A stretch of 64,000 nucleotides of DNA from Candidatus Zixiibacteriota bacterium (GTDB lineage: Bacteria; Zixibacteria; MSB-5A5; GN15; FEB-12). Of this stretch, positions 1-64,000 are shown one piece after another. The stretch covers positions 2,551 to 66,550 of the forward strand of contig JBFMGC010000004.1 of assembly GCA_040752815.1 (NCBI GenBank). The letters are read 5' to 3'. Within the stretch, counting starts at the first letter, position 1, and the number at the start of each line of letters is the position of its first letter. The notes beneath the pieces are model-generated. The model saw nothing but the letters and a program-made list of their open reading frames with translations. It ran no database searches and had not been told where the DNA came from. The position numbers were made by a program, and so were the translations under genes.

Positions 1-213
1 CGCACGCCTGCGGCGCACCGGGACAGATTTCGACCTGCAAGCTTTTGGGTAGGATCAAAACAACGCCTACGTGAAGAGAAACGCTATCGGGTTTTTCGCC
101 TCAAAGGTCAATGTTCGAAACGCGTCCTGCGGGACCGTTCGGCCGAGTCGACCGACAATCCCGTCCAGCCACCCGCCCGCCGGAAAAAATCTCCGCCGTC
201 GCGCAAAAACTTC

Positions 214-241
214 TTGACATTCCCCCCGAACCGCATATAAT
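214..241 (+). promoter_or_regulatory. sigma-70-type promoter TTGACA-N16-TATAAT
   Basis: Perfect hexamers TTGACA (214-219) and TATAAT (236-241) with a 16-nt spacer, about 60 nt upstream of the GTG start at 304. Confidence 0.6.
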
Positions 242-248
242 GGGCCGC

Positions 249-281
249 GTTAATTAAACAAAAAGGTAGTGTTTATTAAAC
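249..281. promoter_or_regulatory. pair of AT-rich palindromic boxes (putative operator of the XRE-cupin regulator)
   Basis: GTTAATTAAAC (249-259) and GTTTATTAAAC (271-281; the second is a perfect 11-nt palindrome). Centres are 22 bp apart, immediately downstream of the -10 box. The segment is AT-rich within GC-rich DNA. Confidence 0.4.
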
Positions 282-303
282 CTCGCTTTTTCAGGATTGG
301 ATA

Positions 304-846
304 GTGGAGCTCAAGCTCGGACAGAAAATCAAAACCCTGCGACTGGCCTCGGACCTGACTCAGACCGAACTGGCCGATCGCGCCAATCTGACCAAGGGAT
401 TTATCTCCCAGCTTGAGAATGACCAGTGTTCGATCTCGGTCGATTCGCTGGCCGACATTCTCGACGCGCTGGGTGTCAGCCTGCAGGAGTTCTTCAGCGA
501 CAAGGCCGAGCCGGAGGTGGTGTTTACGCCGGGCGATCGGGTTTCGGTCGAGGGAAAGGGGGCCAGCCGCTTTGAGGTTCTGGTGCCTGGGTCCACCAAC
601 AATGAGATGGATCCGATCCTGGTGGAACTCAAGCCGGGGGAACGTCTGGATGCATTTGACCCTCACCCCGGGGAGCAGTTCGGCTATGTGCTCAAGGGTG
701 AGGCTACGTTGCGGCTGGGCAAGAAAGACTATCGGGTGCGGGCCAATCACTGCTTCTATTTCGAGGCCGACCAGCCCAGTCAGATAATGAACAAGAGCCG
801 CTCGATGGTTCGTCTGCTGTGGGTCACGGCCCCGCCGCAGATGTAA
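304..846 (+). CDS. XRE-family HTH + cupin transcriptional regulator (PuuR-like architecture)
   Basis: GTG start. N-terminal HTH ([20 protein letters not shown]) and a C-terminal cupin barrel ([17 protein letters not shown]...FYFEA). First gene of the polyamine operon. Confidence 0.85.
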
Positions 847-865
847 GATCGAAGGAGAAACGGAT

Positions 866-1279
866 ATGAAAATTCTGGGACGTCACTTGATCGCCGAGTA
901 TGTCGATTGCACGCCGGGCCGGCTGAATGATGCCGCGTTTTTGGAACGCTGCCTGCTCGAGGCGGTCCGCCGCTCCGGGGCGACCATTGTCAACTCGGTC
1001 TTCCACCGTTATGCGCCACAGGGTGTCTCCGGCGTCGTGGTGATTGCCGAGTCGCATATGTCTATTCACACCTGGCCGGAGTACAACTATGCCGCGGTCG
1101 ATTTCTTCACCTGCGGGCAGGCGGTCGACCCGTACCTGGCCAACGAGTACCTCAAGGAAATGCTCGGCAGTCCGAATGCCTGCGTGACTGAGATCAGCCG
1201 TGGGATACCGTCGAGCGCCAACGAAATCATCCAACACAAGCCGGCCGCGCTCAAGGCCGCAAAGACCGCCGCCGGCTAA
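866..1279 (+). CDS. speH: S-adenosylmethionine decarboxylase proenzyme (small class-1 type)
   Basis: 137 aa. Self-processing motif [23 protein letters not shown] at 852-857. Confidence 0.92.
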
Positions 1280-1292
1280 AGGGAGGACACAG

Positions 1293-2462
1293 GTGACAAG
1301 TTCGTTTTCATTCAAGGAAATCGCCGAATCACAGGTGTTGCGGGGGGTGGACACCGGCCTGGTGCGCAGACTTTTCAAGCGGGGGCGGCTCGAATCCCCG
1401 CTCATGCTGCTCTCCCGCTCGGAGATCAGCCGCAACTACCGGGCTCTTGCCGAGGCGCTCCCCCGCGCCGAGATCCACTACGCGGTCAAATCGAATAATC
1501 ATCCGGTTTTTCTTGACGAGCTCCACCGGGCCGGCAGCCGGTTCGAGGTCTGCTCCGGGCGTGAGATCGAGGTGGTGGTGCGCGCCGGCGCCGAGCCGTC
1601 GGCGCTGGTTCACTCGCACCCGGTCAAATCGCTGAGGGAATTCGACACGGCGGTGAGCGCGGGGGTGCGGACATTCGTGGTCGACAATATCGACGAAGTG
1701 CGCAAGCTGCGGCGCTTTCGGACCACCCGGCTGCGGATACTCATTCGCTTTCGGGTTGTCAACGCGGTCAAGGCGGTGGTCGATCTCCAGTACAAGTACG
1801 GGTGTACGGTCGACGAGGTCCTGCCGCTGGCCGAGGAAACCCGCAAGGCGGGGCATGACGTCTACGGCCTATGTTTTCATATCGGCTCGCAGTGCATACA
1901 CGCCGAAAACTATGTGAACGCGATCAATGCCGCGGGTGACCTTATCAAGGCGCTGGAGCGGGCCGGTTTCGACATCCGCCTTCTGGACATCGGCGGCGGC
2001 TTTCCGGTCGCCTATGTCGAGCCGGTGCCGCCGATTGATCAGTTCTGCCGGCCGATCAACAAAGCGCTCGAAACCCAGATCCGCCCGGACATCAAAGTCA
2101 TCTGTGAGCCGGGCCGATTCATCTCCGCCAGCCCGGTGACCTTAGTCTGTTGTGTGATCGGCAAGGCGGTCCGCGACGGCAAGATTTGGTACTATCTGGA
2201 CGACGGCCTCTACTCCACCTTCTCGGGTATCGTCTATGACCATTGCCAGTACCCGGTGATTACGAATCGGTCCGGTGAGGGTCGTCTATCCGTGCTGGCC
2301 GGGCCGACTTGCGACTCGTTCGATGTCATGTACGACGGCCTGCTGATCCCGGAGCACAATATCGGCGACATGATTGTCTTCCCGCTGACGGGCGCCTACT
2401 GCGCTGTCTCCGGTTCCGATTTCAATTCGCTCAAACGTCCTGAATATGCGATAATCGACTGA
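1293..2462 (+). CDS. PLP-dependent ornithine/arginine/lysine decarboxylase (alanine-racemase fold; probably ODC)
   Basis: Motifs HYAVKSN (PLP lysine), GGGFPV, EPGRF and GPTCDS. The ORF-track start at 1200 overlaps speH. An in-frame GTG at 1293 is preceded by GGGAGG at 1281-1286. Substrate is not determinable from sequence alone. Confidence 0.85.
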   Translation: MTSSFSFKEIAESQVLRGVDTGLVRRLFKRGRLESPLMLLSRSEISRNYRALAEALPRAEIHYAVKSNNHPVFLDELHRAGSRFEVCSGREIEVVVRAGAEPSALVHSHPVKSLREFDTAVSAGVRTFVVDNIDEVRKLRRFRTTRLRILIRFRVVNAVKAVVDLQYKYGCTVDEVLPLAEETRKAGHDVYGLCFHIGSQCIHAENYVNAINAAGDLIKALERAGFDIRLLDIGGGFPVAYVEPVPPIDQFCRPINKALETQIRPDIKVICEPGRFISASPVTLVCCVIGKAVRDGKIWYYLDDGLYSTFSGIVYDHCQYPVITNRSGEGRLSVLAGPTCDSFDVMYDGLLIPEHNIGDMIVFPLTGAYCAVSGSDFNSLKRPEYAIID

Positions 2463-2471
2463 GGCAGAGAT

Positions 2472-3368
2472 ATGGACACGAAACCCACCGCCGGAGAGAA
2501 GTACATCACCGAAGAAGGCATGGAGGACCTGTGGAATGTCTGGTACTCCGAGTTGCACAATCATACGTCGGGTCTGACCCTGAAGGTCAACCGGGTGGTG
2601 GAGTCGTGCCGGTCCGAGTTTCAGCGAATCGAAATTCTTGAAAACAACGATTTCGGCAAGATTCTCGTCCTCTACGGCTCGCTCATGGTCTGCGACCGGG
2701 ACAACAACGCCTACAACGAAATGATCACCCACGTGCCGCTATTCTGTCATCCGTCCCCGAACGAAGTGCTGATTATCGGCGGCGGCGACTGCGGCGCGCT
2801 GACCGAAGTGCTGAAGCATCTCGAGGTCAAACGCTGCACGATGTGCGAGATTGACAGGATGGTGGTCGAGGTCTCGAAACGGCACTTCCCGCGTCTGACC
2901 GTGGGCCTGGAGGACCGCCGCGCCCGGGTGGTGTATCAGGATGGGAAGAAGTTTATTGAAGATACGTCTGAGAAATTCGATTTGATCCTGCTCGACCTGT
3001 CCGACCCGGTCGGCCCCGCCGCCGATCTGTTTCAGAAATCCTTCCACCAGAGCGTGTTCGACCGCCTGAACAACAACGGCATTATGGTGGCGCAGTCCGA
3101 ATCGCCGTATTACAATCAGGAGACGGTACGGGCGATGTACCGAAACTTGCGGGAGATTTTCCCCCTTGTGCGTATGTACACCTGCTTCATGCCGATCTAC
3201 CCGTCCGCCTTCTGGTCTTTTGCGTTCTGCAGCAAGGGGATTGATCCGGTAAGAGATTTCGACCAGGCCCGGTACGATAAGACCAAGCCCTCGACTCGCT
3301 ACTACAACGCCGAGATCCATCGCGCCGCATTCAGCCTGCCTCAGTTTGTGAGGGAATTGGTGGGTTAG
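2472..3368 (+). CDS. speE: spermidine synthase (aminopropyltransferase)
   Basis: 298 aa. Motifs VLIIGGGDCGALTEVLKH and LDLSDPVGPA, plus the typical N-terminal beta-hairpin region. Confidence 0.92.
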   Translation: MDTKPTAGEKYITEEGMEDLWNVWYSELHNHTSGLTLKVNRVVESCRSEFQRIEILENNDFGKILVLYGSLMVCDRDNNAYNEMITHVPLFCHPSPNEVLIIGGGDCGALTEVLKHLEVKRCTMCEIDRMVVEVSKRHFPRLTVGLEDRRARVVYQDGKKFIEDTSEKFDLILLDLSDPVGPAADLFQKSFHQSVFDRLNNNGIMVAQSESPYYNQETVRAMYRNLREIFPLVRMYTCFMPIYPSAFWSFAFCSKGIDPVRDFDQARYDKTKPSTRYYNAEIHRAAFSLPQFVRELVG

Positions 3369-3371
3369 GTC

Positions 3372-4058
3372 GTGAAGCCGGTTTGTATCGTTCAGAACTG
3401 GGCAGCGGAATCGGCCGGCAATCTGGCCGACTATCTCGCCGAGCAGAAGATCCCCTACAACGTTGTCCGCACCTATGCGGGCGAGGCGCTGCCTGAGGTT
3501 GCCTCACTCGAAGCCGCTATCGTACTCGGCACGCCGCTCTCGGTGCGCGACTATTTGCGGTACGAGTATCTCATGCGGCTCTTCGCCTTTATGGCTTCCG
3601 CCGTGAAACACGATCTCCCCTTTCTGGGCGTCTGTTTTGGCGGACAGTTCCTGGCGCGGGTGCTGGGCGCCGAGGTTCGTCGCAACGAGGTGCGCGAAAT
3701 CGGCCTCTACAAAGCGACCCTGACCGAGGAAGGCCGGCAGGACCCGCTCTTCGCCGGTATGCCGCCGGAATTGGAGGTCTTCCACTGGCACGGCGACACC
3801 TTTCAAATCCCATTCGGAGCTACTCTACTGGCCACAGGTAAAACCTGCCGGAACCAGGCCTTTCGCAAGGGGAAGGCGGTGGCGATCCAGTTCCATATCG
3901 AACCTCGCGCCGATGAGGTCCCGCTCTGGTGCGACGCATACCAATCGGAACTGACCGAAGAAGGCAAGACCAAGGAGCAGATCGTCTCCGAGTACACTGC
4001 CAAGGCCGAGCAGATGAAAGCCCTCAGCTACCGGCTGATGGGGAATTTTCTGGGGTAG
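3372..4058 (+). CDS. class-I glutamine amidotransferase-like protein (GATase1 / peptidase C26 fold)
   Basis: Nucleophile elbow LGVCFGGQ and a distal FHIE (His-Glu). Last gene of the operon, 3 nt after speE. Specific function unknown. Confidence 0.75.
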   Translation: MKPVCIVQNWAAESAGNLADYLAEQKIPYNVVRTYAGEALPEVASLEAAIVLGTPLSVRDYLRYEYLMRLFAFMASAVKHDLPFLGVCFGGQFLARVLGAEVRRNEVREIGLYKATLTEEGRQDPLFAGMPPELEVFHWHGDTFQIPFGATLLATGKTCRNQAFRKGKAVAIQFHIEPRADEVPLWCDAYQSELTEEGKTKEQIVSEYTAKAEQMKALSYRLMGNFLG

Positions 4059-4068
4059 ACTTTTGACG

Positions 4069-4088
4069 GGCAGGGCTCCGCCCCTGCC
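4069..4088 (+). terminator. weak hairpin after the GATase gene
   Basis: GGCAGGG (4069-4075) pairs with CCCTGCC (4082-4088) around a 6-nt loop. The tail GCTTTCG is only weakly T-rich. Confidence 0.3.
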
Positions 4089-4098
4089 GCTTTCGACT

Positions 4099-4184
4099 CG
4101 TAGGTCGGGATGCTCGTCATCCCGACGTCTTCGCGTGTGTCAGGACCCCGCCGCGGCGGACAGGCACGAGGGTCCCGACCTACG
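4099..4184. repeat. nested inverted repeats sharing a GTCGGGA core (REP-cluster-like)
   Basis: CGTAGGTCGGGA (4099-4110) is the perfect reverse complement of TCCCGACCTACG (4173-4184). The overlapping GTCGGGATG (4104-4112) also pairs with CATCCCGAC (4118-4126). Confidence 0.6.
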
Positions 4185-4237
4185 GTTGCGGCGGGCACGG
4201 AGGCCTGCCGGTCGTATCGAGGGAACTCTACGCACAC

Positions 4238-4277
4238 ACAAGAAAAAGCCCGGCTCGAAAATCGAACCGGGCTTTAT
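4238..4277. terminator. bidirectional rho-independent terminator (mainly for the minus-strand OMP gene)
   Basis: AAGCCCGG (4246-4253) pairs with CCGGGCTT (4267-4274). On the minus strand the stem is followed by TTTTTCTTG, and on the plus strand by TTTATGCT. Confidence 0.7.
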
Positions 4278-4290
4278 GCTCAATGTGAGG

Positions 4291-4317
4291 CGGCAGATGA
4301 GGACATCTGCCGGCCAC
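4291..4317. repeat. REP family 1 copy (CGGCAGATG-N4-CATCTGCCG)
   Basis: 9-bp stem (4291-4299 / 4304-4312) with loop AGGA. The same element occurs at 51131 and 55650. Confidence 0.75.
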
Positions 4318-4333
4318 GAGAAACTAAACGAGT

Positions 4334-5668
4334 TTAGAACATCTCGTACAGCATCGAAACCTGGAAGTTCAGGTCATCAGCATCGTTGCTGCCGGAGATG
4401 AAGTTGAACCCGTCGAGGACGATCTCCGGATCCATATAGGTGTCAAGATACAGTCTGCCCCAGTGGAAACCGAGACCAAGGTAGGTGTCCGATGACGGCT
4501 CGTTGTAGGTCTGGTCGACCATGAAATCGGACTCGATCTTGAACGACGAGGACCAGAGGTAGGTGTAACCGCCGGCGCGGACATCCATCCAGTTGAACAC
4601 TTCGCCTTCGAAGCCGAGCTTCAAGTACGGGAAGATGAAGTAACTCTCGGAGTGTTCACCAAGGAACTCAGGATCGATGTCGGTCCCGCCGGTGCTCTCA
4701 CCCTTTACTTTCCAGTAGGAAAAGCCGAGATCTGCCACGGCCAACATATTGGCACCCGGGGTGTAGTTCATGCCGCAGCCGAGATCAAAGGCAGTCGAAG
4801 TCCATTCTACTTTGAAGTCATCGTCGGGCGTAGTGTCGGGCAGGTCGCCGAAGTTCTGGGCGCCCCGCTTGCCAATACCGAACGACGCATGAGGAACGAG
4901 CGTGACCTTCGGGTTACGCACCCAGAAATAACGGCCCGAAGCCATTAGATCGTAGTAGCCGCTCGGCTCATTGAACTTCTCACCTTCCGGATTTTCGTTG
5001 GTCCAGCCGCCGAACATGAAGCTCAGGCCGAGGTCCCACTTGCCGGTGGAGGCTTCGGTGAGACCAAAACCCAGCGTGTACTGATAGAACGACTGCTTGG
5101 CATCGGTGTTGACCGGCACATACTGGGTCGAATCATCTTCGGCCTTCCAGCTGGCCTTCACTGCCTGCGCGCTGAAACCGAAGTTCTGACCACCCAGCTT
5201 GCGGCCGTAGATGAGATGCAAGCGGCGCGGATATGAGTCGCTCAGCTCATTGACCGCAGCCGGGGCACGGTCCTCGTATCCAAAGTCGTACCACCACCAC
5301 CAGGGGTAGTTGTATAGCCACTGATTCGGGAAAGTGCTGAAGGCCTGGCCGAACTGCGACAGATCACGACCGTCATAATCATGGGCACCGAATTCCGGGT
5401 AATAGGAGACGAAAGTTCCCAATACCCAGGGGTTCTCGTCATTGAATTGCCAGGTGATACCGGTTTGGTAGAAATTCGGACCCTGGCTGAATTCCCCCAG
5501 CAGCAAGTTCGGGTAATTGTTCACCCGGCCGGGATACATGAACATGTTAAAGTCATCCACCATGATCATCGAGTTCTGCCCCATAACCAGGGTGCGGGTT
5601 TCGGTGGCGAAAGCGCTCGCACTGACCAGCACTATCAGTCCCACGAAAGCAATTAGCGTTTTCTTCAT
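4334..5668 (-). CDS. outer-membrane beta-barrel protein, family unknown
   Basis: Signal peptide MKKTLIAFVGLIVLVSASAFA. Alternating aromatic/Gly-rich strands. C-terminal ...SMLYEMF ends in Phe, as in OMP beta-signals. Confidence 0.7.
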   Translation of the reverse strand: MKKTLIAFVGLIVLVSASAFATETRTLVMGQNSMIMVDDFNMFMYPGRVNNYPNLLLGEFSQGPNFYQTGITWQFNDENPWVLGTFVSYYPEFGAHDYDGRDLSQFGQAFSTFPNQWLYNYPWWWWYDFGYEDRAPAAVNELSDSYPRRLHLIYGRKLGGQNFGFSAQAVKASWKAEDDSTQYVPVNTDAKQSFYQYTLGFGLTEASTGKWDLGLSFMFGGWTNENPEGEKFNEPSGYYDLMASGRYFWVRNPKVTLVPHASFGIGKRGAQNFGDLPDTTPDDDFKVEWTSTAFDLGCGMNYTPGANMLAVADLGFSYWKVKGESTGGTDIDPEFLGEHSESYFIFPYLKLGFEGEVFNWMDVRAGGYTYLWSSSFKIESDFMVDQTYNEPSSDTYLGLGFHWGRLYLDTYMDPEIVLDGFNFISGSNDADDLNFQVSMLYEMF

Positions 5669-6000
5669 ACTGTATTCCTCATCTCTTGGGATGTTAGTTC
5701 TTCAAAACAATTGCGTGAAAAGCCCTCGTCAGAGCCAGGCCCTGTCGAGGTGACAGTGACAGCACCGTCAAGAACTTCACACCATAGGCAACCTCCCGGT
5801 GGCGGCAAAGCCGTCCACTCCTTGAACTTCCATGTCCACAGATACTCTTTGCATCTATATTCAGGTCTGATTAGCTGTCTAGCCCTTTAAGTTCGCCAAA
5901 TCTGTGTTGGGGGCCAACAAGATGCAAGAAAAAAAATCGATTTTATCTGGCCCCTATTCGCCCCTCGCCCACTCAGAGTAAGTCGCTGATAATCAACGGC

Positions 6001-6810
6001 TTACAATTCGCTCTTCACGTCCTGCCAAACCGCCTCCATTTGCTCCAGGGTGTACTCCTCAAACCGTCGCCCACCCTCGGTGAGCCGCTTTTCCATCACC
6101 TCGAACCGTCGGCGAAACTTGCTAAGAGCATCGCGGAGAGCCACCTCCGGGTCGATTCCCTCCAATCGCGCCACCGAGGACATGGCAAAAAGCAGATCGC
6201 CGATCTCATTCTTGAGGTGTTCCCGCCTGTCGGGTCGGGTCGAGGCCGCCTCACGCCGAACTTCAGCGACCTCCTCCGCAACTTTGTCAAGTGCATCGCT
6301 GGAGGACTTCCAGTCGAACCCGACTCCGGCGGCCTTTTCGCCAATTCGAAAAGCCATGGTCAACGCCGGCATAGTCTTAGGCAAACCTGCCAGAACGCTC
6401 TCCTTCTCGCCCGAACTGGTCTTGATCTTCTCCCATTGATCCCGAACCGCTGACGGTCGCAGGTCGCGCCGTTCGCCGAAGACGTGGGGGTGGCGGTTCA
6501 GGAGTTTCTGTATAATCGTGTCAAGCGTGTCGTCTATGGTGAAGTGCCCGGCTTCGGCGGCTAACTGGGAATGGAAGACGACTTGAAGCATTAGGTCCCC
6601 CAACTCCTCTTTGAGGGCCGGGGAATCGCCGGCCTCCACCGCCTCGACTACCTCGTAGGCTTCCTCGATCAGGTATGGCAGGAGCGATTGGTGGGTCTGC
6701 GTCCGGTCCCAGTTGCAACCGTCGGGCGAGCGGAGAATCGCCATCAGCCTGACCAGGCGTTCAAAGGGAGTGAGCGAGGGGTCGAGCACTTGTGCTTTGA
6801 GATCGGCCAT
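6001..6810 (-). CDS. mazG: nucleoside triphosphate pyrophosphohydrolase MazG
   Basis: Tandem MazG domains. Motifs RSPDGCNWDRTQTHQSL, EEAYEV, ELGDLMLQVVFH and a second EIGDLLFA. Confidence 0.9.
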   Translation of the reverse strand: MADLKAQVLDPSLTPFERLVRLMAILRSPDGCNWDRTQTHQSLLPYLIEEAYEVVEAVEAGDSPALKEELGDLMLQVVFHSQLAAEAGHFTIDDTLDTIIQKLLNRHPHVFGERRDLRPSAVRDQWEKIKTSSGEKESVLAGLPKTMPALTMAFRIGEKAAGVGFDWKSSSDALDKVAEEVAEVRREAASTRPDRREHLKNEIGDLLFAMSSVARLEGIDPEVALRDALSKFRRRFEVMEKRLTEGGRRFEEYTLEQMEAVWQDVKSEL

Positions 6811-6872
6811 AGCTGTCGATAATATCCTGTACTAAATGTTTGACCGGCTTTCTGTTGCCGAGGTTTCGGTGC

Positions 6873-6901
6873 TTGACAACTTAAGGCTGCCCAGATTAAA
6901 T
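6873..6901 (+). promoter_or_regulatory. candidate sigma-70 promoter for valS
   Basis: TTGACA (6873-6878), a 17-nt spacer, then TTAAAT (6896-6901), about 60 nt upstream of the ATG at 6964. Confidence 0.4.
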
Positions 6902-6963
6902 GGAAAGCTTTAGTCGGGCGCAAAGTGCCACTCTGTGCCGGTCCCGGCGGAAACTGAGACCAA

Positions 6964-9645
6964 ATGAAGACAGTAACTGACAACGGCGAAAAGAAATCAA
7001 CCGCCTACTCGGCGGCTGAGATCGAGAATAGGATTTATCAGCATTGGGTGGAGGCGCGCTTTTTCCACGGCTCCTCGGAGTCAAAGAAGAAGCCGTATTC
7101 TATTGTGATTCCACCCCCCAATGTCACCGATGTCCTCCACCTCGGCCACGCCCTGAACAACACCATTCAGGACATCCTGATACGCAAACATCGGATGGAG
7201 GGGTTTGAGAGCGAGTGGCTGCCGGGCACCGACCACGCCGGTATAGCAACCCAGGTGATTGTCGAAAAGCAACTGGCCAAAGAGGGTACGACCCGCCGCG
7301 AAATCGGGCGCGAGAAGTTTGTCGAGCGCACCCGCGCTTGGGCCTATCGCAATAAGGACATTATCCTCAGCCAGTTGCGGCGGATTGGCTGCAGCTGCGA
7401 CTGGGAGCGCACCCGGTTCACCCTCGACGAAAACCTTTCGCGCGCCGTCAGCGAGGTCTTCATCCACCTCTACAACAAAGGCCTGATCTACCGCGGCCAC
7501 CGTATCGTGAACTGGTGCCCGTCGTGCCGGACGTCGCTGTCCGACGACGAGGTCGAACACGAGACCTTCAAAAGCCACCTCTGGTACGTGCGATACAAAA
7601 TCAAAGGCTCGGACGAGTACCTGACCGTTGCTACGACCCGCCCGGAGACAATGCTGGGCGATACGGCGCTGGCAGTGTCACCAAAAGACAGCCGTTACAA
7701 AAAGCTGGTCGGCCGCACCGTTATTCTCCCTATCCTCGAGCGGGAGATACCGATTGTCAGCGACAGTTATGTTGACCCAGAGTTCGGCACCGGGGTAGTC
7801 AAAGTGACCCCCGCTCACGACCCTAACGACTTCGAAATCGGCAAGCGACACGATCTGCCGGAGATCAATATCCTAAACACCGACGGCACCCTCAACGAGA
7901 ACGCGGGCAAGTACAAAGGGTTGGACCGTTACGAAGGCCGCAAGGCGCTAGTGACCGATCTCGAAGCCAAGGGGCTGCTGGAAAAGACTGAGGATTACGA
8001 GCTCTCGGCCGGGACCTGCTATCGCTGCCATTCGGTGGTGGAGCCGTATCTCTCGCTGCAGTGGTTTGTCAAGATGCGCGAGCTGGCCAGCCCGGCTGTG
8101 GAAGTACTCAAGAAGGGCGAACTCCGCTTCCACCCCGACTACTGGGCCAAGACTTATCTCCACTGGATGGAGAATATTCGCGATTGGTGCATCTCCCGGC
8201 AACTCTGGTGGGGGCATCGCATCCCGGTCTGGTACGCCGAGGACGGCACCGCGTTTGTCTCAGTGGATCGACCCGCGGCCGAACAATGCCCCGGCTATGA
8301 CCCGGCTACTCTGGTCCAAGACGAAGATGTTCTCGATACCTGGTTTTCGTCGTGGCTCTGGCCGTTTTCTACGTTCGGCTGGCCCGATAAAACACCGGAA
8401 CTGAGAAAATTCTATCCCACCCGCGTTCTCGTTACCGCCTCGGAAATCATCTTCCTCTGGGTGGCGCGGATGGTCATGGCCGGTTTCGAGTTCATGGGCA
8501 AGTGCCCGTTCAGCGATGTCTATATTCACGGGACGGTGCGCGACGCCAACGGGATCAAGATGTCGAAGTCGCTCGGTAACGGAATTGACCCGGTGGAGAT
8601 TATTGATAAGTACGGCGCGGACTCTCTTCGCATATCGCTGGTGCTGGCCACGCCCGACGGCCAGGACCCGTGGATCAGCCGCAATACTTTCGAGGGCGGT
8701 CGCAACTTTGTCAACAAGCTCTACCAGGTATCGCGTTTTGTCATGCTTCGCCTCGAGGGTCGGTCCCCGGTGTTAGACAAGCTCGATGAATCCGACCTGG
8801 TCATTTTCGACCGCTGGATCCTCTCGCGGCTGGAGCGGACGATTGCGTCGGTGGAGCGATCCTTCGACGAATTCCGCCTCTCCAGCGCCGCCAAGACGCT
8901 GTACAACTTCGTCTGGGAGGACTACTGCTCCTGGTATGTCGAGCTGATTAAGCCGGATCGCCCGGGTGAGCCGATCCGCGAAAACTCGCTGAACGTAGCC
9001 ACCTATGTTCTGGCCCGCATTCTGCGGCTGCTGCACCCGTTTATACCGTTTGTCACTGAGGAAATTTACGGTCAATTGGTGGCTTCCGCCGGCAGGAGCG
9101 AGCGCGACGCTACGCTAGTGTTCGGCCCGTGGCCGAGCTCCGACGGCAGGCATGTCGACGATCGTCTCGAGGAAAGCCTGAAGCAGATTCAGGAGGTGGT
9201 TGTGGCGGTTCGCTCGACCCGATCGGAGTTGAACGTGCCGCCGGGCAAGCGGTCGGATTTGTATGTTCGCGTGAACAACGAATCCTTCGCTCGACTACTT
9301 GAGGATCACATACAGTACTTTCGCTCGCTCGCCCGGGTCGAGAATCTGCATTGTGGAACCACGGTCAAAAAGCCTCCGCTCTCAGCCTCAGCGGTTATCT
9401 CAGGAGCGGAGATCTTCATCCCGCTGGAAGGACTGATCGATATCGAGGTGGAGAAGACACGCTTGAGCAAGGAACTGACCAATTTGAAGGACCAACAGGT
9501 CAAGGTCGCCAAGAAGCTCGCGAACCCCGATTTCCTGGCCAACGCGCCGGCCGAGGTTATCGACCGCGAGAAGCTCAAGAAACGCGACTACGAAGAGCGT
9601 ATCGAGCGGATCAATAAGAATCTTGAGCAGATTCTGGGGTGGTAA
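6964..9645 (+). CDS. valS: valine--tRNA ligase
   Basis: 893 aa. HIGH-type motif (DVLHLGHALN), KMSKS (IKMSKSLGN) and a C-terminal coiled coil. Confidence 0.97.
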   Translation: MKTVTDNGEKKSTAYSAAEIENRIYQHWVEARFFHGSSESKKKPYSIVIPPPNVTDVLHLGHALNNTIQDILIRKHRMEGFESEWLPGTDHAGIATQVIVEKQLAKEGTTRREIGREKFVERTRAWAYRNKDIILSQLRRIGCSCDWERTRFTLDENLSRAVSEVFIHLYNKGLIYRGHRIVNWCPSCRTSLSDDEVEHETFKSHLWYVRYKIKGSDEYLTVATTRPETMLGDTALAVSPKDSRYKKLVGRTVILPILEREIPIVSDSYVDPEFGTGVVKVTPAHDPNDFEIGKRHDLPEINILNTDGTLNENAGKYKGLDRYEGRKALVTDLEAKGLLEKTEDYELSAGTCYRCHSVVEPYLSLQWFVKMRELASPAVEVLKKGELRFHPDYWAKTYLHWMENIRDWCISRQLWWGHRIPVWYAEDGTAFVSVDRPAAEQCPGYDPATLVQDEDVLDTWFSSWLWPFSTFGWPDKTPELRKFYPTRVLVTASEIIFLWVARMVMAGFEFMGKCPFSDVYIHGTVRDANGIKMSKSLGNGIDPVEIIDKYGADSLRISLVLATPDGQDPWISRNTFEGGRNFVNKLYQVSRFVMLRLEGRSPVLDKLDESDLVIFDRWILSRLERTIASVERSFDEFRLSSAAKTLYNFVWEDYCSWYVELIKPDRPGEPIRENSLNVATYVLARILRLLHPFIPFVTEEIYGQLVASAGRSERDATLVFGPWPSSDGRHVDDRLEESLKQIQEVVVAVRSTRSELNVPPGKRSDLYVRVNNESFARLLEDHIQYFRSLARVENLHCGTTVKKPPLSASAVISGAEIFIPLEGLIDIEVEKTRLSKELTNLKDQQVKVAKKLANPDFLANAPAEVIDREKLKKRDYEERIERINKNLEQILGW

Positions 9646-9792
9646 TTCGGGCCACAAGCCGGTGGAAGCGCGCGTTTTGCAGAACCACAATTGTCGCTCG
9701 CTGACGCTTGCTCCGCTCAGGTTCTCCCCTACGATTAGCTTCTGGTACTGCCCGACGCTCCGACCGCCAGACAGGGCATCCCGCAGAAATGA

Positions 9793-9826
9793 AAACCGTC
9801 CGGGGGGAACCGGACGGTTTCGTTGA
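9793..9826. terminator. bidirectional rho-independent terminator
   Basis: 11-bp stem AAACCGTCCGG (9793-9803) / CCGGACGGTTT (9810-9820). An A-tract lies 5' and a T-tract 3', so both strands read stem plus U-run. It sits 34 nt after the minus-strand gene end and 148 nt after valS. Confidence 0.7.
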
Positions 9827-9853
9827 GAAGAGGTATATCAAAAAGAGAAGGGG

Positions 9854-10303
9854 TTAGTTTTGACTTTTCTTTACCATATCTTCAAGGAAGCCTTGCATAG
9901 TCCGGGCGCCGGCGGTGTCGGGATACGACGCGATTTCGACCGGGATCGCTCGATCGGCCTGGTCACCGTAGCGAGCCTTGAGACTGCCCTTGACGATCTC
10001 AGTTAGCCGCCTGGCGGCGATTTCCGCCCCCTGGCGAGGGGTTTCCGGCTGCAACACAGCCAAACAATGGCCCATCAGAAGGTCGACGTGATCACACGCC
10101 CTGACTGCCGCCTTAACTCGGCTGGTCACGTCCTCAAGGACCTCCGCGGCTTGATCGGCGGCGATTTCTCGGGCCGGCCCCAGGTCAATAATCGTAAGGG
10201 AGACAAATACTCGGTACCGCTCAGCGCGATTGAGTTCAACCGCCACTTTGTCCGCGAACGTCCCGGGACACCGCGTATCGATGGTGGTTCTCGGTGCTTC
10301 CAT
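9854..10303 (-). CDS. stand-alone degenerate GGDEF-fold protein (A-site MGHCL, I-site RxxD retained)
   Basis: VRACDHVDLLMGHCLAVLQPET aligns without gaps to the PleD-type VRAIDLPCRYGGEEFVVIMPDT. The upstream RAERYRVFVSLTIIDLG and downstream VEIASYPD match GGDEF-core positions. RBS GGAG lies 8 nt before the ATG. Confidence 0.6.
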   Translation of the reverse strand: MEAPRTTIDTRCPGTFADKVAVELNRAERYRVFVSLTIIDLGPAREIAADQAAEVLEDVTSRVKAAVRACDHVDLLMGHCLAVLQPETPRQGAEIAARRLTEIVKGSLKARYGDQADRAIPVEIASYPDTAGARTMQGFLEDMVKKSQN

Positions 10304-10362
10304 AATCGTTGCTCCACCAAACGGGGCCGTCGTCTGGCATACCTACCTATCTGGTTAGTGTG

Positions 10363-10378
10363 AGCAATAATCGTTCCA
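10363..10378 (-). promoter_or_regulatory. sigma-54 (-24/-12) promoter
   Basis: The minus strand reads TGGAACGATTATTGCT, versus the consensus TGGCACG-N4-TTGCW. GG and GC spacing is exact and 11 of 12 conserved positions match. It lies about 60 nt upstream of the ATG at 10303 and downstream of a bEBP gene. Confidence 0.6.
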
Positions 10379-10664
10379 GTTACCTAATAAGGAGATACGC
10401 GGGAAAACGTTTCCGACCTGAGATCTCGCCCGACGCTTTAGCCGCACTAACTGCTTGTCATGCACGTAGAGGACACTGTGGACAACATCATGATCTGGTC
10501 GTGACATCCACATGACACCTCGACATGTGCAGAGGGGTGCTCAAAACTTGCACAGGGGGACATGATGGTATGTATGGGAGTTTTCTGATTGTGCCGCTGG
10601 GCGACCCTGCCCGGCGGAATGTGCGCCATCCCACTCTCAAGCGCGTGGGCCACCGAAGATGGCC

Positions 10665-12095
10665 CTAAGATGTCGAGTTGAGATTATAGTCTTTGATCTT
10701 GTAGAGCAGGGACCGGTAGCTTATGTCCAGGAGTTCGGCCGCCTTGCGGCGGTTCCAGTTGGTCTTGGTCAGGACCTCGGCAATAAGTCGTTTCTCTTCG
10801 GCAGCGACCTTTCTGCCGACTCTCCCTTTCAGAGAATAACCGACTTCAGCCTCACCCTCTGCCGGTATGGGCGCGATCACCGGTTCCGAGGGCGGCCGGG
10901 GATCCTCGGGGCGTGCCATGTGCGCGGCAGCGGCGATAAGCTCCGTGATTATCTGCTCGTCGGAGCGCACCACCACCTGCTTGACCATATTCTCGAGCTG
11001 GCGGACGTTGCCGGGCCAGTGGAAGGCCATCAGCCGGGCGACCGTTTCGGGCGTCAGTGCCTGGTACTCCTTGCTGTAGAGCTTGTTGTACTTGGCCAGG
11101 AAGTGAGTCAAGAGCAGCGGTATATCTTCTTTTCGATCCCGCAAGGGCGGCAGGAACAACGTGATTTCATTGAGGCGGTAAAACAGATCGTCACGAAATT
11201 CCCGGCTGGATATGGCATGCTCAAGATTGCGGTTAGTGGCGCAGATGATTCGGACATCCACCCGGATGTTGTTGATTCCGCCGACCCGCACGAACTCCTG
11301 CTGCTCGAGTACTTGAAGCAGTTTTGACTGCAGTTCCAGCGGCATATCGCCGATTTCGTCGAGGAATATGGTCCCCTTGTTAGCTGATTCAAACCGACCC
11401 TGCTTGGTTTTGTGCGCGCCCGTAAAGGCGCCTTTCTCGTACCCGAAAAGCTCCGCCTCAAGTAAGTCACGGGGAATGGCGGCACAGTTCACTTTGACAA
11501 ACGGCTGATCCCGACGCGAGGACAACTGGTGCAGAGAACGAGCCACGATCTCCTTACCGGTACCGGACTCACCTCGTATAAGCACAGTCAACTCCGAGTC
11601 GGCCACCTGATCGATTATTCCCTTCACGCGGGCCATCGGTTCGGAATCGCCGACAAATGTTGAGTAGTCGCTGCGCGCTTCCAGCTCTTTCTTCAGAGCG
11701 GAAACCTCCTCCCGAAGTTTCACCCGCTCCATCACACCGTTCAGGTGAATCTCCACTTCACGGACGTCGAACGGCTTGTCGATAAACTCGGCCGCCCCAA
11801 GCCGCATGGAGTCGACCACATACTTGGTGCCTCCATGACCGGAGATCATAACTACCTCGGGCCGGTTCTCCATCTTGTTCAGCTTCTCCAGGACCTCCAG
11901 GCCGGTCATGCCGGGCATCTTGATATCCAGCAGAATCAGGTCCGGTTTCTCCGTGGAGACCATTTGAATGCCCTGGATTCCGTCGGTAGCCGACACAAAC
12001 TCGAAACTCGTAGACAGCCCTTCGGAAAGAATCCAGGCGATCTTGGGATCGTCGTCGATAACCAGCACTTTGATCTTGGCTTTTTCGCGAGGCAT
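10665..12095 (-). CDS. sigma-54-dependent response regulator (NtrC family: REC + AAA+ + Fis-type HTH)
   Basis: REC (VLVIDDD...LILLDIKMPG), Walker A GESGTGKE, GAFTGA loop (YEKGAFTGA), C-terminal HTH (NWNRRKAAELLDISYRSLLYKIK). ATG at 12095 has a GAGAGGG RBS. The ORF-track start at 12140 is a TTG without an RBS. Confidence 0.93.
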   Translation of the reverse strand: MPREKAKIKVLVIDDDPKIAWILSEGLSTSFEFVSATDGIQGIQMVSTEKPDLILLDIKMPGMTGLEVLEKLNKMENRPEVVMISGHGGTKYVVDSMRLGAAEFIDKPFDVREVEIHLNGVMERVKLREEVSALKKELEARSDYSTFVGDSEPMARVKGIIDQVADSELTVLIRGESGTGKEIVARSLHQLSSRRDQPFVKVNCAAIPRDLLEAELFGYEKGAFTGAHKTKQGRFESANKGTIFLDEIGDMPLELQSKLLQVLEQQEFVRVGGINNIRVDVRIICATNRNLEHAISSREFRDDLFYRLNEITLFLPPLRDRKEDIPLLLTHFLAKYNKLYSKEYQALTPETVARLMAFHWPGNVRQLENMVKQVVVRSDEQIITELIAAAAHMARPEDPRPPSEPVIAPIPAEGEAEVGYSLKGRVGRKVAAEEKRLIAEVLTKTNWNRRKAAELLDISYRSLLYKIKDYNLNSTS

Positions 12096-12194
12096 AGTTG
12101 TCGCCCTCTCGAAGTTACTTATCGGCAACAAATCCTGCAATTTAAGTCAGAATCTACCGCCGTTGCCGAAAAGTCGCAATAACCTGCAATAGAA

Positions 12195-14336
12195 TCAAGG
12201 TTTATATGGGAAATACACAGAGACCGTGGTCCCCTTGCCTTCGACGGAGCTCAGATGCAGCGTGCCGCTGTGTGCGGAGATGACCCGCTCCACCACGGCC
12301 AGTCCGAGGCCGGTACCAGTCTCTTTAGTTGTGAAGTAGCGATCAAACACTCGGGACAAGTGCTCTTTCTTGATACCACAGCCGGTGTCCGAGACGTGGA
12401 TGCCGAGGTAGTCTTCATGGCGGTGGGGGGGTCGCTCGATCCGTCCGGTCACAGTCAACTTGCCGCCGTCGCGCATGGCGTCAACCGCGTTAATGAACAG
12501 GTTGAGAAAGACCTCCATCACCTGGTTCTTATTGGCGATGATCTCCCAGTTGCCATCGGAAAAATCGGTTGAGTACTCAATCCGATTCTTCCTCAGGTCA
12601 GGCCCGACAAGCTCGGAGGCTCGCTGAACTATATGGCGCAGGTCGAGCTTGGCGGTTTCATAACGATTGGGATTGGAAAAATTGACCAGTTCCTTGACAA
12701 GGTCGTTCATGCGGTGGATTTCTTCCTCCGCCATCTTGAAGAAATCCGACTTCTCGGTGATATCCGGCCAGCGCTGGCGGAGTATCTGCAGCTCGCCTTT
12801 GATAGTCGTGAGAGGGCGCCGCAGATCGTGCGAAATCTCAGAGATCATGTTCCCCATGGTCATGAGGCGGGTGGCGTTGAGCAGCGCTTTTTCCTTTTCG
12901 AACAGCACGGATGCCTGTGAAATGACCAACTGGGCTAGCGTGAAATCCTCCGGTGAATAAGCGCGTTCGTCGTCGGCACCGAGATAGAACACGAATGCCA
13001 GCTCGCCTGAACGCAAGATGGGAACCGCCATATAGGCGTGGGCCGGCTGGGGAAAATGTTTGTTGCCCCGGATCCGGTCTCCGACGAGTTGACTCAGCGC
13101 GGCTATATCTTCGAGATTCACTTGATCGGGATTGAGCCCGGTGATGAGGACCGCCTCGCGACTTACTCTCGAGAGATCGATCTTGCCGCTTTCGGTGAGC
13201 GGTATATCGGTCTTTCCCAGGGCGCCGGCCGGTATAAGCGCCCGGGCAGCGTTATCCCAGGCGAACCAGATCGCATAGTCGACTGGGAAAGCCCGGCGGA
13301 GCTTCTCGATCAACACCTGGCGAAAGTTTTCCCACGAATCGATCCCGGGCAGAGCGCGTGAGATCTGATGCAGCACTTCGTATTCTACCAACCGACGTCG
13401 GTTCTTTTCAAACTGGGAGGCGTCATCTACCGCCACAGCAGCTTGCGAGGCGAAATTGCTCAGCAGGCGGAGATCGTCACTCGTAAACACCTGGCCGCCG
13501 TTTTTATTGGCCATGTTTATGACCCCGAGCACGGTGTTCTTGATCCGCAGCGGCGCGCAGAGGAGCGACGCCGCGCCGTACCGTTCCCGGTTTATCCTCT
13601 GAAAACGACTGTCCTTCTCGACATCCTCGACAATAAGCGGCTCGCCGGACTTAGCAACGAATCCGGCGATAGAAGCCCCCAGGGGCAGCTTGGTCTTGCG
13701 GACGATGTCGTCGTGAAGGCCGATAGCCGCCTCAATGGTCAGGTATTGACCGGTTTCGTCCACCAGCATAATCGAGCCGACATTGGCCTCAGTCACAGTC
13801 GAGGCCAGGATGACGATCTGGCGCAGCAGGTCATTGAGGTTCGCCAGCGAACCTATCGACTTACCCGCCTCGTAGAGGGCGTTGAGTTCCCCCACACGCT
13901 GCTGGAGAATGAGATTGGAGAGGCGGAGTTCTTCCACCAATCGCAAGCGGGCGAGCTCGGACTCGCGACGCTCCAGGGCGCGGGTTACCGACAGCTCCAG
14001 GCGATCAAAATCGACCGGCTTGAGAAGGTAATCGTAAGCGCCCAGACTGATGGCCTCCAGCGCGCTGTCCATCGACGCGTACCCGGTCAGCAGGATGACC
14101 GGGATGCCCTCATCGACCTGCTTGACTATCTGGAGAATCTCCAGACCGTCGAGAACGGGCATTTTGATATCCGAGATGACGAGATCGACTTTCTGGTCAC
14201 GGATCGCCTTGGCGGCATCGGGCGCCTGCTGAAAGGCGAGGACTTCGCGTCCGTCTCCCTGTAGCAGCGCCGAGAGTGACTCGCACAAACGGAGTTCGTC
14301 GTCGACTATGAATATCCGGGCAGCGGGTTTGGTCAT
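12195..14336 (-). CDS. hybrid sensor kinase REC-GAF-GAF-HisKA-HATPase (no TM segments seen)
   Basis: N-terminal receiver (IFIVDDE...LVISDIKMP), two GAF-like regions, H-box ISEISHDLRRPL, and G-boxes DTGCGI / GTGLGL. ATG at 14336 lies 5 nt after the upstream stop. Confidence 0.88.
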   Translation of the reverse strand: MTKPAARIFIVDDELRLCESLSALLQGDGREVLAFQQAPDAAKAIRDQKVDLVISDIKMPVLDGLEILQIVKQVDEGIPVILLTGYASMDSALEAISLGAYDYLLKPVDFDRLELSVTRALERRESELARLRLVEELRLSNLILQQRVGELNALYEAGKSIGSLANLNDLLRQIVILASTVTEANVGSIMLVDETGQYLTIEAAIGLHDDIVRKTKLPLGASIAGFVAKSGEPLIVEDVEKDSRFQRINRERYGAASLLCAPLRIKNTVLGVINMANKNGGQVFTSDDLRLLSNFASQAAVAVDDASQFEKNRRRLVEYEVLHQISRALPGIDSWENFRQVLIEKLRRAFPVDYAIWFAWDNAARALIPAGALGKTDIPLTESGKIDLSRVSREAVLITGLNPDQVNLEDIAALSQLVGDRIRGNKHFPQPAHAYMAVPILRSGELAFVFYLGADDERAYSPEDFTLAQLVISQASVLFEKEKALLNATRLMTMGNMISEISHDLRRPLTTIKGELQILRQRWPDITEKSDFFKMAEEEIHRMNDLVKELVNFSNPNRYETAKLDLRHIVQRASELVGPDLRKNRIEYSTDFSDGNWEIIANKNQVMEVFLNLFINAVDAMRDGGKLTVTGRIERPPHRHEDYLGIHVSDTGCGIKKEHLSRVFDRYFTTKETGTGLGLAVVERVISAHSGTLHLSSVEGKGTTVSVYFPYKP

Positions 14337-14340
14337 GGCG

Positions 14341-15717
14341 TTACGGCTTGGCCACCAACGGAAGGTGTATATCGAAACAGCCCCCGTGGTCTGCATTCGT
14401 ATAGATTATCGACCCCTTGTGGCTTTTGATGATACTCTGACAAATGGACAGTCCCAGGCCGGAGCCGTCATCACCCTTGGTCGTGAAGAACGGCTCGAAA
14501 ATGCGCGGGATGACTTCCGGTGGGATGCCGGGGCCGGTGTCGGCGAAGCGAACGTGTGCCTCGTTGCCGCGGCGGTTGAGTTCCACCGTGAGTCGTCCAT
14601 CCTGTTTCATGGCGTCGCGCGCATTCAAGATCAGGTTCAGAAAGACTTGTCGGAGGTGGTCGGCGCTCCCTTTCACAAACAGCGGCTCGGACGACAGTTT
14701 TCTCTGTATGTCGATTCGGGAAATCGAAAGCTGGCGCGAGGACAGCGCCAGGGTTCCGTCGAGAATCTCTCGGAGGTCCACGACGGCGAATTCGACCCGC
14801 GACGGCCGGTGAAACCGCCGCAGCTCCTCGACGATTCTGGCAATCCGATCGATCTCCTGGCTGACTACCTCGACATAGTGCTTCTGTTTGTCCGGCTCGC
14901 CGCCGGAACGCTGCAGCAGCAACAGGTAGTTCTTGATAATACCGAGCGGGTTGTTGACCTCATGGGCGATTTTGGCCGACATCTCGCCGAGCGTAGCCAG
15001 CCGCTCCGCCTGCATGAGCTGACTCTGCGCCTCCCAGAGTTGTTCATTGGCTGCCTTCTCCCCTTCATAGAGGCGGGCGTTTTCAATAGCGACAGAAATC
15101 TGGTTTCCCAGCGACGAAATAAACTCTATTTCGTCCTGTGTAAACGCCTTCTCGGCGATCTTGTCGGCCAGCAGAAACAGCCCGGCCAGGCGGGTTTTGT
15201 AAATGAGCGGGACCAACATACCGCCTTTGAAGAAGCCAAGCACCTCTCTCTCCCTCACCGTGGTTAGGTCAGGCGAGAGATCCACCACCGGTGTCGGTCG
15301 GTTCAGTCGACTGAGATACCGTATGAGCCGGGTGTCATCCTGGAAGCCGCTTCCGGCAGGCGGCATGGCTCCGGACCCCTTCGCTTTGGCCAGCCGGAAC
15401 TCGCGGGAATCGGCGCTCTCTTTCAGAAAAAGGGCGGCCCGAAGCGCGCCCACCTGTCCCAGGCAGGTGAAGATGAACGACTCGAGAAGAGTTTTGTAAT
15501 CCAGCACCGCGTTGAAATTGCGGCTGATTTCGAATATCGTGTAGAGATCGAAGATCTTGCGCTTGAGCTGACGATTGGTCCGCGATAACTCCTCCAAGCG
15601 GGCCTCTGCGGATTTCTCCGGTTCGGGCGGGCGCTTTTTGAGCGGCGAGGGGCGAGTTGCCCGTGGGATTGACGCGCTTCGCTTTCCCTTGAGATGGCTG
15701 TCCCTGGTTCGGGCCAT
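14341..15717 (-). CDS. soluble GAF-domain sensor histidine kinase
   Basis: Basic Lys/Arg/Pro-rich N-terminal tail, a coiled coil, a GAF region, H-box SAKIAHEVNNPL, and an ATPase domain (DTGPGI, GSGLGL). Its ATG overlaps the folC stop by 1 nt (TAATG). Confidence 0.88.
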   Translation of the reverse strand: MARTRDSHLKGKRSASIPRATRPSPLKKRPPEPEKSAEARLEELSRTNRQLKRKIFDLYTIFEISRNFNAVLDYKTLLESFIFTCLGQVGALRAALFLKESADSREFRLAKAKGSGAMPPAGSGFQDDTRLIRYLSRLNRPTPVVDLSPDLTTVREREVLGFFKGGMLVPLIYKTRLAGLFLLADKIAEKAFTQDEIEFISSLGNQISVAIENARLYEGEKAANEQLWEAQSQLMQAERLATLGEMSAKIAHEVNNPLGIIKNYLLLLQRSGGEPDKQKHYVEVVSQEIDRIARIVEELRRFHRPSRVEFAVVDLREILDGTLALSSRQLSISRIDIQRKLSSEPLFVKGSADHLRQVFLNLILNARDAMKQDGRLTVELNRRGNEAHVRFADTGPGIPPEVIPRIFEPFFTTKGDDGSGLGLSICQSIIKSHKGSIIYTNADHGGCFDIHLPLVAKP

Positions 15718-17005
15718 TATTGTCTTCCGTATTTGCTCAGGTATTCGCCTACCAGATAATGCGAACCTATAATGGCTATGATATCACTTGGATCGGCATT
15801 CTCCAAGAGTCGATCATAGGCCATTTCGAAGCGGCTAAACCTCTTGACGGGCACTCCGTGCCAGTCAAGAGCGCTCACCAGTTCCCTGGTGTCGACACTT
15901 CGCCCCGTTTTGAGCGGAACGAGCCGGAAGCTGTCGGCGACCCTGGCCAGATGGTCGATCATCTCCTGATGGGCTTTCCGCTTCACGAAACCAGCGATGA
16001 TCGATGCTTTTCGGCCGGGAAAGACCCGCTTGAAAGTGTCGACAAACGCTGCCGCCCCACCCGGATTGTGGCAGACATCGAGCACCACAACCGGCGATCG
16101 GGCGCCTTCCCGAACGATTTGGAACCGCCCGGCCCAAACGGTATGCTCCACGCCACGTTTGATCGCGCGGCCCGACAGCGATATTCCCTGCCGTCTCAAA
16201 ACTTCGACCGCTTTCAATACAACCGCCGTGTTGCGCAACTGGTGCGGACCTCTGAGCGCGGGCGTCAGATTCTCGAACCGCGAATCATCCGAATGGAAGC
16301 TCAGCGTAAGCTGCTTCATATCCGCGGAGAAGTCACCGTGCCTGAGGGTCACTAGCTCCGAGCCGCGCTCACGGCAAGCGGCTGCTACTACGCGCCGTGC
16401 TTCCCGCGGCAGCAAGCCGATTACATTTGGGACGCCCGGTTTGATTATACCCGCCTTCTCGCCGGCGATCGCCTCGAGAGTCGGCCCCAGGATCTCGACG
16501 TGATCGTAGTTGATGTCGGTGATGATTGTCAGCGCCGGTTTGAGAACGTTAGTGGCATCGAGTCGTCCGCCAAGTCCGGTCTCGATGACGGCTACATCAA
16601 CCGCCTGGCGGGCGAAATAGTCGAACGCCAGCGCCGTGACTAGTTCAAAGAAGGAGAGTTTTTTTTTACCAGCGCGGTGCGATGACTATCGACGTAGCGT
16701 GCTACCGCCTGCTTCTTAATCAGACTTCCGTCGACCCTTATCCGCTCGCGAAAGTCAACGAGATGCGGCGAGGTAAACAGCCCGGTTCGGTAACCGGCCC
16801 GGCGAAAGATCTCAGCCAGCATGGCTGAACATGAACCCTTGCCGTTGGTACCGGCCAGATGCACGGTCAGGTACTTACGCTGGGGGTTGCCACGTTCTTC
16901 GAGGTAATCCGTAATATTCTCCAGCCCGAGTTTCATGCCGAAGAACTCGCGCGAGAGAATGAACCGCTCGGCCTGCCGATAGGTGTGGCGTCTCACTTTC
17001 TCCAC
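15717..17005 (-). pseudogene. folC: folylpolyglutamate synthase / dihydrofolate synthase, interrupted by a 1-nt frameshift in a homopolymer
   Basis: The N-terminal ORF (16640-17005) has HLAGTNGKGS. The C-terminal ORF (15717-16415) and the open frame upstream of it encode LSFFELVTALAFDYFA...VIETGLGGRLDATN...GEKAGIIKPG. The frames switch at the T9 run at 16659-16667 (A9 on the coding strand). Ten A would give continuous ...TALVKKKLSFFELVT.... Confidence 0.85.
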
Positions 17006-17835
17006 ATGTACTCCAGCAGGCTGATAATCGTGGGGCGGAGGTCCTTGCGGTCAACTACCGCGTCGACAAAGCCCTTTTCCAGCTGAAACTCGGACGATTG
17101 AAACCCTTCGGGCAGATCCTGGCCGATCGTTTGCTTGATGACACGGGGGCCGGCAAATCCGAGGAGCGCTTTTGGTTCGGCGATGATGACATCACCTAGC
17201 GCGGCGAACGAGGCCATCACACCGCCGGTGGTCGGATTGGTCACCACCGAGATGAACGGAATCTGCCGGTCCGCCAGCACGGCCAGAAGCCCGGAGGTTT
17301 TGGCCATCTGCATCAGCGAGAGCACTCCCTCCTGCATGCGGGCTCCGCCGGAGCAGGAGACGATAATCAGCGGAAGCTGCCGTTCGATGGCCCGCTCAAT
17401 CGCCCGGGCGACCTTCTCGCCGATCACCGAACCCATCGAGCCGCCGATATAGGCAAAGTCCATGATGGCGAACGAAACTGTCTTGCCGCCGATACTGCCG
17501 ATCCCGGCGATCAGTCCTTCGGTCGGACCGGCCGCATGAGTGGCGGCCTTAATGCGCTCGGGATACGGCTTGGAATCGACAAACTCGAGCGGGTCGGCCG
17601 ATTCAAGGTGGTTGTCATACTCATCGAGAGCGCCGTCGTCCAGGAGCAGCGCGATATATCGCCGGCAGGAAATGCGAAAATGAAAATTACAGGCGGGGCA
17701 GACCCAGAAGCCCTGCTCCAGTTTCTTGCTGTATATGATCTCGCCGCAGGATTCGCACTTATGCCACAACCCTTCCGGTATGTTGCGTTTTTCCTGGGCC
17801 TCCACCCCCGATTTATCTTTTCTAAACCACTCCAT
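16993..17835 (-). CDS. accD: acetyl-CoA carboxylase carboxyltransferase beta subunit
   Basis: N-terminal Zn ribbon CESCGEIIY...CPACNFH and a carboxyltransferase core (GGSMGSV, SGGARMQEG). Confidence 0.95.
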   Translation of the reverse strand: MEWFRKDKSGVEAQEKRNIPEGLWHKCESCGEIIYSKKLEQGFWVCPACNFHFRISCRRYIALLLDDGALDEYDNHLESADPLEFVDSKPYPERIKAATHAAGPTEGLIAGIGSIGGKTVSFAIMDFAYIGGSMGSVIGEKVARAIERAIERQLPLIIVSCSGGARMQEGVLSLMQMAKTSGLLAVLADRQIPFISVVTNPTTGGVMASFAALGDVIIAEPKALLGFAGPRVIKQTIGQDLPEGFQSSEFQLEKGFVDAVVDRKDLRPTIISLLEYMWRK

Positions 17836-17838
17836 TTT

Positions 17839-18300
17839 TCACCGATCGCTGGCGGCCACGTTGATCCAGCGCATCATTATCAGGGCGTCCTCGACCGGGC
17901 TCCGGTAATAACGAACCCACCGATCGACAGTGCGAAAGGCAGAAGCCTCATAAAAGCAACGAGCTGCTTCGTTTGAGATTCTCACCTCAAGGTAAACCAG
18001 CTCGCATTCCCGATCCCGGGCGAGATCTAAGATATGGGCGAGAACCTGCTTGGCAATTGATTTTCTCCGGAGCGTCGGGTCCACGGCCAGGTTGGTAAGG
18101 TGAAGCTTATGGTTCTCAAGCTGATAGCAGGCATAGGCGACAATCTCGCCCTCGCGCTCGGCGACCAGCGCACCGGCCTCGGGGTCGTTTATGTGCTCCC
18201 TGAACGCTTCCAGCGGCCAGGGATCCGAGAAAGCGTTACTCTCCAGCGACATGACCCTTTTCAAATCGGCCTTGTGCATTGGCCTGATGACCAGCTCCAT
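17839..18300 (-). CDS. rimI: ribosomal-protein-alanine N-acetyltransferase (GNAT)
   Basis: MELVIRPMHKADL...NLAVDPTLRRKSIAKQVL (GNAT motif A). The ORF-track extension to 18516 overlaps tsaB. ATG at 18300 follows the tsaB stop (18302) directly. Confidence 0.85.
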   Translation of the reverse strand: MELVIRPMHKADLKRVMSLESNAFSDPWPLEAFREHINDPEAGALVAEREGEIVAYACYQLENHKLHLTNLAVDPTLRRKSIAKQVLAHILDLARDRECELVYLEVRISNEAARCFYEASAFRTVDRWVRYYRSPVEDALIMMRWINVAASDR

Positions 18301-18301
18301 T

Positions 18302-18988
18302 TCAGACCTCCCCGCGGCGGCGATCAAACCTGATTTCCGCAATCGCCTTCTGATAATATACCGGTTCGAGCGCGGCCAGATCGGCGTGCTGCCTCGCCTG
18401 CAGTTTATTAAGACCGACTCGAAGCAAATCCATGGCGTCGTAGTTGAACCGACGGGCAGCCTGCTGGAGGTGATCCGACAAAAACGCCTCAGCGCCACAT
18501 CCAACGGTATACACAACGTAATCCCCGATCTTCGCTGACAGTTCCGCCTCGGAGACTATCGTGACAATTGGCTCGGCGTTGTCCTCGTGTCCGTAAGTCC
18601 CGAGATACAATTCATCCTTGCGCGATGGAATCACCACATAGGTTGGTCTTTCTTCGTGACGCAGGCGCGCACCGACTAGTTCAAACATGGTGACTCCGAC
18701 TATCGCAATCTCCCCCGCTACTGCTATGCCCTTGGCTGCGGCAAGACCAATTCTTAACCCGGTAAAGGATCCCGGCCCAAGCGAAACCACAATGCCCTGA
18801 AGTTCTCCGACGGCTACCCCTGACGACTGGAAGAGCTCATCGATCTTCTTCATGATAATCTGTCCGTGGGTGCGGGCCACTGATTCACTCGATTGCACCG
18901 ACCTGTCTCCGTGATGGAGGAGGGCCAGGTTGAGCCGCATCGTGGCCGTATCGACCGCCAGAACGTTTTCGAAACTCATCGCATTCAT
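18302..18988 (-). CDS. tsaB: tRNA t6A37 biosynthesis protein TsaB (YeaZ)
   Basis: VLAVDTAT...VVSLGPGSFTGLRIGLAAAKGIA. Confidence 0.9.
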   Translation of the reverse strand: MNAMSFENVLAVDTATMRLNLALLHHGDRSVQSSESVARTHGQIIMKKIDELFQSSGVAVGELQGIVVSLGPGSFTGLRIGLAAAKGIAVAGEIAIVGVTMFELVGARLRHEERPTYVVIPSRKDELYLGTYGHEDNAEPIVTIVSEAELSAKIGDYVVYTVGCGAEAFLSDHLQQAARRFNYDAMDLLRVGLNKLQARQHADLAALEPVYYQKAIAEIRFDRRRGEV

Positions 18989-19416
18989 GACTGCACCAGC
19001 GAAAAGCTGATTTGCCGCTGCTCCTCGTCAATGATCGAAAACTCGGCCAGATAGTAACGCGACGGCAGACGATAATCGGCCCGTTCGCCCCACTCTACTA
19101 TGACAATCCCGTCGCGGCTGAGAAAGTCATCCCAGCCGATCTCGGTCAACTCCGAGACATCCCCCATCCGGTACAGATCAAGATGATAGATCGGCGGGTC
19201 ACCGGGGTACTCGTTGACGAAAGTGTACGACGGTGAGGTGACGAGACGCTCATCTATGCCCCGCGCCGCAACCAGCGCCCGCACGAAAGTTGTTTTGCCT
19301 GAGCCGAGCTCTCCCCTAAGGATGATGACATCGCCGCTGTCAAACGACGCCGCCAGGCGTCTTCCCAGGGCGACAGTTTCATCCTCGGAATGCGAGATGA
19401 CTTTGAGCACCTTCAC
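18985..19416 (-). CDS. tsaE: tRNA t6A37 biosynthesis ATPase TsaE (YjeE)
   Basis: P-loop GELGSGKTTFVRAL, SPSYTFVNEY, HLDLYR. GTG start. Confidence 0.9.
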   Translation of the reverse strand: MKVLKVISHSEDETVALGRRLAASFDSGDVIILRGELGSGKTTFVRALVAARGIDERLVTSPSYTFVNEYPGDPPIYHLDLYRMGDVSELTEIGWDDFLSRDGIVIVEWGERADYRLPSRYYLAEFSIIDEEQRQISFSLVQS

Positions 19417-19420
19417 GCGG

Positions 19421-20977
19421 CTACCTGGGATTGAGCACCGCTACCGGCACGATCATTTCTTCAAGCGAAATGCCGCCATGCTGGAACGAATTCTGGAAGC
19501 GGCGAACCATTTCGTTATAGTTGTTGGGGTAGACGAAATAGAAATCTTCCCTGGCGATCAGGAACGTGGTGCCGAGAGTGAAAGCCGGCAGGCGCCACTC
19601 CTGCGGCTTCTTGATAACCAACGCCTCTTTTGGATCGGCCTTCAGGTTATCGCCGTATTTGTAACGCAAATTGGTCGATGTAGTCCGCCGCCCGTGGGCC
19701 ATGGTACCGCGACGGCACAGCACCGAACCGTGATCAGAGGTTACGACGACTGTAAAACCTCGGCCGGCAAAAGCTTTAAGCAAACCGAACAGGGGCGAAT
19801 GAGTGAACCAGGTTCGCATCAACATGCGGAAAGCGGCCTCGGAGCCGGCGATTTCCTTCAGGATCACGTTTGATGATCGCCCGTGCACGAGAATATCAAG
19901 GAAATTGAAAACAAAGGTCACCAATCGGCTATCGAAGTAATCCGATGCTCGCCGGAGGATTTCATCCCCCTGGCTGTTATCATTTATCTTGATGAACTTG
20001 AGCGATTTCTCGAGCCGAACGCCATGGCGCGCCAGGTTCTCCATGAGCAGACGGTCCTCGTACTTGTTGAGCGAGCCTTCGTCCTCGCCGTACGTATCGG
20101 GGTAGGCACGGTGGATGTCGTCCGGAAACATGCCGCTGAACAGGGCGTTGCGCGCGAACGGAGTGGCACTCGGGAGTATTGCATAGTAGTAGTGCCGCTG
20201 GATATCGTAGAACTCGGCAACCATCGGCTCGACCAGCATCCACTGATCCAGGCGCATGCAGTCTACTACGATATAGACGACCGGCCGGCCCTGCTTGAGC
20301 GGCGGCACGACATACTTGCCGGTAATGTCCGGCGAGAGCATCGGGCGGCTCTTGCCTCGGAGCCAGTCAGGGTAGGTTCTCAGGATGTACTTGGTGAACT
20401 CGGTATTCCACTCGCGCAGCGTGCCATCGTGGGTCTCCTGCAAACCGGAGTCCGTGCTTTCGTCGAGTTCGAGATTCCACTCCGCCAAAATACGGGCGGC
20501 GTCCTGCCAGTCCTCGGGCGACATGGCGCCGTACAGACGCTGACTGAAGCGATTGATTTCGGTGATATATCGCCGCATGGATGACGAGCCGATAATTCGG
20601 CGGGAATCGAGCAGCCGTTTTATCACCATCAAAATCTGCGACGGCACCACCGGCTTGACCAGGTAGTCATCGATCTTCTGCCCGATCGCCTCGTCCATGA
20701 GCGTTTCTTCTTCCGACTTGGTCACCATGACCACCGGGAGGTGCGGCTTGAGCGCCTTGATTTCCTCGAGCGTGGTCAAGCCATCCTTGCCCGGCATCAT
20801 TTCGTCCAGCAGCACCAAATCGAAGTTCTGGCGCTGGACTTCCGCGATACCGTCGTCCCCGGACATTGCCCCGACTAATTCAAATCCCTTGCCTTCAAGG
20901 AAGACAAAATGCGAGCGCAGCGAATCGATCTCATCATCGATCCAGAGAATTCTCTTCTTGTCGGTAGTGGTTGGCAT
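19421..20977 (-). CDS. response regulator with C-terminal PglZ/alkaline-phosphatase-like domain (PorX-like)
   Basis: REC (ILWIDDEIDS...LVLLDEMMPGKDG...VVMVTKSEEE) followed by a PglZ-like region (VVYIVVDCMRLDQW, ILPSATPFARNALFSGMFP, VVVTSDHGS). 518 aa from the ATG at 20977. The ORF-track start at 21085 overlaps the upstream kinase. Confidence 0.75.
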   Translation of the reverse strand: MPTTTDKKRILWIDDEIDSLRSHFVFLEGKGFELVGAMSGDDGIAEVQRQNFDLVLLDEMMPGKDGLTTLEEIKALKPHLPVVMVTKSEEETLMDEAIGQKIDDYLVKPVVPSQILMVIKRLLDSRRIIGSSSMRRYITEINRFSQRLYGAMSPEDWQDAARILAEWNLELDESTDSGLQETHDGTLREWNTEFTKYILRTYPDWLRGKSRPMLSPDITGKYVVPPLKQGRPVVYIVVDCMRLDQWMLVEPMVAEFYDIQRHYYYAILPSATPFARNALFSGMFPDDIHRAYPDTYGEDEGSLNKYEDRLLMENLARHGVRLEKSLKFIKINDNSQGDEILRRASDYFDSRLVTFVFNFLDILVHGRSSNVILKEIAGSEAAFRMLMRTWFTHSPLFGLLKAFAGRGFTVVVTSDHGSVLCRRGTMAHGRRTTSTNLRYKYGDNLKADPKEALVIKKPQEWRLPAFTLGTTFLIAREDFYFVYPNNYNEMVRRFQNSFQHGGISLEEMIVPVAVLNPR

Positions 20978-20987
20978 CGGGTTCTTC

Positions 20988-22244
20988 TCAGAGTCCGCCG
21001 GATATGGGGAGCGTGACTTGGAAAACGGTTTCGCCGGGCTGAGATCGCACCAGGGTGATCCGGCCCACGTGGTACTCTTCGACAATCCGCTTAACCAGAG
21101 TCAGTCCCATGCCCCAGCCGCGCTTTTTTGTGGTAAAACCGGGACGGAATATCTTTCGGGCCGATCCCGGCGGTATGCCGTGGCCGTTGTCAGCGATTTC
21201 AAGCATAACCTGTGTGCGATCAGGGTTGATACTGGTGCTTATACTCACGCGGCCCGATTTCGGATCGACCGCCTGCAGGCTGTTCTTGACCAGATTCTCC
21301 AGCACCCACGAAAACAGCTCCGGATTTAGCCGCACCGGCGGGATGTTGCCCGGAGTGACAACTATCTGTGTGCCCTGTCCTTCGAACGGCAACCGGGCGC
21401 GATAATATTGCACGCAGTCGGTTACCAGGGAGTTGAGATCACATTCTTTCACTTCCGGTATTGAGCCAATCTGACTGAACCGGGTGGCGACCCGCTGGAG
21501 TCGGATAACATCCATTCGCATATTCTGGACAGTATTGTCGACGAGCTGTACTTGTCCTTCGCGATCCAAGTCCTGCCGGTTTTCGGGGCTGATTACTTCC
21601 AGCCAGCCCATGAGCGACGACAACGGCGTACCCAACTGATGAGCCGTCTCCTTAGCCATGCCGACCCAGATGTACCGTTCTTCGGAGCGCCGGATATTCT
21701 GGAAACCGATTACCGCTACGGTTACAAAAGCCAGCACTATGCCGATAGCGACAAACGGCATCACTCGCAACTGCTTGATTATTTCGGAGTCGCCATAGAG
21801 GAAGTAGTTGATGTTGTTTTCGCCGAAATTGAGCGGGTACTCACCATTGTGGCGGTACATGGCCTCCGCTTCTTCCTTTACGCGCTCAAGCGATCTTCGG
21901 CTGGTGTCGTCGGAAGGGATACCCGGAATATTGCGCCAGGACACCGGTTCTCTGTTACTGTCGAGTACCACCACCGGAAATCTTGCCTTGACGATGATTT
22001 CATCAAAAATGAACGGCAGAGCGTCTTCCGAACTCGGCGACGTCACCGCCCATTGCCATAAATGAACATATTTATCGACCTGGTCACGCGTATCGATCTG
22101 CAGGCGTTCTATAACCTGAAAAGTGTACCAGATGAACGCGCCCGAGATAACCACCACGCCGGTTACCAGAAATATCTTAAAAAAAGTCGATCGCCCGATA
22201 TACAGATCGGCCAGACCCCCACGCGTTTTTTTTATCATGGCCAT
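20988..22244 (-). CDS. membrane sensor histidine kinase (two TM segments flanking a ~135-aa periplasmic loop; PorY-like)
   Basis: TM1 FFKIFLVTGVVVISGAFIWY, TM2 VMPFVAIGIVLAFVTVAVIGF, H-box KETAHQLGTPLSSL, ATPase DNGHGI / GWGMGL. Its start overlaps the serS stop by 1 nt. Confidence 0.88.
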   Translation of the reverse strand: MAMIKKTRGGLADLYIGRSTFFKIFLVTGVVVISGAFIWYTFQVIERLQIDTRDQVDKYVHLWQWAVTSPSSEDALPFIFDEIIVKARFPVVVLDSNREPVSWRNIPGIPSDDTSRRSLERVKEEAEAMYRHNGEYPLNFGENNINYFLYGDSEIIKQLRVMPFVAIGIVLAFVTVAVIGFQNIRRSEERYIWVGMAKETAHQLGTPLSSLMGWLEVISPENRQDLDREGQVQLVDNTVQNMRMDVIRLQRVATRFSQIGSIPEVKECDLNSLVTDCVQYYRARLPFEGQGTQIVVTPGNIPPVRLNPELFSWVLENLVKNSLQAVDPKSGRVSISTSINPDRTQVMLEIADNGHGIPPGSARKIFRPGFTTKKRGWGMGLTLVKRIVEEYHVGRITLVRSQPGETVFQVTLPISGGL

Positions 22245-23509
22245 CAGCCGATTCTATCCGCCCCGCCCATGTACTTTCGGAGCACCTCGGGAATAGTCAC
22301 GCTGCCGTCCGGGTTCTGGTAATTTTCCAATATCGCGGGAATGAGCCGTGCCAGGGCCAGACCGGAGCCGTTGAGCGTGTGGGGGAAGTCAAGTTTCTTG
22401 TCAACATTGCGGTAGCGAAGATTCATGCGTCGGGCCTGGAACGACTCAAAGTTAGAAATCGACGAAATCTCGAGATACCGCTCCACGCCGGCGGCCCAGA
22501 GCTCGAGATCGTAGGTCTTGGCTGAAGCAAATGACAGGTCTCCAGTAGCCAGCATGACCACCCGGTAGTGGATGTTCAGGCTGCGAAGAACCTGTTCACA
22601 CTGTGCCACCAGGGATTCGAGTTCGTCGTACGATCTTTCCGGGTGGACGATCTTGACCAGCTCGACCTTGTCAAACTGGTGCACCCGGATCATCCCCCGG
22701 GTATCTTTACCGGCGGCGCCGGCTTCTCTACGGAAACAGGGGGAATGGGCCACCATGTACACCGGGAGTTCTTCGTCGGTGATGATCCGTTGTTTGTACA
22801 GATTCGTCACTGGTACTTCGGCAGTGGGGATCAGCCAGAGGTCATCAGACTCGATCCGGTACATGTCGTCGGCCAGTTTGGGCAACTGTCCGGTACCGTA
22901 CATGGTGTCGGCGTTTACGATATACGGCGTGGAGACTTCGACAAACCCGGCGGCAGTGTGCAGGTCAAGCATATAGCTGATCAACGCCCGCTGCAGCCGA
23001 GCGCCCATTCCGCGGAGAACATAAAAGCCCGATCCGGCAACAGCCGCGCCTGCGGCCAAATCCAGTATGCCCAGCTTCTCGCCGACTTCCCAGTGCGGCA
23101 GGACCTTGAAAGCCGGCTCCAGTTTCGCGCCCCATTCACGCACCACCTTGTTGGCGGCGTTGTCTTTGCCGACCGGTACCGATTCGTGGGGCAGGTTCGG
23201 CACCAATTGCAGGAGCTTCTGGAGGCCCGCTTCCAGTTCGCGCAGGTTTTCGTCCTGTACTTTGATATCGTCGCCCAGGCGGCGGGTGGCCTCGATAGCT
23301 GCGTCGGCGCTTTGCCCGGCTTTCTTCTTGATTGCGATATCGGCCGAGGCCTGGTTGCGCTCGGCTTTGAGCCGCTCGACCGTACGGATTATCTGGCGTC
23401 GGCGTTCGTCGAGAGCGAGGATTCTGTCGATATCACACTGCTCGTTTTTGTGGGCCGCACCGGTCCGAACCAGGTCGGGAGCCTCGCGGATTAACTTCAT
23501 GTCCAGCAT
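22244..23509 (-). CDS. serS: serine--tRNA ligase
   Basis: 421 aa. N-terminal coiled-coil arm and class-II core (FRREAG, GSGLALARL...). Confidence 0.96.
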   Translation of the reverse strand: MLDMKLIREAPDLVRTGAAHKNEQCDIDRILALDERRRQIIRTVERLKAERNQASADIAIKKKAGQSADAAIEATRRLGDDIKVQDENLRELEAGLQKLLQLVPNLPHESVPVGKDNAANKVVREWGAKLEPAFKVLPHWEVGEKLGILDLAAGAAVAGSGFYVLRGMGARLQRALISYMLDLHTAAGFVEVSTPYIVNADTMYGTGQLPKLADDMYRIESDDLWLIPTAEVPVTNLYKQRIITDEELPVYMVAHSPCFRREAGAAGKDTRGMIRVHQFDKVELVKIVHPERSYDELESLVAQCEQVLRSLNIHYRVVMLATGDLSFASAKTYDLELWAAGVERYLEISSISNFESFQARRMNLRYRNVDKKLDFPHTLNGSGLALARLIPAILENYQNPDGSVTIPEVLRKYMGGADRIG

Positions 23510-23655
23510 CGGTGATCCTCAAGTCGGCATTGCTCTTAGAAAGGTCCGAAACTAAGGGCCAAGTTAGCACAGTTCAATGAAAATTACCAGTCCGGGATCG
23601 GCCCGATACGTTACCGGTGCACTTTGAGAATTCTCAATCGGCGGCCAGAAATTCC

Positions 23656-23683
23656 TTGCCTTTTCTGCGAGTCGACGTAAAAT
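23656..23683 (+). promoter_or_regulatory. candidate sigma-70 promoter for rpmB
   Basis: TTGCCT (23656-23661), a 16-nt spacer, then TAAAAT (23678-23683), 35 nt upstream of the ATG. Confidence 0.35.
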
Positions 23684-23717
23684 AGGGAGCTGTAGCTACT
23701 ATCGAATTGAGGATTAC

Positions 23718-23939
23718 ATGGCCAAGGCTTGTGAAATCTGCGGGAAAAAGCCGCTCTTCGGACATAACGTTTCTCACGCTCACAACGTGACCAAGCGGCG
23801 ATTCATGCCCAATTTGCAGCAGGTGCGTGCGATTGTAAACGGCCGGCCCCGGCGGGTGACTGTCTGCGCGTCGTGCCTGAAAAGCGGCAAAGTGGTAAAG
23901 AACGTTCAGGGACGGAAACCCCGCCCAGCTGCCGTGTAA
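23718..23939 (+). CDS. rpmB: 50S ribosomal protein L28
   Basis: [34 protein letters not shown]. Confidence 0.95.
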
Positions 23940-23963
23940 TTCAGTGGCATGGAATAAGTTACG

Positions 23964-23989
23964 GCCGCCCTTATGGGGCGGCTTTTTTT
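23964..23989 (+). terminator. rho-independent terminator of rpmB
   Basis: GCCGCCC (23964-23970) pairs with GGGCGGC (23976-23982), followed by a T7 run (23983-23989). Confidence 0.85.
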
Positions 23990-24020
23990 GCCTTTGCGGG
24001 CAGCTTTAGATCAGGGTTCC

Positions 24021-24062
24021 ATGAAATAAATGCCGCCGGCAGGGTAGTTTAACCGGCGGCAT
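24021..24062 (-). terminator. probable terminator of the dcw cluster (after ftsZ)
   Basis: 10-bp stem ATGCCGCCGG (24030-24039) / CCGGCGGCAT (24053-24062). On the minus strand it is followed by TTATTTCAT. Two further hairpins (24101-24121 and about 24075-24093) lie between it and the ftsZ stop. Confidence 0.55.
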
Positions 24063-24149
24063 GGTGGAGGAACCAATAGAGCTGCTCGCTCTATGTTTGT
24101 CTCCCGGCACGAGGCCGGGAGGTATGTGCTTTGACTTATCCCTCAGGGA

Positions 24150-25457
24150 CTAGTTGTCTTCGAGCCTCCTGATATAGGCTGGGATCGTGCGATCCTCCTC
24201 GGTGAAAATGGGTACCCGGCTGGGCGGTCGCAGGCCGAAGCGATTACCGTTGCCGTTTCCGCCATCAGAGGACTCAGCCGTTGCCGGCTCTATTCGGGGT
24301 TGATCCTCGTTATACGTTGGCACTCCGCCGACGGCCACGACCGCATCGCGGGCGTTGACCACCCGGCGGACAGGAATCGCCTGTATGGCGTCTTCCGGAA
24401 ACAGTGACATCACTTTGGGCTGCTGCGATCCGATGGGTACGGCTTTCGGCTCTTCCTTGGTTCGGGACCGGGCGGTCTGCTCGTCCTTGCCGATACCCGT
24501 GGCTATTACGGTCACCCGCATCTTGTTGGTCATCTCGGGATCGATCACGGCGCCAAAAATGATATTGGCATTGTCACCCGCTTTCTCGTAGATGAGCGAC
24601 GTCGCGGTGTTGACATCATGCAGGGTCATGTCTTCGCCGCCGGTGATGTTTATCAGCACCCCTTTGGCTCCGGCGATCGAGACTGATTCGAGCAGCGGCG
24701 ATGAAATCGCCTGCTGGGCGGCGTCGATAGCGCGCTCCTCGCCCTCGCCGCTGCCAGTGCCCATAAGGGCATTGCCCATCTCCTGCATGACCGTGCGGAC
24801 ATCGGCAAAGTCGCAGTTGATGAGTCCCGGTATCGTGATCAGATCAGATATACCTTTGGTCGCCTGGTGCAGGACGTCATCGGCGGTGGCAAATGCGGCC
24901 GACAGGGTGGTATTCTTGTCGACGATTTCCAGCAGCCGTTCATTGGGGATGGTAATCAGCGTATCGACTCGCGCCTTGAGTTCGGCCAGGCCCTCGTCGG
25001 CGCGGTCAATCCGCTTGCGCCCTTCGAAGCGAAACGGCGTGGTGACGATCGCGACCGTGAGAGCGCCGGATTCCTTGGCGATTTCGGCCACGATGGGAGC
25101 CGCGCCGGTACCGGTGCCGCCGCCCATACCGGCGGTAATGAAAACGAGGTTGGGGCGGCCGATCTGGTCGCCGACCTCGCGGCGGCTTTCTTCCATGGCC
25201 AGCCGTCCGATATCAGGATTGGCCCCCGCGCCGAGGCCGTTGGTGACGCCCAGACCGATCTGGATGCGCTTGTCGGCCCGGTTCTGTTCGAGCGCCTGGG
25301 CGTCGGTGTTGACCGCAATGAACTCGACGCCCTGGAGGTCGGAGGCGATCATGCGGTTGATGGCGTTGCCACCGCCGCCGCCGACTCCGACCACCTTGAT
25401 GTTCGCCACGCCGACAAAATCGGAGGCGAAGTTGAACTGGTGTCTTCTTTCTGACAT
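24150..25457 (-). CDS. ftsZ: cell division protein FtsZ
   Basis: [23 protein letters not shown] and the C-terminal peptide [18 protein letters not shown]. Confidence 0.98.
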
Positions 25458-25494
25458 GGTTCCTCCTGAACTCAGTTAAAGATCCATCTACCCG

Positions 25495-26718
25495 TTACAT
25501 TTTTCTCGTTATCCAGTCTTCCAGCCGACTGAGCCAGGAGCGCATTCGGCTGCCGCGGCGACCGGCGCTCGGCTCGTTGGCGAATCCGTACATCAGTAAT
25601 CCGAAACCAGCCGCGAAAGCCGGCCCGCTGAGAGCATCCGGCACATGAGCAAATCCCCTGACTTCACCCACCCGTACCGGTACATCGAAAATCTGCTCAG
25701 CTAATTCCGTACAACCGGCCAGCGCTGCCCCGCCGCCGGTGAGGATCATGCCCGATGCGAGTCGGTCGAGCGAGACCACCTGCCTGAGATCCCGCGCCAC
25801 CAGCGAGAAGATCTCCTCCATGCGCGGCTCGATAATCGATACCAACACGTTGCGGGAGATCTCCCTGGCCGCCCGTCCTCCCGGACCGGGCACCTCAATC
25901 ATTTCGGTTGCGTCCACGTGTGTCGTGAGCGCTGCGCCGTGGGCGATCTTCAACTCTTCCGCCTGCGAAACCGACGTGCGCAGGCCGATAGCTATGTCGT
26001 TGGCGACATTGCGCCCGCCGAGGGAGACGGTCGACGAATGCCGGATGGCGCCGTCGAAAAAGACCGACACGCTGGTGATATCGCCACCGATATCAAGCAG
26101 CACGCAGCCGGCCTCCAGATTGGTGTCGTTCAGCAGAACCTGCGACAAGGCCAGCGCTTCGAGCACCACATGATCGACGCCCAGATGACAGCGCTCCAGC
26201 GCGCGATAGACATTGCGCGCGGTGGTTACCGAGGCGGTCACGATGTGCGCCTCGACTTCGAGCCGCACGCCGTTCATGCCGACCGGATCCTGAATACCGG
26301 ACTGGTCATCGACAGAATACGCCTGCGGCACCACGTGGATTATTTCCCGGTCAACCGGCAGGGCCACCGTGCGGGCGGCATCGATCGCCCGTTTCACATC
26401 CGCGGCGGTGATCTCGTTGTCCGAGCGACTGACCGTCACCACGCCGTGGCTGTTAATCGACCGAATATGTTCGCCGGCGATGCCGACCGAGACGCGGTCA
26501 ATCTCGACGCCGGAAACCATCTGCGCATCGCCCACGGCCTTTTCGATCGCCTTGACCGTTTTGTCCATGTCGACAACCACACCGCGCTTGAGACCGTCCG
26601 CGGGCGCCACCCCATGGCCGGTAACGTAGATCGCGCCTTCGGCATCCATCTCGCCCACCAGGCAAAAGACCTTGGTGGTCCCGATATCCAGGGCAGCGAC
26701 GATACTCTCAGCGGCCAT
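25495..26718 (-). CDS. ftsA: cell division protein FtsA
   Basis: Actin-like ATPase (LDIGTTKV, LDIGGDITSV, ILTGGGA). AGAGGAG RBS. Confidence 0.96.
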   Translation of the reverse strand: MAAESIVAALDIGTTKVFCLVGEMDAEGAIYVTGHGVAPADGLKRGVVVDMDKTVKAIEKAVGDAQMVSGVEIDRVSVGIAGEHIRSINSHGVVTVSRSDNEITAADVKRAIDAARTVALPVDREIIHVVPQAYSVDDQSGIQDPVGMNGVRLEVEAHIVTASVTTARNVYRALERCHLGVDHVVLEALALSQVLLNDTNLEAGCVLLDIGGDITSVSVFFDGAIRHSSTVSLGGRNVANDIAIGLRTSVSQAEELKIAHGAALTTHVDATEMIEVPGPGGRAAREISRNVLVSIIEPRMEEIFSLVARDLRQVVSLDRLASGMILTGGGAALAGCTELAEQIFDVPVRVGEVRGFAHVPDALSGPAFAAGFGLLMYGFANEPSAGRRGSRMRSWLSRLEDWITRKM

Positions 26719-27487
26719 GCTGCTCCTCTGCGACTACCATGGTATCGCCGTTGGACGTCACTGTGTCCGGCAGGGTCGTCTGCACGATGAGATTGGCAAA
26801 GCGGAGGTCGACCAGGCGGGAGGAGTCGATCGGCGACTCGAACCCCTCCAGGAATTCGAAGAAGCCGGTTATTTGGTCGAGGAATCCTTCGGCGGTAACC
26901 TTGAGGCGGTAGGCCAACCCGGAAACGGAAATCTCCACGTGCGCGGGCGAACTCAAATCCACCTCTTCGATTAGCCGATACAGCCGACGGTTTTCGTCGG
27001 AAAGCTCTTTGAGCTGTGGTACGATCAGGGCGACACGCGGGTCCTCGCACCGCTCGAATATCTTACCCGCATTCGCACCTGTGATGATCGGATGTTCCCA
27101 GTCTCCAAAATCCTCTCGGAGCGGCACGGTGCGGCCGCCGTAGTTGAGCCCCAGCATACGCCCGCCGGCGCGATCCAGCACCAGACAAACCGGCGTGAAA
27201 CGGTTTGTGTGAATGTTGATGGATGACGGCAGGTCGATTTCGATATCGACCCGCGCGGTTTGCTCGTTCAACAGGAGAAGCTTCGCGACCGACTTAAACG
27301 GCTGCTTCACGACTGAGGCGTCCGGATCCAGGCCGAGTTTCCGGCGTGGGTTTTCGATCGGTTCGCCGTCAAGTGTCACTGCGTTGAGCGTCTGCCACCC
27401 GCTGATTTCAATGACAGCACTCAACCCGGCCCCGAAGACAATCACGCCCAGGAGAATGAGCCGGGTTCTTTTCGCAAGCGGTTTCAC
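26708..27487 (-). CDS. ftsQ: cell division protein FtsQ (POTRA + FtsQ domain)
   Basis: Single TM segment (RLILLGVIVFGAGLSAVIEI). GTG at 27487 overlaps the murC stop (GTGA). The ORF-track extension to 27724 lies inside murC. Confidence 0.8.
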   Translation of the reverse strand: MKPLAKRTRLILLGVIVFGAGLSAVIEISGWQTLNAVTLDGEPIENPRRKLGLDPDASVVKQPFKSVAKLLLLNEQTARVDIEIDLPSSINIHTNRFTPVCLVLDRAGGRMLGLNYGGRTVPLREDFGDWEHPIITGANAGKIFERCEDPRVALIVPQLKELSDENRRLYRLIEEVDLSSPAHVEISVSGLAYRLKVTAEGFLDQITGFFEFLEGFESPIDSSRLVDLRFANLIVQTTLPDTVTSNGDTMVVAEEQHGR

Positions 27488-28914
27488 CGGGTCGCCAGCC
27501 TTTCCAGAATGAGCCGCTTGATATGCGTAATCGATCCGGCCCCTATAGTCATGACGACATCGCCCGGACGGGCCAGCCGCTCGATTTCGTCGAGCGCGTT
27601 TTCCTTGATTCCGACATAACTGAAGTTCGTAGCGCCTCTGGCTTCGGCGCGTTCTTTGATGAGTGCTGACGTGACGCCGGGAATCGGCTGCTCGCGGGCC
27701 GGATAGATATCGGTCAGGATGCAATGATCGGCGGTGGCCAGTACCTCCGCGAATTCATTCACAAAGTCACGAGTCCGGCTATACAGATGCGGCTGGAAGA
27801 TGACTATCAAACGGCGCCGGTAGGATTCACGGGCGGTATTGATCGTGGCACGCAGTTCGGTGGGATGATGGGCGTAGTCGTCAATCACGAGGACGCCGCC
27901 GGCCTCGCCGATAACCTCGAAGCGCCGCCCGACACCGCGAAAGCCAACCAGGGCCTCAACAATAGTGGCGAACGAAACGTCCAGTTCGCTCGCCGCGGCG
28001 GCTGCCGCCAACGCGTTGGCGACGTTATGTCTGCCGGGGACATGCAGAACGATTTCCCCCAGCAGTTCATCCCGACGAAAAACCGAAAATCGTGTGCCCC
28101 CGTTGCGAGGGTTGAGATTGACAGCCCGGTAATCCGCCTCCTCGGATAATCCGAAAGTCACGTACGGCCGGGTAAAACGCGGCATGAGGCTGCGGATGTT
28201 GGGGTCATCCGCGGAAACAACGGCGCTGCCGTAGAAGGGTACCCGGTTGATGTACTGCAGGAAGGCGTCGCGGAGATCGTCCATATCGCGATAGCAGTCG
28301 AGATGGTCCGGCTCGACATTGAGCACGACCGCCATGCTTGGGAACATCGCAAAGATCGAGCGATCGTATTCGTCGACTTCGGCCACGAGATAGTCGCCTT
28401 TGCCCAGCGATGCGCCCGTGCCGAGTTCAGCCACAACTCCCCCGACCACCAGAGTCGGATACAGCTCGGCGGCCTGCAGGATACGTCCGACCATCGAAGT
28501 AGTCGTCGTCTTGCCGTGTGTGCCGGCCACACCGACCGAGAACTTGAGGCGCATCAGTTCGCCCAGCATCTCGGCGCGCTTGATGACCGGGATTCCCTGC
28601 TGTCGCGCCGCAAGCACCTCGGGGTTGTCGGCGGCAATCGCGGACGAGATTACGACCACGTCGGCCTTACCGATGTTCTCTTCGAGATGCCCTTCGTGGC
28701 ACTCGATTCCGATCTTCTGAAGATACTCGGTGATCTCGCTTGGGGTGCTGTCTGACCCGGTCACGGCATAGCCGAGGTTGTGCAGGATTTCTGCGATCCC
28801 GGACATACCGGCGCCGCCGATACCCACGAAGTGAAGCCGCTTAAATCTGCCGAACATCATCCTGCCACTCACGAATTTGACGATTTGCTCACGCGTTCCC
28901 TGCTCAACGATCAA
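27484..28914 (-). CDS. murC: UDP-N-acetylmuramate--L-alanine ligase
   Basis: HFVGIGGAGMSGIAEIL and GTHGKTTTTSM. TTG start at 28914 is preceded by AGGAGG with a 6-nt spacer. An alternative ATG is at 28860. Confidence 0.95.
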   Translation of the reverse strand: MIVEQGTREQIVKFVSGRMMFGRFKRLHFVGIGGAGMSGIAEILHNLGYAVTGSDSTPSEITEYLQKIGIECHEGHLEENIGKADVVVISSAIAADNPEVLAARQQGIPVIKRAEMLGELMRLKFSVGVAGTHGKTTTTSMVGRILQAAELYPTLVVGGVVAELGTGASLGKGDYLVAEVDEYDRSIFAMFPSMAVVLNVEPDHLDCYRDMDDLRDAFLQYINRVPFYGSAVVSADDPNIRSLMPRFTRPYVTFGLSEEADYRAVNLNPRNGGTRFSVFRRDELLGEIVLHVPGRHNVANALAAAAAASELDVSFATIVEALVGFRGVGRRFEVIGEAGGVLVIDDYAHHPTELRATINTARESYRRRLIVIFQPHLYSRTRDFVNEFAEVLATADHCILTDIYPAREQPIPGVTSALIKERAEARGATNFSYVGIKENALDEIERLARPGDVVMTIGAGSITHIKRLILERLATR

Positions 28915-30055
28915 CTCTCGCCTCCTGAGCTTTGACCACCAATCTGATAATGTCCTCTGCGATCACGTCGACCGCCGGCTTCCGGCCGACCGTGTGCTGC
29001 CGTAAAGTCTGGCGCATTCGCTCAATGCGGCCATCGCGATCCATTGCCACGATTTGAGCCAGAAGATCGATCGAGTCGAGATCGTCGGGATTGATCACCT
29101 CGGCGAATCCCCGGGAAACGCTTGCCTTCGCGTTCATTCTCTGATGATCGCCTGCGGCATGTGGATAGGGGATAAGCAGCGCAGGCAGGCCGCCCGCTTC
29201 GATTTCGGCCAGGCTGATCGCGCCGGAGCGAGCAATCACCATATCGGCTGCCGCGTATACCAGATCCATGCGCTGCTCGAACGGAAAGAGCACGTGGCCC
29301 TGAGCGGCGCTGCCGAGACTGCCTGCGACGTGGTTGAATTCCCTTTCGCCGGTTTGCCAGAGCAATTGGTAGCCCCGCTCAAGGGAACCAGCCCAAAGGC
29401 TCTTTGATATGGCGGCGTTAATTGAGCGCGCCCCCTGTGAGCCACCGAGCACTAGAACTGTCCTGCGGGCAGGGTCGAGCTTGAAGTGCTCCAGCGCCTG
29501 GCGGCGATCGCCCGACAGGACACTTTTTCGCACCGGGTTGCCGGTAGTGACTATCGGCGTTGTGTTGGGCAGGAACTGGCGGGCCTCGTCGAAACCGAGA
29601 TATATTCGCGCCGCCGAACCGGCCAACTGGCGGGTGACCACGCCGGGATAGGAATTCTGCTCCTGCAGTACCGTCGTGATGCCCATCATGGCAGCCATCC
29701 GCAAAACCGGCCAGCAGACGTACCCTCCCGTGCCAACTACAAGATCGGGGCGGTGCGCTTTTAGCAGGGCGCGCGACTGCCACAATGACTTCACGACCAG
29801 GAACGGGACCGCCAGGTTGCTGAACGCCAGCCGCCTGGCCATACCGCGTATGTCTATCAACTGGAGCGGAAGTGACAGCGACTCGCGAAGCCGGTACTCG
29901 ATTCCGCGCACCGTGCCGACCAAGACAATCTTCTTCTGGCAGCTTTCGCCTGCCAACTCGCCGACGCGTTGGGCAATCGCCAACGCCGGAAACAAATGTC
30001 CGCCGGTGCCGCCACCCGCGAACACGAGGCTGATTGACTTCAGTCCGGAGGTCAC
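28904..30055 (-). CDS. murG: undecaprenyldiphospho-muramoylpentapeptide beta-N-acetylglucosaminyltransferase
   Basis: GGTGGHLFPALA. GT28 architecture. Confidence 0.95.
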   Translation of the reverse strand: MTSGLKSISLVFAGGGTGGHLFPALAIAQRVGELAGESCQKKIVLVGTVRGIEYRLRESLSLPLQLIDIRGMARRLAFSNLAVPFLVVKSLWQSRALLKAHRPDLVVGTGGYVCWPVLRMAAMMGITTVLQEQNSYPGVVTRQLAGSAARIYLGFDEARQFLPNTTPIVTTGNPVRKSVLSGDRRQALEHFKLDPARRTVLVLGGSQGARSINAAISKSLWAGSLERGYQLLWQTGEREFNHVAGSLGSAAQGHVLFPFEQRMDLVYAAADMVIARSGAISLAEIEAGGLPALLIPYPHAAGDHQRMNAKASVSRGFAEVINPDDLDSIDLLAQIVAMDRDGRIERMRQTLRQHTVGRKPAVDVIAEDIIRLVVKAQEARVDR

Positions 30056-31164
30056 TTCACGACCCTCCGCGACAGGTTGAGCAGCACCCCAATCGCCGCA
30101 CTGGATACCAGGAGCGATGATCCTCCGTAGGAGAGAAACGGTAAGGCCCTGCCAGTGACGGGCAGTATAGATGTAACCACACCGATGTTTATCGCGATGT
30201 TCACGAACAATGACCAGGTCATGCCTGCAGCGAGCAGGAAGCCGAAGCGGTCGGGCTGCTGCATGGCGATACGGCAGCCGCGCCAGAGCAGGTAAAAAAG
30301 CACGCCCAGCAGAATCATCAAACCAATGAAACCAAGTTCCTCGCCGATCGACGCCAGAATGAAATCGGTGTGGGGGTACGGCAGGAAGAAGAGCTTCTGG
30401 CGGCCATCGCCCAGACCCGTGCCGAGCAACCCGCCGTTGCCAAATGTAAGCACCGCCTGCTTCACCTGGTAGCTTCCCTGAAGCGGATCGGAGACCGCGG
30501 CAAGGTAGTCAAGCACCCGCGCCCGCTTGTAGCCGATGACAAAGACAATAAAGCTGCCGAGTGCCGCGGGCGGCAGAATCGCCAGGGCGAGATGCTTGAG
30601 CCGGGCGCCGGCCACAAAGAACATCCCCAGCACCGACAGCAGCAGCACCACCACCGCGCCGAGATCAGGCTCGAAGACGATTAGCAACATGCCGACGCCG
30701 ATTATCGGTGCATAGGGAAAGAGGACTTGCCGCCAGTCGGCCAGGTTTCGTTTGTGATTGGACAGAGAGAACGCCAGGTAGTAGATGACGAGAAACTTGA
30801 ACACCTCCGATGGCTGCAGGGTCAGCGGGCCAAGAAATAGCCAGCGGTGCGAGCCGTTGCGCGCCGGCATGAGAAAAACCAGGCACAGGAGCAGCATCGT
30901 GAAGAATAGCGCCGGCACGGTGTAGACGGCCATTCTCTGAAGATCGAGCTTATTGACTATCCAGATGCACAGGATCGACAGAAGCCCCCACGCTACCTGC
31001 AGGCGCAGGAAATGCCAATGCGAGCCGAAACGGCTTTCGGCGATTATGGATGACGCCGAGTAAACCATGATGAGCCCGGTCGCCAGCACCAGCAGGTAGG
31101 CGAGCAGGAGGCGTTCGTCGATGGCTACCTTAGTGCGCCACCGCTTCATTAGTGCTCTTGCCAT
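30052..31164 (-). CDS. ftsW: peptidoglycan glycosyltransferase FtsW (SEDS family)
   Basis: Polytopic membrane protein with SEDS motifs (PSEVFKF, LPYPHTDFI, SYGGSS). Start is uncertain (ATG at 31164 or 31149). The ORF-track start at 31320 lies within murD. Confidence 0.9.
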   Translation of the reverse strand: MARALMKRWRTKVAIDERLLLAYLLVLATGLIMVYSASSIIAESRFGSHWHFLRLQVAWGLLSILCIWIVNKLDLQRMAVYTVPALFFTMLLLCLVFLMPARNGSHRWLFLGPLTLQPSEVFKFLVIYYLAFSLSNHKRNLADWRQVLFPYAPIIGVGMLLIVFEPDLGAVVVLLLSVLGMFFVAGARLKHLALAILPPAALGSFIVFVIGYKRARVLDYLAAVSDPLQGSYQVKQAVLTFGNGGLLGTGLGDGRQKLFFLPYPHTDFILASIGEELGFIGLMILLGVLFYLLWRGCRIAMQQPDRFGFLLAAGMTWSLFVNIAINIGVVTSILPVTGRALPFLSYGGSSLLVSSAAIGVLLNLSRRVVK

Positions 31165-32521
31165 TTCTGAGCCGTGATACCACGTCCTTGAACACCCGAC
31201 CGCGGTGTTCATAATTTTCAAACTGATCGAAACTGGCGCAGCCGGGCGAGAGCAGCACGGTCTCCCCCGGGTGGGCCATCTCGAAGCACTTGTGTATAGC
31301 TTCTTCCAGATTATCCGCAAACTGCGTGGGGACGAGCTTGCCGAGAGCGTTGAAGATCTTTTCTCTGGCTTCGCCGATCGCCACGATTCCGCGAATCTTG
31401 CCCCGCCCGGTTTCTGCTAGCAACTCGAACTCGCCGCCTTTGTCGCGTCCGCCGAGGATCAGATACAGCGGGGTTTCGACCGATCTTAGCGCCCAGCGCA
31501 CCGAGTCCACATTGGTGGCTTTCGAGTCGTTGATGAAAGTCACCCCGGCCACCACGCCCGCTCTTTCGAGACGATGCTCCACGCCGGGGAAGCCGGCCAG
31601 CACGCGCGCCATAACCTCCGGAGTTACGTCGAACTGCGCCGCCATAGTCACCGAGGCGCTGGCATTCTGCAGGTTGTGCGGCCCCTTGATGGCGATATCC
31701 CGCGCGGCTATTACGCGGCGGACCTCGCCGCCCAGCCGGGTACACAGCCAGCCGTCGGCAACGAATGATTCGCACGACTTGTTGTCGCCCGCCGAGAACA
31801 ACGCCCTTCGCGCCTGACTGGAAGGATTGTCCGCCATCGACTCGGCGTCATCGAAGTTCAGAACCAAGACATCGTCGGCGGTCTGGTTCTCGGTGATGCG
31901 GTATTTGGTCTGCTTATAGGTTTCGAAGCTACCGTGGCGGTCGATATGATCGGGCGTGAGATTGAGGATCGCCGCCACATTCGGCCTGAACTCTGAAATC
32001 GTCTCGAGTTGGAACGACGAGACTTCCAGTACCGCGATAGAATCCTGCCCCATCAGCCCGACTACGTCGGCCAGCGGACGACCGATATTGCCGCATACAT
32101 GCGTGTCGTAACCGGCGGCAGTCATAATCTCACCCAGCAGGGTGGTGGTAGTCGTCTTGCCGTTGGCGCCGGTGATAGCCATGATACGGCCGGGGCAGAC
32201 CCACGAGGCTATCTCGAGCTCAGAGAAAATCGGCAGGCCCGTGTCCCGCGCCTGGGTGAGTATCGGTATTGTCAGCAGCGCGCCCGGAGAGACAACAATA
32301 TAGTCACAGGCAAGAAGTCGCTCAGTGTGACCGCCGACCTCGAACGGGATTCCCAGGTTCTTGAGCTCAGCGCACTGGCTGCTCACTTTTTCCAGGGGAG
32401 CGCTGTCGGATACAAAGGGACGACCCCCGAGTGTCTGCACTAATTTAGCGGCGGCCATGCCTGAGCGTGCCATGCCGACAATGCCGACCTTGCGGCCGCG
32501 TATGCGTTCCTGTACCGTCAT
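31130..32521 (-). CDS. murD: UDP-N-acetylmuramoylalanine--D-glutamate ligase
   Basis: VGIVGMARSGMAAAKL and ITGANGKTTTTTL. ATG at 32521 overlaps the mraY stop (ATGA). The long ORF-track N-terminal extension is antisense/overlap noise. Confidence 0.94.
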   Translation of the reverse strand: MTVQERIRGRKVGIVGMARSGMAAAKLVQTLGGRPFVSDSAPLEKVSSQCAELKNLGIPFEVGGHTERLLACDYIVVSPGALLTIPILTQARDTGLPIFSELEIASWVCPGRIMAITGANGKTTTTTLLGEIMTAAGYDTHVCGNIGRPLADVVGLMGQDSIAVLEVSSFQLETISEFRPNVAAILNLTPDHIDRHGSFETYKQTKYRITENQTADDVLVLNFDDAESMADNPSSQARRALFSAGDNKSCESFVADGWLCTRLGGEVRRVIAARDIAIKGPHNLQNASASVTMAAQFDVTPEVMARVLAGFPGVEHRLERAGVVAGVTFINDSKATNVDSVRWALRSVETPLYLILGGRDKGGEFELLAETGRGKIRGIVAIGEAREKIFNALGKLVPTQFADNLEEAIHKCFEMAHPGETVLLSPGCASFDQFENYEHRGRVFKDVVSRLRNGKSTNEAVAH

Positions 32522-33606
32522 CGTATTTTCAATGTCGCCAGAGTGAGGAGGGCGCAGAGAGCGCCGACTATCCAGTAGCGCACTACGACCTTTGACTCCG
32601 GCCAGCCTATCAGTTCGAAATGATGATGCAGCGGCGCCATCTTGAAGACCCGCTTCCCGCCCCGGTAGCGATAGGACAAGATTTGAATTATGACCGAGAG
32701 GGCGGTCACCACAAAAACGCCGCCGACTATAATCAACAGTAGTTCTTTCTTGAGGAGTATCGCAATTGCCCCCAGTGCTCCGCCGAGCGCCAGTGAGCCG
32801 GTATCGCCCATGAACACTTCGGCCGGGTGCGAATTGAACCAGAGAAATCCAAGGGCCGAACCCACCGCCGCTCCGCAATACACCGCCAGCTCGCCGGTGC
32901 CGGGGAGGTAGTCGATCTGCAGATACTGCGAATAATCAAGCCGGCCGGTGATATACGCAATCCCGCCAAAGGCAATGAAACAGAGACCACACAGACCGAT
33001 AGCCAACCCGTCGAGTCCGTCAGTCAGGTTCACAGCGTTCGAGGCGCCGGTGATCACCAGGATGACAAAGGGGATATAAAACACACCCAGCATGAGGACA
33101 TAGTTCTTGAAAAAGGGAATACCGGTGGTGCCGTCGAAAGGATCCCCCGGCGCCATATAGAGCAAGCTGAGACCAAACAGCAGCCCGAGGATCACCTGGC
33201 CGACAAACTTTTTTCGAGCGACGAGACCGCTCCGCTGGCGTTTGATTGCTTTAAGATAGTCGTCCATGAAGCCGATAGCTCCCAGCCAGACGGTCACGAA
33301 CAGAACTGCCAGCACGTAGTAGTTGGTGAGATCGGCCCAAAGTACAGTGGGGATGACAATACCGGCAAGCACGATCAGCCCGCCCATGGTGGGCGTGCCT
33401 TCTTTCTTCTTGTGCGAGGCGGGGCCTTCCTCACGAATGCGCTCGGCGACCTGGTATTTTTTCAACTGCCGGATGAAGAACGGCCCGAGGATCAGGCAGA
33501 TGAAGATCGCGGTCGCGGTGGCGCCGGCAGTGCGAAAGGTGATATACCGAAACAAATTCAGTCCGGAAATCTCCCGCGCCAGTGGATACAAAAGCAGATA
33601 GAACAT
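32518..33606 (-). CDS. mraY: phospho-N-acetylmuramoyl-pentapeptide-transferase
   Basis: MFYLLLYPL..., KKEGTPTMGG, NAVNLTDGLDGLA, MGDTGSLALGG. ATG at 33606 overlaps the murF stop by 1 nt. Confidence 0.96.
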   Translation of the reverse strand: MFYLLLYPLAREISGLNLFRYITFRTAGATATAIFICLILGPFFIRQLKKYQVAERIREEGPASHKKKEGTPTMGGLIVLAGIVIPTVLWADLTNYYVLAVLFVTVWLGAIGFMDDYLKAIKRQRSGLVARKKFVGQVILGLLFGLSLLYMAPGDPFDGTTGIPFFKNYVLMLGVFYIPFVILVITGASNAVNLTDGLDGLAIGLCGLCFIAFGGIAYITGRLDYSQYLQIDYLPGTGELAVYCGAAVGSALGFLWFNSHPAEVFMGDTGSLALGGALGAIAILLKKELLLIIVGGVFVVTALSVIIQILSYRYRGGKRVFKMAPLHHHFELIGWPESKVVVRYWIVGALCALLTLATLKIR

Positions 33607-34997
33607 CAGGCGTCCCCCTCGCTCTTGACAAATTCCTTCAGCACCGCTTCCAGGCCGATCCCGCGCGAGCCCTTCAGATACACCAGGTCGCCCGGTCTGA
33701 GCAGCTCCACTGAGGCGAGCGCGCATGAGCGGGCGTCATCGAAATAGCGAAGCCGCACTGCCGTAACGCCAGAGCCCCGGGCGCTTTCGATCGTGTATCG
33801 CGACATCGGCCCCACCGCGAGGATCAGGTCGAAATCGTAATCGGCGAGTTGCTTGCCGATGTCGCGGTGGTACTCTACCGTGGGTTCGCCCAGCTCAAGC
33901 ATGTCGCCGAGGACGACGACCTTGCGCCCTGTGTGCTGCCGCAGGTGGAATGACTTCAGCCCGGCACTGACCGACTCGGGATTCGCGTTGTAACAGTCGG
34001 AGATAAATGTGATACCCTGTGACGCGACTACCTCGCCACGCATAGACGGTGTGGTCAGTTTAATAGTTGTCGTATCGATTTCATCGAAAAAGGCTCCCAT
34101 CACCCGGGCAATGGCATAAGCGCACAGCAGGTTGTAAACCTGGTACTGGCCGAATAGCGGAAGGCGGAACTCTTGATAGTCTATGGCAACATAGGTCGCG
34201 TATTTGGTCTCGCGGATCTTAAGCGGGCGGAAATCGGCGTCATTGAGAATCCCGAAAGTTATGGGACGGCTGTGCACGCGCCTCGCTTCGGCCATCAGCA
34301 CGGGATCATCGGCGTTGACAATCAGCGGCGCTCCCGGTTCGCAGTGGTGGACCGCCCTCAGTTTCTCGCGAGCTACCGCTTCAACCGAACCCAGGAACTC
34401 CAGATGAGTCGGCCCGACATTCGTGACCGCCATCAGGTGCGGCCGCACGAGCGATGCCAGGCGGTTCATCTCGCCGGGGACCGAGATACCCATTTCGAGG
34501 ATAGCCATGCTCGTATTGTTTGGCATCGCAAACAAGGCCAGCGGGATACCGTACAGGTTGTTGAAATTCCCCGGCGAACGGTAGATATTCTCCTCCACCG
34601 CGCTGAGCAGGCGATAGGTGAATTCCTTGGTGGTGGTCTTGCCGTTGGAGCCGGTGATGCCCACTCGCTTGGCGGGCAGAGTCTTCATATACTCGGCGGC
34701 CAGTTTCAGCATAGCCTCGTGTGTATCAGCTACTTCAACAACGGCCGTGGTTGCGGGCATCGCGCGGTCCGCGAAGAAACCTCTTCGCACTATCAGGCCG
34801 GCCGCACCGCGCGAGACTGCCTGATCGATATGCTCATGGCCATCATGCTTTTCCCCCTTTATGGCAAAGAACAACTGGCCCGGCTCGATCGTGCGGCTGT
34901 CGGAAGATACGCCGGTGAATTTGCGATCGTGAGATGCCGCGGTGAGAAGTCGTCCGCCCGTCATGGTCGCGAGTCTATCGAAGGCCAACGTAATCAC
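33606..34997 (-). CDS. murF: UDP-N-acetylmuramoyl-tripeptide--D-alanyl-D-alanine ligase
   Basis: ITGSNGKTTTKE. Mur ligase middle and C-terminal domains. GTG start overlaps the murE stop (GTGA). Confidence 0.94.
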   Translation of the reverse strand: MITLAFDRLATMTGGRLLTAASHDRKFTGVSSDSRTIEPGQLFFAIKGEKHDGHEHIDQAVSRGAAGLIVRRGFFADRAMPATTAVVEVADTHEAMLKLAAEYMKTLPAKRVGITGSNGKTTTKEFTYRLLSAVEENIYRSPGNFNNLYGIPLALFAMPNNTSMAILEMGISVPGEMNRLASLVRPHLMAVTNVGPTHLEFLGSVEAVAREKLRAVHHCEPGAPLIVNADDPVLMAEARRVHSRPITFGILNDADFRPLKIRETKYATYVAIDYQEFRLPLFGQYQVYNLLCAYAIARVMGAFFDEIDTTTIKLTTPSMRGEVVASQGITFISDCYNANPESVSAGLKSFHLRQHTGRKVVVLGDMLELGEPTVEYHRDIGKQLADYDFDLILAVGPMSRYTIESARGSGVTAVRLRYFDDARSCALASVELLRPGDLVYLKGSRGIGLEAVLKEFVKSEGDA

Positions 34998-36493
34998 CTC
35001 TTCTCAACCGCTCCTGACTTGACAAAGCCCATCCGGGCCAGCGCCGCGACAGCCTCGTCGGTATCGCTAAACGGGAGACGCTCACCCCTGACTTCCTGAT
35101 AGGTCTCGGCGCCTTTGCCGGCCAGCAGAACAGCCTCGTTCGGTCCGGCCAATCTTAGAATCGTCTCGATAGCGGCCCGGCGATCCACAATAACCTCGTA
35201 GTTGGTTTCCGTCAGCCCGGCGGTGATGTCTTTTATTATCGCTTCCGGATCTTCAGAACGGGGATTGTCCGATGTGACCACCACATGAGTCGCATTCTCC
35301 ACCGCCGCCCTGGCCATCAGGGGCCGTTTGCCCCGGTCGCGATCGCCGCCGCAGCCGAACATCAGGTACAGTCGACCGGAGTTTATCTCACGCACCGTTT
35401 CACACAACCGTTTGATAGCATCCGGCGTGTGAGCGTAATCTACATAGACGGCAAACGGCTGGCCGCAGTTGACCGTGTTCAGACGGCCGGGCACCGGCAC
35501 TGTGGCTTCAAGACCGGCGACCACGTTGTCGAGGTCGATGCCCGAGGCCAGTCCGCCCCCGGCTGCCGCGAGCGCATTCTGAAGATTGAACCGGCCGGGC
35601 AGTTGCAGCGTCACTGTTCGGGCGCCCATAGGGGTAACCAGATCGAAAATCGTCTGATCCGGTTTCAGTTCATAATCGCCGCAGCGAATGTCGGCCTTGC
35701 GGTCTCGGAGCGCGTAGGTCATGTGCGAGCATTGCAGCTCGCCGAAAAGCGGGCGCCACTCATCCACATCGAGATTAATCACCGCGTAGCTCAATTCTCC
35801 CCTGAGGCGGCGCACCAGGCGATACTTGGCCTCGGTGTAAGCTTCCATGGTCTGGTGGAAGTCAAGGTGATCGCGAGTCAGGTTGGTGTATACCGCGACT
35901 CGGAAGTCGACATGATCGACACGGTTCAATACGAGAGCGTGCGACGAAACCTCCATGACGACATTAACACAGCGGTTCCGCTTCATCAGGAAGAGCAGCC
36001 GCTGGATGTCGAGCGATTCGGGCGTGGTGCGCTCGGCGACGAACTTATCTTTCCCGGTGTCGTACACCAGCGAACAGATGAGACCGGCGGTCTTGTTGCG
36101 TGCCAGCATCATGTTCCATATCATGAAGCAGGTTGTCGTCTTGCCGTTGGTGCCCGTCACGCCGCACGCTTTGATCTTCATTCCGGGATATCCGTAGAAA
36201 GCCGCGGCTGTAGTCGCCATCGCCTGGCGAAGGTCCGGCACCTGAATGTGGTTGGCGATTTCGCTGCAGCTTTCGCGCTCGCCCATCACCGCAACCGCTC
36301 CGCGCTCTTGGGCGTCCTTCACAAAATCGTAGCCGTCGCGCTTGAACCCCTTGACCGCGAAAAAGAGCGAACCCGCCTTGATCAGCCGCGAGTCGTATTC
36401 GATCTGGGCGATCTCGACCGCTTCATCGCCGAGAAGTTTTGCGCCCGGGACATCGGCTATCAGCTGCGCGAGTTTGATGGCATCCTCCGACAT
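34994..36493 (-). CDS. murE: UDP-N-acetylmuramoyl-L-alanyl-D-glutamate--2,6-diaminopimelate ligase
   Basis: VTGTNGKTTT. DNPR motif (TSDNPRSEDP), typical of meso-DAP-adding MurE. Confidence 0.94.
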   Translation of the reverse strand: MSEDAIKLAQLIADVPGAKLLGDEAVEIAQIEYDSRLIKAGSLFFAVKGFKRDGYDFVKDAQERGAVAVMGERESCSEIANHIQVPDLRQAMATTAAAFYGYPGMKIKACGVTGTNGKTTTCFMIWNMMLARNKTAGLICSLVYDTGKDKFVAERTTPESLDIQRLLFLMKRNRCVNVVMEVSSHALVLNRVDHVDFRVAVYTNLTRDHLDFHQTMEAYTEAKYRLVRRLRGELSYAVINLDVDEWRPLFGELQCSHMTYALRDRKADIRCGDYELKPDQTIFDLVTPMGARTVTLQLPGRFNLQNALAAAGGGLASGIDLDNVVAGLEATVPVPGRLNTVNCGQPFAVYVDYAHTPDAIKRLCETVREINSGRLYLMFGCGGDRDRGKRPLMARAAVENATHVVVTSDNPRSEDPEAIIKDITAGLTETNYEVIVDRRAAIETILRLAGPNEAVLLAGKGAETYQEVRGERLPFSDTDEAVAALARMGFVKSGAVEKR

Positions 36494-38571
36494 CAGCTTG
36501 GCTCACACACGAGCCGGCAGTTCAAGGTGTCGGTGATCGGCTCGCCCGGCGGGACCGATTGCTCGGTCACACGGCCGGAGCCGACTATCGTATAAGTGAT
36601 ACCGGCAAAGTCGAGAAAAGCCGATGCCCTCCGGATGCTCTCTCCCCGAAGGTCGATCATGGTTGGCCGCGTCCTACCGGCCGGCACAACCGCGACCACC
36701 ACCTCATCGGTGACAAGGATTGCGCGGTCGGGCGCCGGGTACTGCCAGACCACTACACCGCTAAGGCTGTCAGATCGAAGATTGACCCCGCGCTGTTCCG
36801 CGAGCATCCGCGCCTGATAGATATCGCGCCCGACAAAGTCCGGCACTTCGACCGTGAGCATTACCGGTTCTTTCCGCTGGCCGCAGACTCGTTCGGTGGC
36901 GGCAAACTGATCGGGATGCGAGACGGTGTACCGTTCGGCGATATGCCGAAACGCTTTCCCTGCGGTGTATCCGCCGTATGTCATGGGGCGCGGGTCCTTT
37001 AGGGCAACAATGCCCGCCACGATCGGCGCCTCGGCCGGGAAGAAACCGCAGAAGCTCGCCATGAAACGATTCTTGTGATAGCCGCCCTGTTCGAGATTGG
37101 GCAGCTCCGCAGTGCCGGTCTTGCCGGCTATGTTCACGAACTCGGAATTGACCGGTTTGCCGGTACCGTTTTCAACAACACCGCGCAGGAAAGCACGGAG
37201 AGTATCCGCGGACACGGCGTTCAGGGGATGATTTACGACTTTGGGTTCGCCGACACGACTCACATAACCATCGTCGTCGACATATCCCAACACCAGTTTC
37301 GGTTCGAGCAACTGTCCGCCGTTGGCAATTGCGGCCATGGCGTTGGCCATCTGCAGGCATGTGGTGGCCACAGAGTGCCCCATCGCCAAAGCAGCCACAT
37401 TGTAATCGGACCAAACCTGGGGAGGACGCAGCGAACCTCTCGTCTCACCGGGGAAACTGAGGCCAGTGCGACTGCCGAACCCGAACCGGCGGTAAGTATC
37501 GATTAGCGCGGGACCTTCAACCAGTTGCGCGGACTTGCCCAGGCCTATATTGCTTGAAAGTTCAATAATCTGGCGGAAGTTCAGCCAGCCGTGCTTCTTG
37601 TCGTCGGCGAGGGTGCGCCGACCAACACGCCACAGGCCATTCTCGCAGTACGTGGTCTGATAGAAATTGATAACGCCGGCATCGAGCAGCGCCGCCGCCG
37701 TAAATGGTTTGTACGCTGATCCCGGTTCGAACTGATCCGAAATCGGATACAGCTTGGTCGGGTGCTCCGGATCTTTCTCGGCCGGGTCAAAATGCGCCAT
37801 GGCGAGTATTTCGCCGGTGCGACAATCGAGAAAGGCGGCCATCCCCAGTGTGGCGTGGAACGAATCCACCGCCGCTGCCAGCTCCTGTTCGACAATTTCC
37901 TGGAGCTGCCAGTCGACAGTCAGCACCACCGACTGCCCGGCGATCGGTTTGACCAGCGCTTGCTCGCGGATCGTATAGGTCTCACGCCTGCCGTCGCGGT
38001 TGAAATCGGCGTAGCCGCTGGTTCCGGACAAAAGTGAATCGCGCAACAGCTCGAATCCGGAGAGACCCTCGTTATCGATATTGGTGTAGCCCAGGATTTG
38101 CCGTCCGACCAGCGCGTACGGGTATTGACGGGCAAGATCCGCACGAAGATAGAGCCCCGGTGGAGCTTCCTTTTCGATTCGCTGCGCCAACCGCTCATCG
38201 AGCCTCCGATCAATCCACCGGAATTTGTTTACCTCGAGTTTGTATTTGCGAACGGCGTCTCCGGATCGAAGGCGGAAGATCTTTTCGAGATAGGCCGCTG
38301 CATCGGACAGATCTTTCCTGGATTGCGGGTGCGCGTAGAGCGCCTGGCGGCTGACATTCTTGGCCACCACCCGGCCATAACGATCATAGATCATTCCCCG
38401 CTCGGCCGGGATCGGTACCCGCCCGGTGGACTGCTTCTCTACAATCGACTTGTATTGCTCCGCATCGACAATCTGGAACTGCGCCAGTCGCGCGATTGCG
38501 ACCCCAAGGAACAGCATCACGGCAACCAGCATCAGACCGAGCCGGATCCGTTCCATGCGGGTGCGGTTCAT
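36493..38571 (-). CDS. ftsI: peptidoglycan D,D-transpeptidase FtsI (class B PBP) with two C-terminal PASTA-like repeats
   Basis: SxxK (GSAYKPF), SxN (LSSNIG), KTG (GKTGTA). The C-terminal ~125 aa contain two repeats of PASTA pattern (VEVPDFVGRDIYQARMLAEQRGV...; MIDLRGESIRRASAFLDFAGITY...). Confidence 0.92.
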   Translation of the reverse strand: MNRTRMERIRLGLMLVAVMLFLGVAIARLAQFQIVDAEQYKSIVEKQSTGRVPIPAERGMIYDRYGRVVAKNVSRQALYAHPQSRKDLSDAAAYLEKIFRLRSGDAVRKYKLEVNKFRWIDRRLDERLAQRIEKEAPPGLYLRADLARQYPYALVGRQILGYTNIDNEGLSGFELLRDSLLSGTSGYADFNRDGRRETYTIREQALVKPIAGQSVVLTVDWQLQEIVEQELAAAVDSFHATLGMAAFLDCRTGEILAMAHFDPAEKDPEHPTKLYPISDQFEPGSAYKPFTAAALLDAGVINFYQTTYCENGLWRVGRRTLADDKKHGWLNFRQIIELSSNIGLGKSAQLVEGPALIDTYRRFGFGSRTGLSFPGETRGSLRPPQVWSDYNVAALAMGHSVATTCLQMANAMAAIANGGQLLEPKLVLGYVDDDGYVSRVGEPKVVNHPLNAVSADTLRAFLRGVVENGTGKPVNSEFVNIAGKTGTAELPNLEQGGYHKNRFMASFCGFFPAEAPIVAGIVALKDPRPMTYGGYTAGKAFRHIAERYTVSHPDQFAATERVCGQRKEPVMLTVEVPDFVGRDIYQARMLAEQRGVNLRSDSLSGVVVWQYPAPDRAILVTDEVVVAVVPAGRTRPTMIDLRGESIRRASAFLDFAGITYTIVGSGRVTEQSVPPGEPITDTLNCRLVCEPS

Positions 38572-39068
38572 TCCCCTGCCCCCTCGTATGCCACAGTGTC
38601 GAACTTAATCGGCTCCAGCTCCTGGGCGGCGGCACGGGCCTCGGTTCGTTCGGGGAGGTAATCGGCCATCCGCCTGATCGATGAGACCAGCGCCGCAAAA
38701 GCGTCCTGCGACTCCGCCATCTCTATATCGACAGGCGTCATCGTATACAGCCCGTTCGGGGACGGCCGTTGGAGACCGAGGGTATCGGACGCAAACCGCT
38801 CTATGCGGGTAGCCATCGAGAGCGCCGCGATCTCGGTCTGAATCTTGTGGGCGTCGTCCACCAGGCCCCGGTTTTCCTTCTCCAGGGCGGCGACTTCCTT
38901 TACCAGTGACAGCACCACCACCCGCTGCCAGACATGAATGCAGGCAGCGCCGGTAATCAAAAGGGCCATGACCGCGATCGGGAAGTACCGGTGGGTACGA
39001 AGGCGATTGAAAAGCAGGGATCGGATTTCGACCGTCTCTTTGTACTTGCGAAGCGAGCGCGCTTTCAC
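38568..39068 (-). CDS. ftsL: cell division protein FtsL-like
   Basis: Position between rsmH and ftsI. Single TM segment (FPIAVMALLITGAACIHVW) followed by a coiled coil. Confidence 0.75.
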   Translation of the reverse strand: MKARSLRKYKETVEIRSLLFNRLRTHRYFPIAVMALLITGAACIHVWQRVVVLSLVKEVAALEKENRGLVDDAHKIQTEIAALSMATRIERFASDTLGLQRPSPNGLYTMTPVDIEMAESQDAFAALVSSIRRMADYLPERTEARAAAQELEPIKFDTVAYEGAGE

Positions 39069-40015
39069 GCGAGTTTCTCCGCGACTCTGAGACGGGCCGA
39101 TCGCGCCCTCGGGTTGGACGCTACTTCAGTCTCGGACGGTGTTAGCGGGCGGCGCGTGATGATCTTGAGCGACGGTGCGGCGCCGCATTCACAGCGAGAC
39201 AACTGCGGTGGACAGGTGCAAACACCTCTGCCCTGCTCCTGGAAGAACCTCTTGACGATTCGGTCTTCGAGAGAGTGGTATGAGATTACTGCCAGTCGAC
39301 TGGATGACTTCAATAAGGAGAGAGCGGCGGGCAGGACACGGCTCAATTGGTCCAGTTCCCGATTAACCGCAACACGCAAAGCCTGGAATACCCGAGCCAG
39401 GGCTTTGGTCTGGTGCGGGGGGCTGACTACCGATGTAACGATGTCCTTGAGCTGTGCGGTGGTGAGGATCATCCCTCTTTGTCTTTCCCTGACAATAGCT
39501 CCAGCAATCCTTGCTGCCAGCCGCTCTTCTCCAAAATCCTTCAGTATCTTCTTGAGTTCGCTCTGCTTGAGACTGTTGACCAGGTCCGCTGCCGTGGCAC
39601 CAGTGCCGGGATCGAAACGCATGTCCAGCGGTCCGTCGAAACGGAATGAGATGCCCCGCGAAGGGTCATCGAGCTGGTACGACGAGATACCCAGGTCGAG
39701 CAGGATGCCATCGAAACGGTCCTCTTTCAGGTTCCTGACAGCCCGGTCGATATCGCCGAACGGAGTGCGGATAACGCCCTGAAACTGTACAATCCCATGC
39801 AGGGTCCGCTCGGTGCGTGCTACCGCTTCCGGGTCGACATCGGCTCCGTATAGTCTGGCTGACGGATCGAGGTGGGCGGCCAGGGCAAGTAGATGGCCTC
39901 CGCCTCCTGCGGTCAGATCGAGGTACGCGCCTTTAGCATTTGTAATCAGCAGCTCGGCCACCCGCTCAGCCATCACCGGCTGATGGTGGCCGCCTTCAAG
40001 CCTCCGACCCGCCAT
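39065..40015 (-). CDS. rsmH: 16S rRNA (cytosine1402-N4)-methyltransferase
   Basis: HQPVMAERVAELL, DLTAGGGGH, DLGISSYQLD, ISYHSLEDR. ATG at 40015. The ORF-track extension to 40120 lies inside mraZ. Confidence 0.93.
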   Translation of the reverse strand: MAGRRLEGGHHQPVMAERVAELLITNAKGAYLDLTAGGGGHLLALAAHLDPSARLYGADVDPEAVARTERTLHGIVQFQGVIRTPFGDIDRAVRNLKEDRFDGILLDLGISSYQLDDPSRGISFRFDGPLDMRFDPGTGATAADLVNSLKQSELKKILKDFGEERLAARIAGAIVRERQRGMILTTAQLKDIVTSVVSPPHQTKALARVFQALRVAVNRELDQLSRVLPAALSLLKSSSRLAVISYHSLEDRIVKRFFQEQGRGVCTCPPQLSRCECGAAPSLKIITRRPLTPSETEVASNPRARSARLRVAEKLA

Positions 40016-40469
40016 TTCCGGAAAACAGTCTGGCAGCCACGTCCTCGTAACTGCCGGCGAATTTCTCCATGTAATACTTGAGCAGTTGCGGATTCCAGAT
40101 CTCGATCCAGCGGTTGACACCGAGCACCGCGAGTTCCTTCTGAAGGTCGGCCTCGGCCACCAGATGCGCCGGAATCAGAATGCGGCCATTCTTATCCGCG
40201 TTGACCGGCGCCGCAAAGGAATAAAAACGGCGACTGAATGAGCGGTACGCAGGATCGGTAAACTCGAGCGATGACATCCGTACCTGGATGGCGTCCCACT
40301 CCGCTGCAGGATATACCGCCAGACAACCCTCGAGACCTTTGGTGAGGAAGATGTCCCCAGCCAGCAGAGGCTTTCCGGAATCGTCGACGACAGAACGAAG
40401 CTTGGCCGGCAGAATGCATCGGCCTTTTTCATCAATCGTCGTTGAATACCGTCCGAAAAACCCGGTCAA
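39996..40469 (-). CDS. mraZ: transcriptional regulator MraZ
   Basis: Two SpoVT/AbrB-like repeats (TIDEKGRCILPAKLR; NADKNGRILIPAHL). TTG at 40469 is preceded by GGAGG with a 5-nt spacer. The ORF-track GTG at 40481 has no RBS, so the start is uncertain by 12 nt. Confidence 0.9.
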   Translation of the reverse strand: MTGFFGRYSTTIDEKGRCILPAKLRSVVDDSGKPLLAGDIFLTKGLEGCLAVYPAAEWDAIQVRMSSLEFTDPAYRSFSRRFYSFAAPVNADKNGRILIPAHLVAEADLQKELAVLGVNRWIEIWNPQLLKYYMEKFAGSYEDVAARLFSGNGGSEA

Positions 40470-40511
40470 GCGATCCTCCACTTAATACCACAGCTGCCCA
40501 AAACTTGCCTG

Positions 40512-40540
40512 AATAATCACTTTTCACCCACCCGAGTCAA
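40512..40540 (-). promoter_or_regulatory. candidate dcw (Pmra-like) promoter
   Basis: The minus strand reads TTGACT (40540-40535), a 17-nt spacer, then ATTATT (40517-40512). The spacer contains GGGTGGGTGAAAAGTG, i.e. GTGGG/AAGTG-type boxes. Confidence 0.4.
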
Positions 40541-40873
40541 GAAGTTTTTTGAAGAATCTGCGGCCATTAAGTTGAAATCACACAAGAAGTAATGGGGGAT
40601 GATTTTATTCCGGATCCCAACCGCAACGGACTCAGATAATAACAGTACTCCCCACTTCCGCTACCGACTCGATGATTTCTGGGGTAAGGAACCGCCGAGT
40701 ATGGGGTTACTCCCGGCTAGTTTGCTCGATCCGAATGACCGGGCAAGTTGGTTCGACATAGAACCAGCCCCAGTAACGACCTGCATACCAATGCGTTAGC
40801 GCAATTCAGGAACATAGAGGGTCAACCAAACCGCCGTCGCACCTGGATTGCGCATATCCAATGGGGATTCAGT

Positions 40874-43201
40874 ATGAAACCACTCGGCCGCTTGACATAC
40901 ACAGTAGTCAGCGTTCTTGCTGCCTCACTTAGCGCAATCATGCCTGCTGCTGTGTCGGCCAGCTCCGTGGAATTCGATGTGAACCGGGTGACCGTTTCAC
41001 AGGGGGACGTCACTGTGGTAAGTTATCCGCTGGATGAAACGATTTCAGTTGGCTCGGGATTGATTCTTCCCGCGCATTCCTGTCTTATCCCTCTCGCCAC
41101 GCACGAGGAGTTCGCCTCAATACGAATGGACAGAGACGATTCGGTCGATCTGGGAATCTCACTGGCGAATCATCATCGTCTTGACTACACCACATCATCC
41201 GAGAATGAGTACACCGCCATGGAAATCGCACACAATGCTGCCGACGGTATCGGAACGCGACCGATGGAGGTGCTCGGTACCGTAATGAGTGCCGACGGTC
41301 TCTATGCCGAGGTCCTGTTATTCCCGGTTACGGTGGATGCAAGTGGGAGGCTATGGTTTCATCGGGCGATCGATATCGCTATAGGCGCTCGAATCATAGC
41401 CCCAGACAGTATGGTGTCGCGCCGGACGATTATGCAGGACGTTCGAAGCCAGGGCCTATCGAGCGCTATGTCCGGAGAGTCGGACTATCTGATCGTCACC
41501 TCCTCTGCGCTCGCCGATGCCATGCAGCCGCTAATCGGTTACCGCATTGAAACCGGATACCGGGCGGCGCTCGAGACGATTGAGAACATCCGCTCGCGGT
41601 ATTTCGGGCGGGATGCCGCGGAGCAGCTGCGCAATCGGTTGATAGATTTCCATTCGACCGGCGGACGGTATGTGCTTCTGGCCGGAGACGAAACGGTTCT
41701 GCCGGTGCGCCATGCGTATCATGGGACCGCGTACTCTCCGGTACCGCTCGATCAACTCCAGGTTTGCGATCTCTACTTTGCCGACGTCAACGGCGAATGG
41801 GACGCCGACGGCGACGGTGTCTGGGGCGAGAAGTACGGCGACTCTCCCGACCTGGTGCCGGAGCTTCTGGTGGGCCGGCTGCCCGTCAGCAGTTCTGTTG
41901 ATGCTGCTAATTATATCGCGAAGTTGATTCAATACGAAACCGATCCCGGCGCGGGCGACCGCGAGTACCTCGAGCGGGCGCTGTTTTTCTCGTCGGATCA
42001 GATGCGCGACTTCGGCGACCGCGGTCAACACGGTGAAATCGCGAGCGCCTTTCCGGACCGGTTTGTCATCGATACCGCTTCAGCGGTGGAGTTGGTCACC
42101 GGTGATGACGCCAATCCCACCAACCTCGCCCCAAACGAACTGGCGCCGATCATCCGCAGCGGGATGGGGATAATCAACGTAATCGCGCATGGGCGGAGCG
42201 ATGGCTTTGTGCTCAAATCGTCCGGTTACAACGAATGGCCGAAGACTTACGTGCTTGCCGACAGCGGCGGTTCCGGACATGCAGCGCTTTCGATGTTCTC
42301 GGCTAATGAAAGGCCCACTTTCTATTATTCCCTTGCCTGCAACAACGGTGGTTTCGATCTGGACCAGCCGCCGCTGAATCAGGCGGCTCCGTGCGTTGCC
42401 GAGGAGCTGATTGTCGACCGCGGTGGCGCGGTTGGTGTAGTCGCCTATTCGCGCTGGGGGTGGATTGGGTCAAGCTACCTTCTGCAGGCGGCGTTTTTCG
42501 ATTCGCTCTTTGCCCACCCGGAACGGACCGCAGTCGAAGCGCTGTACGCATCGAAAGCGAACATGTACTATTATCGCGACCTGGTTTACGGCCTGAACTT
42601 CTTCGGCGATCCCGCCCTGAAGATTTATACGCGGCGACCGGAGAAACCCACCATCAGCTTCACCGACGAGCCGGCCGGGCTCGGTGTGGCGGTAGAAACC
42701 GGTTCGCCCGCCGTAGGCTGTCGCCTGGTACTCACCGAAGAGGGCGAAGAGTTGGCGGAATATGTCACTGACGCGGCAGGGCGCACCGTCGTCGATTATC
42801 CGATGCAAAGCACCAGCGTCTATCGGCTGACGGCACTGGTCAGCGGCGCCTGTGTCACCCAGGAGGACTTCATTCCGTCGCTAGTGACCGGAGTCCATGA
42901 TGACCCTGGCGGTTGGTTGCCCTCCCGATTTGCACTTCATCAGAACTATCCAAACCCGTTCAACCCGAGCACAATGATCGAGTTCGAGTTGCCCAGTGCC
43001 GACCCGGTACACCTGACCGTCTACAACGTGCTCGGCCAAGTAGTAAAGACACTCGCCGAGGGCAACTTCGAAACAGGCCGGCATACTGTCGTCTGGGATG
43101 GAACCGAAGCAGATGGGCGGCCGGTCGCCAGCGGTGTCTACTTCTATCGTCTGCAGGCGGGAGCAGCCACCGCGGTCAGGAAGATGATCCTCGTCCGGTG
43201 A
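40874..43201 (+). CDS. gingipain-like cysteine peptidase (family C25) with T9SS C-terminal sorting domain
   Basis: Signal peptide MKPLGRLTYTVVSVLAASLSAIMPAAVSA. C25 hallmarks DYLIVTSSALADAMQPL, YVLLAGDETVLPV, LLVGRLPV, catalytic-type INVIAHGRSDG and YYSLACNNGGF. C-terminus ...YPNPFNPSTMIEFELP...ASGVYFYRLQAG...KMILVR. Confidence 0.85.
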   Translation: MKPLGRLTYTVVSVLAASLSAIMPAAVSASSVEFDVNRVTVSQGDVTVVSYPLDETISVGSGLILPAHSCLIPLATHEEFASIRMDRDDSVDLGISLANHHRLDYTTSSENEYTAMEIAHNAADGIGTRPMEVLGTVMSADGLYAEVLLFPVTVDASGRLWFHRAIDIAIGARIIAPDSMVSRRTIMQDVRSQGLSSAMSGESDYLIVTSSALADAMQPLIGYRIETGYRAALETIENIRSRYFGRDAAEQLRNRLIDFHSTGGRYVLLAGDETVLPVRHAYHGTAYSPVPLDQLQVCDLYFADVNGEWDADGDGVWGEKYGDSPDLVPELLVGRLPVSSSVDAANYIAKLIQYETDPGAGDREYLERALFFSSDQMRDFGDRGQHGEIASAFPDRFVIDTASAVELVTGDDANPTNLAPNELAPIIRSGMGIINVIAHGRSDGFVLKSSGYNEWPKTYVLADSGGSGHAALSMFSANERPTFYYSLACNNGGFDLDQPPLNQAAPCVAEELIVDRGGAVGVVAYSRWGWIGSSYLLQAAFFDSLFAHPERTAVEALYASKANMYYYRDLVYGLNFFGDPALKIYTRRPEKPTISFTDEPAGLGVAVETGSPAVGCRLVLTEEGEELAEYVTDAAGRTVVDYPMQSTSVYRLTALVSGACVTQEDFIPSLVTGVHDDPGGWLPSRFALHQNYPNPFNPSTMIEFELPSADPVHLTVYNVLGQVVKTLAEGNFETGRHTVVWDGTEADGRPVASGVYFYRLQAGAATAVRKMILVR

Positions 43202-44072
43202 GCTGACGTCGCGCAAAGCCGACCGCCAGCGAAATCCCGAGGCCGACCATAAGCAAAAGCCCGCACAGCCATAGAAGCGGGAATTCGTACCACCTGGCGT
43301 ACTTCCTGAGATAACGGTACATCGACGTGTGCGAGATGATCTTCATGCGGTAGGGGCGCAGGCTGGTCGACGCGCCCACATGATGTTCGACTGTCGCCTT
43401 CGGATAATAAAGCAGCCGGTACCCCGCCAGTTTCAGGCGATGGCAATAGTCGACATCGTTAAAGAGAATGGGAAACGACTCGTCCAGGTAACCTACCTCC
43501 TCGACCACCGTCCTCGGCAGCAGCATCACGGCGCCCATCGGCTGGTCGACATACATTTCGCCCTTGTGGTCGAACCAGCCCATACGCCAGTGCGAGAACT
43601 CCCGGTGATGCGGAAAGAGCCGATCCAGCAGGAGAGCCCGGTAGATGACGTGGCGATACGTTGGTAGCGCGCGAGCCGATTTGTGCGGGCGGCCGTCAAA
43701 GTAGACATACCCCGGCCCGATCATGCCGAGCGCGGGTTCGCTCGTCAGCCGTTCAAGAAGGGCCCTGGTGGCTCCCGGGGGGAAGCGAAGATCCTGATTC
43801 AGGATGTACAGGAACGCACCTCTCGCCCGGTTCAGGCCGATATTTGCCGCGCGGGCGAAGCCCAGATTGGCGCTGTTTTCCACAAGCTGTGCGCCCGGAT
43901 AGTTCTCCCTGATGAACTCTACCGAGCCGTCACTAGATCCATTGTCAACGAGAAGTAACTCATACGATGTAAAGGCAAGGTTGTCGGTGAGCGTGCGCAT
44001 CAGGTCGGGCAGAAAAGCACGGCCGTTAAAGACGATGACAATAGCAGAGATTTCTGGTGTCTGGTCGGTCAT
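43176..44072 (-). CDS. family-2 glycosyltransferase
   Basis: ISAIVIVFNGRAFL...LLLVDNGSSDGS...NLGFARAANIG...LNQD (GT-A with DxD-like motif). Its 3' end overlaps the convergent C25 gene by 26 nt. Confidence 0.85.
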   Translation of the reverse strand: MTDQTPEISAIVIVFNGRAFLPDLMRTLTDNLAFTSYELLLVDNGSSDGSVEFIRENYPGAQLVENSANLGFARAANIGLNRARGAFLYILNQDLRFPPGATRALLERLTSEPALGMIGPGYVYFDGRPHKSARALPTYRHVIYRALLLDRLFPHHREFSHWRMGWFDHKGEMYVDQPMGAVMLLPRTVVEEVGYLDESFPILFNDVDYCHRLKLAGYRLLYYPKATVEHHVGASTSLRPYRMKIISHTSMYRYLRKYARWYEFPLLWLCGLLLMVGLGISLAVGFARRQLTGRGSSS

Positions 44073-45310
44073 ATCAGGCGATTCAACAACTGTGCAAATC
44101 GTTCCGCCAGCATGTCAGCGGAAAATTGCATGGCATAGGATGACAGGGGATTATAACAGTAGTTACCGTTAACGACATTTCGCACTTCTGCGACCAACAT
44201 ATCGGCAGCGGTGTCAAACGAGTCGTTATGAAAGCGACATACATTCTCGACAGGCGCAGTCACCCGGGCGACCTCGCTATCGGGTCGCGCATATATAAAC
44301 AGCGGTCGACCGGACGCTATCAACTCGAAGGTTCTCCCCGGCAAGAAACCGGGGCCATCGGCATCAGAGATGCCGAGAAATAAAACGTGAGCCTTGGCCA
44401 GGGTGCGAATAGTCTCCTCGCGGCTGAGGCGTCCGCGCAGGTCGAGCGCGATATCCAGGCCGTATTTGTCGACCAAGCCGCGGAACCAGGCCGGATCGAT
44501 CTGTCCCACCTGAAGCAGGCGAATTCGGCGAGGTGGGTCGGGGAGCTGCGCCCCGGCGAGCGAAAGCAGTTTCAGCAGCGGTTCTACCTCGCGCGTATCG
44601 TGCTGGTGTCCCATCAGTCCAATAGTGAACTGCTCTCCCGACGGCGGCGATATCCAGTGCTCGGCGTGCGAGAGATCAAATCCGTTCGGAATCGTCTCCC
44701 CCGCTCCGAGGTACTCGATTATTGACGGATTCACTGCGGTTAAGGCGGCAGCCCGTTGTTTGATACTGGCCAGTAGCCGCTCGGCTCTGCGGCGGCGACG
44801 AGTATCGCGGAAGACCTCGTCCGCCTTGTAGATCGTCCAGAAATCTCTGAAATCGGCGATCCACGGAACATCAGCGCCTTGCGCAAGCTCCATCCCGATC
44901 AAATGCGACGAAACCGGCGGCGACGTGCTTATGATCGCGTGATACTGATTCGCGCGGCAGAGTTTGTGGCCGAGCCGAACAGCGGGCCGTGCCCAGCCGA
45001 CTTTCGAATCGGGGAAGAACCGCTCGCTGACCGGGCGGGACCGGCTGATTGTCGACGCCCGCACCTGCCGTTTTCCCAGCAGATAAAGCAGCCGCTGGGG
45101 ATCGCATGAACATGAACGACGGATGCGAGACAAATCGAGCCCGTCAAGCAGCTCCGGTTCATAGGCGCGATAGAGCACCGGCTTCACCGTGAGGATATCA
45201 CAGTTCCAACCATGCGCCGGCAGGCACTTGAAGAGGTTCAGTGGCCGCCCCACTCCACCCAGACCGAGCGGCGGAAAATAGTAGCAGACCAGAAGCACGC
45301 GCCGATTCAT
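44069..45310 (-). CDS. GT-B fold glycosyltransferase (GT4-like)
   Basis: N-terminus RVLLVCYYFPPLGLGGVGRPLN. C-terminal LPGRTFELIASGRPLFIYA. ATGA overlaps at both ends. Confidence 0.65.
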   Translation of the reverse strand: MNRRVLLVCYYFPPLGLGGVGRPLNLFKCLPAHGWNCDILTVKPVLYRAYEPELLDGLDLSRIRRSCSCDPQRLLYLLGKRQVRASTISRSRPVSERFFPDSKVGWARPAVRLGHKLCRANQYHAIISTSPPVSSHLIGMELAQGADVPWIADFRDFWTIYKADEVFRDTRRRRRAERLLASIKQRAAALTAVNPSIIEYLGAGETIPNGFDLSHAEHWISPPSGEQFTIGLMGHQHDTREVEPLLKLLSLAGAQLPDPPRRIRLLQVGQIDPAWFRGLVDKYGLDIALDLRGRLSREETIRTLAKAHVLFLGISDADGPGFLPGRTFELIASGRPLFIYARPDSEVARVTAPVENVCRFHNDSFDTAADMLVAEVRNVVNGNYCYNPLSSYAMQFSADMLAERFAQLLNRLI

Positions 45311-46383
45311 GCGGAGCGCCTCGCTATAACTTCGCGGAAGACGTTAATCGTCTCGGCGATGTTGTTCTCGAAGATACCTCTTTGTTCGATCATCTCGGCA
45401 TTTCGGAGACGCATTTTCTCAAAATCCTGGTCCGCTGTCAGAATACGGGAAATCACCGACGACAAACTCTGTACGTCCGAGAGGTCAAAGAGAAAGCCGG
45501 AGTCTTTCGTCACCCATTCGCGCACGCCGGGGATATCGCCGATCACAGGGATCAGTCCCAGCCCCATGGCTTCGAGCAGAGACGCCGGCGATGAATCAGA
45601 AATCGCAGCCGAAAGGTATACGTCGTGCCCCGCGACGAACTCGAGATACTCCGGCCGCGGCAGCTTCTCGTAAAAAGCCACTCCCCGGCTGACCCGATGC
45701 GCTGCCTCATCCTTAAACCTCATCAGGAGTCCCCCGAAGTTAGGAAAAGTCAAGGTCACTTCGCCGGAATTGCACAGATCGGCCAATGCACGAATGATGA
45801 ACATGTTGTTGTACACCTCTTCATGCGGGCGCGGCGCCAGTATCCTCAGCGGGCGCGACAAGCTCATATTAGCACGTCGATATACCAAGTAATTCCGTTC
45901 AATCCCCCAGGCAATCGTTCTCGAATCACGCAGTTTGCCGATCTTGCTCGCCTCTTCCAGAATGAAGTCCGAATCGGCCAACACGCAGTCGGCCGATTCG
46001 AGCGCCAGTTTGGTCTTGTGGCGGTGAAATACCGACTTGTGCGGCCCGATCAAAATGTCGGAGCCCCACAGTTGCAGCACGATCGGCAACGAACTCCGCC
46101 GGTCGGCCAGCGCCGCCAGGAATCCGTAGCCGGAGGCGAAGTGCGGATTGACAATATCCGGCCGAGAACGCCTGAACAATGCGCGTACCTCCGACGCTCC
46201 CAGAGCATAGTGTAGCGCCTTGATCGGCCCGCGCCGACGCAGGGCATGATGCGGCATGGCGCCGGACTCGAGCGATGCCGTCAGCACTTCGCAGCCCTGG
46301 CGCTCCAGTTCGGCGGCATATCGTTCGGTGTGGAAGGCTCGGCTGTCCGCGAGCACCAATACCCGCAATGGCCGCTCGGTCAT
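45307..46383 (-). CDS. family-4 (group 1) glycosyltransferase
   Basis: LRVLVLADSRAFHTERY... and the C-terminal EX7E region SSPASLLEAMGLGLIPVIGDIPGVREWV. ATG at 46383 overlaps the upstream stop (ATGA). Confidence 0.85.
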   Translation of the reverse strand: MTERPLRVLVLADSRAFHTERYAAELERQGCEVLTASLESGAMPHHALRRRGPIKALHYALGASEVRALFRRSRPDIVNPHFASGYGFLAALADRRSSLPIVLQLWGSDILIGPHKSVFHRHKTKLALESADCVLADSDFILEEASKIGKLRDSRTIAWGIERNYLVYRRANMSLSRPLRILAPRPHEEVYNNMFIIRALADLCNSGEVTLTFPNFGGLLMRFKDEAAHRVSRGVAFYEKLPRPEYLEFVAGHDVYLSAAISDSSPASLLEAMGLGLIPVIGDIPGVREWVTKDSGFLFDLSDVQSLSSVISRILTADQDFEKMRLRNAEMIEQRGIFENNIAETINVFREVIARRSA

Positions 46384-47306
46384 AGCAGGCGGCCCAGCCA
46401 TGAGTATCGCCGCCAGCAGGGATACCGATAGACATCTCCACCCCATTTCATCTTATAGGCGGTCAGACTTTCGGCGTCAACGGGTGTCGCACCAAGATTG
46501 AGTATCCTGACTCCGCGCAGGGCGAGCTCGCGTGCGAGCGAATACGTAATCAGCTGGTTCGGCTTCAGTGACGAGAAACGCTTGTCGAAGTACACCTGCC
46601 AGTTGAGCAGCATGTCGCCCTCGACAAAGTAGATATGTGACGCCGCCAGTTCGTCGCCCTGCTCGCACACGAGCCAGCGAATGCGCATGTCGGTCATCGC
46701 GAGACGCCCCAACGCCCGGTAGAACTCGCCCGAGTACCGGGGTACCCGGCCATGTCGTTTTTCGGTACGGGACATGAGGTCGAGGAACGGATCGAGATGT
46801 CGGTTCAGGCTGAAATCCCGCACAGGTACTTCTTCGCGGAGAGCCTTGCGGATTTCAGACTGGAGCTTCTTGTCCGGCGGCAGCCAGTTGCCCGATCCAA
46901 TATCCACTTGGTTGGTCTCACACTCTATCCGCTCATAGCCGGCGACTGTGCCTAACTGACCGTAATAGTCATGGATGTATACTTTGCTAAACGTCTGCGA
47001 TGCAATCGAGGCAGCGAATTGTCCGACAATCGCCGCCTTGTCGGCTGCTCCCTCAAGAAAGTGCGCCCTGGTATAAAGCCCGTCGGGCATCGCCTGCAGC
47101 CTGGCCAGGCGGCCCGTCCCAAACTGCACGCTCGGTAGAACGGCTATCAGCTTCTCACGCTCGAACCAGGCCCAGTACACGGCGAGACCACCCATAGTCT
47201 CCCAAAGTGACACAAACGTCGGCGAACCAAGAAGCGTCCGGCGTTGCAGCCAGACCGCCGCGTGGGACGGCAGCTCTTCGGTCAGAAGTCTGCGCACGTG
47301 TGTCAC
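46380..47306 (-). CDS. FemAB/BioF2-like GNAT-fold acyl- or aminoacyl-transferase
   Basis: The C-terminal region DELAASHIYFVEGDMLLNWQVYFDKRFSSLKPNQLITYSLARELALRGVRILNLG...YKMKWGG fits the FemAB-like acetyltransferase pattern. GTG at 47306 overlaps the upstream stop (GTGA). Confidence 0.6.
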   Translation of the reverse strand: MTHVRRLLTEELPSHAAVWLQRRTLLGSPTFVSLWETMGGLAVYWAWFEREKLIAVLPSVQFGTGRLARLQAMPDGLYTRAHFLEGAADKAAIVGQFAASIASQTFSKVYIHDYYGQLGTVAGYERIECETNQVDIGSGNWLPPDKKLQSEIRKALREEVPVRDFSLNRHLDPFLDLMSRTEKRHGRVPRYSGEFYRALGRLAMTDMRIRWLVCEQGDELAASHIYFVEGDMLLNWQVYFDKRFSSLKPNQLITYSLARELALRGVRILNLGATPVDAESLTAYKMKWGGDVYRYPCWRRYSWLGRLL

Positions 47307-49519
47307 TTGCGCACCAGCAGGAATTTTCCGCGGCCTACGTTGCCTAGTTCGTCGGTGAGCACGAACAAGTATACCCCCGAGGCCACGGGTTCGCCTGAAT
47401 CGTTGCGGCCGTCCCACACCGGCTCGGCCGTCTCCGCCACAAGTTCGCCGGCAACAGTGAAAATCCGAAGGCGCGCGTTGCCCGAGAAATTGAAATTGAG
47501 CAGGTCCTCGGCCGAGGTTATCACATAGGGATTGGGAAAAGCGTAGGCTTCGGCTACTTTATCGGTCGGCGGACCTATTGTTGACAAGACCACCGAGACT
47601 CCGGAAGAAGTTGCCACGTACAAATTCCCTGTAGTGTTGTCAAAGGTCAGATTGTTGACAAAATCCGCCAGCAGACCGCTGTTGCGCTCGGTGTAGACCG
47701 TGATTTCGCCGTTCAGATAATCAACTCGCCCCAGCCCGTTCTTGGCTCCGATCCAAGCGTTGCCGCGGCTGTCGAACTCAAGCGCCGTGATGTCCGGCCC
47801 GAACCCGGCGGGCAGCGTGACCTCGACAAAACTCTCGATGCTGAGATCGAATCGCGATATACCGAGACTGGCGCCCACCCAAAGCTCCCCCTTCGGCGAG
47901 AAACGCACCACCCGCACAACGTCGGAGTTGATGCGATACCGGAAGTTCGGATGCGCCTCGTAATAGTGGTTCAGAGTGTCATCGGCCTTGTTGAACGGGT
48001 CGGCCCCGTAATAATAGTAAAAGACCCCGGCCAGACCGGAACCGACCGCGATGGCGTGATTATACTCATCGACCGAGACCATTTGGCCGCCATTGAGACC
48101 GTCACTGACCCCCAGCGTGGTCCACCCGCTGATGCTGTCCATTTCGTCCAGGGCGGCGATAGCCAGGCGGGTGTCGTCGCGCGGCTCGAAATTGACACCG
48201 AAGAAATAGTTGTCAGTGATCTTGAGGTCAAAGCACACGACATAATTCGATCCAACGCTGCCGGCCTCCTGCAGAGTGGAATTCAACGCCGTGAACTGCG
48301 CTACGGTATCGCCAATCCGTGACATCCCGGCGCCGAACGTCGCCACGTAGAAATTCCCGTTACGGTCGGCCTGCATGGCCAGTCCCCGGCTACGGACGTT
48401 GACCGGCCAGTGCACCCATTGGTCCCCCTGCTGCTCGTACGGCCCGTCGACGCGAAAGAGAAACATCAGGCGGTTATCAGGCGAACGGGTCACGTCGACT
48501 ACATCATTATCAGGCAGACCCGTGTACGGGTATGCGGCATAGTCCGTGCCGACCTGGTAGTAAAGCCCACCGTCAACTCGCCCGAACCACCGCGTACCCT
48601 GAAAGACCGCCCCGCAGCGGGCTCCGCCGGACATGCCTGGCGTGGCGATACTGGACACGGCGCCGCTTTTTACAACACCGACCACAAAGCGCGCGAAGGT
48701 AAATAGCGAGTCATTTCGGACCGTCAACTGGTAAACCGGGCGCCCCACGGAGAACGGCATCTGCGTGAACGAATTCAAGGCATCATTCCACCAAAACAGG
48801 CCGAAATCAGTACCGACATAGACACGACCCTCGAACACAGCGACACAGCGAATTGTATCCCCACCCAGCTCGGGATAATCGGTGTATCGATAACCAATCC
48901 AATTAGCCGGCGATTTCAATGCCAGATGGTTGGTGCGTTTAGCGGTCGCCAGACCAGCCGAGGTAGCCAGATAGATGCTGTCGCCGGAGACTGCGATATC
49001 AAGCACCAGCGGCGCGGGGTTGAGATCGTCGAATAATTGGAAGGCATCTTGTATTTGGCCGCCGCCGATAACTTTGGAAAAGAGGATCAGGCCGACATCA
49101 CACCCGACCCACAGGGCGTCGCCGTCGTCGACCACCCGCACCAGGCGGAACGGATCGCCCTCGTTGTCGACTACGGGATACATCATAGTGGCGGCCCCGT
49201 CCCACCTGACCAGCCGGCCTTTCCCAGCGACCCAGGTGGAGCCACCAGCGTCCTGAATGATGTCGCCGATATCAACTGTGCCGAGATCGCTCAGGTTGGT
49301 GTACTGGCGACCGGGTCGAGCGGCATCGGTTATGGCGAGCAAACCGCCCGAAGTAACCACATAGAGGGTGTCGTCAATCACGGCCATGCGGCGGGCATCG
49401 GAAAACGATGTCAGGCTTCGCCACTCGTACGCGCGCGCAACCGCACTCGAGATCCCGAGTACGACAACTGCCGCGATTGCTAGGTTGCGCGTGATGCTCT
49501 CACCTTTTTCAGAACCCAT
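47303..49519 (-). CDS. secreted beta-propeller repeat protein (two-component-regulator-propeller type repeats) with T9SS C-terminal sorting domain
   Basis: Signal/anchor LAIAAVVVLGISSAVARA. Many repeats of the form D..G..WVG...GL..F/W. C-terminus FPNPYV...RLRIFTVAGELV...ASGVYLFVL...GKFLLVRK. Its start overlaps the lnt 3' end by 40 nt. Confidence 0.8.
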   Translation of the reverse strand: MGSEKGESITRNLAIAAVVVLGISSAVARAYEWRSLTSFSDARRMAVIDDTLYVVTSGGLLAITDAARPGRQYTNLSDLGTVDIGDIIQDAGGSTWVAGKGRLVRWDGAATMMYPVVDNEGDPFRLVRVVDDGDALWVGCDVGLILFSKVIGGGQIQDAFQLFDDLNPAPLVLDIAVSGDSIYLATSAGLATAKRTNHLALKSPANWIGYRYTDYPELGGDTIRCVAVFEGRVYVGTDFGLFWWNDALNSFTQMPFSVGRPVYQLTVRNDSLFTFARFVVGVVKSGAVSSIATPGMSGGARCGAVFQGTRWFGRVDGGLYYQVGTDYAAYPYTGLPDNDVVDVTRSPDNRLMFLFRVDGPYEQQGDQWVHWPVNVRSRGLAMQADRNGNFYVATFGAGMSRIGDTVAQFTALNSTLQEAGSVGSNYVVCFDLKITDNYFFGVNFEPRDDTRLAIAALDEMDSISGWTTLGVSDGLNGGQMVSVDEYNHAIAVGSGLAGVFYYYYGADPFNKADDTLNHYYEAHPNFRYRINSDVVRVVRFSPKGELWVGASLGISRFDLSIESFVEVTLPAGFGPDITALEFDSRGNAWIGAKNGLGRVDYLNGEITVYTERNSGLLADFVNNLTFDNTTGNLYVATSSGVSVVLSTIGPPTDKVAEAYAFPNPYVITSAEDLLNFNFSGNARLRIFTVAGELVAETAEPVWDGRNDSGEPVASGVYLFVLTDELGNVGRGKFLLVRK

Positions 49520-51039
49520 GCCAGGGGCAATATAACGGCCAGAACGAGCGTGATCAAGAACGACAACTTGCCGGCGACGTCACCCGTGCGAGTGAACAAC
49601 GAAAACCCGTCCAGGAGGCTGATCTTCGCCGTCAGTGGGGACACTGCGTCGAGCGGCAGTTGCTCGCGTATGCGGCCGTGGGCATCGACCACGTAACTGA
49701 GACCGCTGTTGGCGGCGCGCACACCCCAGCAGCGGTTCTCTACCGCGCGAGTGACAAACACCCGGGAGTGCATGTGGATGCCGACCGAGTGGCCGAACCA
49801 GGTATCGTTGGTGATCTCCACTATGAAATCGGCGCCGTCAAGAATCAGCTTCCGAACATACTCCGGGAACGTGACCTCGTAGCAGATCAGCGGGCCGAAC
49901 AGTGAGCCGGACGCTTCGAACAACATCGCCGAGTCGCCCGGATAGAAATCCGACCAGAAGGGAACATCGTAAGTCTCGATGAAGGACAGATACCGGGTGA
50001 TGAATTCCTTTCGCAGAAACGGGAGTTGGTCCTGGTACGGCGACTGTTCGGTAAACGGCACCAGCTTGACCTTGTCGTATCGTCCGCCCTGTCTGCCGGT
50101 CGAATCAAAGAAGTAAGCGGAGTTGAAGTGACGCCAGTTCTCGCCCAGGCGCATGGCCCCCAGGGCTCCGACCAGGTGACAGGTTGACATATCAGCAGCG
50201 AGATTCGCAAGTTGGGAGCGACGGGCCTCGTCGTGCGACACGTAGCTGGGGGCGGCGGTTTCCGGCCACACCACGAGATTGACTCTTTCACCCAGCGAGC
50301 GGGCCAGCGAATCATACAGCTTGAAGCTGTATTCCTCGTTATCCTCGGCCCACTTCACATTGACCGGCACCGAGCCCTGCAGGATCGCGACCGGGTACTT
50401 GCCCGGTATCTGAATCGGCGGAGTGACCGCCCAGCCGCAGGCGATCAACAGCACGACAATCCCCAGCGAAACCCAGCCGGCAGTGACCCGGCGGGCGATA
50501 TCTACCTCGCGCCTCAGTATCTGCCACAGCAGGATATTGACCACCAGAATGAGAAACGACAGGCCGTGGACGCCGATCAGAGACACTACCTGCAGAATGT
50601 ACAGGTAGTAGCTCTGGGTGTAACCGAGATCAGACCACGGGAAAGCAAACTCGGAGAGTGTGCGAAAGTATTCTAGCCCGACCCAGAGAAAGGGCAGGGC
50701 GACAATTCCGTAGATCGGTTTGAACCGGTACAGCTTGTTGAAGATGCTGAAGATCGCGGCAAAGTAAAGCGAGACAATTGCCACGGCCGAGAATACTCCC
50801 GGCGGCGATACCTGCGCGACCCAGTAAAGCGAGAAGGCATTAAAACAGAACGCAAACAGATAGGCCGAGCTGAAGGCGGCTCGTCCCGGCATGCGCGATA
50901 TGATCATGATCGGCCGCACGAGCGAGAACCACGCGAGAAAGCCGGGCCAGTCGGGATAAAACGCCAGGGACAGAAGAAACGCCCAGATCGTCAATTCCAG
51001 GCGTCGCTTTCTGACCTCCACGTCCCGGGGGAGGATCAA
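49480..51039 (-). CDS. lnt: apolipoprotein N-acyltransferase
   Basis: N-terminal polytopic membrane domain plus a CN-hydrolase domain with Glu (VVWPETA), Lys (YDKVKLVPF) and Cys (LICYEVTFPE). Confidence 0.92.
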   Translation of the reverse strand: MILPRDVEVRKRRLELTIWAFLLSLAFYPDWPGFLAWFSLVRPIMIISRMPGRAAFSSAYLFAFCFNAFSLYWVAQVSPPGVFSAVAIVSLYFAAIFSIFNKLYRFKPIYGIVALPFLWVGLEYFRTLSEFAFPWSDLGYTQSYYLYILQVVSLIGVHGLSFLILVVNILLWQILRREVDIARRVTAGWVSLGIVVLLIACGWAVTPPIQIPGKYPVAILQGSVPVNVKWAEDNEEYSFKLYDSLARSLGERVNLVVWPETAAPSYVSHDEARRSQLANLAADMSTCHLVGALGAMRLGENWRHFNSAYFFDSTGRQGGRYDKVKLVPFTEQSPYQDQLPFLRKEFITRYLSFIETYDVPFWSDFYPGDSAMLFEASGSLFGPLICYEVTFPEYVRKLILDGADFIVEITNDTWFGHSVGIHMHSRVFVTRAVENRCWGVRAANSGLSYVVDAHGRIREQLPLDAVSPLTAKISLLDGFSLFTRTGDVAGKLSFLITLVLAVILPLAWVLKKVRASRAT

Positions 51040-51130
51040 ATCACCGAGTCGTTTAAGAAATCCAGCCAGAATGGAACCTCAAAGTCTGGTATAGTAGACA
51101 TCCCTGGCGCGCGGTGCTTGCCGTACAAGC

Positions 51131-51157
51131 CGGCAGATGTGGACATCTGCCGGGCAC
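51131..51157. repeat. REP family 1 copy
   Basis: CGGCAGATG-TGGA-CATCTGCCG followed by GGCAC. A solo right arm, CATCTGCCGGGCAC, repeats at 51184-51197. Confidence 0.8.
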
Positions 51158-51202
51158 GGTAGCATAAACGGCCCAATATCGGGCATCTGCCGGGCACTCT
51201 TG

Positions 51203-51231
51203 GTGCGTGGTGCACGTCCCCGTCCACCACG
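51203..51231. repeat. REP family 2 copy
   Basis: GTGCGTGGTGCACGTCCCCGTCCACCACG is 27/29 identical to 63023-63051. It has an internal hairpin CGTGGTG..CACCACG. Confidence 0.8.
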
Positions 51232-51251
51232 TCGGTCGAAACAACGACCAA

Positions 51252-52475
51252 TCACGCGCCCACCAGGTGCAGCGTGCCGAGCAGATTCTGCACCTGCGGC
51301 ATGATGTCGAGCCCGGTCATAAACCCAAGTCCGCCGCCGGTACAGGCCCTTTCCGAAAACGCCTTCACGCTGTCCACCCGCACGCCCCGGCCATGAAACA
51401 TGATCGGCACCGGGTCCGCCGAGTGGGCTTTCATCTCACACGGCGTGCTGTGATCGGCGGTCCACACCAACAGCGTATCCTCGCCGAGACCGGACAATAT
51501 CGGCACGGCGCGGTCGATCTTCTCGATAAAGTCACGCTTACCGTTATAGTTGCCATCCTCGCCCAGCGAATCGGCCGCTTTCACGTGCACGAACGCGAAA
51601 TCGTAAATCCGCAGACTGTCCACTGCCAGCTTGAACTTGTTTTCGATATTCGTGTCGGGTAGCGCGGTCGCGCCGGGGACATCGAGAATGTCCATACCGA
51701 GATAGGCTCCCACGCCTTTGTACAAGCCGCCGCCGGCTATACAGCAGGCCTTGAGGCCGTACTTCTGTTGGAAGCCGGGCGCCTCTTTGTACTGCCCCGC
51801 TCCGCGCACCAACAGGTAATTAGCAGGCAATTCCCCACGGGAGACCCGCTCTTTGTTCAGGGAGTGCTCGCTGAGTACGTCGTATGATTTGGCGAGAAAT
51901 CGGTTGAGAACGTCCGCGGTCTTCTTCGCTTCGGGAGTGTTGACGGTGGGCGTTACGTCACGAAGCGGAAGGTCTGCCTTATGCGGATCGGCGTCGATGA
52001 TAGCGTCAGACAGTCCCGCTCCTCTCATGATCACCCCAGCACGGTGGGCTGTCCCCGGCCTAACGATAAACGTCACATCGTCAATTTTCATGCCGTCGAG
52101 AGCCTCACACAGCGGGGCCACCACACGGATTCGTCCGGCTCGACGATCGGTAATCATGCCGTTCACAACGGTCCCCATATTGCCGCGCAGGGCGACATCG
52201 CCCCCCTTGAGTTTCATACCAAGTCCGGCGACTTCTATTGGTCCGCGGCCGGAATAGTATTTGGCGATGTCATAGCCGAAAATAGTCAGGTGAGCGGTGT
52301 CGCTGCCGGGGGTGTGCCCGCGCCCGAGCGTATGCATCATGCCGCACTCGCTCTCGGTCGCGAGACGGTCGAGATTAGGCGTCCGGGCAGCCTCGAGCGG
52401 TGTCAGTCCGCCCAGCTCCGGCACCGGACGGTCGCCCAGCCCGTCGCAAATCACGATGACAACCTTCTTGAGCAT
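51252..52475 (-). CDS. apgM: cofactor-independent phosphoglycerate mutase, archaeal-type (ApgM family)
   Basis: VVIVICDGLGDRPVPELGGLTPLEAARTPNLDRLA, HVKAADSLGEDGN, WTADHSTPC. Confidence 0.88.
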   Translation of the reverse strand: MLKKVVIVICDGLGDRPVPELGGLTPLEAARTPNLDRLATESECGMMHTLGRGHTPGSDTAHLTIFGYDIAKYYSGRGPIEVAGLGMKLKGGDVALRGNMGTVVNGMITDRRAGRIRVVAPLCEALDGMKIDDVTFIVRPGTAHRAGVIMRGAGLSDAIIDADPHKADLPLRDVTPTVNTPEAKKTADVLNRFLAKSYDVLSEHSLNKERVSRGELPANYLLVRGAGQYKEAPGFQQKYGLKACCIAGGGLYKGVGAYLGMDILDVPGATALPDTNIENKFKLAVDSLRIYDFAFVHVKAADSLGEDGNYNGKRDFIEKIDRAVPILSGLGEDTLLVWTADHSTPCEMKAHSADPVPIMFHGRGVRVDSVKAFSERACTGGGLGFMTGLDIMPQVQNLLGTLHLVGA

Positions 52476-52521
52476 TAGCTTTCCCTTTCAAGCCTGTGAA
52501 TCGGTTAGCGCATGATGGCGC

Positions 52522-53571
52522 TCAGACCAGGACGACCTTATGATCGCCTTTAATAATCTCGCCGATCTCGTACCCCCGTTCGCCCTGCTCGGCCAGCCTA
52601 TCGATCACCGGGCCGACCGCCTCGGGAGCCACCACAATGATATACCCCACCCCCATGTTAAACGCCCGATACATCTCTTCGTCGTCGATTTCTCCTTCCT
52701 TCTGCAGGAAATCGAATATCGGCGGGATCGGCATGACATGTCGCCGGATTCTCGCCGACAGCCGGTCCGGCAGGATCCGGTTCAAATTGCCCGGTATTCC
52801 GCCGCCGGTGATATGCGCCATCCCTTTGATCTGGTGGTCTTTCAGCAGCGGGTGAATCACGGGGGCATAGCAGCGGTGCACCTGCATGAGGGCATGCTCG
52901 ATGGTCATATTACTGTCGGGAAGCAGGTCGCCCGGCTCGAGCCCGGCGATGTCAAAAACTACTTTTCGCGCCAGGGAATACCCGTTGGTATGAAGGCCGT
53001 TCGACGCCAGCCCGATACATATGTCACCCACCCGAATCGATGAACCGTTGACGATGTGATGCTCATCGACCGCCCCCACGATAAACCCGGCCAGATCGTA
53101 TTCGCCGGGGGCGTAGAAATCCGGCATTTCGGCGGTCTCACCGCCCAAAAGCGCCATCCCGACTTTCTGACATCCATGACTGAAGCCAGCGACAATGTCC
53201 GCGATTACGTCCGGTCTCAACTTGCCGGTAGCGATATAGTCGAGAAAAAACAGCGGCCGGGCGCCGTGGACCAGGATGTCATTCACACAGTGGTTGACCA
53301 GATCCTCGCCGACCGTGTCATGCTTTCCGGTCATGAAGGCGAGTTTGAGCTTGGTGCCGACACCGTCGGCCGACGCAATCAGCACCGGGCTTTTGAGCCC
53401 TTTGAAATCCGGCCGAAAGAAGCCCCCGAATGAGCCGATTTCGCTCAGCACCTGGCTGTTGAAGGTCTTGCGCGCCAGCGCCTTGATTCGCTCCACCGCC
53501 TGGTCACCGGCCTTGATATCGACCCCGGCCTCGGCGTAGGTGATACCTTTCCTGCGAGGGGGCTTATCCAT
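52522..53571 (-). CDS. purM: phosphoribosylformylglycinamidine cyclo-ligase (AIR synthetase)
   Basis: YAEAGVDIKAG..., DGVGTKLK, NDILVHGA, HITGGG. The ATG at 53571 is preferred over the ORF-track TTG at 53607, and neither has a clear RBS. Confidence 0.93.
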   Translation of the reverse strand: MDKPPRRKGITYAEAGVDIKAGDQAVERIKALARKTFNSQVLSEIGSFGGFFRPDFKGLKSPVLIASADGVGTKLKLAFMTGKHDTVGEDLVNHCVNDILVHGARPLFFLDYIATGKLRPDVIADIVAGFSHGCQKVGMALLGGETAEMPDFYAPGEYDLAGFIVGAVDEHHIVNGSSIRVGDICIGLASNGLHTNGYSLARKVVFDIAGLEPGDLLPDSNMTIEHALMQVHRCYAPVIHPLLKDHQIKGMAHITGGGIPGNLNRILPDRLSARIRRHVMPIPPIFDFLQKEGEIDDEEMYRAFNMGVGYIIVVAPEAVGPVIDRLAEQGERGYEIGEIIKGDHKVVLV

Positions 53572-53681
53572 GGGCGGGAAGGTATTGGAGCGTGGGTAGG
53601 AAGTCAACCTTTTGGTCTGATGGGGATGCTGACTCCTGTAGGACAGGACCGCTTCAATCCCGCCAGTGATAAGGACTAAAT

Positions 53682-53715
53682 GGCAGAATCACTCCGCCGT
53701 TGCGCGGCAGGATAC
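53682..53715. repeat. 34-nt intergenic repeat (GGCAGAATCACTCC...), copy 1
   Basis: 28/34 identical, without gaps, to 55591-55624. The first 14 nt are identical. Confidence 0.65.
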
Positions 53716-53790
53716 TACGGTCGGCTAAACGGTTGAGTGTCACCCTCCGACTGGCTCAGGGTAAGTTTGGATGTATGTGTGTCATTAGGA

Positions 53791-54702
53791 TTACGGGATG
53801 GCCGCCTGCGGAACTGATTCCACACCCAGCGGCGTCACCACACGCACCCCGCGCTCACGGCCACTCTTGTCGCGGTAAACCAGCAGCGACTCAAACATCT
53901 CTCCCGTCCCGGCCGAACCGAACATCGACTGCAGCGAAAACGAAACGGCGAACACGCCGTCTTCCACTCGTCGATTCACTCGCTTGACAAGCAGACTCGG
54001 CGACGGCGACGGGAACCAATCCAGCACATCTTTTGCAGCGACCTCGGGACTGGACAGATACAGAGTGACAATCATCGCTTTGTCGTTGGTGGAATCGGGC
54101 GATAATTCGGCTTGCGCCGACCATCCGGCACGATCGGAAGCGACCGGCAGTAGTTCCTGCAACGCACGAAATCGCAACGCGTGTGTGCTTGTTTGAACTG
54201 ACAATGAGTGAACGCCTGCCATCGGCAGATCGAGCGTGAGCGTCGCCTTGCCGGGGATGCATTCGTCGTGGCAGACCATCCAGTTTACTTGCGCACCCAG
54301 CCGGACCGCCGCGCCGGGTTCGATGTTATCGGGTGGTCTGACCTCGGCGGTCAACAGCACCGAATCGACATATCCGTAGGTGGTCAGAGGACCGTTTTCA
54401 ACAAAGCGGGTCGGTATCGGCCATTGGAGTTCGCCTACTGACCAGCCATCGGGGACCGTCCAGCGTATGTCGGTCGGCAGACCGGCGTCGCCGGAATACT
54501 TCCAATACACGTGCCACTCGGGATCGATTTTGAGCAGGACACCAACCTCGAACGGTTCACCCATTCGCGCCGTATCGGTAGACGCAACCAACTCGGCCCA
54601 GACCGGGTGGCGAGCCGTTTCGTCGCCGCAACCCGCAGAGACGAGCAACGCACACGCCGCCAGGCCGAGCGATAACGTCAAAAACCGGATGCGTTTCGGC
54701 AT
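53791..54702 (-). CDS. lipoprotein with DsbD-alpha-like (thiol:disulfide interchange N-terminal) domain
   Basis: Lipobox LLVSAGC after MPKRIRFLTLSLGLAA (ATG at 54702). HVYWKYSGDAGLPTDIRW...ELQWPIP and VNWMVCHDECIPG match the DsbD N-terminal-domain pattern. The C-terminal ~130 aa are unassigned. Confidence 0.65.
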   Translation of the reverse strand: MPKRIRFLTLSLGLAACALLVSAGCGDETARHPVWAELVASTDTARMGEPFEVGVLLKIDPEWHVYWKYSGDAGLPTDIRWTVPDGWSVGELQWPIPTRFVENGPLTTYGYVDSVLLTAEVRPPDNIEPGAAVRLGAQVNWMVCHDECIPGKATLTLDLPMAGVHSLSVQTSTHALRFRALQELLPVASDRAGWSAQAELSPDSTNDKAMIVTLYLSSPEVAAKDVLDWFPSPSPSLLVKRVNRRVEDGVFAVSFSLQSMFGSAGTGEMFESLLVYRDKSGRERGVRVVTPLGVESVPQAAIP

Positions 54703-54706
54703 CAAC

Positions 54707-55366
54707 CTACTGGGCGTACTTGACACCGCAGCCGTACGGTTTGGTTTCGGCTACTGTCACCGGCTTGCCCGCGAAAATGTCGTCGAGCGCCTGGCTAACG
54801 TAACTGACCTTGCCCTTGGCATCTTTCTGATTCTGCGGGTCATCGTCCACAGCACCAGCGTAGCGGAGAACGCCATCCGGAGTGATAATGTAGACATGCG
54901 GCGTGGTCTTGGCGCCGTACATCTTGCCGACGGCGCCGGTAGGGTCAAGCAGGATGGGATGCTGGATCGACCACTTGGACTTGCGCTCGACATCGCCGCC
55001 GAACTGCGGATGGTCGGGGTTGGTCGAGTTGATGGCAATGAATGCAACATTACGTTTGTCGTAGGCGGCGTACAGGTTGCCGAACGTATGGTTGACTTCA
55101 AAGTGGCGGATGACAACCGGACAGTTGGCATTGAACCAGTAGAGAACGACCGTCTTGCCGGCGTCGAGATACTGCTTCAGAGTGTGGGTCTTGCCGTCGG
55201 TATCCGGCAGACTGAATACCGGCGCGGGCTTGCCGATTTCGGCGACTGGCGATACGGTTGTAGCCGGCTCGGTATTGGCTTTTGCATCGTTATCGGCATG
55301 GCCGGACGAGATGGCGACAAGTGTCAGCGCCGCCAAAGCGCCGGCGTACTTTGCAACTGATGACAT
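54707..55366 (-). CDS. secreted thioredoxin-fold (redoxin/TlpA-like) protein
   Basis: Signal peptide MSSVAKYAGALAALTLVAISSGHA. APVFSLPDTDGKTHTL...VVLYWFNANCPVV...TTPHVYIITPDG. AGGAG RBS 5 nt before the ATG at 55366. Confidence 0.75.
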   Translation of the reverse strand: MSSVAKYAGALAALTLVAISSGHADNDAKANTEPATTVSPVAEIGKPAPVFSLPDTDGKTHTLKQYLDAGKTVVLYWFNANCPVVIRHFEVNHTFGNLYAAYDKRNVAFIAINSTNPDHPQFGGDVERKSKWSIQHPILLDPTGAVGKMYGAKTTPHVYIITPDGVLRYAGAVDDDPQNQKDAKGKVSYVSQALDDIFAGKPVTVAETKPYGCGVKYAQ

Positions 55367-55566
55367 AGAGACTCCTTTGGTGTGAAAGGTCACGGCTCGT
55401 ACGCAGGCGGTCTAACGAGGACCCATGAAGCCCGCGAATGAGGTCCAGGTAACAGGCCCTAAACGTGCGAGCCCGGGCGGGAGTTCCAGGGGGATTCGTG
55501 GGCGGTCGAAGACGTTCGACACCCGATCCGTTGCGGACGAGGACCCCCGATCAGGTCGACAGCAAG

Positions 55567-55580
55567 CGTCCACCACGCAC
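55567..55580. repeat. solo arm of REP family 2
   Basis: CGTCCACCACGCAC is the exact reverse complement of the first 14 nt of the 63023 copy. Confidence 0.5.
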
Positions 55581-55590
55581 CGATCCAATC

Positions 55591-55624
55591 GGCAGAATCA
55601 CTCCCCCGAAGCGGGGGAGGATTC
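55591..55624. repeat. 34-nt intergenic repeat, copy 2
   Basis: GGCAGAATCACTCCCCCGAAGCGGGGGAGGATTC contains a perfect 8-bp hairpin CTCCCCCG/CGGGGGAG. Confidence 0.65.
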
Positions 55625-55649
55625 TCCTTACGACTTACTCATCAGTACG

Positions 55650-55676
55650 CGGCAGATGAGGGCATCTGCCGGGCAC
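55650..55676. repeat. REP family 1 copy
   Basis: CGGCAGATG-AGGG-CATCTGCCG followed by GGCAC. Confidence 0.8.
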
Positions 55677-55710
55677 CTTACGCCGCGCAACGACTATTCT
55701 CCAAACCTGC

Positions 55711-57963
55711 TCACACCTGGTGCTTCTGGGCATCCATGACCGCGATCGCCGCCATGTCGACAATCTCGCCGACATCGAGCGTACGATGCAGCACGTGGAC
55801 CGGTCGGGACAGGCCCATCAGAATAGGACCGATGCCCTTGAGTCCGCCCAAGTTCAGCGCCAGCTTGTAGGCGATGTTGCCTGAGTTCAGGTCCGGGAAG
55901 ATCAGCACGTTGGCCTCCTCGGTCAGTCGTGAGAAGGGGAAGTGCCGCTTCAAATAGTCGGGCATAAGCGCGGTATCGAGCTGCATCTCGCCGTCGACCA
56001 TCAGCTCGGGCGCCTTCTCCCGTACCAGCCGGGTGGCCAGCGCCACTTTGTTCGATTCCGGCAGCGGAGCCGAACCAAAGTTGGAGAACGAGAGCATGGC
56101 GATGCGCGGTTTCATGTTAAACCCGCGCGCGACCTTGGCGGCGCCGATCGCGATCTCGGCCAGTTCCTCGGCGGTCGGGTTGATGTTGACCGTCGTATCG
56201 GCAAACAGGTACAGTTTGGAATCTTTCACCAGTGCATACAGGCCCGAAACGCGGGTCACGCCGGGACTGAGATCGATCATCTGCAATGCCGGTCGGATCG
56301 TGTGGGGGTAATCCGATGTCACCCCCGACAGGACCGCGTCACAGTCGCCCTGGGCCAGCATCATGATGCCGAAATAGGTGCGGCTCAGCATCTGGTCTCG
56401 GGCTTTTTCGAGAGTCACCCCTTTGCGGCAGCGCCGCTTGTAGTAGGCTTCGGCATAGCTCTCAAGCTTGGGCGACGAAATAGGATCGATAATAGTGATA
56501 CCGGTGAGGTCGATTTCGTATTTCACCGCCAGTTTCCTAATATCGTCCAACTTACCAAGAACGATCGGTTTGGCGATACCTTCCTGCTCGACAATCTTGG
56601 CCGCCCGGATGATGCGACTGGAATCGCCTTCCGGGAAGACCACGCGCTTGGGAGACTTCTTGGCCTTGTCGAAAACCACGTTCATGAAGATGCGGCCCTG
56701 GCCGATTCGACCTTCGAGCTGTTTTTTGTACTCGTCGATATCGATCGGCGCCTGGGCGACACCGCTGTCCATGGCCGCTTTCGCGACTGCCGAGGCCTCC
56801 CACACCAGCACGCGGCTGTCGAACGGTTTCGGGATGATATACTCCCGGCCGAATCGGAAGTATTCGACCCCGTACGCCTTGGCGACATTTTCAGGAACGT
56901 CTTCCTTGGCGAGCCGCGCCAGGGCGTGGACGGCGGCGATTTTCATCTCCTCATTGATCGCAGTGGCATGGACATCGAGCGCACCGCGGAAAATAAACGG
57001 GAAGCCGAGCACGTTGTTGACCTGGTTGGGATAATCCGAGCGACCGGTCGCCATGATTGCGTCCTTGCGGACCGCTACTACGTCGGGATAAGTGATCTCC
57101 GGGTCGGGATTAGCCATAGCGAACAGGATTGGATCCTTGGCCATCTTCTTGACCATGTCCTGCGTGACCAGATCCTTCACGGAAACGCCCACGAACACAT
57201 CGGCGTCAACAAGGGCATCGGCAATGGTCCGGCAATTGGTTTTGCGGACGAACTGCGCTTTGTACTTGTTCCACTTCTCATCGCGTCCCTCATACATCAC
57301 GCCCTTGGAATCGACCATAAGTATGTTATCAGGCTTGACCCCGAGCGAAATGTAGAGCTTGGCGCAGGCGATACCGGCGGCGCCGGCTCCTGAGTAAACC
57401 ACCCGGACTTTGCTGATATCTTTGTTGACCAATTCCAATGCATTGAGCAGCGCGGCCGCGGAAATAATCGCCGTGCCGTGCTGGTCATCGTGGAAGACCG
57501 GAATTTTCATTGTCGCCTTGAGGGTCTCTTCGATATAGAAACACTCCGGTCCCTTGATGTCCTCGAGATTGATACCGCCGAAAGTCGGCTCCAGCAGTTG
57601 ACACGCCTTGATGACCTCATCGGGATCCTCGGTGGCGAGTTCAATATCGAACACGTCGATATCGGCAAACCTCTTGAAAAGAACGCCTTTGCCTTCCATG
57701 ACCGGCTTACCGGCGGCGGCGCCGATATTGCCCAGTCCAAGCACCGCGGTGCCGTTGGAGACCACCGCAACCAGATTCCCCTTGGCGGTGTACTTGTAAA
57801 CGTCGGCCGGGTTCTGATGAATCATTTTGCAGGGCTCGGCAACCCCGGGGGTATAGGCGAGCGATAAGTCGACCTGCGTACTGCACGGTTTAGTGGGGCG
57901 GACTTCGATCTTGCCCCGTTTGCCTTGCGAGTGGTAATCCAGAGCCTGTTGTCTGGTAATCAT
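55711..57963 (-). CDS. maeB: NADP-dependent malic enzyme (malic enzyme + phosphotransacetylase-like domain, MaeB type)
   Basis: 750 aa. [19 protein letters not shown] and GAGAAG in the N-terminal half, and a PTA-like C-terminal half. AGGAG RBS. Confidence 0.94.
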
Positions 57964-58159
57964 ATAGTTCTATCTCCTGTCGCCGGGCCTTGCCGGTTTT
58001 TCACGTCCTAAAACGACGCAATAAAGGACCTGTCGGGGACAGGTCAAGCGGTTTCGGGCGGGGACAAAGGCGGCTTACGATGCACCAGTGAACTCAGCAT
58101 AACCGACACGCCTCTATCGGCTTAGGATCTGGTGACGTTGGGAGGAATTCAAAGCCATC

Positions 58160-58873
58160 CTACCATTGCATCCGGTAGATACGGGGTTGATCAGAGCCGA
58201 TCCGGCGTCTACCCCTTACCGCCAGCAGCAGCCGCAGGAGCAGATAGCCGAATACGAATCCCCCCACGTGGGCCAGCCAGGCCACTCCCCCGCCGGAACC
58301 GAGGTCGAGAGTTGACATGAGTATCTGGTAGACGAACCAGAACCCCAACACCACTTTGGCCGGGAATTCCCTCAGCATGATGAAGAAGAAGACAATGAGG
58401 ATAGTAATGCGCGCCTGCGGATGAAGAACATAGTACGCGCCCATGACACCGGCGATCGCGCCGGACGCCCCCACCAGCGGCACCTGCGAATTGGGATTAA
58501 ACAGCGTGTAGAGTGCAATGGCCGCAATACCGGAGATGAGATAGAACAGGATGAACCGTATCGAGCCGAAGTAGTCTTCGATGTTATTGCCGTAGATCCA
58601 GAGGAAGAGCATGTTGCCGATCAGGTGCATCCAGCCGCCGTGGAGGAACATCGACGTAAACGGCGTGGCATACAGCCAATGAGGAACATCGAGGTATTGG
58701 TCGGACTCGAGTACGAGATCAGGAATATAGCCGAAATAAACCAGCACGTTTTGGAAACCCTCGTACCCAAGCGTCTTGGTATACAGAAAGACTGCGGAAT
58801 TGATGAGGATCAACGCAATCGTAAAGTGCGGGGGGCGCAAGGTTGGCTGGTCATCACGGATGGGTATGAACAC
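58160..58873 (-). CDS. rhomboid family intramembrane serine protease
   Basis: HGGWMHLIGNMLFLW and catalytic GASGAIAGVMGAY...AHVGGF. Six or more TM segments. GTG start. Confidence 0.9.
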   Translation of the reverse strand: MFIPIRDDQPTLRPPHFTIALILINSAVFLYTKTLGYEGFQNVLVYFGYIPDLVLESDQYLDVPHWLYATPFTSMFLHGGWMHLIGNMLFLWIYGNNIEDYFGSIRFILFYLISGIAAIALYTLFNPNSQVPLVGASGAIAGVMGAYYVLHPQARITILIVFFFIMLREFPAKVVLGFWFVYQILMSTLDLGSGGGVAWLAHVGGFVFGYLLLRLLLAVRGRRRIGSDQPRIYRMQW

Positions 58874-58952
58874 CGATCTGTTTTCCTACGCTCGGAAGAC
58901 CCACAGCAGGGCGAGTTGAGTTTCCATTGGCTGATATATAAACACGCGACCT

Positions 58953-60947
58953 CTATTTCGTACTCTTACTCTTACTCTGCTTCACTATCTCGAATTCGAG
59001 TGTTCGTTCCGCACGATTGCCGGCACGGTCCAGGACCACAATACTCAACTGATGTTTTCCGATGTCAAGCGGACCTTTCAGTTTCGCCACGCAGCGACCG
59101 GTTTCGACATCGAGTTCCGGAAGCAGCCACTGGCCGTCAATGCGCACGTCGATAGCCCGGTCATCCTCGAACCCGGAGAGGTTGTCGCTCAGTTTGAATG
59201 TCACCTCGGGACGCCGATTGGTGTACTTGTGACCGTTTTTCAAATTCAGACCGGTGATAGTCGGCGCCGCGGCATCGAGCACGACCGTAAACAGGCCGCC
59301 GCCCGAGGAGGTCCCCTCGGCGACACTGTCGCCCAGCTCGCCGTTGTCAATCCAGGTCCAGGCATCTCCCTTCTCAGCCGACCAGCCAAGGCCCGCCTGA
59401 CGAATGCCGGGCGTGGACGGGTCCAGCTTTATGGCGACTTTGAACTGTCCCTTCATGGGGAGTGACTGGGGTTCGACCCGGTATACCTGCGAGACAGGAA
59501 TCGGTTGGGTTCCGCGCAGAGGATCAGTTGCTTTCACGGCGAGAAACTGCGGCCGAAATAGAGCTCCTTTGGGTACCGTCAGTGTGAACTGGTCATCGCC
59601 GGATCGTAACTGCCGGTCCCCGTCCCAGCCGACCACCGCCAGATCAATACCTTTATTTTTGATCTCATCCTGAAGCCGGTATGATTCCAGATCATGCGGG
59701 TCCAGAAGCGTCTCATGCGGCGACTTCGCCCGGAAGAAAAGGTAGTGCTTTCGGTCACTCGCCCTGATCTGCATTATAAGACCGTCATCCGCCAATTCAT
59801 ACCCTTCCAATGTGGGTGTGGTGTCGTTCTGGAATTCGTATGACGATCTTGCTGCCGCCGACTCAGTCGAACCCGGTTCGACATAATTGAAATGAAACGT
59901 CAGCTCTGAGCGGTTCCCCGCCGCATCCTCGCCGACTATTAGCACCTCGTGACGGCCCACGCGCGGCGGCGAGTCGACTCCATAGGCGCAGGTCCCGGGC
60001 GAACGACCGCCGTAGCAGGCGCGCGCCTCGGGCCAGATCGCGTCCTGAGCCACCGGGCGAAACATCCGCCGCACCCGCCTCTCACCGTTGGCTGCCTCTG
60101 CCGGATCAAACAGGAGCGATACCGCCGAACCGACCTCGAACGGCAGCGTGTCGAAAACCGATTCGTAATAAGGGACACTATCGATGTACATCGTCAGTTT
60201 GTGAATAGCCTGGCGCATACCGCCGGGGCGCATCTGATCGAAACCGTCGACCAGAAATCCGAAAGGAGCATCCAGGGCGAGCGTACGTTCCGCCCGGTAC
60301 TTGCCGGCGGAAATCTTCTTGACCGGCAGGAACAACTTGCGGCGACCCTGCGCGAAAAGGGAGTGGTTATCGAGCAACTGAATCCCCAGACGCTCCAAGG
60401 TTGGCGGTACGCGATCGTCGAGGTCGAACCCATGCAATAACGGGTTCAGCGGCAGATTATCCGCGGTGCGTTTTTCAAAGTGGAGATGTGGTGCCCCCAC
60501 GCCGGTCTGTCCGGAGAAGGCGATTAGGTCTCCTTTCTTGACCCGAATGGAATCCGGTGGGAAGGTAAGCTCGACATAGTAGCGTTCGAGCTGAAACTGC
60601 TCGTCGGTAACCGCTTTGGTGATGGCGTCTGGAAATCCGGACAGATGCCCGAAGACGTAGATGTGCTTGTCGTCCCCTTTTAGATACAAACCCTTGCCGT
60701 ACCCGCGATAGGACATCTTGATCCGCCAGATGTACCCGTCCACCGGTGCATACACTTTGGCGCCGATCCGGCCGCCCGTGCGGAGGTCCAGACCAACATG
60801 GAACCGGCCGGCGCGGAGGTCTCCGTAGCCGGAGGACAGATCGATCTCCCCCTTGAGCGGCCATACTGGGTTCTGGCCGTAAGCTGTTGTCCCCAAAATG
60901 AGTAGCACGGCTAACAAGGCGACGGCATTGGTCGATACTCTGGTCAT
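58953..60947 (-). CDS. secreted M23 (LytM-type) metallopeptidase with a large uncharacterised C-terminal region
   Basis: Signal peptide MTRVSTNAVALLAVLLILGTTAYG (ATG at 60947). M23 motifs HVGLDL, YAPVDG, GQTGVGAPHLHFE. About 450 further residues have no motif that I recognise. Confidence 0.85.
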   Translation of the reverse strand: MTRVSTNAVALLAVLLILGTTAYGQNPVWPLKGEIDLSSGYGDLRAGRFHVGLDLRTGGRIGAKVYAPVDGYIWRIKMSYRGYGKGLYLKGDDKHIYVFGHLSGFPDAITKAVTDEQFQLERYYVELTFPPDSIRVKKGDLIAFSGQTGVGAPHLHFEKRTADNLPLNPLLHGFDLDDRVPPTLERLGIQLLDNHSLFAQGRRKLFLPVKKISAGKYRAERTLALDAPFGFLVDGFDQMRPGGMRQAIHKLTMYIDSVPYYESVFDTLPFEVGSAVSLLFDPAEAANGERRVRRMFRPVAQDAIWPEARACYGGRSPGTCAYGVDSPPRVGRHEVLIVGEDAAGNRSELTFHFNYVEPGSTESAAARSSYEFQNDTTPTLEGYELADDGLIMQIRASDRKHYLFFRAKSPHETLLDPHDLESYRLQDEIKNKGIDLAVVGWDGDRQLRSGDDQFTLTVPKGALFRPQFLAVKATDPLRGTQPIPVSQVYRVEPQSLPMKGQFKVAIKLDPSTPGIRQAGLGWSAEKGDAWTWIDNGELGDSVAEGTSSGGGLFTVVLDAAAPTITGLNLKNGHKYTNRRPEVTFKLSDNLSGFEDDRAIDVRIDGQWLLPELDVETGRCVAKLKGPLDIGKHQLSIVVLDRAGNRAERTLEFEIVKQSKSKSTK

Positions 60948-61045
60948 AGGTGCGGCCACGGCTGCTTGCTCAAAAGGTTCATGGATGGTACCAACAAGCG
61001 AGCCGAGAGAACAGTTTTTTTTGCCGCAATCGAGCTGGCTGCGCC

Positions 61046-61073
61046 TTGCCAATGGCGCGCATTTGGGTATATT
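61046..61073 (+). promoter_or_regulatory. candidate sigma-70 promoter for ppiD
   Basis: TTGCCA (61046-61051), a 16-nt spacer, then TATATT (61068-61073). RBS GAGAGGAG precedes the ATG at 61147. Confidence 0.45.
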
Positions 61074-61146
61074 ATGAAGTTTGTGCCCTCCAAACAGCGG
61101 CGGTCGCAGGAATCGGGTACAATGGTACTGAGAGGAGTTCGGTCAG

Positions 61147-62964
61147 ATGTTTGAAATGCTTCGCAAGATGATCCTGCCGATCATCATCACCGTGTTAGTT
61201 TTCTTTGTTGCCATGATCGTGCTGGAATGGGGCATGAATTTCAGCGGGCGCGGCACAGGTTTGGAAAGGAACGTGGCCGGGATCATCAACGGCGAGGAGA
61301 TCTCGTGGCAGACTTACTCCCAAGTGCTCAATAACCTGTATCAGAACGAGCGGAATACCCGGGGAGCCGATTACGAAATCCCGGAAACACGGGAGCGTGA
61401 ACTGGAGCAGCAGGCCTGGGATGAGCTGGTCGCCGACCGGCTCATAAAGCAGGAAGGTCAGAAGATGGGAGTGGTGGTGACCGGCGAGGATCTCTACCAG
61501 TTTCTCAGATTTAACCCGCCGCAGTTCCTGCAGCAGTCACCCGAACTTCAGACCAACGGCGTATTCGATTATCAGAAGTATGAGGCCCTGATGGCCGACC
61601 CCAGTCAGGCCGCCTTCTGGGCCAGTGTCGAGCAAGCATACCGAGAGGACCTCAAGCGATTCAAGGTCCAGCAACAGGTCATGGAGGCGGCCGTGGTCAG
61701 CGATGAGGAAGCACGGCAGGCGTTCCTGGATCATTTTGAGAAGATCACGCTGGGAGTTGTCAATATTCCCATGACACGGTTCTACGGCTTGATAAAGGAT
61801 CCGACACCTGAAGAAATGCAGGAATACTACGAAAAGAATCGCGAGGACTACAAATTAGGCGAGCGGGTGGTCCTGGAAATAGTCCGGGCCAGCAAGGCGC
61901 CGGGCCAGTTCGACGAGGAAGCCGCCAAAGTGCGAGCTCAAGAGATTTACGATTCCGTGACCGCCGGTTCCGATTTTGCCGAGTTCGCACGAATATATTC
62001 CGATGATCCCGGTTCGGGCTCTAACGGCGGCGATTTGGGCTGGTTTGCGCCGGGGCGGATGGTCAAGCAGTTCGACAGCGCCGCATTCGCCATGCGCGAA
62101 GGGGAGATTTCGTTGCCCATCAAGACCGATTTCGGCTGGCACGTTCTCAAGCACATGGGTTATCGAGAAGAAAACGGTCAGCGCGAGGCCCACGTGGCGC
62201 ATATTCTCGTCAAGACTGAGGCTTCAACACAGACTCTGGACGCCGCCTGGCAGCAACTCGATTTAATTAAGACCCAGGCAGCCGAGACCGGGTTCGCCGA
62301 GGCCGCGCAAGCGGAGGGCCTCGAGGTACACACAACTACGCCGCCCCTGGAAAAGACTGGCAGCGTCAGTTGGGTGGGGGCCGGGCCGAAAGACATAGAA
62401 TGGGCTTTCAAAGCTCAGGTGGGCGACATCTCGGAGGTGCTTGACCTTACCAATTACTACTGTGTGATGCGGGTAGCCGACAAGATTCCGGCCGGAGTGG
62501 CCGAACTAAAAGACGTCGAGGCCAGGGTCAAGCGAGACTTCCGTAACGCCAAACTGGCCGAGGTCTGCCGCGACACAGCCCAGGTGATCTACGACGAGAT
62601 CGGCCGCGGCGCCACCCTGGAAAACGCCGCTATTCGCTATGGCTTCACCTACGAAAAGCTGGAGCCGATTTCGCGCGACGCCTCCGTCCCGAAACTGGGC
62701 GGCGATCCAACCGCGATCGGGACGGCGTTCAGCCTCAAGAATGTCGGAGCGGTGTCAAAACCGGTTGATTACTCGACCGGCACGGTGATTATGGAGCTGC
62801 TCAATCGCGAGTCACCCGACCTCACGACCTTCAGCGAAAAACGGGATTCGGTTCTAAACGTATTGAAGCAGACCAAGCAGCAGCGCGCCTGGGGAGCCTG
62901 GTATACCAGCGTGGTGGAAAACGCGCAGATAGAGAACTATCTCAACTTCCAGCGCCGGCGGTAG
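61147..62964 (+). CDS. ppiD: periplasmic chaperone / peptidyl-prolyl isomerase PpiD-like (SurA-N + parvulin)
   Basis: N-terminal membrane anchor ILPIIITVLVFFVAMIVL. Parvulin domain FAEFARIYSDDPGSGSNGGDLGWF...FGWHVLK. Confidence 0.88.
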   Translation: MFEMLRKMILPIIITVLVFFVAMIVLEWGMNFSGRGTGLERNVAGIINGEEISWQTYSQVLNNLYQNERNTRGADYEIPETRERELEQQAWDELVADRLIKQEGQKMGVVVTGEDLYQFLRFNPPQFLQQSPELQTNGVFDYQKYEALMADPSQAAFWASVEQAYREDLKRFKVQQQVMEAAVVSDEEARQAFLDHFEKITLGVVNIPMTRFYGLIKDPTPEEMQEYYEKNREDYKLGERVVLEIVRASKAPGQFDEEAAKVRAQEIYDSVTAGSDFAEFARIYSDDPGSGSNGGDLGWFAPGRMVKQFDSAAFAMREGEISLPIKTDFGWHVLKHMGYREENGQREAHVAHILVKTEASTQTLDAAWQQLDLIKTQAAETGFAEAAQAEGLEVHTTTPPLEKTGSVSWVGAGPKDIEWAFKAQVGDISEVLDLTNYYCVMRVADKIPAGVAELKDVEARVKRDFRNAKLAEVCRDTAQVIYDEIGRGATLENAAIRYGFTYEKLEPISRDASVPKLGGDPTAIGTAFSLKNVGAVSKPVDYSTGTVIMELLNRESPDLTTFSEKRDSVLNVLKQTKQQRAWGAWYTSVVENAQIENYLNFQRRR

Positions 62965-63022
62965 GAAGCGTAGCCGGAGCTGTCAAGCATCCCGCCTCGG
63001 AGGGGCCGGGCGGCGCATCGTC

Positions 63023-63051
63023 GTGCGTGGTGGACGTCCCCATCCACCACG
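63023..63051. repeat. REP family 2 copy
   Basis: GTGCGTGGTGGACGTCCCCATCCACCACG. A 9-bp stem CGTGGTGGA/TCCACCACG with an 8-nt loop, located between convergent ppiD and the CN-hydrolase gene. Confidence 0.8.
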
Positions 63052-63098
63052 GTCTTCAAGCCGATGGCCATTCGGGGAGGGACAGCGAGGGACCCCAG

Positions 63099-63872
63099 CT
63101 ATCTAACCGACACCCCGTGATCACTCGCCTTGCGGCGGAACTCGCGGATTTCGTCGATATCAAGCGTCACGGTGAGGATGCGCTCCGAGAACTCGTCATC
63201 GTAGCCCACGCACGCGAGCATCCCCCACGGCGCGGCAACCGATGATCGCCCCTGCAATCGTCTCCCGAACAGCACCCCCACACCGCATACTTTAACCACG
63301 TATGCACCGGAAGAGGCGGCGCCGTCGACAAAGTATCGCAAATCCCGCCCTTGCTTAGCGGCGGGAGTGTCATCCGGTCGATAGGGCGATGTGGTCGGGA
63401 CAAATATGACATCAACCTTTGCGCGGCGCATTTCCCCGTACGTTTCAGGATAGAGAACGTCACCGCAAATCATTATCCCGATCCTGACCCCGTCCACATC
63501 GAACACCAGGTTACCTGAACCCGGCTGAATCCCCTTCGCCTGCTCGCCCGGCACCGGGTACCGTTTACGGTAGCTCGCCATCAGGACTCCGTTTCGCATA
63601 ACCGGGCAGCTGTTGAACAGGCGATCCTGTTCACTTTCGACCACGGTTCCACCGATCAGACAGGTCGTCAGCTCTTCTGAAAGCCGTCGCAGATACTCCA
63701 TGTACTCATGATGCTGCAGGGCGGCGCGGTGGAAGTCGCCGATCGATTCGTCGATCAACCAATACTCGGGCAGGCAGACAAAATCGGGCCGCTGTTTGAA
63801 TATGTGGATCATGTCGGGCAGGCTGAGCCGCTTGCCCATTCTCGCCTGCACGGCGACGATTTTGGTCAGCAC
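63099..63872 (-). CDS. carbon-nitrogen hydrolase (nitrilase superfamily)
   Basis: Catalytic triad context FVCLPEYW (Glu), YRKRYP (Lys), IMICGDVLYPE (Cys). GTG start. Substrate unknown. Confidence 0.85.
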   Translation of the reverse strand: MLTKIVAVQARMGKRLSLPDMIHIFKQRPDFVCLPEYWLIDESIGDFHRAALQHHEYMEYLRRLSEELTTCLIGGTVVESEQDRLFNSCPVMRNGVLMASYRKRYPVPGEQAKGIQPGSGNLVFDVDGVRIGIMICGDVLYPETYGEMRRAKVDVIFVPTTSPYRPDDTPAAKQGRDLRYFVDGAASSGAYVVKVCGVGVLFGRRLQGRSSVAAPWGMLACVGYDDEFSERILTVTLDIDEIREFRRKASDHGVSVR

Positions 63873-64000
63873 GGAATGGGGCCTCGGATGCAGGTCATAG
63901 TAGTTGATACTGGATCAGGGCAATACGGTTCCGGAAGCAAAGGTATACTGACTTGGGATACCCAGGTCAAGCCGGGGTACGACGAAAACAATGAGCGCCC

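What the first reader, a model, noticed from the sequence alone, without database searches (positions are those of the whole stretch)
9854..10303. Stand-alone 149-aa GGDEF-fold protein with a destroyed active site but a canonically placed RxxD I-site
- **Alignment:** VRACDHVDLLMGHCLAVLQPET aligns position for position with the PleD-type VRAIDLPCRYGGEEFVVIMPDT.
- **What is lost:** the GG(D/E)EF A-site is replaced by MGHCL. The N-terminal DxLTGLxNR substrate-binding segment is also absent.
- **What is kept:** RxxD (RACD) sits exactly 5 residues upstream, as in inhibitory or c-di-GMP-binding I-sites.
- **Interpretation:** this pattern is known from c-di-GMP receptor proteins built on dead GGDEF domains. 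Here it is a single-domain protein.
- **Context:** it appears to be the sigma-54-dependent output of a three-protein phosphorelay, which is an unusual arrangement.
Basis: partly seen in the sequence, partly recalled or inferred. Interest (0 to 1): 0.6.

Follow-up and report, generated by a model that had tools for sequence, protein, structure and literature searches.

The report
Dead GGDEF protein keeping c-di-GMP site
A small protein found throughout the uncultured phylum Zixibacteria has the fold of a cyclic-di-GMP-making enzyme but has lost the catalytic site, keeps only the pocket that binds the finished messenger, and is switched on by a dedicated sigma-54 signalling cassette, so it is most likely an inducible sensor or sponge for that messenger.

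Summary
ORF 9854..10303 (-) encodes a 149-aa protein. Its AF2 model (pLDDT 80.5) matches only GGDEF domains in the PDB, and its family profile matches diguanylate cyclases at E=1.8e-9.

**Dead active site.** MGHCL replaces GG(D/E)EF. Across 289 relatives this position carries 195 different pentapeptides. The N-terminal DxLTGL segment and the guanine-binding residues are also missing.

**Intact I-site.** All four residues of the PleD-type allosteric site are essentially invariant: R68xxD71, R99 (=R390) and R26 (=R313), jointly present in 284 of 285 relatives.

**Regulation.**
- The gene is monocistronic.
- It lies behind a -24/-12 sigma-54 promoter at 10363..10378, and an equivalent element is found in all 81 orthologous loci.
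- A conserved upstream activator site lies further upstream.
- An NtrC-type bEBP sits directly upstream in 78 of 78 informative loci, usually preceded by two GAF histidine kinases.
- Relatives of about 30% identity keep the bEBP, the promoter and, in 5 of 6 sampled contexts, a kinase.

**Verdict.** This is a new, Zixibacteria-wide, stand-alone variant of the known degenerate-GGDEF I-site receptor class. c-di-GMP binding and the downstream action remain untested.

The parts
9854..10303 (-). 149-aa stand-alone degenerate GGDEF-fold protein (dGGDEF); stop codon included
   Evidence: ORF. AF2 model has pLDDT 80.5 and pTM 0.76. Foldseek hits are GGDEF domains only. Profile against PDB gives E=1.8e-9. 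213 close homologues.
10091..10102 (-). Codons R68-A-C-D71: the RxxD primary I-site motif
   Evidence: Read from the sequence. R68 and D71 are 100% conserved in 288 relatives. They align on the RKSD of DgcR; the DgcR I-site mutant AKSA scores 8.5 bits lower.
10007..10009 (-). Codon R99, equivalent to PleD R390 (third primary I-site residue)
   Evidence: Lies +31 residues from R68, as R390 does from R359. Aligned to the equivalent Arg of 3ign. 99% conserved. Its role is described in PMC7288161.
10226..10228 (-). Codon R26, equivalent to PleD R313 (secondary I-site Arg, donated across a dimer)
   Evidence: Lies 14 residues before D40, as R313 does before D327. The NCBIfam PleD model aligns query residue 26 to model position 316. 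100% conserved.
10061..10075 (-). Codons M77-G-H-C-L81 at the position of GG(D/E)EF: destroyed A-site
   Evidence: Read from the sequence. 195 different pentapeptides occupy this position among 289 relatives.
10312..10318 (-). Shine-Dalgarno-like GGTGGAG, 8 nt before the ATG
   Evidence: Read from the sequence.
10363..10378 (-). Sigma-54 (-24/-12) promoter TGGAACGATTATTGCT
   Evidence: One mismatch to TGGCACG-N4-TTGCW; one of two such sites in the window. nGGAAY-N5-TTGCT is present upstream of the gene in 81 of 81 loci with 0-2 mismatches, against mostly 3-4 on the control strand.
10526..10554 (-). Upstream activator site TGTGCA-N5-TGAGCA-N6-TGCACA, about 150-190 nt upstream of the -24 element
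   Evidence: Only match in the 64-kb window. Hits at the same position in 32 loci, with 2 off-target hits in 1.3 Mb. Conserved block in the MAFFT alignment of 71 intergenic regions.
10448..10458 (-). Weak IHF-like or bending site ACAAGCAGTTA between the UAS and the promoter (consensus in other loci TCAAnnnnTTA)
   Evidence: Conserved block 'CAATgAgTTA'. The window copy departs at one position, and its function is inferred only.
9792..9821 (-). 12-bp GC-rich hairpin followed by UUUUCAUUU: a likely bidirectional terminator between the convergent valS and dGGDEF genes
   Evidence: RNA fold: centroid -20.3 kcal/mol, z=-2.96. The consensus terminator scanner did not list it.
10665..12140 (-). NtrC/AtoC-type bacterial enhancer-binding protein (REC, sigma-54 AAA+ with GAFTGA, HTH_8)
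   Evidence: Pfam and NCBIfam. GAFTGA is seen in the translation. Directly upstream of the dGGDEF gene in 78 of 78 informative loci, at 64-88% identity.
12195..14396 (-). REC-GAF-HisKA-HATPase_c kinase. The start is uncertain; the ATG at 14336 is likelier.
   Evidence: Pfam. Syntenic in about 60 loci.
14341..15717 (-). Cytoplasmic GAF-HisKA-HATPase_c histidine kinase
   Evidence: Pfam. Syntenic in about 60 loci.

Best explanation
The ORF encodes a catalytically dead, N-terminally truncated, single-domain GGDEF-fold protein. It founds a family found throughout Zixibacteria.

**Ligand binding (inferred).** The domain has lost the whole substrate and catalysis apparatus. It retains intact the four-residue allosteric product site of diguanylate cyclases: R68xxD71 and R99 form the primary site, and R26 is the arginine donated across a dimer. 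It therefore most likely binds intercalated (c-di-GMP)2. Because both halves of the site are present, the ligand probably cross-links it into a dimer, or to another protein that offers an arginine.

**Transcription (shown by comparative genomics).** The gene is transcribed alone, from a sigma-54 promoter with a UAS. The activator is the adjacent NtrC-type bEBP.

**Signal input (inferred).** The bEBP is in turn phosphorylated by a two-tier cascade of cytoplasmic GAF-domain histidine kinases.

**Net effect.** An unknown intracellular signal raises the copy number of a c-di-GMP-binding module that has no enzymatic or output domain. That module then acts either by sequestering c-di-GMP or as a c-di-GMP-dependent adaptor on a partner. 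The always-adjacent bEBP and the REC domains are the first candidates for that partner.

**Status of each step.** The fold, the dead A-site, the conserved I-site, the promoter, UAS and synteny are shown computationally. c-di-GMP binding, dimerisation, the order of phosphotransfer and the downstream action are inferred.
For: **Fold**
- AF2 model pLDDT 80.5, with residues 21-110 mostly above 85.
- The top 50 Foldseek PDB hits are all GGDEF domains, including c-di-GMP-bound GcbC, WspR, PleD and the receptor PelD.
- The family profile matches diguanylate cyclases at E=1.8e-9. 31 of 40 members hit PF00990.

**Dead A-site**
- MGHCL occupies the motif position. This position is unconstrained, with 195 pentapeptides in 289 relatives.
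- The alpha1-alpha2 region that carries K332, N335 and D344 in PleD is about 4 residues shorter and unconserved.
- The DxLTGL segment is absent.

**I-site**
- R26 is 100% conserved, R68 100%, D71 100% and R99 99%. They occur together in 284 of 285 relatives, down to about 30% identity.
- These are exactly the PleD residues R313, R359, D362 and R390 (PMC7288161 and PMC12943098).
- An isolated GGDEF domain binds c-di-GMP through this site (GdpX6, Kd about 9 uM, lost in the D403A mutant; PMC7996900).
- Degenerate GGDEF proteins with an intact I-site are established effectors (PopA, SgmT. Survey in PMC2952852).

**Regulation**
- A -24/-12 element is present in 81 of 81 loci, and in 6 further divergent contexts.
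- A conserved UAS.
- No sigma-70-like site.
- A terminator hairpin.
- A bEBP with GAFTGA lies directly upstream in 78 of 78 loci.
- Of six sampled divergent contexts, four keep the whole kinase/REC-kinase/bEBP cassette despite different flanking genes, one has a 7TM-GAF kinase plus bEBP, and one has a bEBP alone.

**c-di-GMP use in the phylum**
- A stand-alone PilZ protein with an intact RxxxR...DxSxxG motif lies 7 kb from the gene in one Zixibacteria MAG.
Against: - No binding data exist. RxxD, R390 and R313 equivalents are also common in ordinary active GGDEF domains (canonical set), so their presence alone does not prove a receptor role.
- I could not show that Zixibacteria encode an active diguanylate cyclase or phosphodiesterase. 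None lies in the 64-kb window or within 10 kb of any locus. No literature addresses this.
- No c-di-GMP riboswitch is present in the window.
- The main family has further invariant residues that the I-site model does not explain: R90, Q91, E94, E123, S126, P128, D129, G132, A133 and the C-terminal N149.
- No co-evolution signal with the bEBP or the kinases exceeds a housekeeping control. The adaptor-on-bEBP idea therefore has no direct support.
Confidence: 0.6

Rival explanations
1. Nucleotide-independent regulator. The dead GGDEF fold serves only as a protein-protein interaction scaffold. One example would be a PspA-like anti-activator that is induced by the bEBP and feeds back on it or on the kinases. 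On this reading the I-site residues are conserved for structural or interface reasons.
For: - The only gene that always accompanies the dGGDEF is the bEBP, across at least three different genomic contexts.
- Family-specific invariant residues lie outside the I-site.
- Degenerate GGDEF/EAL proteins that act without binding c-di-GMP are known (CsrD; PMC2952852).
Against: - In the wider alignment, down to about 30% identity, the I-site residues are among the few positions that stay invariant, while the family-specific residues and D40 drift.
- There is no co-evolution signal with the bEBP: partial r = 0.22, against 0.45 for the MazG control.
Confidence: 0.15
2. The conserved Arg/Asp pocket binds a different guanine nucleotide rather than c-di-GMP. 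Candidates are pGpG, (p)ppGpp, cGAMP or GTP.
For: - No cyclase was found near the gene.
- A PleD structure with both c-di-GMP and ppGpp bound exists in the PDB hit list (9g85).
Against: - All four residues correspond one-to-one to the site characterised for (c-di-GMP)2.
- A PilZ receptor is encoded in a related MAG.
- The GTP-binding A-site residues are gone.
Confidence: 0.1
3. Dominant-negative 'anti-cyclase'. The induced dead domain heterodimerises with active GGDEF cyclases. c-di-GMP cross-links its I-site to theirs, and this locks them in the product-inhibited geometry. It therefore lowers synthesis rather than sensing.
For: - Both the primary (R68, D71, R99) and the trans (R26) halves of the I-site are retained. 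This is what cross-linking between two GGDEF domains needs (PMC7288161).
- The protein evolves fast outside these sites: mean distance 1.01, against 0.32 for ValRS.
Against: - No partner cyclase has been identified.
- This reading is a special case of the best explanation and also requires c-di-GMP binding.
Confidence: 0.1
4. A residual enzyme: a non-canonical cyclase that still makes a cyclic dinucleotide despite its odd motif. AGDEF and other degenerate-motif cyclases are a precedent.
For: - The metal-binding Asp of strand beta1 (D40 = PleD D327) is invariant in the main family.
- Active cyclases with degenerate motifs exist (VCA0965, ECA3270; cited in PMC7996900).
Against: - The motif position is unconstrained: 195 variants, with no acidic pair conserved.
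- Equivalents of K332, N335 and D344 and the DxLTGL segment are missing.
- D40 falls to 87% in the wider family.
Confidence: 0.03

Closest known systems
PelD (Pseudomonas aeruginosa) C-terminal degenerate GGDEF domain
   Same: Degenerate A-site with an intact RxxD I-site used as a c-di-GMP receptor. PelD structures (4dmz, 4dn0, 4eu0) are among the Foldseek hits. 2 of 40 family members weakly hit Pfam PelD_GGDEF.
   Different: PelD is a membrane protein of about 455 aa with a GAF domain, and it is embedded in an exopolysaccharide synthase operon. The protein here is a soluble 149-aa single domain with no biosynthetic neighbours. It is no closer in sequence to PelD than to ordinary cyclases.
PopA (Caulobacter) and SgmT (Myxococcus): I-site effectors with degenerate GGDEF
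   Same: Non-catalytic GGDEF domains that act through c-di-GMP binding at the I-site (PMC7996900; PMC2952852).
   Different: Both carry REC or kinase domains in the same polypeptide, which provide localisation or output. Here the REC-containing proteins are separate genes, and the GGDEF domain stands alone and lacks its N-terminal segment.
Product-inhibited diguanylate cyclases PleD, WspR, DgcR
   Same: The same fold and the same four I-site residues, in the same register (R313, R359, D362, R390). These structures are the best sequence and structure matches. c-di-GMP cross-linking of two domains is the documented mechanism.
   Different: Those are active enzymes in which the I-site is a brake. 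Here nothing is left to brake, so the site must itself be the function.
Stand-alone PilZ receptors (e.g. DgrA; MapZ from my own knowledge)
   Same: The closest analogue in function. These are small single-domain c-di-GMP binders that act as adaptors on other proteins (DgrA is mentioned in PMC12943098).
   Different: An unrelated fold and binding motif. None is known to me as the dedicated product of a sigma-54/bEBP cassette.
PspF-PspA type circuits (my own knowledge, not tested here)
   Same: A bEBP gene sits next to a sigma-54-dependent gene for a small protein. In the Psp case that small protein feeds back on the bEBP.
   Different: There is no sequence or fold relationship, and feedback here is pure conjecture. 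The co-evolution test was uninformative.

Membership tests
GGDEF domain superfamily (PF00990 / nucleotidyl-cyclase palm fold) | beta-alpha-alpha-beta-beta-alpha-beta-alpha fold of the GGDEF domain | tested here: met
   The AF2 secondary-structure order is H-E-H-E-E-H-E-H. The top 50 Foldseek PDB hits are all GGDEF domains, TM 0.46-0.68.
GGDEF domain superfamily (PF00990 / nucleotidyl-cyclase palm fold) | Sequence-profile match above the curated threshold | tested here: inconclusive
   The window protein scores 15 bits against a gathering score of 23.8, and 21.6 against 37.4 for TIGR00254. The family profile, however, gives E=1.8e-9 against PDB cyclases, and 31 of 40 members hit PF00990 at E<=0.01.
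Active diguanylate cyclases | GG(D/E)EF catalytic motif | tested here: not met
   MGHCL in the window protein. 195 different pentapeptides in 289 relatives.
Active diguanylate cyclases | Substrate-binding and transition-state residues (PleD L294, F331, K332, N335, D344; list from PMC12943098) | tested here: not met
   The N-terminal segment is absent. The alpha1-alpha2 region is shortened and unconserved.
Active diguanylate cyclases | Metal-binding Asp of strand beta1 (PleD D327) | tested here: met
   D40 is invariant in the main family and 87% conserved in the wider set. The partner residue E370 is lost.
Degenerate-GGDEF I-site c-di-GMP receptors (PelD/PopA/SgmT type) | Degenerate A-site together with RxxD five residues upstream | tested here: met
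   R68 and D71 are 100% conserved.
Degenerate-GGDEF I-site c-di-GMP receptors (PelD/PopA/SgmT type) | Additional I-site arginines (equivalents of PleD R390 and R313) | tested here: met
   R99 is 99% and R26 100% conserved. The register was checked against 3ign and the NCBIfam PleD model.
Degenerate-GGDEF I-site c-di-GMP receptors (PelD/PopA/SgmT type) | Demonstrated c-di-GMP binding that depends on the I-site | not testable with these tools
   Requires purified protein and DRaCALA or ITC.
Degenerate-GGDEF I-site c-di-GMP receptors (PelD/PopA/SgmT type) | Fused sensory, output or membrane domains, as in all characterised members | tested here: not met
   149 aa with no room for another domain. 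289 relatives of 125-240 aa were analysed, and listed family members are mostly 140-195 aa.
Sigma-54-dependent, bEBP-activated promoter | -24 GG and -12 GC elements with canonical spacing, at the correct distance and orientation | tested here: met
   TGGAACGATTATTGCT lies 60 nt before the ATG. It is conserved in 81 of 81 loci.
Sigma-54-dependent, bEBP-activated promoter | Upstream activator site and a cognate bEBP with a GAFTGA loop | tested here: met
   Conserved UAS. bEBP domains. GAFTGA seen in the translation.
Sigma-54-dependent, bEBP-activated promoter | rpoN present in the genome; transcription shown to depend on it | not tested
   rpoN was not looked for in the window.
His-Asp-His-Asp phosphorelay | Hpt (or equivalent) phosphotransfer module between two REC domains | tested here: not met
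   Pfam finds only GAF, HisKA, HATPase_c, REC, AAA+ and HTH_8. The arrangement is better described as a kinase cascade.

The most novel reading that the evidence does not exclude
A natural 'split PleD': a transcriptionally inducible, I-site-only GGDEF module.

- It is the dedicated output of a core, phylum-wide sigma-54 kinase cascade.
- It converts a phosphorylation signal into a change in second-messenger availability without any enzyme, by stoichiometric sequestration of (c-di-GMP)2.
- Alternatively, or in addition, c-di-GMP cross-links it through R26 and the RxxD/R99 site to the REC domain of its own bEBP or of the REC-kinase. That would close a messenger-gated feedback loop.
Probability: 0.2. 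Interest if true: 0.7.

Novelty: new variant of a known kind. Interest (0 to 1): 0.5.

Why it matters
Degenerate GGDEF domains with an intact I-site are an accepted class of c-di-GMP effector. Every characterised member, however, is fused to other domains that supply localisation or output.

This family reduces the receptor to the bare I-site-bearing domain. It places that domain under a dedicated and very strongly conserved sigma-54 circuit in a phylum with no cultured representative.

**If binding is confirmed, three things follow.**
- It gives a minimal, soluble model for I-site recognition and for c-di-GMP-mediated cross-linking.
- It provides a first handle on second-messenger signalling in Zixibacteria.
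- It may be an example of messenger buffering controlled by gene expression rather than by cyclase or phosphodiesterase activity.

**Annotation.** Database records call members 'diguanylate cyclase'. They almost certainly are not.

Tried and rejected
- **Wrong spacer.** My first sigma-54 pattern used N9 and missed the site. N8 corrected it.
- **Wrong UAS spacing.** My first UAS pattern used N6. N5 corrected it.
- **PADLOC defence models:** no hit.
- **Rfam on the whole window:** no hit, so no c-di-GMP riboswitch.
- **Terminator.** The consensus scanner listed nothing in 9600..10700. Direct folding does show a strong hairpin.
- **Exact look-up of the window protein** in the contig index: not on record.
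- **Origin of the nearest canonical GGDEF proteins.** I tried to learn whether they come from Zixibacteria through cluster names. No organism names were returned.
- **Motif and HMM scans** of the window and of 1.35 Mb of loci for canonical GGDEF, EAL and HD-GYP found none. The only real c-di-GMP-related hit was one PilZ gene. The 'GGDEF' and 'PilZ' regex hits in L023 and L014 lie in alternative frames and were rejected.
- **Mirror-tree test** for co-evolution of the dGGDEF with the bEBP or kinases, controlling for ValRS. Partial correlations of 0.02-0.41 were no higher than the MazG control at 0.45, so the test was uninformative.
- **Literature.** Nothing links Zixibacteria to c-di-GMP. No characterised stand-alone degenerate GGDEF receptor was found.
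- **Spurious ORF** considered and rejected: there are 289 relatives with a residue-specific conservation pattern.
Full report
**1. The observation**

The ORF exists as described: 9854..10303 on the minus strand, ATG start, 149 aa. The reading frame is open for only 13 further codons upstream and holds no alternative start. The protein cannot carry an extra N-terminal domain.

Reading the DNA directly:
- 10091..10102 (-) encodes R68-A-C-D71.
- 10061..10075 (-) encodes M77-G-H-C-L81.
- RxxD therefore sits exactly five residues before the position where a diguanylate cyclase has GG(D/E)EF.

Against PDB 3ign, query RACDHVDLLMGHCL pairs with RQSDSAGRYGGEEF.

For the single sequence the similarity is marginal:
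- Pfam GGDEF E=0.022, 15 bits against a gathering score of 23.8.
- TIGR00254 E=1.4e-4.

At family level it is not marginal:
- A 40-member alignment (A1) used as a profile finds PDB diguanylate cyclases at E=1.8e-9.
- 31 of the 40 members hit PF00990 on their own.
- An AlphaFold2 model (pLDDT 80.5, pTM 0.76, core residues mostly above 85) retrieves only GGDEF domains among its top 50 Foldseek PDB hits. These include WspR, YfiN, GcbC, TM1788, DosC, PleD, DgcR and the receptor PelD.

**2. What is lost**

- The GG(D/E)EF position is degenerate in the window protein and unconstrained across the family. Among 289 small relatives it carries 195 different pentapeptides.
- The region between strand beta1 and helix alpha2 carries K332, N335 and D344 in PleD (residue list from PMC12943098). 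Here it is about four residues shorter and shows no conserved position.
- The profile match begins at GGDEF profile position 19, so the DxLTGLxNR segment has no counterpart.
- Only the beta1 metal-binding aspartate survives. D40 is invariant in the main family and 87% conserved in the wider set.

An enzymatic role is therefore very unlikely.

**3. What is kept**

Published structural work defines the allosteric I-site of PleD as four residues (PMC7288161; PMC12943098):
- R359 and D362, which form RxxD;
- R390 from the same domain;
- R313, donated by the neighbouring GGDEF domain.

By spacing and by the HMM alignments these correspond to R68, D71, R99 and R26 of the window protein. The spacings are +31 from RxxD to the helix-alpha3 arginine, and 14 residues from the helix-alpha0 arginine to the beta1 aspartate.

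In 289 relatives that lack the GGDEF motif:
- R26, R68 and D71 are 100% conserved.
- R99 is 99% conserved.
- All four occur together in 284 of 285 sequences.

In the subset that is only about 30% identical (alignment A2), these residues are among the few invariant columns. Residues specific to the main family drift.

A direct control comes from the PDB search. DgcR wild type (RKSD) scores 35.9 bits against the family profile. The deposited I-site mutant (AKSA) scores 27.4 bits.

**4. Family and distribution**

- The close family has 213 members at E<=1e-3. Almost all are 140-170 aa, and every organism name given is Zixibacteria or GN15.
- The window protein is identical to a 'hypothetical protein' of a Candidatus Zixiibacteriota MAG.
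- A scan of one genome per GTDB species found 90 confirmed copies. 80 loci were retrieved.
- An exhaustive search of 1.84 billion cluster representatives, followed by a second search with a profile of its divergent hits, adds a wider set of small motif-less relatives. These again come only from Zixibacteria where named.
- There is a sharp score gap before ordinary multi-domain cyclases begin.

**5. Genomic context**

Synteny is remarkably stable: folC, then GAF-kinase, REC-GAF-kinase, bEBP and dGGDEF, then convergent valS and mazG.
- The bEBP lies directly upstream in all 78 loci whose contig reaches far enough.
- The kinase pair is present in about 60 loci. It is absent in 5 loci that have enough upstream DNA (L013, L030, L031, L045, L063).
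- Four divergent relatives (P0267, P0305, P0312, P0338) sit in the same four-gene cassette although the downstream genes differ.
- One subfamily (P0164) follows a 7TM-GAF kinase and a different bEBP that is 39% identical to the window's.
- P0171 follows a bEBP that is 64% identical to the window's, with no adjacent kinase.

The invariant unit is therefore bEBP plus dGGDEF.

**6. Regulatory signals**

*Promoter.*
- Sixty nucleotides upstream of the ATG lies TGGAACGATTATTGCT (10363..10378, minus strand). It has one mismatch to the sigma-54 consensus TGGCACG-N4-TTGCW.
- It is one of only two such sites on both strands of the window.
- In all 81 loci the 250 nt upstream of the gene contain nGGAAY-N5-TTGCT with 0, 1 or 2 mismatches (38, 34 and 9 loci). 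The opposite strand of the same regions mostly gives 3-4 mismatches.
- The divergent contexts carry TGGCAC/T-N5-TTGCW.

*Upstream elements.*
- An alignment of 71 intergenic regions shows a conserved block about 150-190 nt upstream of the -24 element: TGTGCA-N5-TGnGCA-N6/7-TGCAyA. An IHF-like TCAAnnnnTTA and an A/T-tract block lie between it and the promoter.
- The window copy (10526..10554) is the only match in 64 kb.
- A relaxed pattern hits the equivalent position in 32 loci and gives only two other places in 1.3 Mb.

*Other signals.*
- No sigma-70-like promoter is present.
- A 12-bp hairpin with a U-tract lies about 30 nt after the stop codon (9792..9821).
- The bEBP has REC, sigma-54 AAA+ (with GAFTGA) and HTH_8 domains. 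It is an NtrC/AtoC-type regulator that falls below every equivalog cut-off.

The gene is thus a monocistronic unit driven by sigma-54 and the bEBP. This rests on comparative evidence and has not been shown experimentally. No Hpt domain is present, so 'phosphorelay' should read 'kinase cascade'. Its order is inferred.

**7. Mechanism**

*Shown computationally:* the fold, the dead A-site, the fully conserved I-site and the conserved promoter architecture.

*Inferred:*
- The protein binds intercalated (c-di-GMP)2. Isolated GGDEF domains do this through the same residues (GdpX6, Kd about 9 uM, abolished by the Asp mutation; PMC7996900).
- Because it has both the cis and trans halves of the site, the ligand cross-links it into a dimer or to another protein.
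- With no output domain, it can act by sequestration or as an adaptor.

*Observations that bear on the choice between those two:*
- Outside the conserved motifs it evolves about three times faster than the bEBP or ValRS (mean distance 1.01 against 0.34 and 0.32). This fits a ligand-centred function.
- Further invariant residues in the main family are unexplained: R90, Q91, E94, E123, S126, P128, D129, G132, A133 and N149. They may mark a partner surface.
- A mirror-tree test gave no specific signal for the bEBP or the kinases.

*Whether the phylum uses c-di-GMP at all:*
- The only indirect evidence is a stand-alone PilZ gene with an intact RxxxR...DxSxxG motif, 7 kb from the cassette in one MAG (PF07238, 39.6 bits against a gathering score of 22.5).
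- No canonical cyclase, EAL or HD-GYP gene lies in the window or within 10 kb of any locus.
- No c-di-GMP riboswitch is present in the window.

**8. Comparison with what is known**

Degenerate GGDEF domains with an intact I-site are an accepted effector class.
- Examples are PopA, SgmT and PelD.
- A 2010 survey already noted that most degenerate GGDEF-only proteins keep the I-site (PMC2952852).

The protein meets the sequence-level criteria of that class. It fails the criteria for an active cyclase. It differs from every characterised member in three ways:
- it is a bare, N-terminally truncated single domain;
- it is under dedicated sigma-54/bEBP control;
- it is conserved across a phylum.

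I found no paper describing such a protein or c-di-GMP signalling in Zixibacteria. The literature library is incomplete, so this is absence of evidence only. Functionally the nearest analogue is a stand-alone PilZ adaptor.

**9. Verdict**

- It is a new variant of a known kind, not a new principle.
- Interest is moderate (0.5). It offers a minimal I-site receptor, a clean and testable regulatory circuit in an uncultured phylum, and a correction to 'diguanylate cyclase' annotations.
- The more novel readings are an inducible messenger sponge, or a 'split PleD' cross-linked to its own regulator. Neither is excluded, and I put them together at about 0.2.

Noticed in passing
L081 8001-8585 (P0164 subfamily; also L082): This subfamily of the dead-GGDEF proteins is 192-194 aa long, with about 45 close homologues. 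It carries an N-terminal coiled-coil-like extension. It sits behind a different module, a 7TM-GAF-HATPase kinase plus a bEBP only 39% identical to the window's, with its own TGGCACAGTGTTTGCC promoter at L081 7817-7832.
   Followed up: partly
L054 17367-17747 (-): A stand-alone 127-aa PilZ protein with an intact RRSARR...DLSSSG motif (PF07238, 39.6 bits) lies about 7 kb from the cassette in a Zixibacteria MAG. It is the only independent hint found that the phylum uses c-di-GMP.
   Followed up: partly
L087 5001-5531 and L088 5001-5537: The called gene starts are probably too far upstream. The sigma-54 promoter (TGGCATTCATTTTGCA / TGGCATCTATTTTGCA) lies just inside the called ORF, and a later ATGAAAAAC start fits the family alignment.
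   Followed up: partly
L007, L008, L013, L014, L018, L023 and others; L063: Many loci with the same cassette and with ValRS 69-91% identical to the window's come from records titled 'uncultured Ignavibacteriales/Ignavibacteriaceae'. One is titled 'Candidatus Deferrimicrobium'. These titles are probably taxonomic mislabels of Zixibacteria-lineage MAGs.
   Followed up: no
window 10665..12140 (-) compared across L001-L080: The bEBP is as conserved as valyl-tRNA synthetase (mean Kimura distance 0.34 against 0.32; 64-88% identity). Its presumed target evolves three times faster (1.01). Such constraint suggests that the bEBP has more targets or partners than this one gene.
   Followed up: partly
window 54501..54516 (-): This is the second near-consensus sigma-54-like site in the window, TGGCACGTGTATTGGA, with one mismatch. 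The mismatch destroys the -12 GC dinucleotide. Its context was not examined.
   Followed up: no
window 9792..9821: The GC-rich hairpin between the convergent valS and dGGDEF genes has U/T runs on both strands and could terminate both transcripts. The consensus terminator scanner missed it.
   Followed up: partly
window 14336..14396: The longest ORF call for the REC-GAF kinase overlaps the end of the upstream kinase gene by 56 nt. An ATG at 14336 (MTKPAARIFIVDD...), 5 nt after that gene's stop codon, is the more plausible start. This suggests that the two kinase genes are co-transcribed.
   Followed up: no
window 9935..9937 (codon E123) and 10184..10186 (codon D40): In the main family an invariant Glu replaces the conserved Gly of the GGDEF 'SxG' strand beta4. 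That strand should lie next to the retained metal-binding Asp of beta1. This could be a remodelled acidic site. It is not conserved in the wider family.
   Followed up: no
window 19421..38571 (-): A long uninterrupted array of same-strand genes lies here, with about 15 ORFs of 338-692 aa. It was not annotated.
   Followed up: no

Follow-up and report, generated by a model that had tools for sequence, protein, structure and literature searches.

Promoters of the NtrC/glnAp2 type, which also include AtoC/atoD, ZraR/zraP, and DctD/dctA, are built with an exact spacing between the -24 GG and the -12 GC, and the activator, which has a REC-AAA+(GAFTGA)-Fis-type-HTH architecture, is encoded by a gene adjoining the target. 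TGCA-containing sites are located on one fixed face of the helix, 100-200 bp upstream, with a possible IHF-like bend, and the locus described here is alike in each of these respects. PelD and PopA, which are degenerate GGDEF receptors with an RxxD site, resemble the product of the present target gene in that the GGDEF fold is kept, the GG(D/E)EF motif is lost, and the RxxD motif is invariant. A third point of reference is FleQ, a sigma-54-type activator that itself binds c-di-GMP (PMC3424551) and that, like the present locus, places a sigma-54-type activator and c-di-GMP-related proteins in one circuit. A full-text literature search for sigma-54/RpoN in Zixibacteria found no papers. The analysis presented here concerns a 361-bp intergenic gap that very probably constitutes a complete sigma-54 control region for a 149-aa gene.

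The window referred to throughout is the whole 64-kb stretch of DNA that was analyzed. The target gene (9854..10303, minus strand), a monocistronic ORF, encodes the 149-aa stand-alone protein with a degenerate GGDEF fold, and valS is its convergent neighbor on the downstream side. The gap extends from 10304 to 10664 between the activator stop codon and the target ATG at 10303. Its location directly downstream of a bEBP gene carrying a GAFTGA loop, as given in the preliminary description, was confirmed by the ORFs and their Pfam domains. This activator gene (10665..12095, minus strand) encodes a response-regulator bEBP with Pfam REC, AAA+ sigma-54 interaction (GAFTGA), and HTH_8 domains. Upstream and in the same direction lies a hybrid sensor kinase gene with the Pfam domain order REC-GAF-HisKA-HATPase (12195..14396, minus strand), and the first gene of the signaling cluster encodes a second sensor kinase, GAF-HisKA-HATPase (14341..15717, minus strand); both kinases are syntenic in most of the related loci. 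The kinase ORFs overlap by 56 nt (14341-14396) if the first ATG is taken as the start of the hybrid kinase. Because homologs of the hybrid kinase align from residue 18-21, the ATG at 14336 is the likelier start, and the 4-nt gap that it leaves between the kinase genes suggests translational coupling. The GC fraction was 0.48-0.49 over 10300-10449 versus 0.56-0.66 in the flanking genes, and the AT-rich island reported earlier is therefore real, if only mild. Directly after the activator stop codon, the window contains an 8-bp GC-rich hairpin, GGGCCATC-TTC-GGTGGCCC (10640-10661, minus strand), which has no T-run, is specific to this genome, and is a local structure that was not significant (z = -1.8).

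The assignment of the activator was based on Pfam and NCBIfam profiles. The Pfam matches were Response_reg (8.9e-25), Sigma54_activat (1.3e-72), and HTH_8 (1.2e-11), and the protein has the receiver, Walker A, GAFTGA (residues 236-241), and Fis-type HTH expected of an NtrC-like response-regulator bEBP. The ORF extends to a TTG at 12140, which gives a length of 476-491 aa; homologs align from about residue 12-20, and the ATG at 12095 is thus the likely start. The best NCBIfam matches were AtoC and NtrC, both below their equivalog cut-offs (424.8 bits against 558.6 for NtrC, TIGR01818; 430 against 714 for AtoC, NF008469), which places the activator in an unnamed subfamily. Among its orthologs, 73 of 74 retain GAFTGA and 70 of 74 retain Walker A. 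An RpoN-box motif search of the window and the 80 fetched loci found no rpoN ORF; the conserved GAFTGA activator and the promoter described below point to the presence of sigma-54 in the genome.

Autoregulation of the activator was also considered. No sigma-54 promoter was found near the first kinase, and an autoregulatory promoter upstream of the activator was rejected, since elements were present in only 3 of 58 loci (L060, L076, and L077) and a match in L040 was poor. The three elements, TGGCACCGGAGTTGCC, AGGCACAATTTCTGCT, and AGGCACGAAAACTGCT (L060:4184-4199, L076, and L077:4181-4196), are sigma-54-like and precede the activator gene by about 60-115 nt, in the interval that separates it from the hybrid kinase gene. 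They belong to one divergent clade and are absent from the window, which hints at a possible autoregulation of the activator in that clade only.

For comparison with relatives, a scan at one genome per species yielded 80 loci, nearly all of them labeled Zixibacteria or carrying related MAG names, and the gap comparisons were made on 81 gaps, that is, the window plus the 80 syntenic loci. The 213 homologs of the 149-aa protein are about 140-170 aa long and include one with 100% identity, an NCBI hypothetical protein from a Candidatus Zixiibacteriota MAG. In tblastn searches with the window proteins, the order kinase-kinase-activator-gap-149-aa gene, with a convergent valS, was recovered in nearly all 80 loci. 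Activator orthologs were 64-88% identical (in the 78 loci where one was found) and target orthologs 33-61% identical. Loci from which the kinases are missing still keep the activator-target pair.

A near-consensus sigma-54 promoter had been proposed from the letters of the window alone, and the element was located as described. The -24/-12 sequence TGGAACGATTATTGCT (10363..10378, minus strand) has its GG at 10377-10376 and its GC at 10365-10364, exactly 10 nt apart as in TGGCAC-N5-TTGCW. Against TGGCACG-N4-TTGCW the GG/GC spacing is exact and a single conserved base differs, an A for the C beside the GG. The ATG at 10303 follows 60 nt after the end of the element, with the target gene on the same strand, and the GGAG ribosome binding site that had been noted with it was read at 10312..10315 (minus strand), 8 nt before that ATG. 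Across both strands of the 64-kb window, the consensus with at most one mismatch had 2 matches versus 0.65 expected, and 14 of 100 shuffles equaled this count, for which reason the match in the window proves little on its own. The other match, TGGCACGTGTATTGGA (54501-54516, minus strand), is without the -12 GC, falls within a 311-aa ORF (53791-54726), and is probably due to chance.

The case for the promoter was carried by the orthologous gaps; conservation at syntenic loci had been set as a check on the proposal, and the proposal passes it. The pattern GG-N8-TTGC[AT] was present in 81 of 81 gaps at the expected place and in the expected orientation, and its GG preceded the start codon by 21-100 nt (median 67). 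In the remainder of the 1.66 Mb of loci, the loose pattern was matched 138 times on both strands, or about 0.012 times per 140 nt, and it is this difference that places the promoter beyond chance; the strict family pattern occurred only 4 times elsewhere in the same 1.66 Mb. Several positions were conserved that the search pattern does not force, namely an A two bases after the GG in all 81 gaps, followed by Y and then R, and a T after the GC in 80 of 81, which gives the family pattern nGGAAYR-N4-TTGCT. The columns that flank the element carry about 0 bits over the 81 gaps. As the element is kept while its flanks are not, the sequences have diverged and the element is under selection, and its conservation does not reflect shared ancestry. 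Close consensus matches elsewhere in the loci were mostly a recurring coding motif of valS. In many loci a conserved stretch of the valS coding strand yields near-consensus strings such as TGGAACGATTATTGCT (for example L051:4271, L057:8514, and L079:7210; about 8914 in the window), so that promoter scans of this lineage will repeatedly pick it up as a false positive.

Directly after the GG, 73 gaps have A, 8 have T, and none has the consensus C, which is unusual for a strong sigma-54 site. GGAAC is also the classic -35 core of ECF promoters, and with the consensus C of TGGCAC never present here, the element could be read as the -35 box of an ECF-type promoter of the sigma-70 family. The probability of this reading is close to negligible. 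The invariant TTGCT exactly 4 nt after GGAAYR has sigma-54 geometry, whereas an ECF spacer is normally unconserved; the columns 16-17 nt downstream of GGAAC, where a -10 would be expected, carry less than 0.3 bits; and a bEBP gene with a distant, phased upstream site fits sigma-54 and not ECF. The ECF reading was accordingly ruled out on geometry and conservation over the 81 gaps. For the sigma-54 promoter, the usual geometry predicts that transcription begins near 10352, with a leader of about 49 nt. In many loci a weak TGAACAAA-like motif (0.4-0.7 bits per column) was seen 25-32 nt past the first G of the GG, which corresponds to about +1 to +8 of the predicted transcript; it was not evident in the window at about 10352-10345 (AGATAGG).

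A candidate enhancer was defined by aligning 77 gaps with MAFFT, refining a PWM, and calculating the information content of each column. In the window it is TCCCCCTGTGCAAGTTTTGAGCACCCCTCTGCACA (10526..10560, minus strand), which contains three cores on the minus strand, TGTGCA (10554-10549), TGAGCA (10543-10538), and TGCACA (10531-10526). The 35-bp block is conserved in 76 loci with the family consensus tgTGCa-W5-TGnGCA-N6-TGCAy and up to 2 bits of information per column. It was the best PWM match in the whole 64-kb window at 24.7 bits, the next reaching 8.3, and the PWM scan of the window returned no second copy of the block or of a family-type promoter. The preliminary description had looked for activator sites in the same part of the gap with partial success. 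The direct repeats that it named, GTGCAGAGGGG (10527-10537) and TTGCACAGGGGG (10548-10559), are located as given and overlap the two outer TGCA cores; alignment and PWM show a middle core that had been overlooked and G-runs that are peculiar to this genome. The GGGG tails of these repeats were rejected as a part of the enhancer, as they are not conserved across the gaps. The inverted pair TGTCATG/CATGACA and the surrounding CATG-dense segment did not survive as enhancer candidates, for they show no column conservation, and the pair is at chance level because the 361 bp contain four 7-nt inverted pairs in all. Of its two halves, CATGACA is at 10511-10517 as reported and TGTCATG is at 10456-10462, one base off the 10457-10463 given for it.

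The distance between block and promoter was found to be strongly constrained. The window block starts 183 bp upstream of the GG, and in 59 of 76 loci the distance is within +/-4 bp of the median of 185.5. Among the 17 outliers, 14 depart by whole helical turns to within 2.5 bp (135/136, 155, 165, 176/177, 195, and 209 bp), although the statistical support for phasing is modest (p ~0.03) and comes from non-independent loci. A conserved site is thus present 80-200 bp upstream of the promoter with spacing that depends on helical phase. The L056 locus has an insertion of 2.3 kb between the activator gene and the block (L056:3377-5929), including a 701-aa ORF that runs on the opposite strand, and its block is still 182 bp from the promoter. 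The conserved block is likely the enhancer of this promoter, as judged from sequence comparison. In most relatives the block begins 25-50 nt after the activator stop codon, and in the window 104 nt after it. Five loci (L067, L073, L074, L078, and L079) have extra TGCA, TGCGCA, or ATGCAT cores in the first 60 nt after the activator stop, which suggests that a longer array of activator sites may be present in those lineages.

The wiring of regulator to target put forward earlier is borne out by the activator-target order in nearly every locus and by the block at a fixed, helically phased distance. It is nevertheless conceivable that the sigma-54 promoter is genuine and that the TGCA-rich block is bound by another protein, either a different bEBP or a repressor, with the neighboring activator a bystander or acting on other targets. 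Cores of the TGCA type are generic among Fis-type HTH proteins. An insertion of about 410 bp separates block from promoter in L075 (L075:4883-5522), where the block remains beside the end of the activator gene with the promoter about 600 bp away, and the block-promoter unit is therefore not absolute. This alternative is nonetheless improbable, given that activator and target stay side by side in nearly all 80 loci, including those without the kinases, that the HTH region of the activator, NWNRRKAA..L.ISYRSLLYKIKDYNL, is nearly invariant across orthologs in step with the invariant DNA block, and that the activator gene is the only enhancer-binding protein gene in the 64-kb window, in which the block is also present only once. 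Synteny, together with the parallel invariance of HTH and site, would assign the block to the neighboring activator.

Between the block and the promoter, no base-specific conservation was found across the loci, and the stretch about 72-102 bp ahead of the GG is AT-rich. The window has a weak and tentative IHF-like site there, TGACAAGCAGTTA (10448..10460, minus strand), with 2 mismatches to WATCAANNNNTTR; this site precedes the GG by 81 nt and lies halfway from enhancer to promoter. When up to one mismatch was allowed, IHF-like matches were present in 35 of 69 loci versus 15.9 expected, with clusters at 82-85 and 94-95 nt before the GG. These observations are suggestive only of a possible IHF-like bend between enhancer and promoter.

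Other signals that could drive the 149-aa gene were sought in and around the gap. No sigma-70-like promoter, intrinsic terminator, or Rfam family was found in 9600-10800, and no conserved hairpin or terminator follows the activator stop codon across the loci. As no conserved terminator separates the activator from the gap, read-through could also reach the target. The 149-aa gene might then be expressed mainly by read-through from the kinase-activator operon, with a -24/-12 element that is non-functional or merely bound by sigma-54, and the finding that all of the genes run in the same direction would suit such an arrangement, as would the missing terminator and hairpin. We regard it as highly improbable that read-through is the main route. 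A non-functional site would not be expected to be kept in 81 of 81 divergent gaps with neutral flanks, and expression by read-through needs no gap of 270-400 bp with a position-locked block. In L056, where the 701-aa gene lies on the opposite strand between activator and target, read-through is unlikely. Transcription of the target from its own sigma-54 promoter remains the preferred reading.

The description of the target as a degenerate GGDEF protein was upheld by profile and structure comparisons. With the single sequence, the match to Pfam PF00990 had E = 0.022 (15.0 bits, below the cut-off of 23.8), and the match to TIGR00254 was 1.4e-4 (21.6 bits, below the cut-off of 37.4). A 31-sequence family profile compared with PDB diguanylate cyclase domains gave E = 1.7e-9. 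The AlphaFold2 model of the target had a pLDDT of 78.6, and the top 50 Foldseek matches were all GGDEF domains, with TM-scores of about 0.5-0.65. The position aligned with GGEEF reads MGHCL in the window and is variable across the family, and nothing in the protein corresponds to the conserved motif that follows the DxD strand; the GG(D/E)EF active-site motif and the GTP- and metal-binding residues of an active diguanylate cyclase are lacking. Taken at the level of sequence and model, the target is a catalytically dead GGDEF fold. An RxxD motif is located five residues upstream of the GGDEF position, as in an I-site; its R68 and D71 are invariant in the 31 sequences and align with RQSD, REVD, and RKSD of solved GGDEF domains, at the inhibitory site of c-di-GMP-bound structures. 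The family also has invariant motifs of its own, RAERY, PETxRQxAE, and SxPDxxGA. The target may bind c-di-GMP through the RxxD site and would then most likely be a c-di-GMP-binding effector or adaptor.

The elements can be combined into a mechanism of the following kind. RNA polymerase with sigma-54 would bind TGGAACG-N4-TTGCT (10378-10363) as a closed complex, and the activator (10665-12095) would be phosphorylated through the two GAF-domain kinases. The phosphorylated activator would assemble on the TGTGCA-W5-TGnGCA-N6-TGCAy block (10560-10526), about 185 bp upstream, and would loop the DNA, possibly aided by an AT-rich, IHF-like bend midway. With ATP and its GAFTGA loop, it would then open the promoter for a start near 10352. 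The predicted product is a stand-alone GGDEF-fold protein that would be unable to make c-di-GMP and that retains the RxxD inhibitory-site motif.

A module of this composition, with sigma-54, an enhancer-binding protein, and an upstream site, is standard, and the switch is of a well-supported and ordinary kind. Because the mechanism is textbook sigma-54 biology, its value is in annotation and hypothesis generation and not in a new concept. The analysis provides a testable link between regulator and target with exact coordinates in an uncultivated phylum, leading from the kinases through the activator, enhancer, and promoter to the degenerate GGDEF protein. The comparison of 80 genomes also supplies a promoter and enhancer model that is ready for scanning Zixibacteria genomes. 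The loci form a natural data set on enhancer-promoter spacing, and a conserved family of small GGDEF-like proteins is flagged as probable c-di-GMP effectors. A broader proposal, which is speculative and at present rather unlikely, is that the system is a single-gene sigma-54 regulon across the sampled Zixibacteria-affiliated genomes, in which a two-kinase phosphorelay induces, as the only output, a small c-di-GMP-binding sponge or adaptor, made of a lone, catalytically dead GGDEF domain with its RxxD site intact, that re-routes signaling while c-di-GMP synthesis is unchanged, and in which the TGGAAY box and the rigid 185-bp spacing reflect either a lineage-specific preference of sigma-54 or a deliberately weak, tightly activator-dependent promoter.

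Set against the known systems, the locus has three minor oddities, namely the invariant TGGAAY -24 box, the rigid 185-bp spacing, and the single small degenerate-GGDEF output. The binding block is compact and has three cores, in contrast to the two separate 17-bp dyads of NtrC, and every one of the 81 loci has TGGAAY and not TGGCAC as its -24 box. A 149-aa signaling protein is the only target visible, unlike the metabolic operons of the NtrC/glnAp2 type, and the activator differs from NtrC and AtoC in belonging to an unnamed subfamily that scores below both equivalog cut-offs. Compared with PelD and PopA, the target stands alone at 149 aa, has no partner domain, carries its own invariant motifs, and is under sigma-54 control, and its binding of c-di-GMP is a prediction only. 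Finally, in contrast to FleQ (PMC3424551), the circuit here has an activator of the conventional phospho-receiver type and yields the GGDEF-like protein as its transcriptional output.

Follow-up and report, generated by a model that had tools for sequence, protein, structure and literature searches.

PorX has been studied in Porphyromonas gingivalis as a switch of virulence-factor secretion and as a drug target. In this member of the Bacteroidota, the regulator (PGN_1019) is phosphorylated at D58 (PMC9757075), and its proposed kinase PorY (PGN_2001) has two transmembrane segments, at residues 14-36 and 149-173, and carries the phospho-acceptor His193 (PMC5005315). The porY and porX genes lie about 1000 genes apart (PMC5005315), and their description as unlinked orphans in the original prediction for the locus studied here agrees with the literature (PMC5005315, PMC10951265). 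The lack of linkage between the two genes and the different phenotypes of the mutants have led recent structural papers to question still whether PorY is the true PorX kinase. Both the PorY-PorX relation and the action of PorX on the system for type IX secretion (T9SS) are disputed even in P. gingivalis (PMC9757075; 10.1101/2024.05.15.594396). PorX co-occurs with T9SS (PMC9757075), and this secretion system has been placed in the FCB superphylum, the only group credited with one (PMC8754138). In addition, UbK1, a protein of the UbK/YjeE family, is reported to phosphorylate P. gingivalis PorX and is encoded directly downstream of porX (PMC13241743).

Here, we analyzed a 64-kb stretch of DNA, referred to as the window, from a Candidatus Zixiibacteriota MAG; the host is a member of the Zixibacteria, a lineage outside the Bacteroidota, as had been proposed. 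The genes of interest are all encoded on the minus strand in the order serS-porY-porX-tsaE-tsaB-rimI-accD, and every junction is either an overlap or a gap of ≤10 nt. The cluster is headed by serS (seryl-tRNA synthetase, 22244-23509; Pfam Seryl_tRNA_N and tRNA-synt_2b), whose TGA shares one nucleotide with the ATG of the gene for a PorY-family histidine kinase of 418 aa (TGATG; 20988-22244; HATPase_c E=2.7e-19, weak HisKA). A gap of 10 nt, instead of the 8 nt originally claimed, separates the kinase gene from porX (19421-20977, with the ATG at 20977), which encodes a REC-PglZ protein of 518 aa (Response_reg E=4.3e-22, PglZ E=1.5e-15). After another 4 nt follows tsaE (18985-19416; YjeE/UbK-family P-loop protein, Pfam TsaE E=1.9e-36), which overlaps tsaB (18302-18988; 228 aa, Pfam TsaD-family match E=5.6e-20) by 4 nt (ATGA). 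The tsaB gene is 1 nt away from a rimI-like GNAT acetyltransferase gene (17839-18300; Acetyltransf_1 E=4.7e-22), and this is 3 nt away from accD (carboxyltransferase beta, 16993-17835), recognized by synteny and blastp and the last gene of the tightly packed run examined. The E-values exclude a chance origin of the domain assignments, and all the genes named in the original prediction were found on the minus strand. A longer PorX start (TTG at 21085, giving 554 aa) was rejected: it would overlap the kinase gene by 98 nt, the homologues begin at an MPTT-type N-terminus, and their kinase-porX gaps measure 9-12 nt.

The reading of an operonic kinase-regulator pair lodged between serS and tsaE-tsaB-rimI was correct, and the synteny comparison showed the same arrangement in other Zixibacteria, with kinase identities of 62-64%. 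The serS gene is found 5' of the kinase gene in both Zixibacteria and Eisenbacteria loci, the rimI-like gene has a syntenic counterpart in loci L001 and L002, and accD has counterparts annotated as Carboxyl_trans in the same two loci, with blastp matches across loci. A promoter and terminator scan of positions 14000-24500 gave counts at the shuffle level, with no excess of terminator-like sites, and was uninformative. Judged from the spacing alone, the run from serS to accD is probably one long polycistronic cluster whose genes are co-transcribed.

The regulator starts with a CheY-like receiver, which a helical linker connects to a phosphodiesterase domain of the PglZ/alkaline-phosphatase superfamily. 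The protein reached 617.9 bits with the NCBIfam equivalog model NF052313 T9SS_RR_PorX, twice the cut-off of 300, and covered profile positions 2-513 of 513. Residues 9-518 matched the PorX crystal structure PDB 7pv7 (E=4.2e-130, 510 residues aligned), and residues 5-518 matched Flavobacterium johnsoniae PorX (PDB 8ted, E=3.8e-128; 8p6f, E=3.4e-128), with similarity over the full length and the same domain order. The identity to P. gingivalis PorX was 40%; both regulators have 518 aa and the same REC, helical-bundle, PglZ architecture. The receiver residues D14, D15, D58, T86, and K108 are all present, and D14, D15, D58 (the phospho-acceptor, codon 20804-20806, minus strand), and K108 are kept in 83 of the 84 PorX sequences compared, the remaining one having a gap. 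For the PglZ active site, whose residue roles were taken from PMC9757075, the catalytic Thr272 (codon 20162-20164) and the Zn ligand D239 (20261-20263) are found in 83/84 sequences, with one gap, and the Zn ligands D361 (19895-19897), H365 (19883-19885), and D415 and H416 (19730-19735), all on the minus strand, are found in 84/84, as is H500. Thr272 and the ligands D239, D361, H365, D415, and H416 are the same as in P. gingivalis PorX. The predicted REC-PglZ, PorX-like architecture was thus borne out by both Pfam domains, the equivalog model, and the crystal structures; the TSDHGS motif is where D415 and H416 lie, and the alignment to PorX showed that the phospho-acceptor, catalytic, and Zn-binding residues are all kept. 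On these sequence criteria, the regulator is a bona fide PorX.

For the kinase, the named models of NCBIfam and Pfam, which include no curated PorY model, gave AtoS and ZraS as best matches, far under cut-off, and a PDB search recovered no PorY, with ZraS as the best match (E=1e-16). The P. gingivalis PorY sequence was recovered via published primers; one 18-mer primer had >120 chance matches in metagenome contigs, and two more primers led to four P. gingivalis contigs. The BLASTP comparison with this protein gave 31% identity and E=7e-70, collinear over 412 columns. The window kinase is composed of TM1 (about residues 20-45; 22110-22187, minus strand; Kyte-Doolittle 19-residue windows >1.6), a periplasmic part of ~110 aa, TM2 (about residues 157-184; 21693-21776, minus strand; hydropathy), a DHp domain with His202, and a HATPase domain, with no HAMP; only HisKA and HATPase were found by Pfam in the cytoplasmic part. 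P. gingivalis PorY is alike in having two TM segments, a periplasmic loop of ~110-115 aa, no HAMP, a His ~20 residues past TM2, and near-identical H-box and G2 box. In the window kinase, His202 (codon 21639-21641, minus strand) is located ~18 residues past TM2 within ETAHQLGTP, and the H-box KETAHQLGTP is invariant among 13 PorY-family sequences, including that around His193 of P. gingivalis PorY. A PorY-family HMM, built in this analysis with the window kinase included, gave 543 bits for this protein and 472-574 bits for the 25 kinases whose genes lie upstream of porX in the window, the survey loci, L001, and L002. All the remaining kinases of the window and the loci stayed at ≤102 bits, the two others of the window scoring 87 and 82 bits. 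The claim of a two-TM, PorY-like kinase therefore has stronger support than that originally proposed, from an end-to-end PorY alignment and a clean HMM separation, and by this evidence the kinase is a PorY-family member, beyond a mere likeness of layout.

The periplasmic sensor domain (residues 44-160; 21765-22115, minus strand) is covered by no Pfam domain. As it shares only ~17% identity with its P. gingivalis PorY counterpart, the two kinases may respond to different signals. Its AlphaFold2 model (pLDDT 80, pTM 0.73) has the order alpha-alpha-beta-beta-alpha-beta-beta and is predicted to be PAS/PDC-like; the best Foldseek matches were the sensor domains of BaeS, CusS, and CpxA and PAS-like sensor domains, with a best E of only 0.013. 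When the domain was the sole query, 60 representative clusters were retrieved, whose near-full-length members have the PorY layout.

Next, the genomic linkage was assessed in a survey of 80 porX loci, of which 74 were informative for the kinase and 75 for tsaE. A PorY-family kinase was found upstream of porX in 22/74 loci, all labelled as or grouping with Zixibacteria, Eisenbacteria, Latescibacterota, or Poribacteria, and was absent from the other 52, Bacteroidota included; none was found within 10 kb of porX in 23/23 informative loci of Bacteroidota sensu stricto, including Flavobacteriales. Whereas the P. gingivalis genes are far apart, the Zixibacteria pair is adjacent and on one strand. 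The linked loci all fall in a single cluster of the PorX tree (NJ, midpoint-rooted), a pattern compatible with either an ancestral linkage or one that arose within this clade. The phosphotransfer face of DHp helix alpha-1 is 61-86% identical across the PorY family, against 30-41% overall, and receiver helix alpha-1 of PorX is likewise highly conserved. A cognate PorY-PorX pairing is thus supported by the intergenic gap, the recurring gene order, and the conservation of these two faces, and the linkage gives comparative-genomic support to this disputed pairing. No report of these porY-porX or porX-tsaE linkages was found in the literature searched. What is unusual about this otherwise ordinary representative of a known system is its linked and conserved arrangement.

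The tsaE product scored 125 bits with PF02367 (cut-off 26.6), and its sequence contains the Walker A motif GSGKT, SPS, HLDLYR, and EW. A TsaE/UbK-family gene with such motifs (Walker A, SPT/S-like, HxDxYR, and EW) is also found just 3' of porX in P. gingivalis, where it encodes UbK1; this adjacency has been documented in 81 P. gingivalis genomes only (PMC13241743), whereas tsaE was directly 3' of porX in 59/75 loci of our survey, across phyla. Gene order in these loci shows a superphylum-wide adjacency of porX and tsaE/ubK, for which the reports so far had been confined to P. gingivalis. Given that a UbK-family PorX kinase is encoded downstream of porX in P. gingivalis, the tsaE neighbour, taken for a housekeeping gene in the original prediction, may belong to the signalling module, a point that was missed there. 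The UbK1 phosphosite of P. gingivalis PorX, Tyr79, is not conserved, since this residue is His in the window PorX and Tyr in only 2/84 PorX sequences, and the window tsaE precedes tsaB, which fits a normal t6A role.

Two proteins encoded in the window were predicted to carry T9SS C-terminal sorting domains, and both were confirmed with TIGR04183 scores above the cut-off of 23. One, a C25 peptidase of the gingipain/PorU family (40748-43201, plus strand; Peptidase_C25 E=7.7e-48, Por_Secre_tail), has a type A sorting domain and scored 43-46 bits. The other is a PorZ-like beta-propeller with the same type of domain (47303-49519, minus strand), whose C-terminal 119 aa scored 26.8 bits and which reached 125 bits with NF052228 T9SS_PorZ, under the cut-off of 260. 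PDB searches with these proteins recovered neither PorU nor PorZ. The search for core T9SS genes (porK/L/M/N, sov/sprA, porV, and porT) and for a SigP-like sigma factor found none in the 64-kb window, and no counterpart of the P. gingivalis PorX partners SigP and PorL was identified there. The proposal that a T9SS is probably present thus has indirect support, from the two sorting-domain proteins, and none from core genes within these 64 kb; no report of T9SS in Zixibacteria was found in the literature searched.

Collectively, we consider, with a probability of about 80%, that the two genes encode orthologues of PorY and PorX in Zixibacteria, a two-component system with the kinase gene placed canonically before that of the regulator, within a long cluster. 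PorY would reside in the inner membrane and sense, through its small PAS/PDC-like periplasmic domain, an envelope or secretion-related cue. It would then autophosphorylate on His202, as suggested by the motifs observed, and the phosphoryl group would pass to Asp58 of PorX, as suggested by the adjacency of the genes and the biochemistry of P. gingivalis. Phospho-PorX would dimerize, switching on the Zn-dependent PglZ phosphodiesterase with Thr272 as the nucleophile and the conserved ligands, and would also engage partner proteins; those of P. gingivalis PorX are SigP, an ECF sigma factor, and PorL, a motor protein of the T9SS. The output would be a tuned expression or activity of a T9SS exporting proteins with C-terminal sorting domains, such as the two in the window, and the TsaE/UbK-family neighbour could speculatively be a second input to PorX.

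A broader scheme, which we regard as doubtful, sees in serS-porY-porX-tsaE(ubK)-tsaB-rimI what is left of an ancestral signalling cassette of the FCB group. PorY would have been the original dedicated PorX kinase and TsaE/UbK a second conserved input or partner, with the oligonucleotide phosphodiesterase of PorX coupling translation and tRNA modification to the status of the envelope or of secretion; the orphan genes of Bacteroidota would represent a derived condition, and T9SS regulation would be one output only.

The neighbours of the pair are translation and tRNA-modification genes, with no secretion genes among them, which would be compatible with an output other than secretion. It is rather unlikely, in our estimate, that the genes are a genuine two-component system whose main output is the phosphorylation-gated cleavage of oligonucleotides (nanoRNA or oligoadenylate) by PorX, tied with TsaE/UbK to translation and tRNA-modification housekeeping, with T9SS control being a Bacteroidota add-on. 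In agreement with such an output, tsaE directly follows porX in many phyla, serS, tsaB, and rimI flank porX as well in Zixibacteria and Eisenbacteria, T9SS core genes are absent near porX in the window, and the invariance of the PglZ catalytic residues in 84 PorX sequences (one gap for D239 and T272) suggests that the enzymatic activity is under selection. Moreover, pGpG and oligoadenylates are cleaved in vitro by PorX (PMC9757075), and mutating the site targeted by the UbK/TsaE-family protein in P. gingivalis PorX leaves T9SS export unaffected (PMC13241743). However, PorX was found via its co-occurrence with T9SS and is reported wherever T9SS is (PMC10951265, PMC9757075), and the porX-carrying lineages of our survey are all within or next to the FCB group, the sole group credited with T9SS (PMC8754138). 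The absence of the Tyr79 target from nearly all PorX sequences also speaks against this output, and gene order can stay conserved without functional coupling.

It is very unlikely that kinase and PorX are neighbours by inherited order, with the kinase serving another regulator and PorX being phosphorylated by another kinase, acetyl phosphate, or TsaE/UbK. The porX and porY mutants of P. gingivalis do overlap little in phenotype, and other phosphodonors have been proposed (PMC9757075; PMC8050853; 10.1101/2024.05.15.594396); a few kb further downstream, the window also contains co-directional signalling genes encoding a GAF kinase (14341-15717), a hybrid kinase (12195-14396), and a sigma-54 regulator (10665-12140), all on the minus strand. 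Nevertheless, kinase-then-regulator pairs ~10 nt apart are almost always cognate (PMC5005315, PMC10951265), and the same kinase family is kept 5' of porX in the linked loci of several candidate phyla despite varying sensor domains and flanks. PorY-PorX binding and in vitro phosphotransfer have been described for P. gingivalis (PMC5005315, citing Kadowaki 2016). Finally, an origin of the PglZ protein in BREX/Pgl-type phage defence instead of secretion regulation has a negligible probability and is refuted by family scores and gene context: although the catalytic domain of the PglZ/alkaline-phosphatase superfamily is common to both and weak matches to BREX_PglZ_3 (99.9 bits) and BREX_PglZ_2 (42.3 bits) were obtained, these fall far short of the respective cut-offs (250 and 200), a receiver domain is present, the protein with its 518 aa is shorter than BREX PglZ proteins of at least 600 aa (PMC9757075), and its neighbours are serS, the kinase gene, and tsaE, with no adjacent brxA/B/C, pglX, or brxL-like genes.

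The recurrence of linked kinase-porX operons in several lineages represents independent comparative-genomic evidence for the PorY-PorX pairing, and such natural linked pairs suit clean phosphotransfer experiments. Moreover, these loci show PorXY, and by implication T9SS regulation, to extend beyond the Bacteroidota.

The receiver-PglZ protein of 518 aa encoded at 19421-20977(-) scored 617.9 bits on NCBIfam NF052313, 'T9SS response regulator signal transducer PorX', an equivalog model with a cut-off of 300 bits, and the full model was covered. It also matched the crystal structures of PorX from P. gingivalis (7pv7, E=4.2e-130) and F. johnsoniae (8ted, E=3.8e-128) over residues 5/9-518, with 40% identity to the P. 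gingivalis protein. The functional residues defined in PMC9757075, namely D58 as phospho-acceptor of the receiver, Thr272 as catalytic residue, and D239, D361, H365, D415, and H416 as Zn ligands, are all kept, and they were invariant across 84 aligned PorX sequences, except for one that was gapped at D58, D239, and T272. The PorX-like regulator of the original prediction was upheld by a score twice the cut-off, by the structure matches, and by the active-site alignment, and, judged by its sequence, the protein is a PorX. A BREX PglZ identity was rejected, as the model scores fell far under their cut-offs and BREX neighbours were absent.

For the kinase (418 aa, 20988-22244(-)), neither a curated PorY model (NCBIfam, Pfam) nor a PorY structure (PDB) was found. 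The P. gingivalis porY reference was recovered from metagenome contigs via three published primers (PMC8050853), and its product of 395 aa agreed with the published length. By BLASTP, the window kinase was 31% identical to this protein over 412 columns (E=7e-70), collinear from the first TM segment to the C-terminus, with only about 17% identity in the periplasmic domain. TM segments at about 20-45 and 157-184 and His202 were found in the window kinase, which is devoid of a HAMP domain; P. gingivalis PorY has TM segments at 14-36 and 149-173, and His193 (PMC5005315). The H-box KETAHQLGTP and the G2 region TK.RGWG.GL were invariant in 13 PorY-family members from several phyla, and the α-1 face of the DHp domain showed 61-86% identity within the family versus 30-41% overall. 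An HMM built from the 13-member alignment gave 472-574 bits for 25 kinases upstream of porX (from the window, the survey loci, and the two further Zixibacteria loci, L001 and L002) and ≤102 bits for all the other kinases of the window and loci, a separation that is partly circular, although the model was built without 13 of the high scorers. The end-to-end match, the shared topology, and this separation agree with the PorY-like layout first proposed, and place the window kinase, at the sequence level, in the PorY family.

No Pfam family was found for the PorY periplasmic domain (21765-22115(-) in the window). Its AlphaFold2 model (pLDDT 80, pTM 0.73) has a predicted helix-helix-strand-strand-helix-strand-strand order, and the top Foldseek matches were the periplasmic sensor domains of BaeS, CusS, and CpxA, along with PAS-like domains; since the best E was 0.013, this likeness of fold is only suggestive. 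When the sensor domain alone was compared with 1.84 billion representatives, just 60 clusters were matched at E ≤0.001, and the near-full-length matches were proteins of about 390-425 aa that were also 32-38% identical to PorY. Two others of the 60 were long proteins (P0135, 1187 aa; P0170, 845 aa) aligned via many short repeated stretches. In Latescibacterota-like and Poribacteria loci (L132:8121-9980, L140:8133-9929, L171:8154-9989, L165:8350-9858, and L166:8469-9980), the PorY-family kinases measure 500-620 aa, and their enlarged periplasmic region carries two or three copies of the sensor motif hydrophobic-x-[VI]-x-D-x(2)-G-x(4)-W, a pattern suggestive of sensor-module duplication.

Both genes lie in a dense co-directional run at 16993-23509(-), composed of serS (22244-23509), the kinase gene, porX, tsaE (18985-19416), tsaB (18302-18988), a RimI-like GNAT gene (17839-18300), and accD (16993-17835), all on the minus strand. 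The linked pair, with serS before it and tsaE-tsaB-rimI after it, matches the original prediction, and only the gap between kinase and regulator, given there as 8 nt, was measured as 10 nt. The serS/kinase junction is a 1-nt overlap (TGATG) and tsaE/tsaB a 4-nt overlap (ATGA), and the porX/tsaE, tsaB/rimI, and rimI/accD spacers are 4, 1, and 3 nt, respectively. Promoter-like and terminator-like matches across the cluster region were no more frequent than in shuffled sequence, so it is from this spacing that we infer an operon from serS to accD, in which kinase and regulator would be co-transcribed.

The order rpmB / serS-kinase-PorX-tsaE-tsaB-rimI-accD-folC-GAF kinase-hybrid kinase is common to L001 and to the complete 3.6-Mb genome CP070674.1 (L002), and thus the whole gene order is kept in two other Zixibacteria genomes, whose kinases are 62-64% identical to that of the window. 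The window kinase was 100% identical to an NCBI protein from a Candidatus Zixiibacteriota MAG, i.e., from outside the Bacteroidota, as first proposed. Its relatives formed over 100 further clusters (59-87% identity), and those bearing names were from Zixibacteria or candidate division GN15. The window folC (15717-17005(-)) is broken by a frameshift near 16640: its N-terminal part is encoded at 16640-17005, and its C-terminal part at 15717-16415 in another frame. In CP070674.1, folC is intact (425 aa), and in L001 it is split too; an error in MAG assembly or a pseudogene may explain the split. Directly downstream of the cluster (10665-15717(-)), a GAF histidine kinase (14341-15717) and a REC-GAF hybrid kinase (12195-14396) are encoded, both syntenic in L001 and L002, together with a sigma-54-dependent response regulator (10665-12140). 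A flagellin gene was observed a few kb upstream of serS-porY-porX in both loci (L001:5194-5964, L002:793-1563), and L001 encodes a beta-helix protein with a faint Por_Secre_tail match; these genomes seem to combine flagella and T9SS-type cargo.

The T9SS is described as specific to the FCB superphylum (PMC8754138), and no account of it in Zixibacteria was found in the searchable literature. The two proteins predicted to bear C-terminal sorting domains (CTDs) both scored above the TIGR04183 cut-off, and carry type A domains: a C25 (gingipain/PorU-family) peptidase (40748-43201(+)) and a PorZ-like propeller (47303-49519(-)), which reached 125 bits on the PorZ model, under its cut-off of 260. Among the other window genes scanned against family libraries, i.e., those outside the ftsQAZ/mur cell-division block and including a polyamine-synthesis cluster, valS, glycosyltransferases, and lnt, neither a core T9SS gene nor an ECF sigma factor was detected. 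Three glycosyltransferase genes and a GNAT gene (43176-47417) lie between the peptidase and PorZ-like genes, and lnt (49480-51039) adjoins; the region 40748-51039 is a possible surface-attachment/glycan module for T9SS cargo.

One genome per GTDB species was scanned with the PorX alignment, giving 80 loci with flanks of ≤10 kb, and their ORFs were compared by BLASTP and HMM. A PorY-family kinase was found upstream of porX on the same strand in 22 of the 74 loci that were informative for the kinase (≥1.4 kb upstream). Seventeen were directly adjacent by the automated criterion, in L130 and L133 the true gaps of 12-16 nt were masked by ORF-calling artefacts, and in the remaining three 0.9-5.4 kb separated kinase and porX. 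Because several MAGs carry plainly wrong NCBI labels (e.g., 'Methanobacteriota' and 'Hyphomicrobiales'), taxon groups were assigned with the aid of the PorX tree. The linked loci were labelled as Zixibacteria (7/7), Latescibacterota (3/3, plus one look-alike labelled Gemmatimonadetes), Eisenbacteria (5/6, plus one look-alike), and Poribacteria (3/3), and two were unclassified MAGs. None of the other 52 informative loci had such a kinase within flanks of ≤10 kb: Bacteroidota sensu stricto (23), Balneolales/Rhodothermales (11), Ignavibacteria-like (5), Chlorobiota-like (4), Calditrichota (2), unclassified Calditrichota-like (2), Marinimicrobia (2), Cloacimonadota (2), and one Eisenbacteria locus (L145). 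The topology of the neighbour-joining PorX tree tracked organismal groups and, upon midpoint rooting, all the linked loci fell in one cluster, with the unlinked Cloacimonadota also inside, so linkage would be an ancestral state or else a synapomorphy of this cluster. Poribacteria are usually left out of the FCB group; in three independent MAGs labelled as such (L165, L166, and L170), porY and porX are adjacent, with no neighbouring tsaE. In both Marinimicrobia loci (L174:5330-7747, L201:5933-8287), the slot held by PorY in Zixibacteria, directly 5' of porX, is occupied by a membrane CHASE2 sensor fused to an adenylate/guanylate cyclase, a suggestive neighbour because PorX is an oligonucleotide phosphodiesterase.

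In 59 of 75 informative loci across FCB-group phyla, most Bacteroidota included, the gene that comes right after porX is tsaE, and the Walker A, SPS, HLDLYR, and EW motifs are all present in the window TsaE. In 81 P. gingivalis genomes, ubK1, encoding a YjeE/TsaE-family kinase, is reported to lie downstream of porX, and UbK1 to phosphorylate PorX Tyr79 in vitro, with secretion unaffected (PMC13241743, 2026). The window PorX has His at position 79, and just 2 of the 84 PorX sequences have Tyr there, so the adjacency is far older and wider than this phosphosite.

Collectively, the identity and architecture of both proteins are shown, and the pair is best explained as an orthologous PorY-PorX two-component system in a canonical linked arrangement, acting as in P. 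gingivalis. The kinase would pick up a periplasmic signal and autophosphorylate at His202, the phosphoryl group would move to Asp58 of PorX, and PorX would dimerise, switch on its PglZ phosphodiesterase, and bind partner proteins; the system probably targets the T9SS. In the main rival reading, an enzymatic, housekeeping-linked role of PorX dominates here, as the conserved translation-gene surroundings and the invariant PglZ active site would favour.

The window proteins add new members to known families, and PGAP annotation would already call the regulator PorX. Operonic PorY-PorX in several non-Bacteroidota candidate phyla and the porX-tsaE linkage across the superphylum both appear unreported in the searchable literature. 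Published accounts term PorX and PorY orphans, in agreement with the original prediction for P. gingivalis, and their pairing is doubted in PMC9757075 and 10.1101/2024.05.15.594396. The linked porY-porX reveals no new kind of system; it provides genomic-context evidence for the disputed PorY-PorX pairing, and natural material for testing it.
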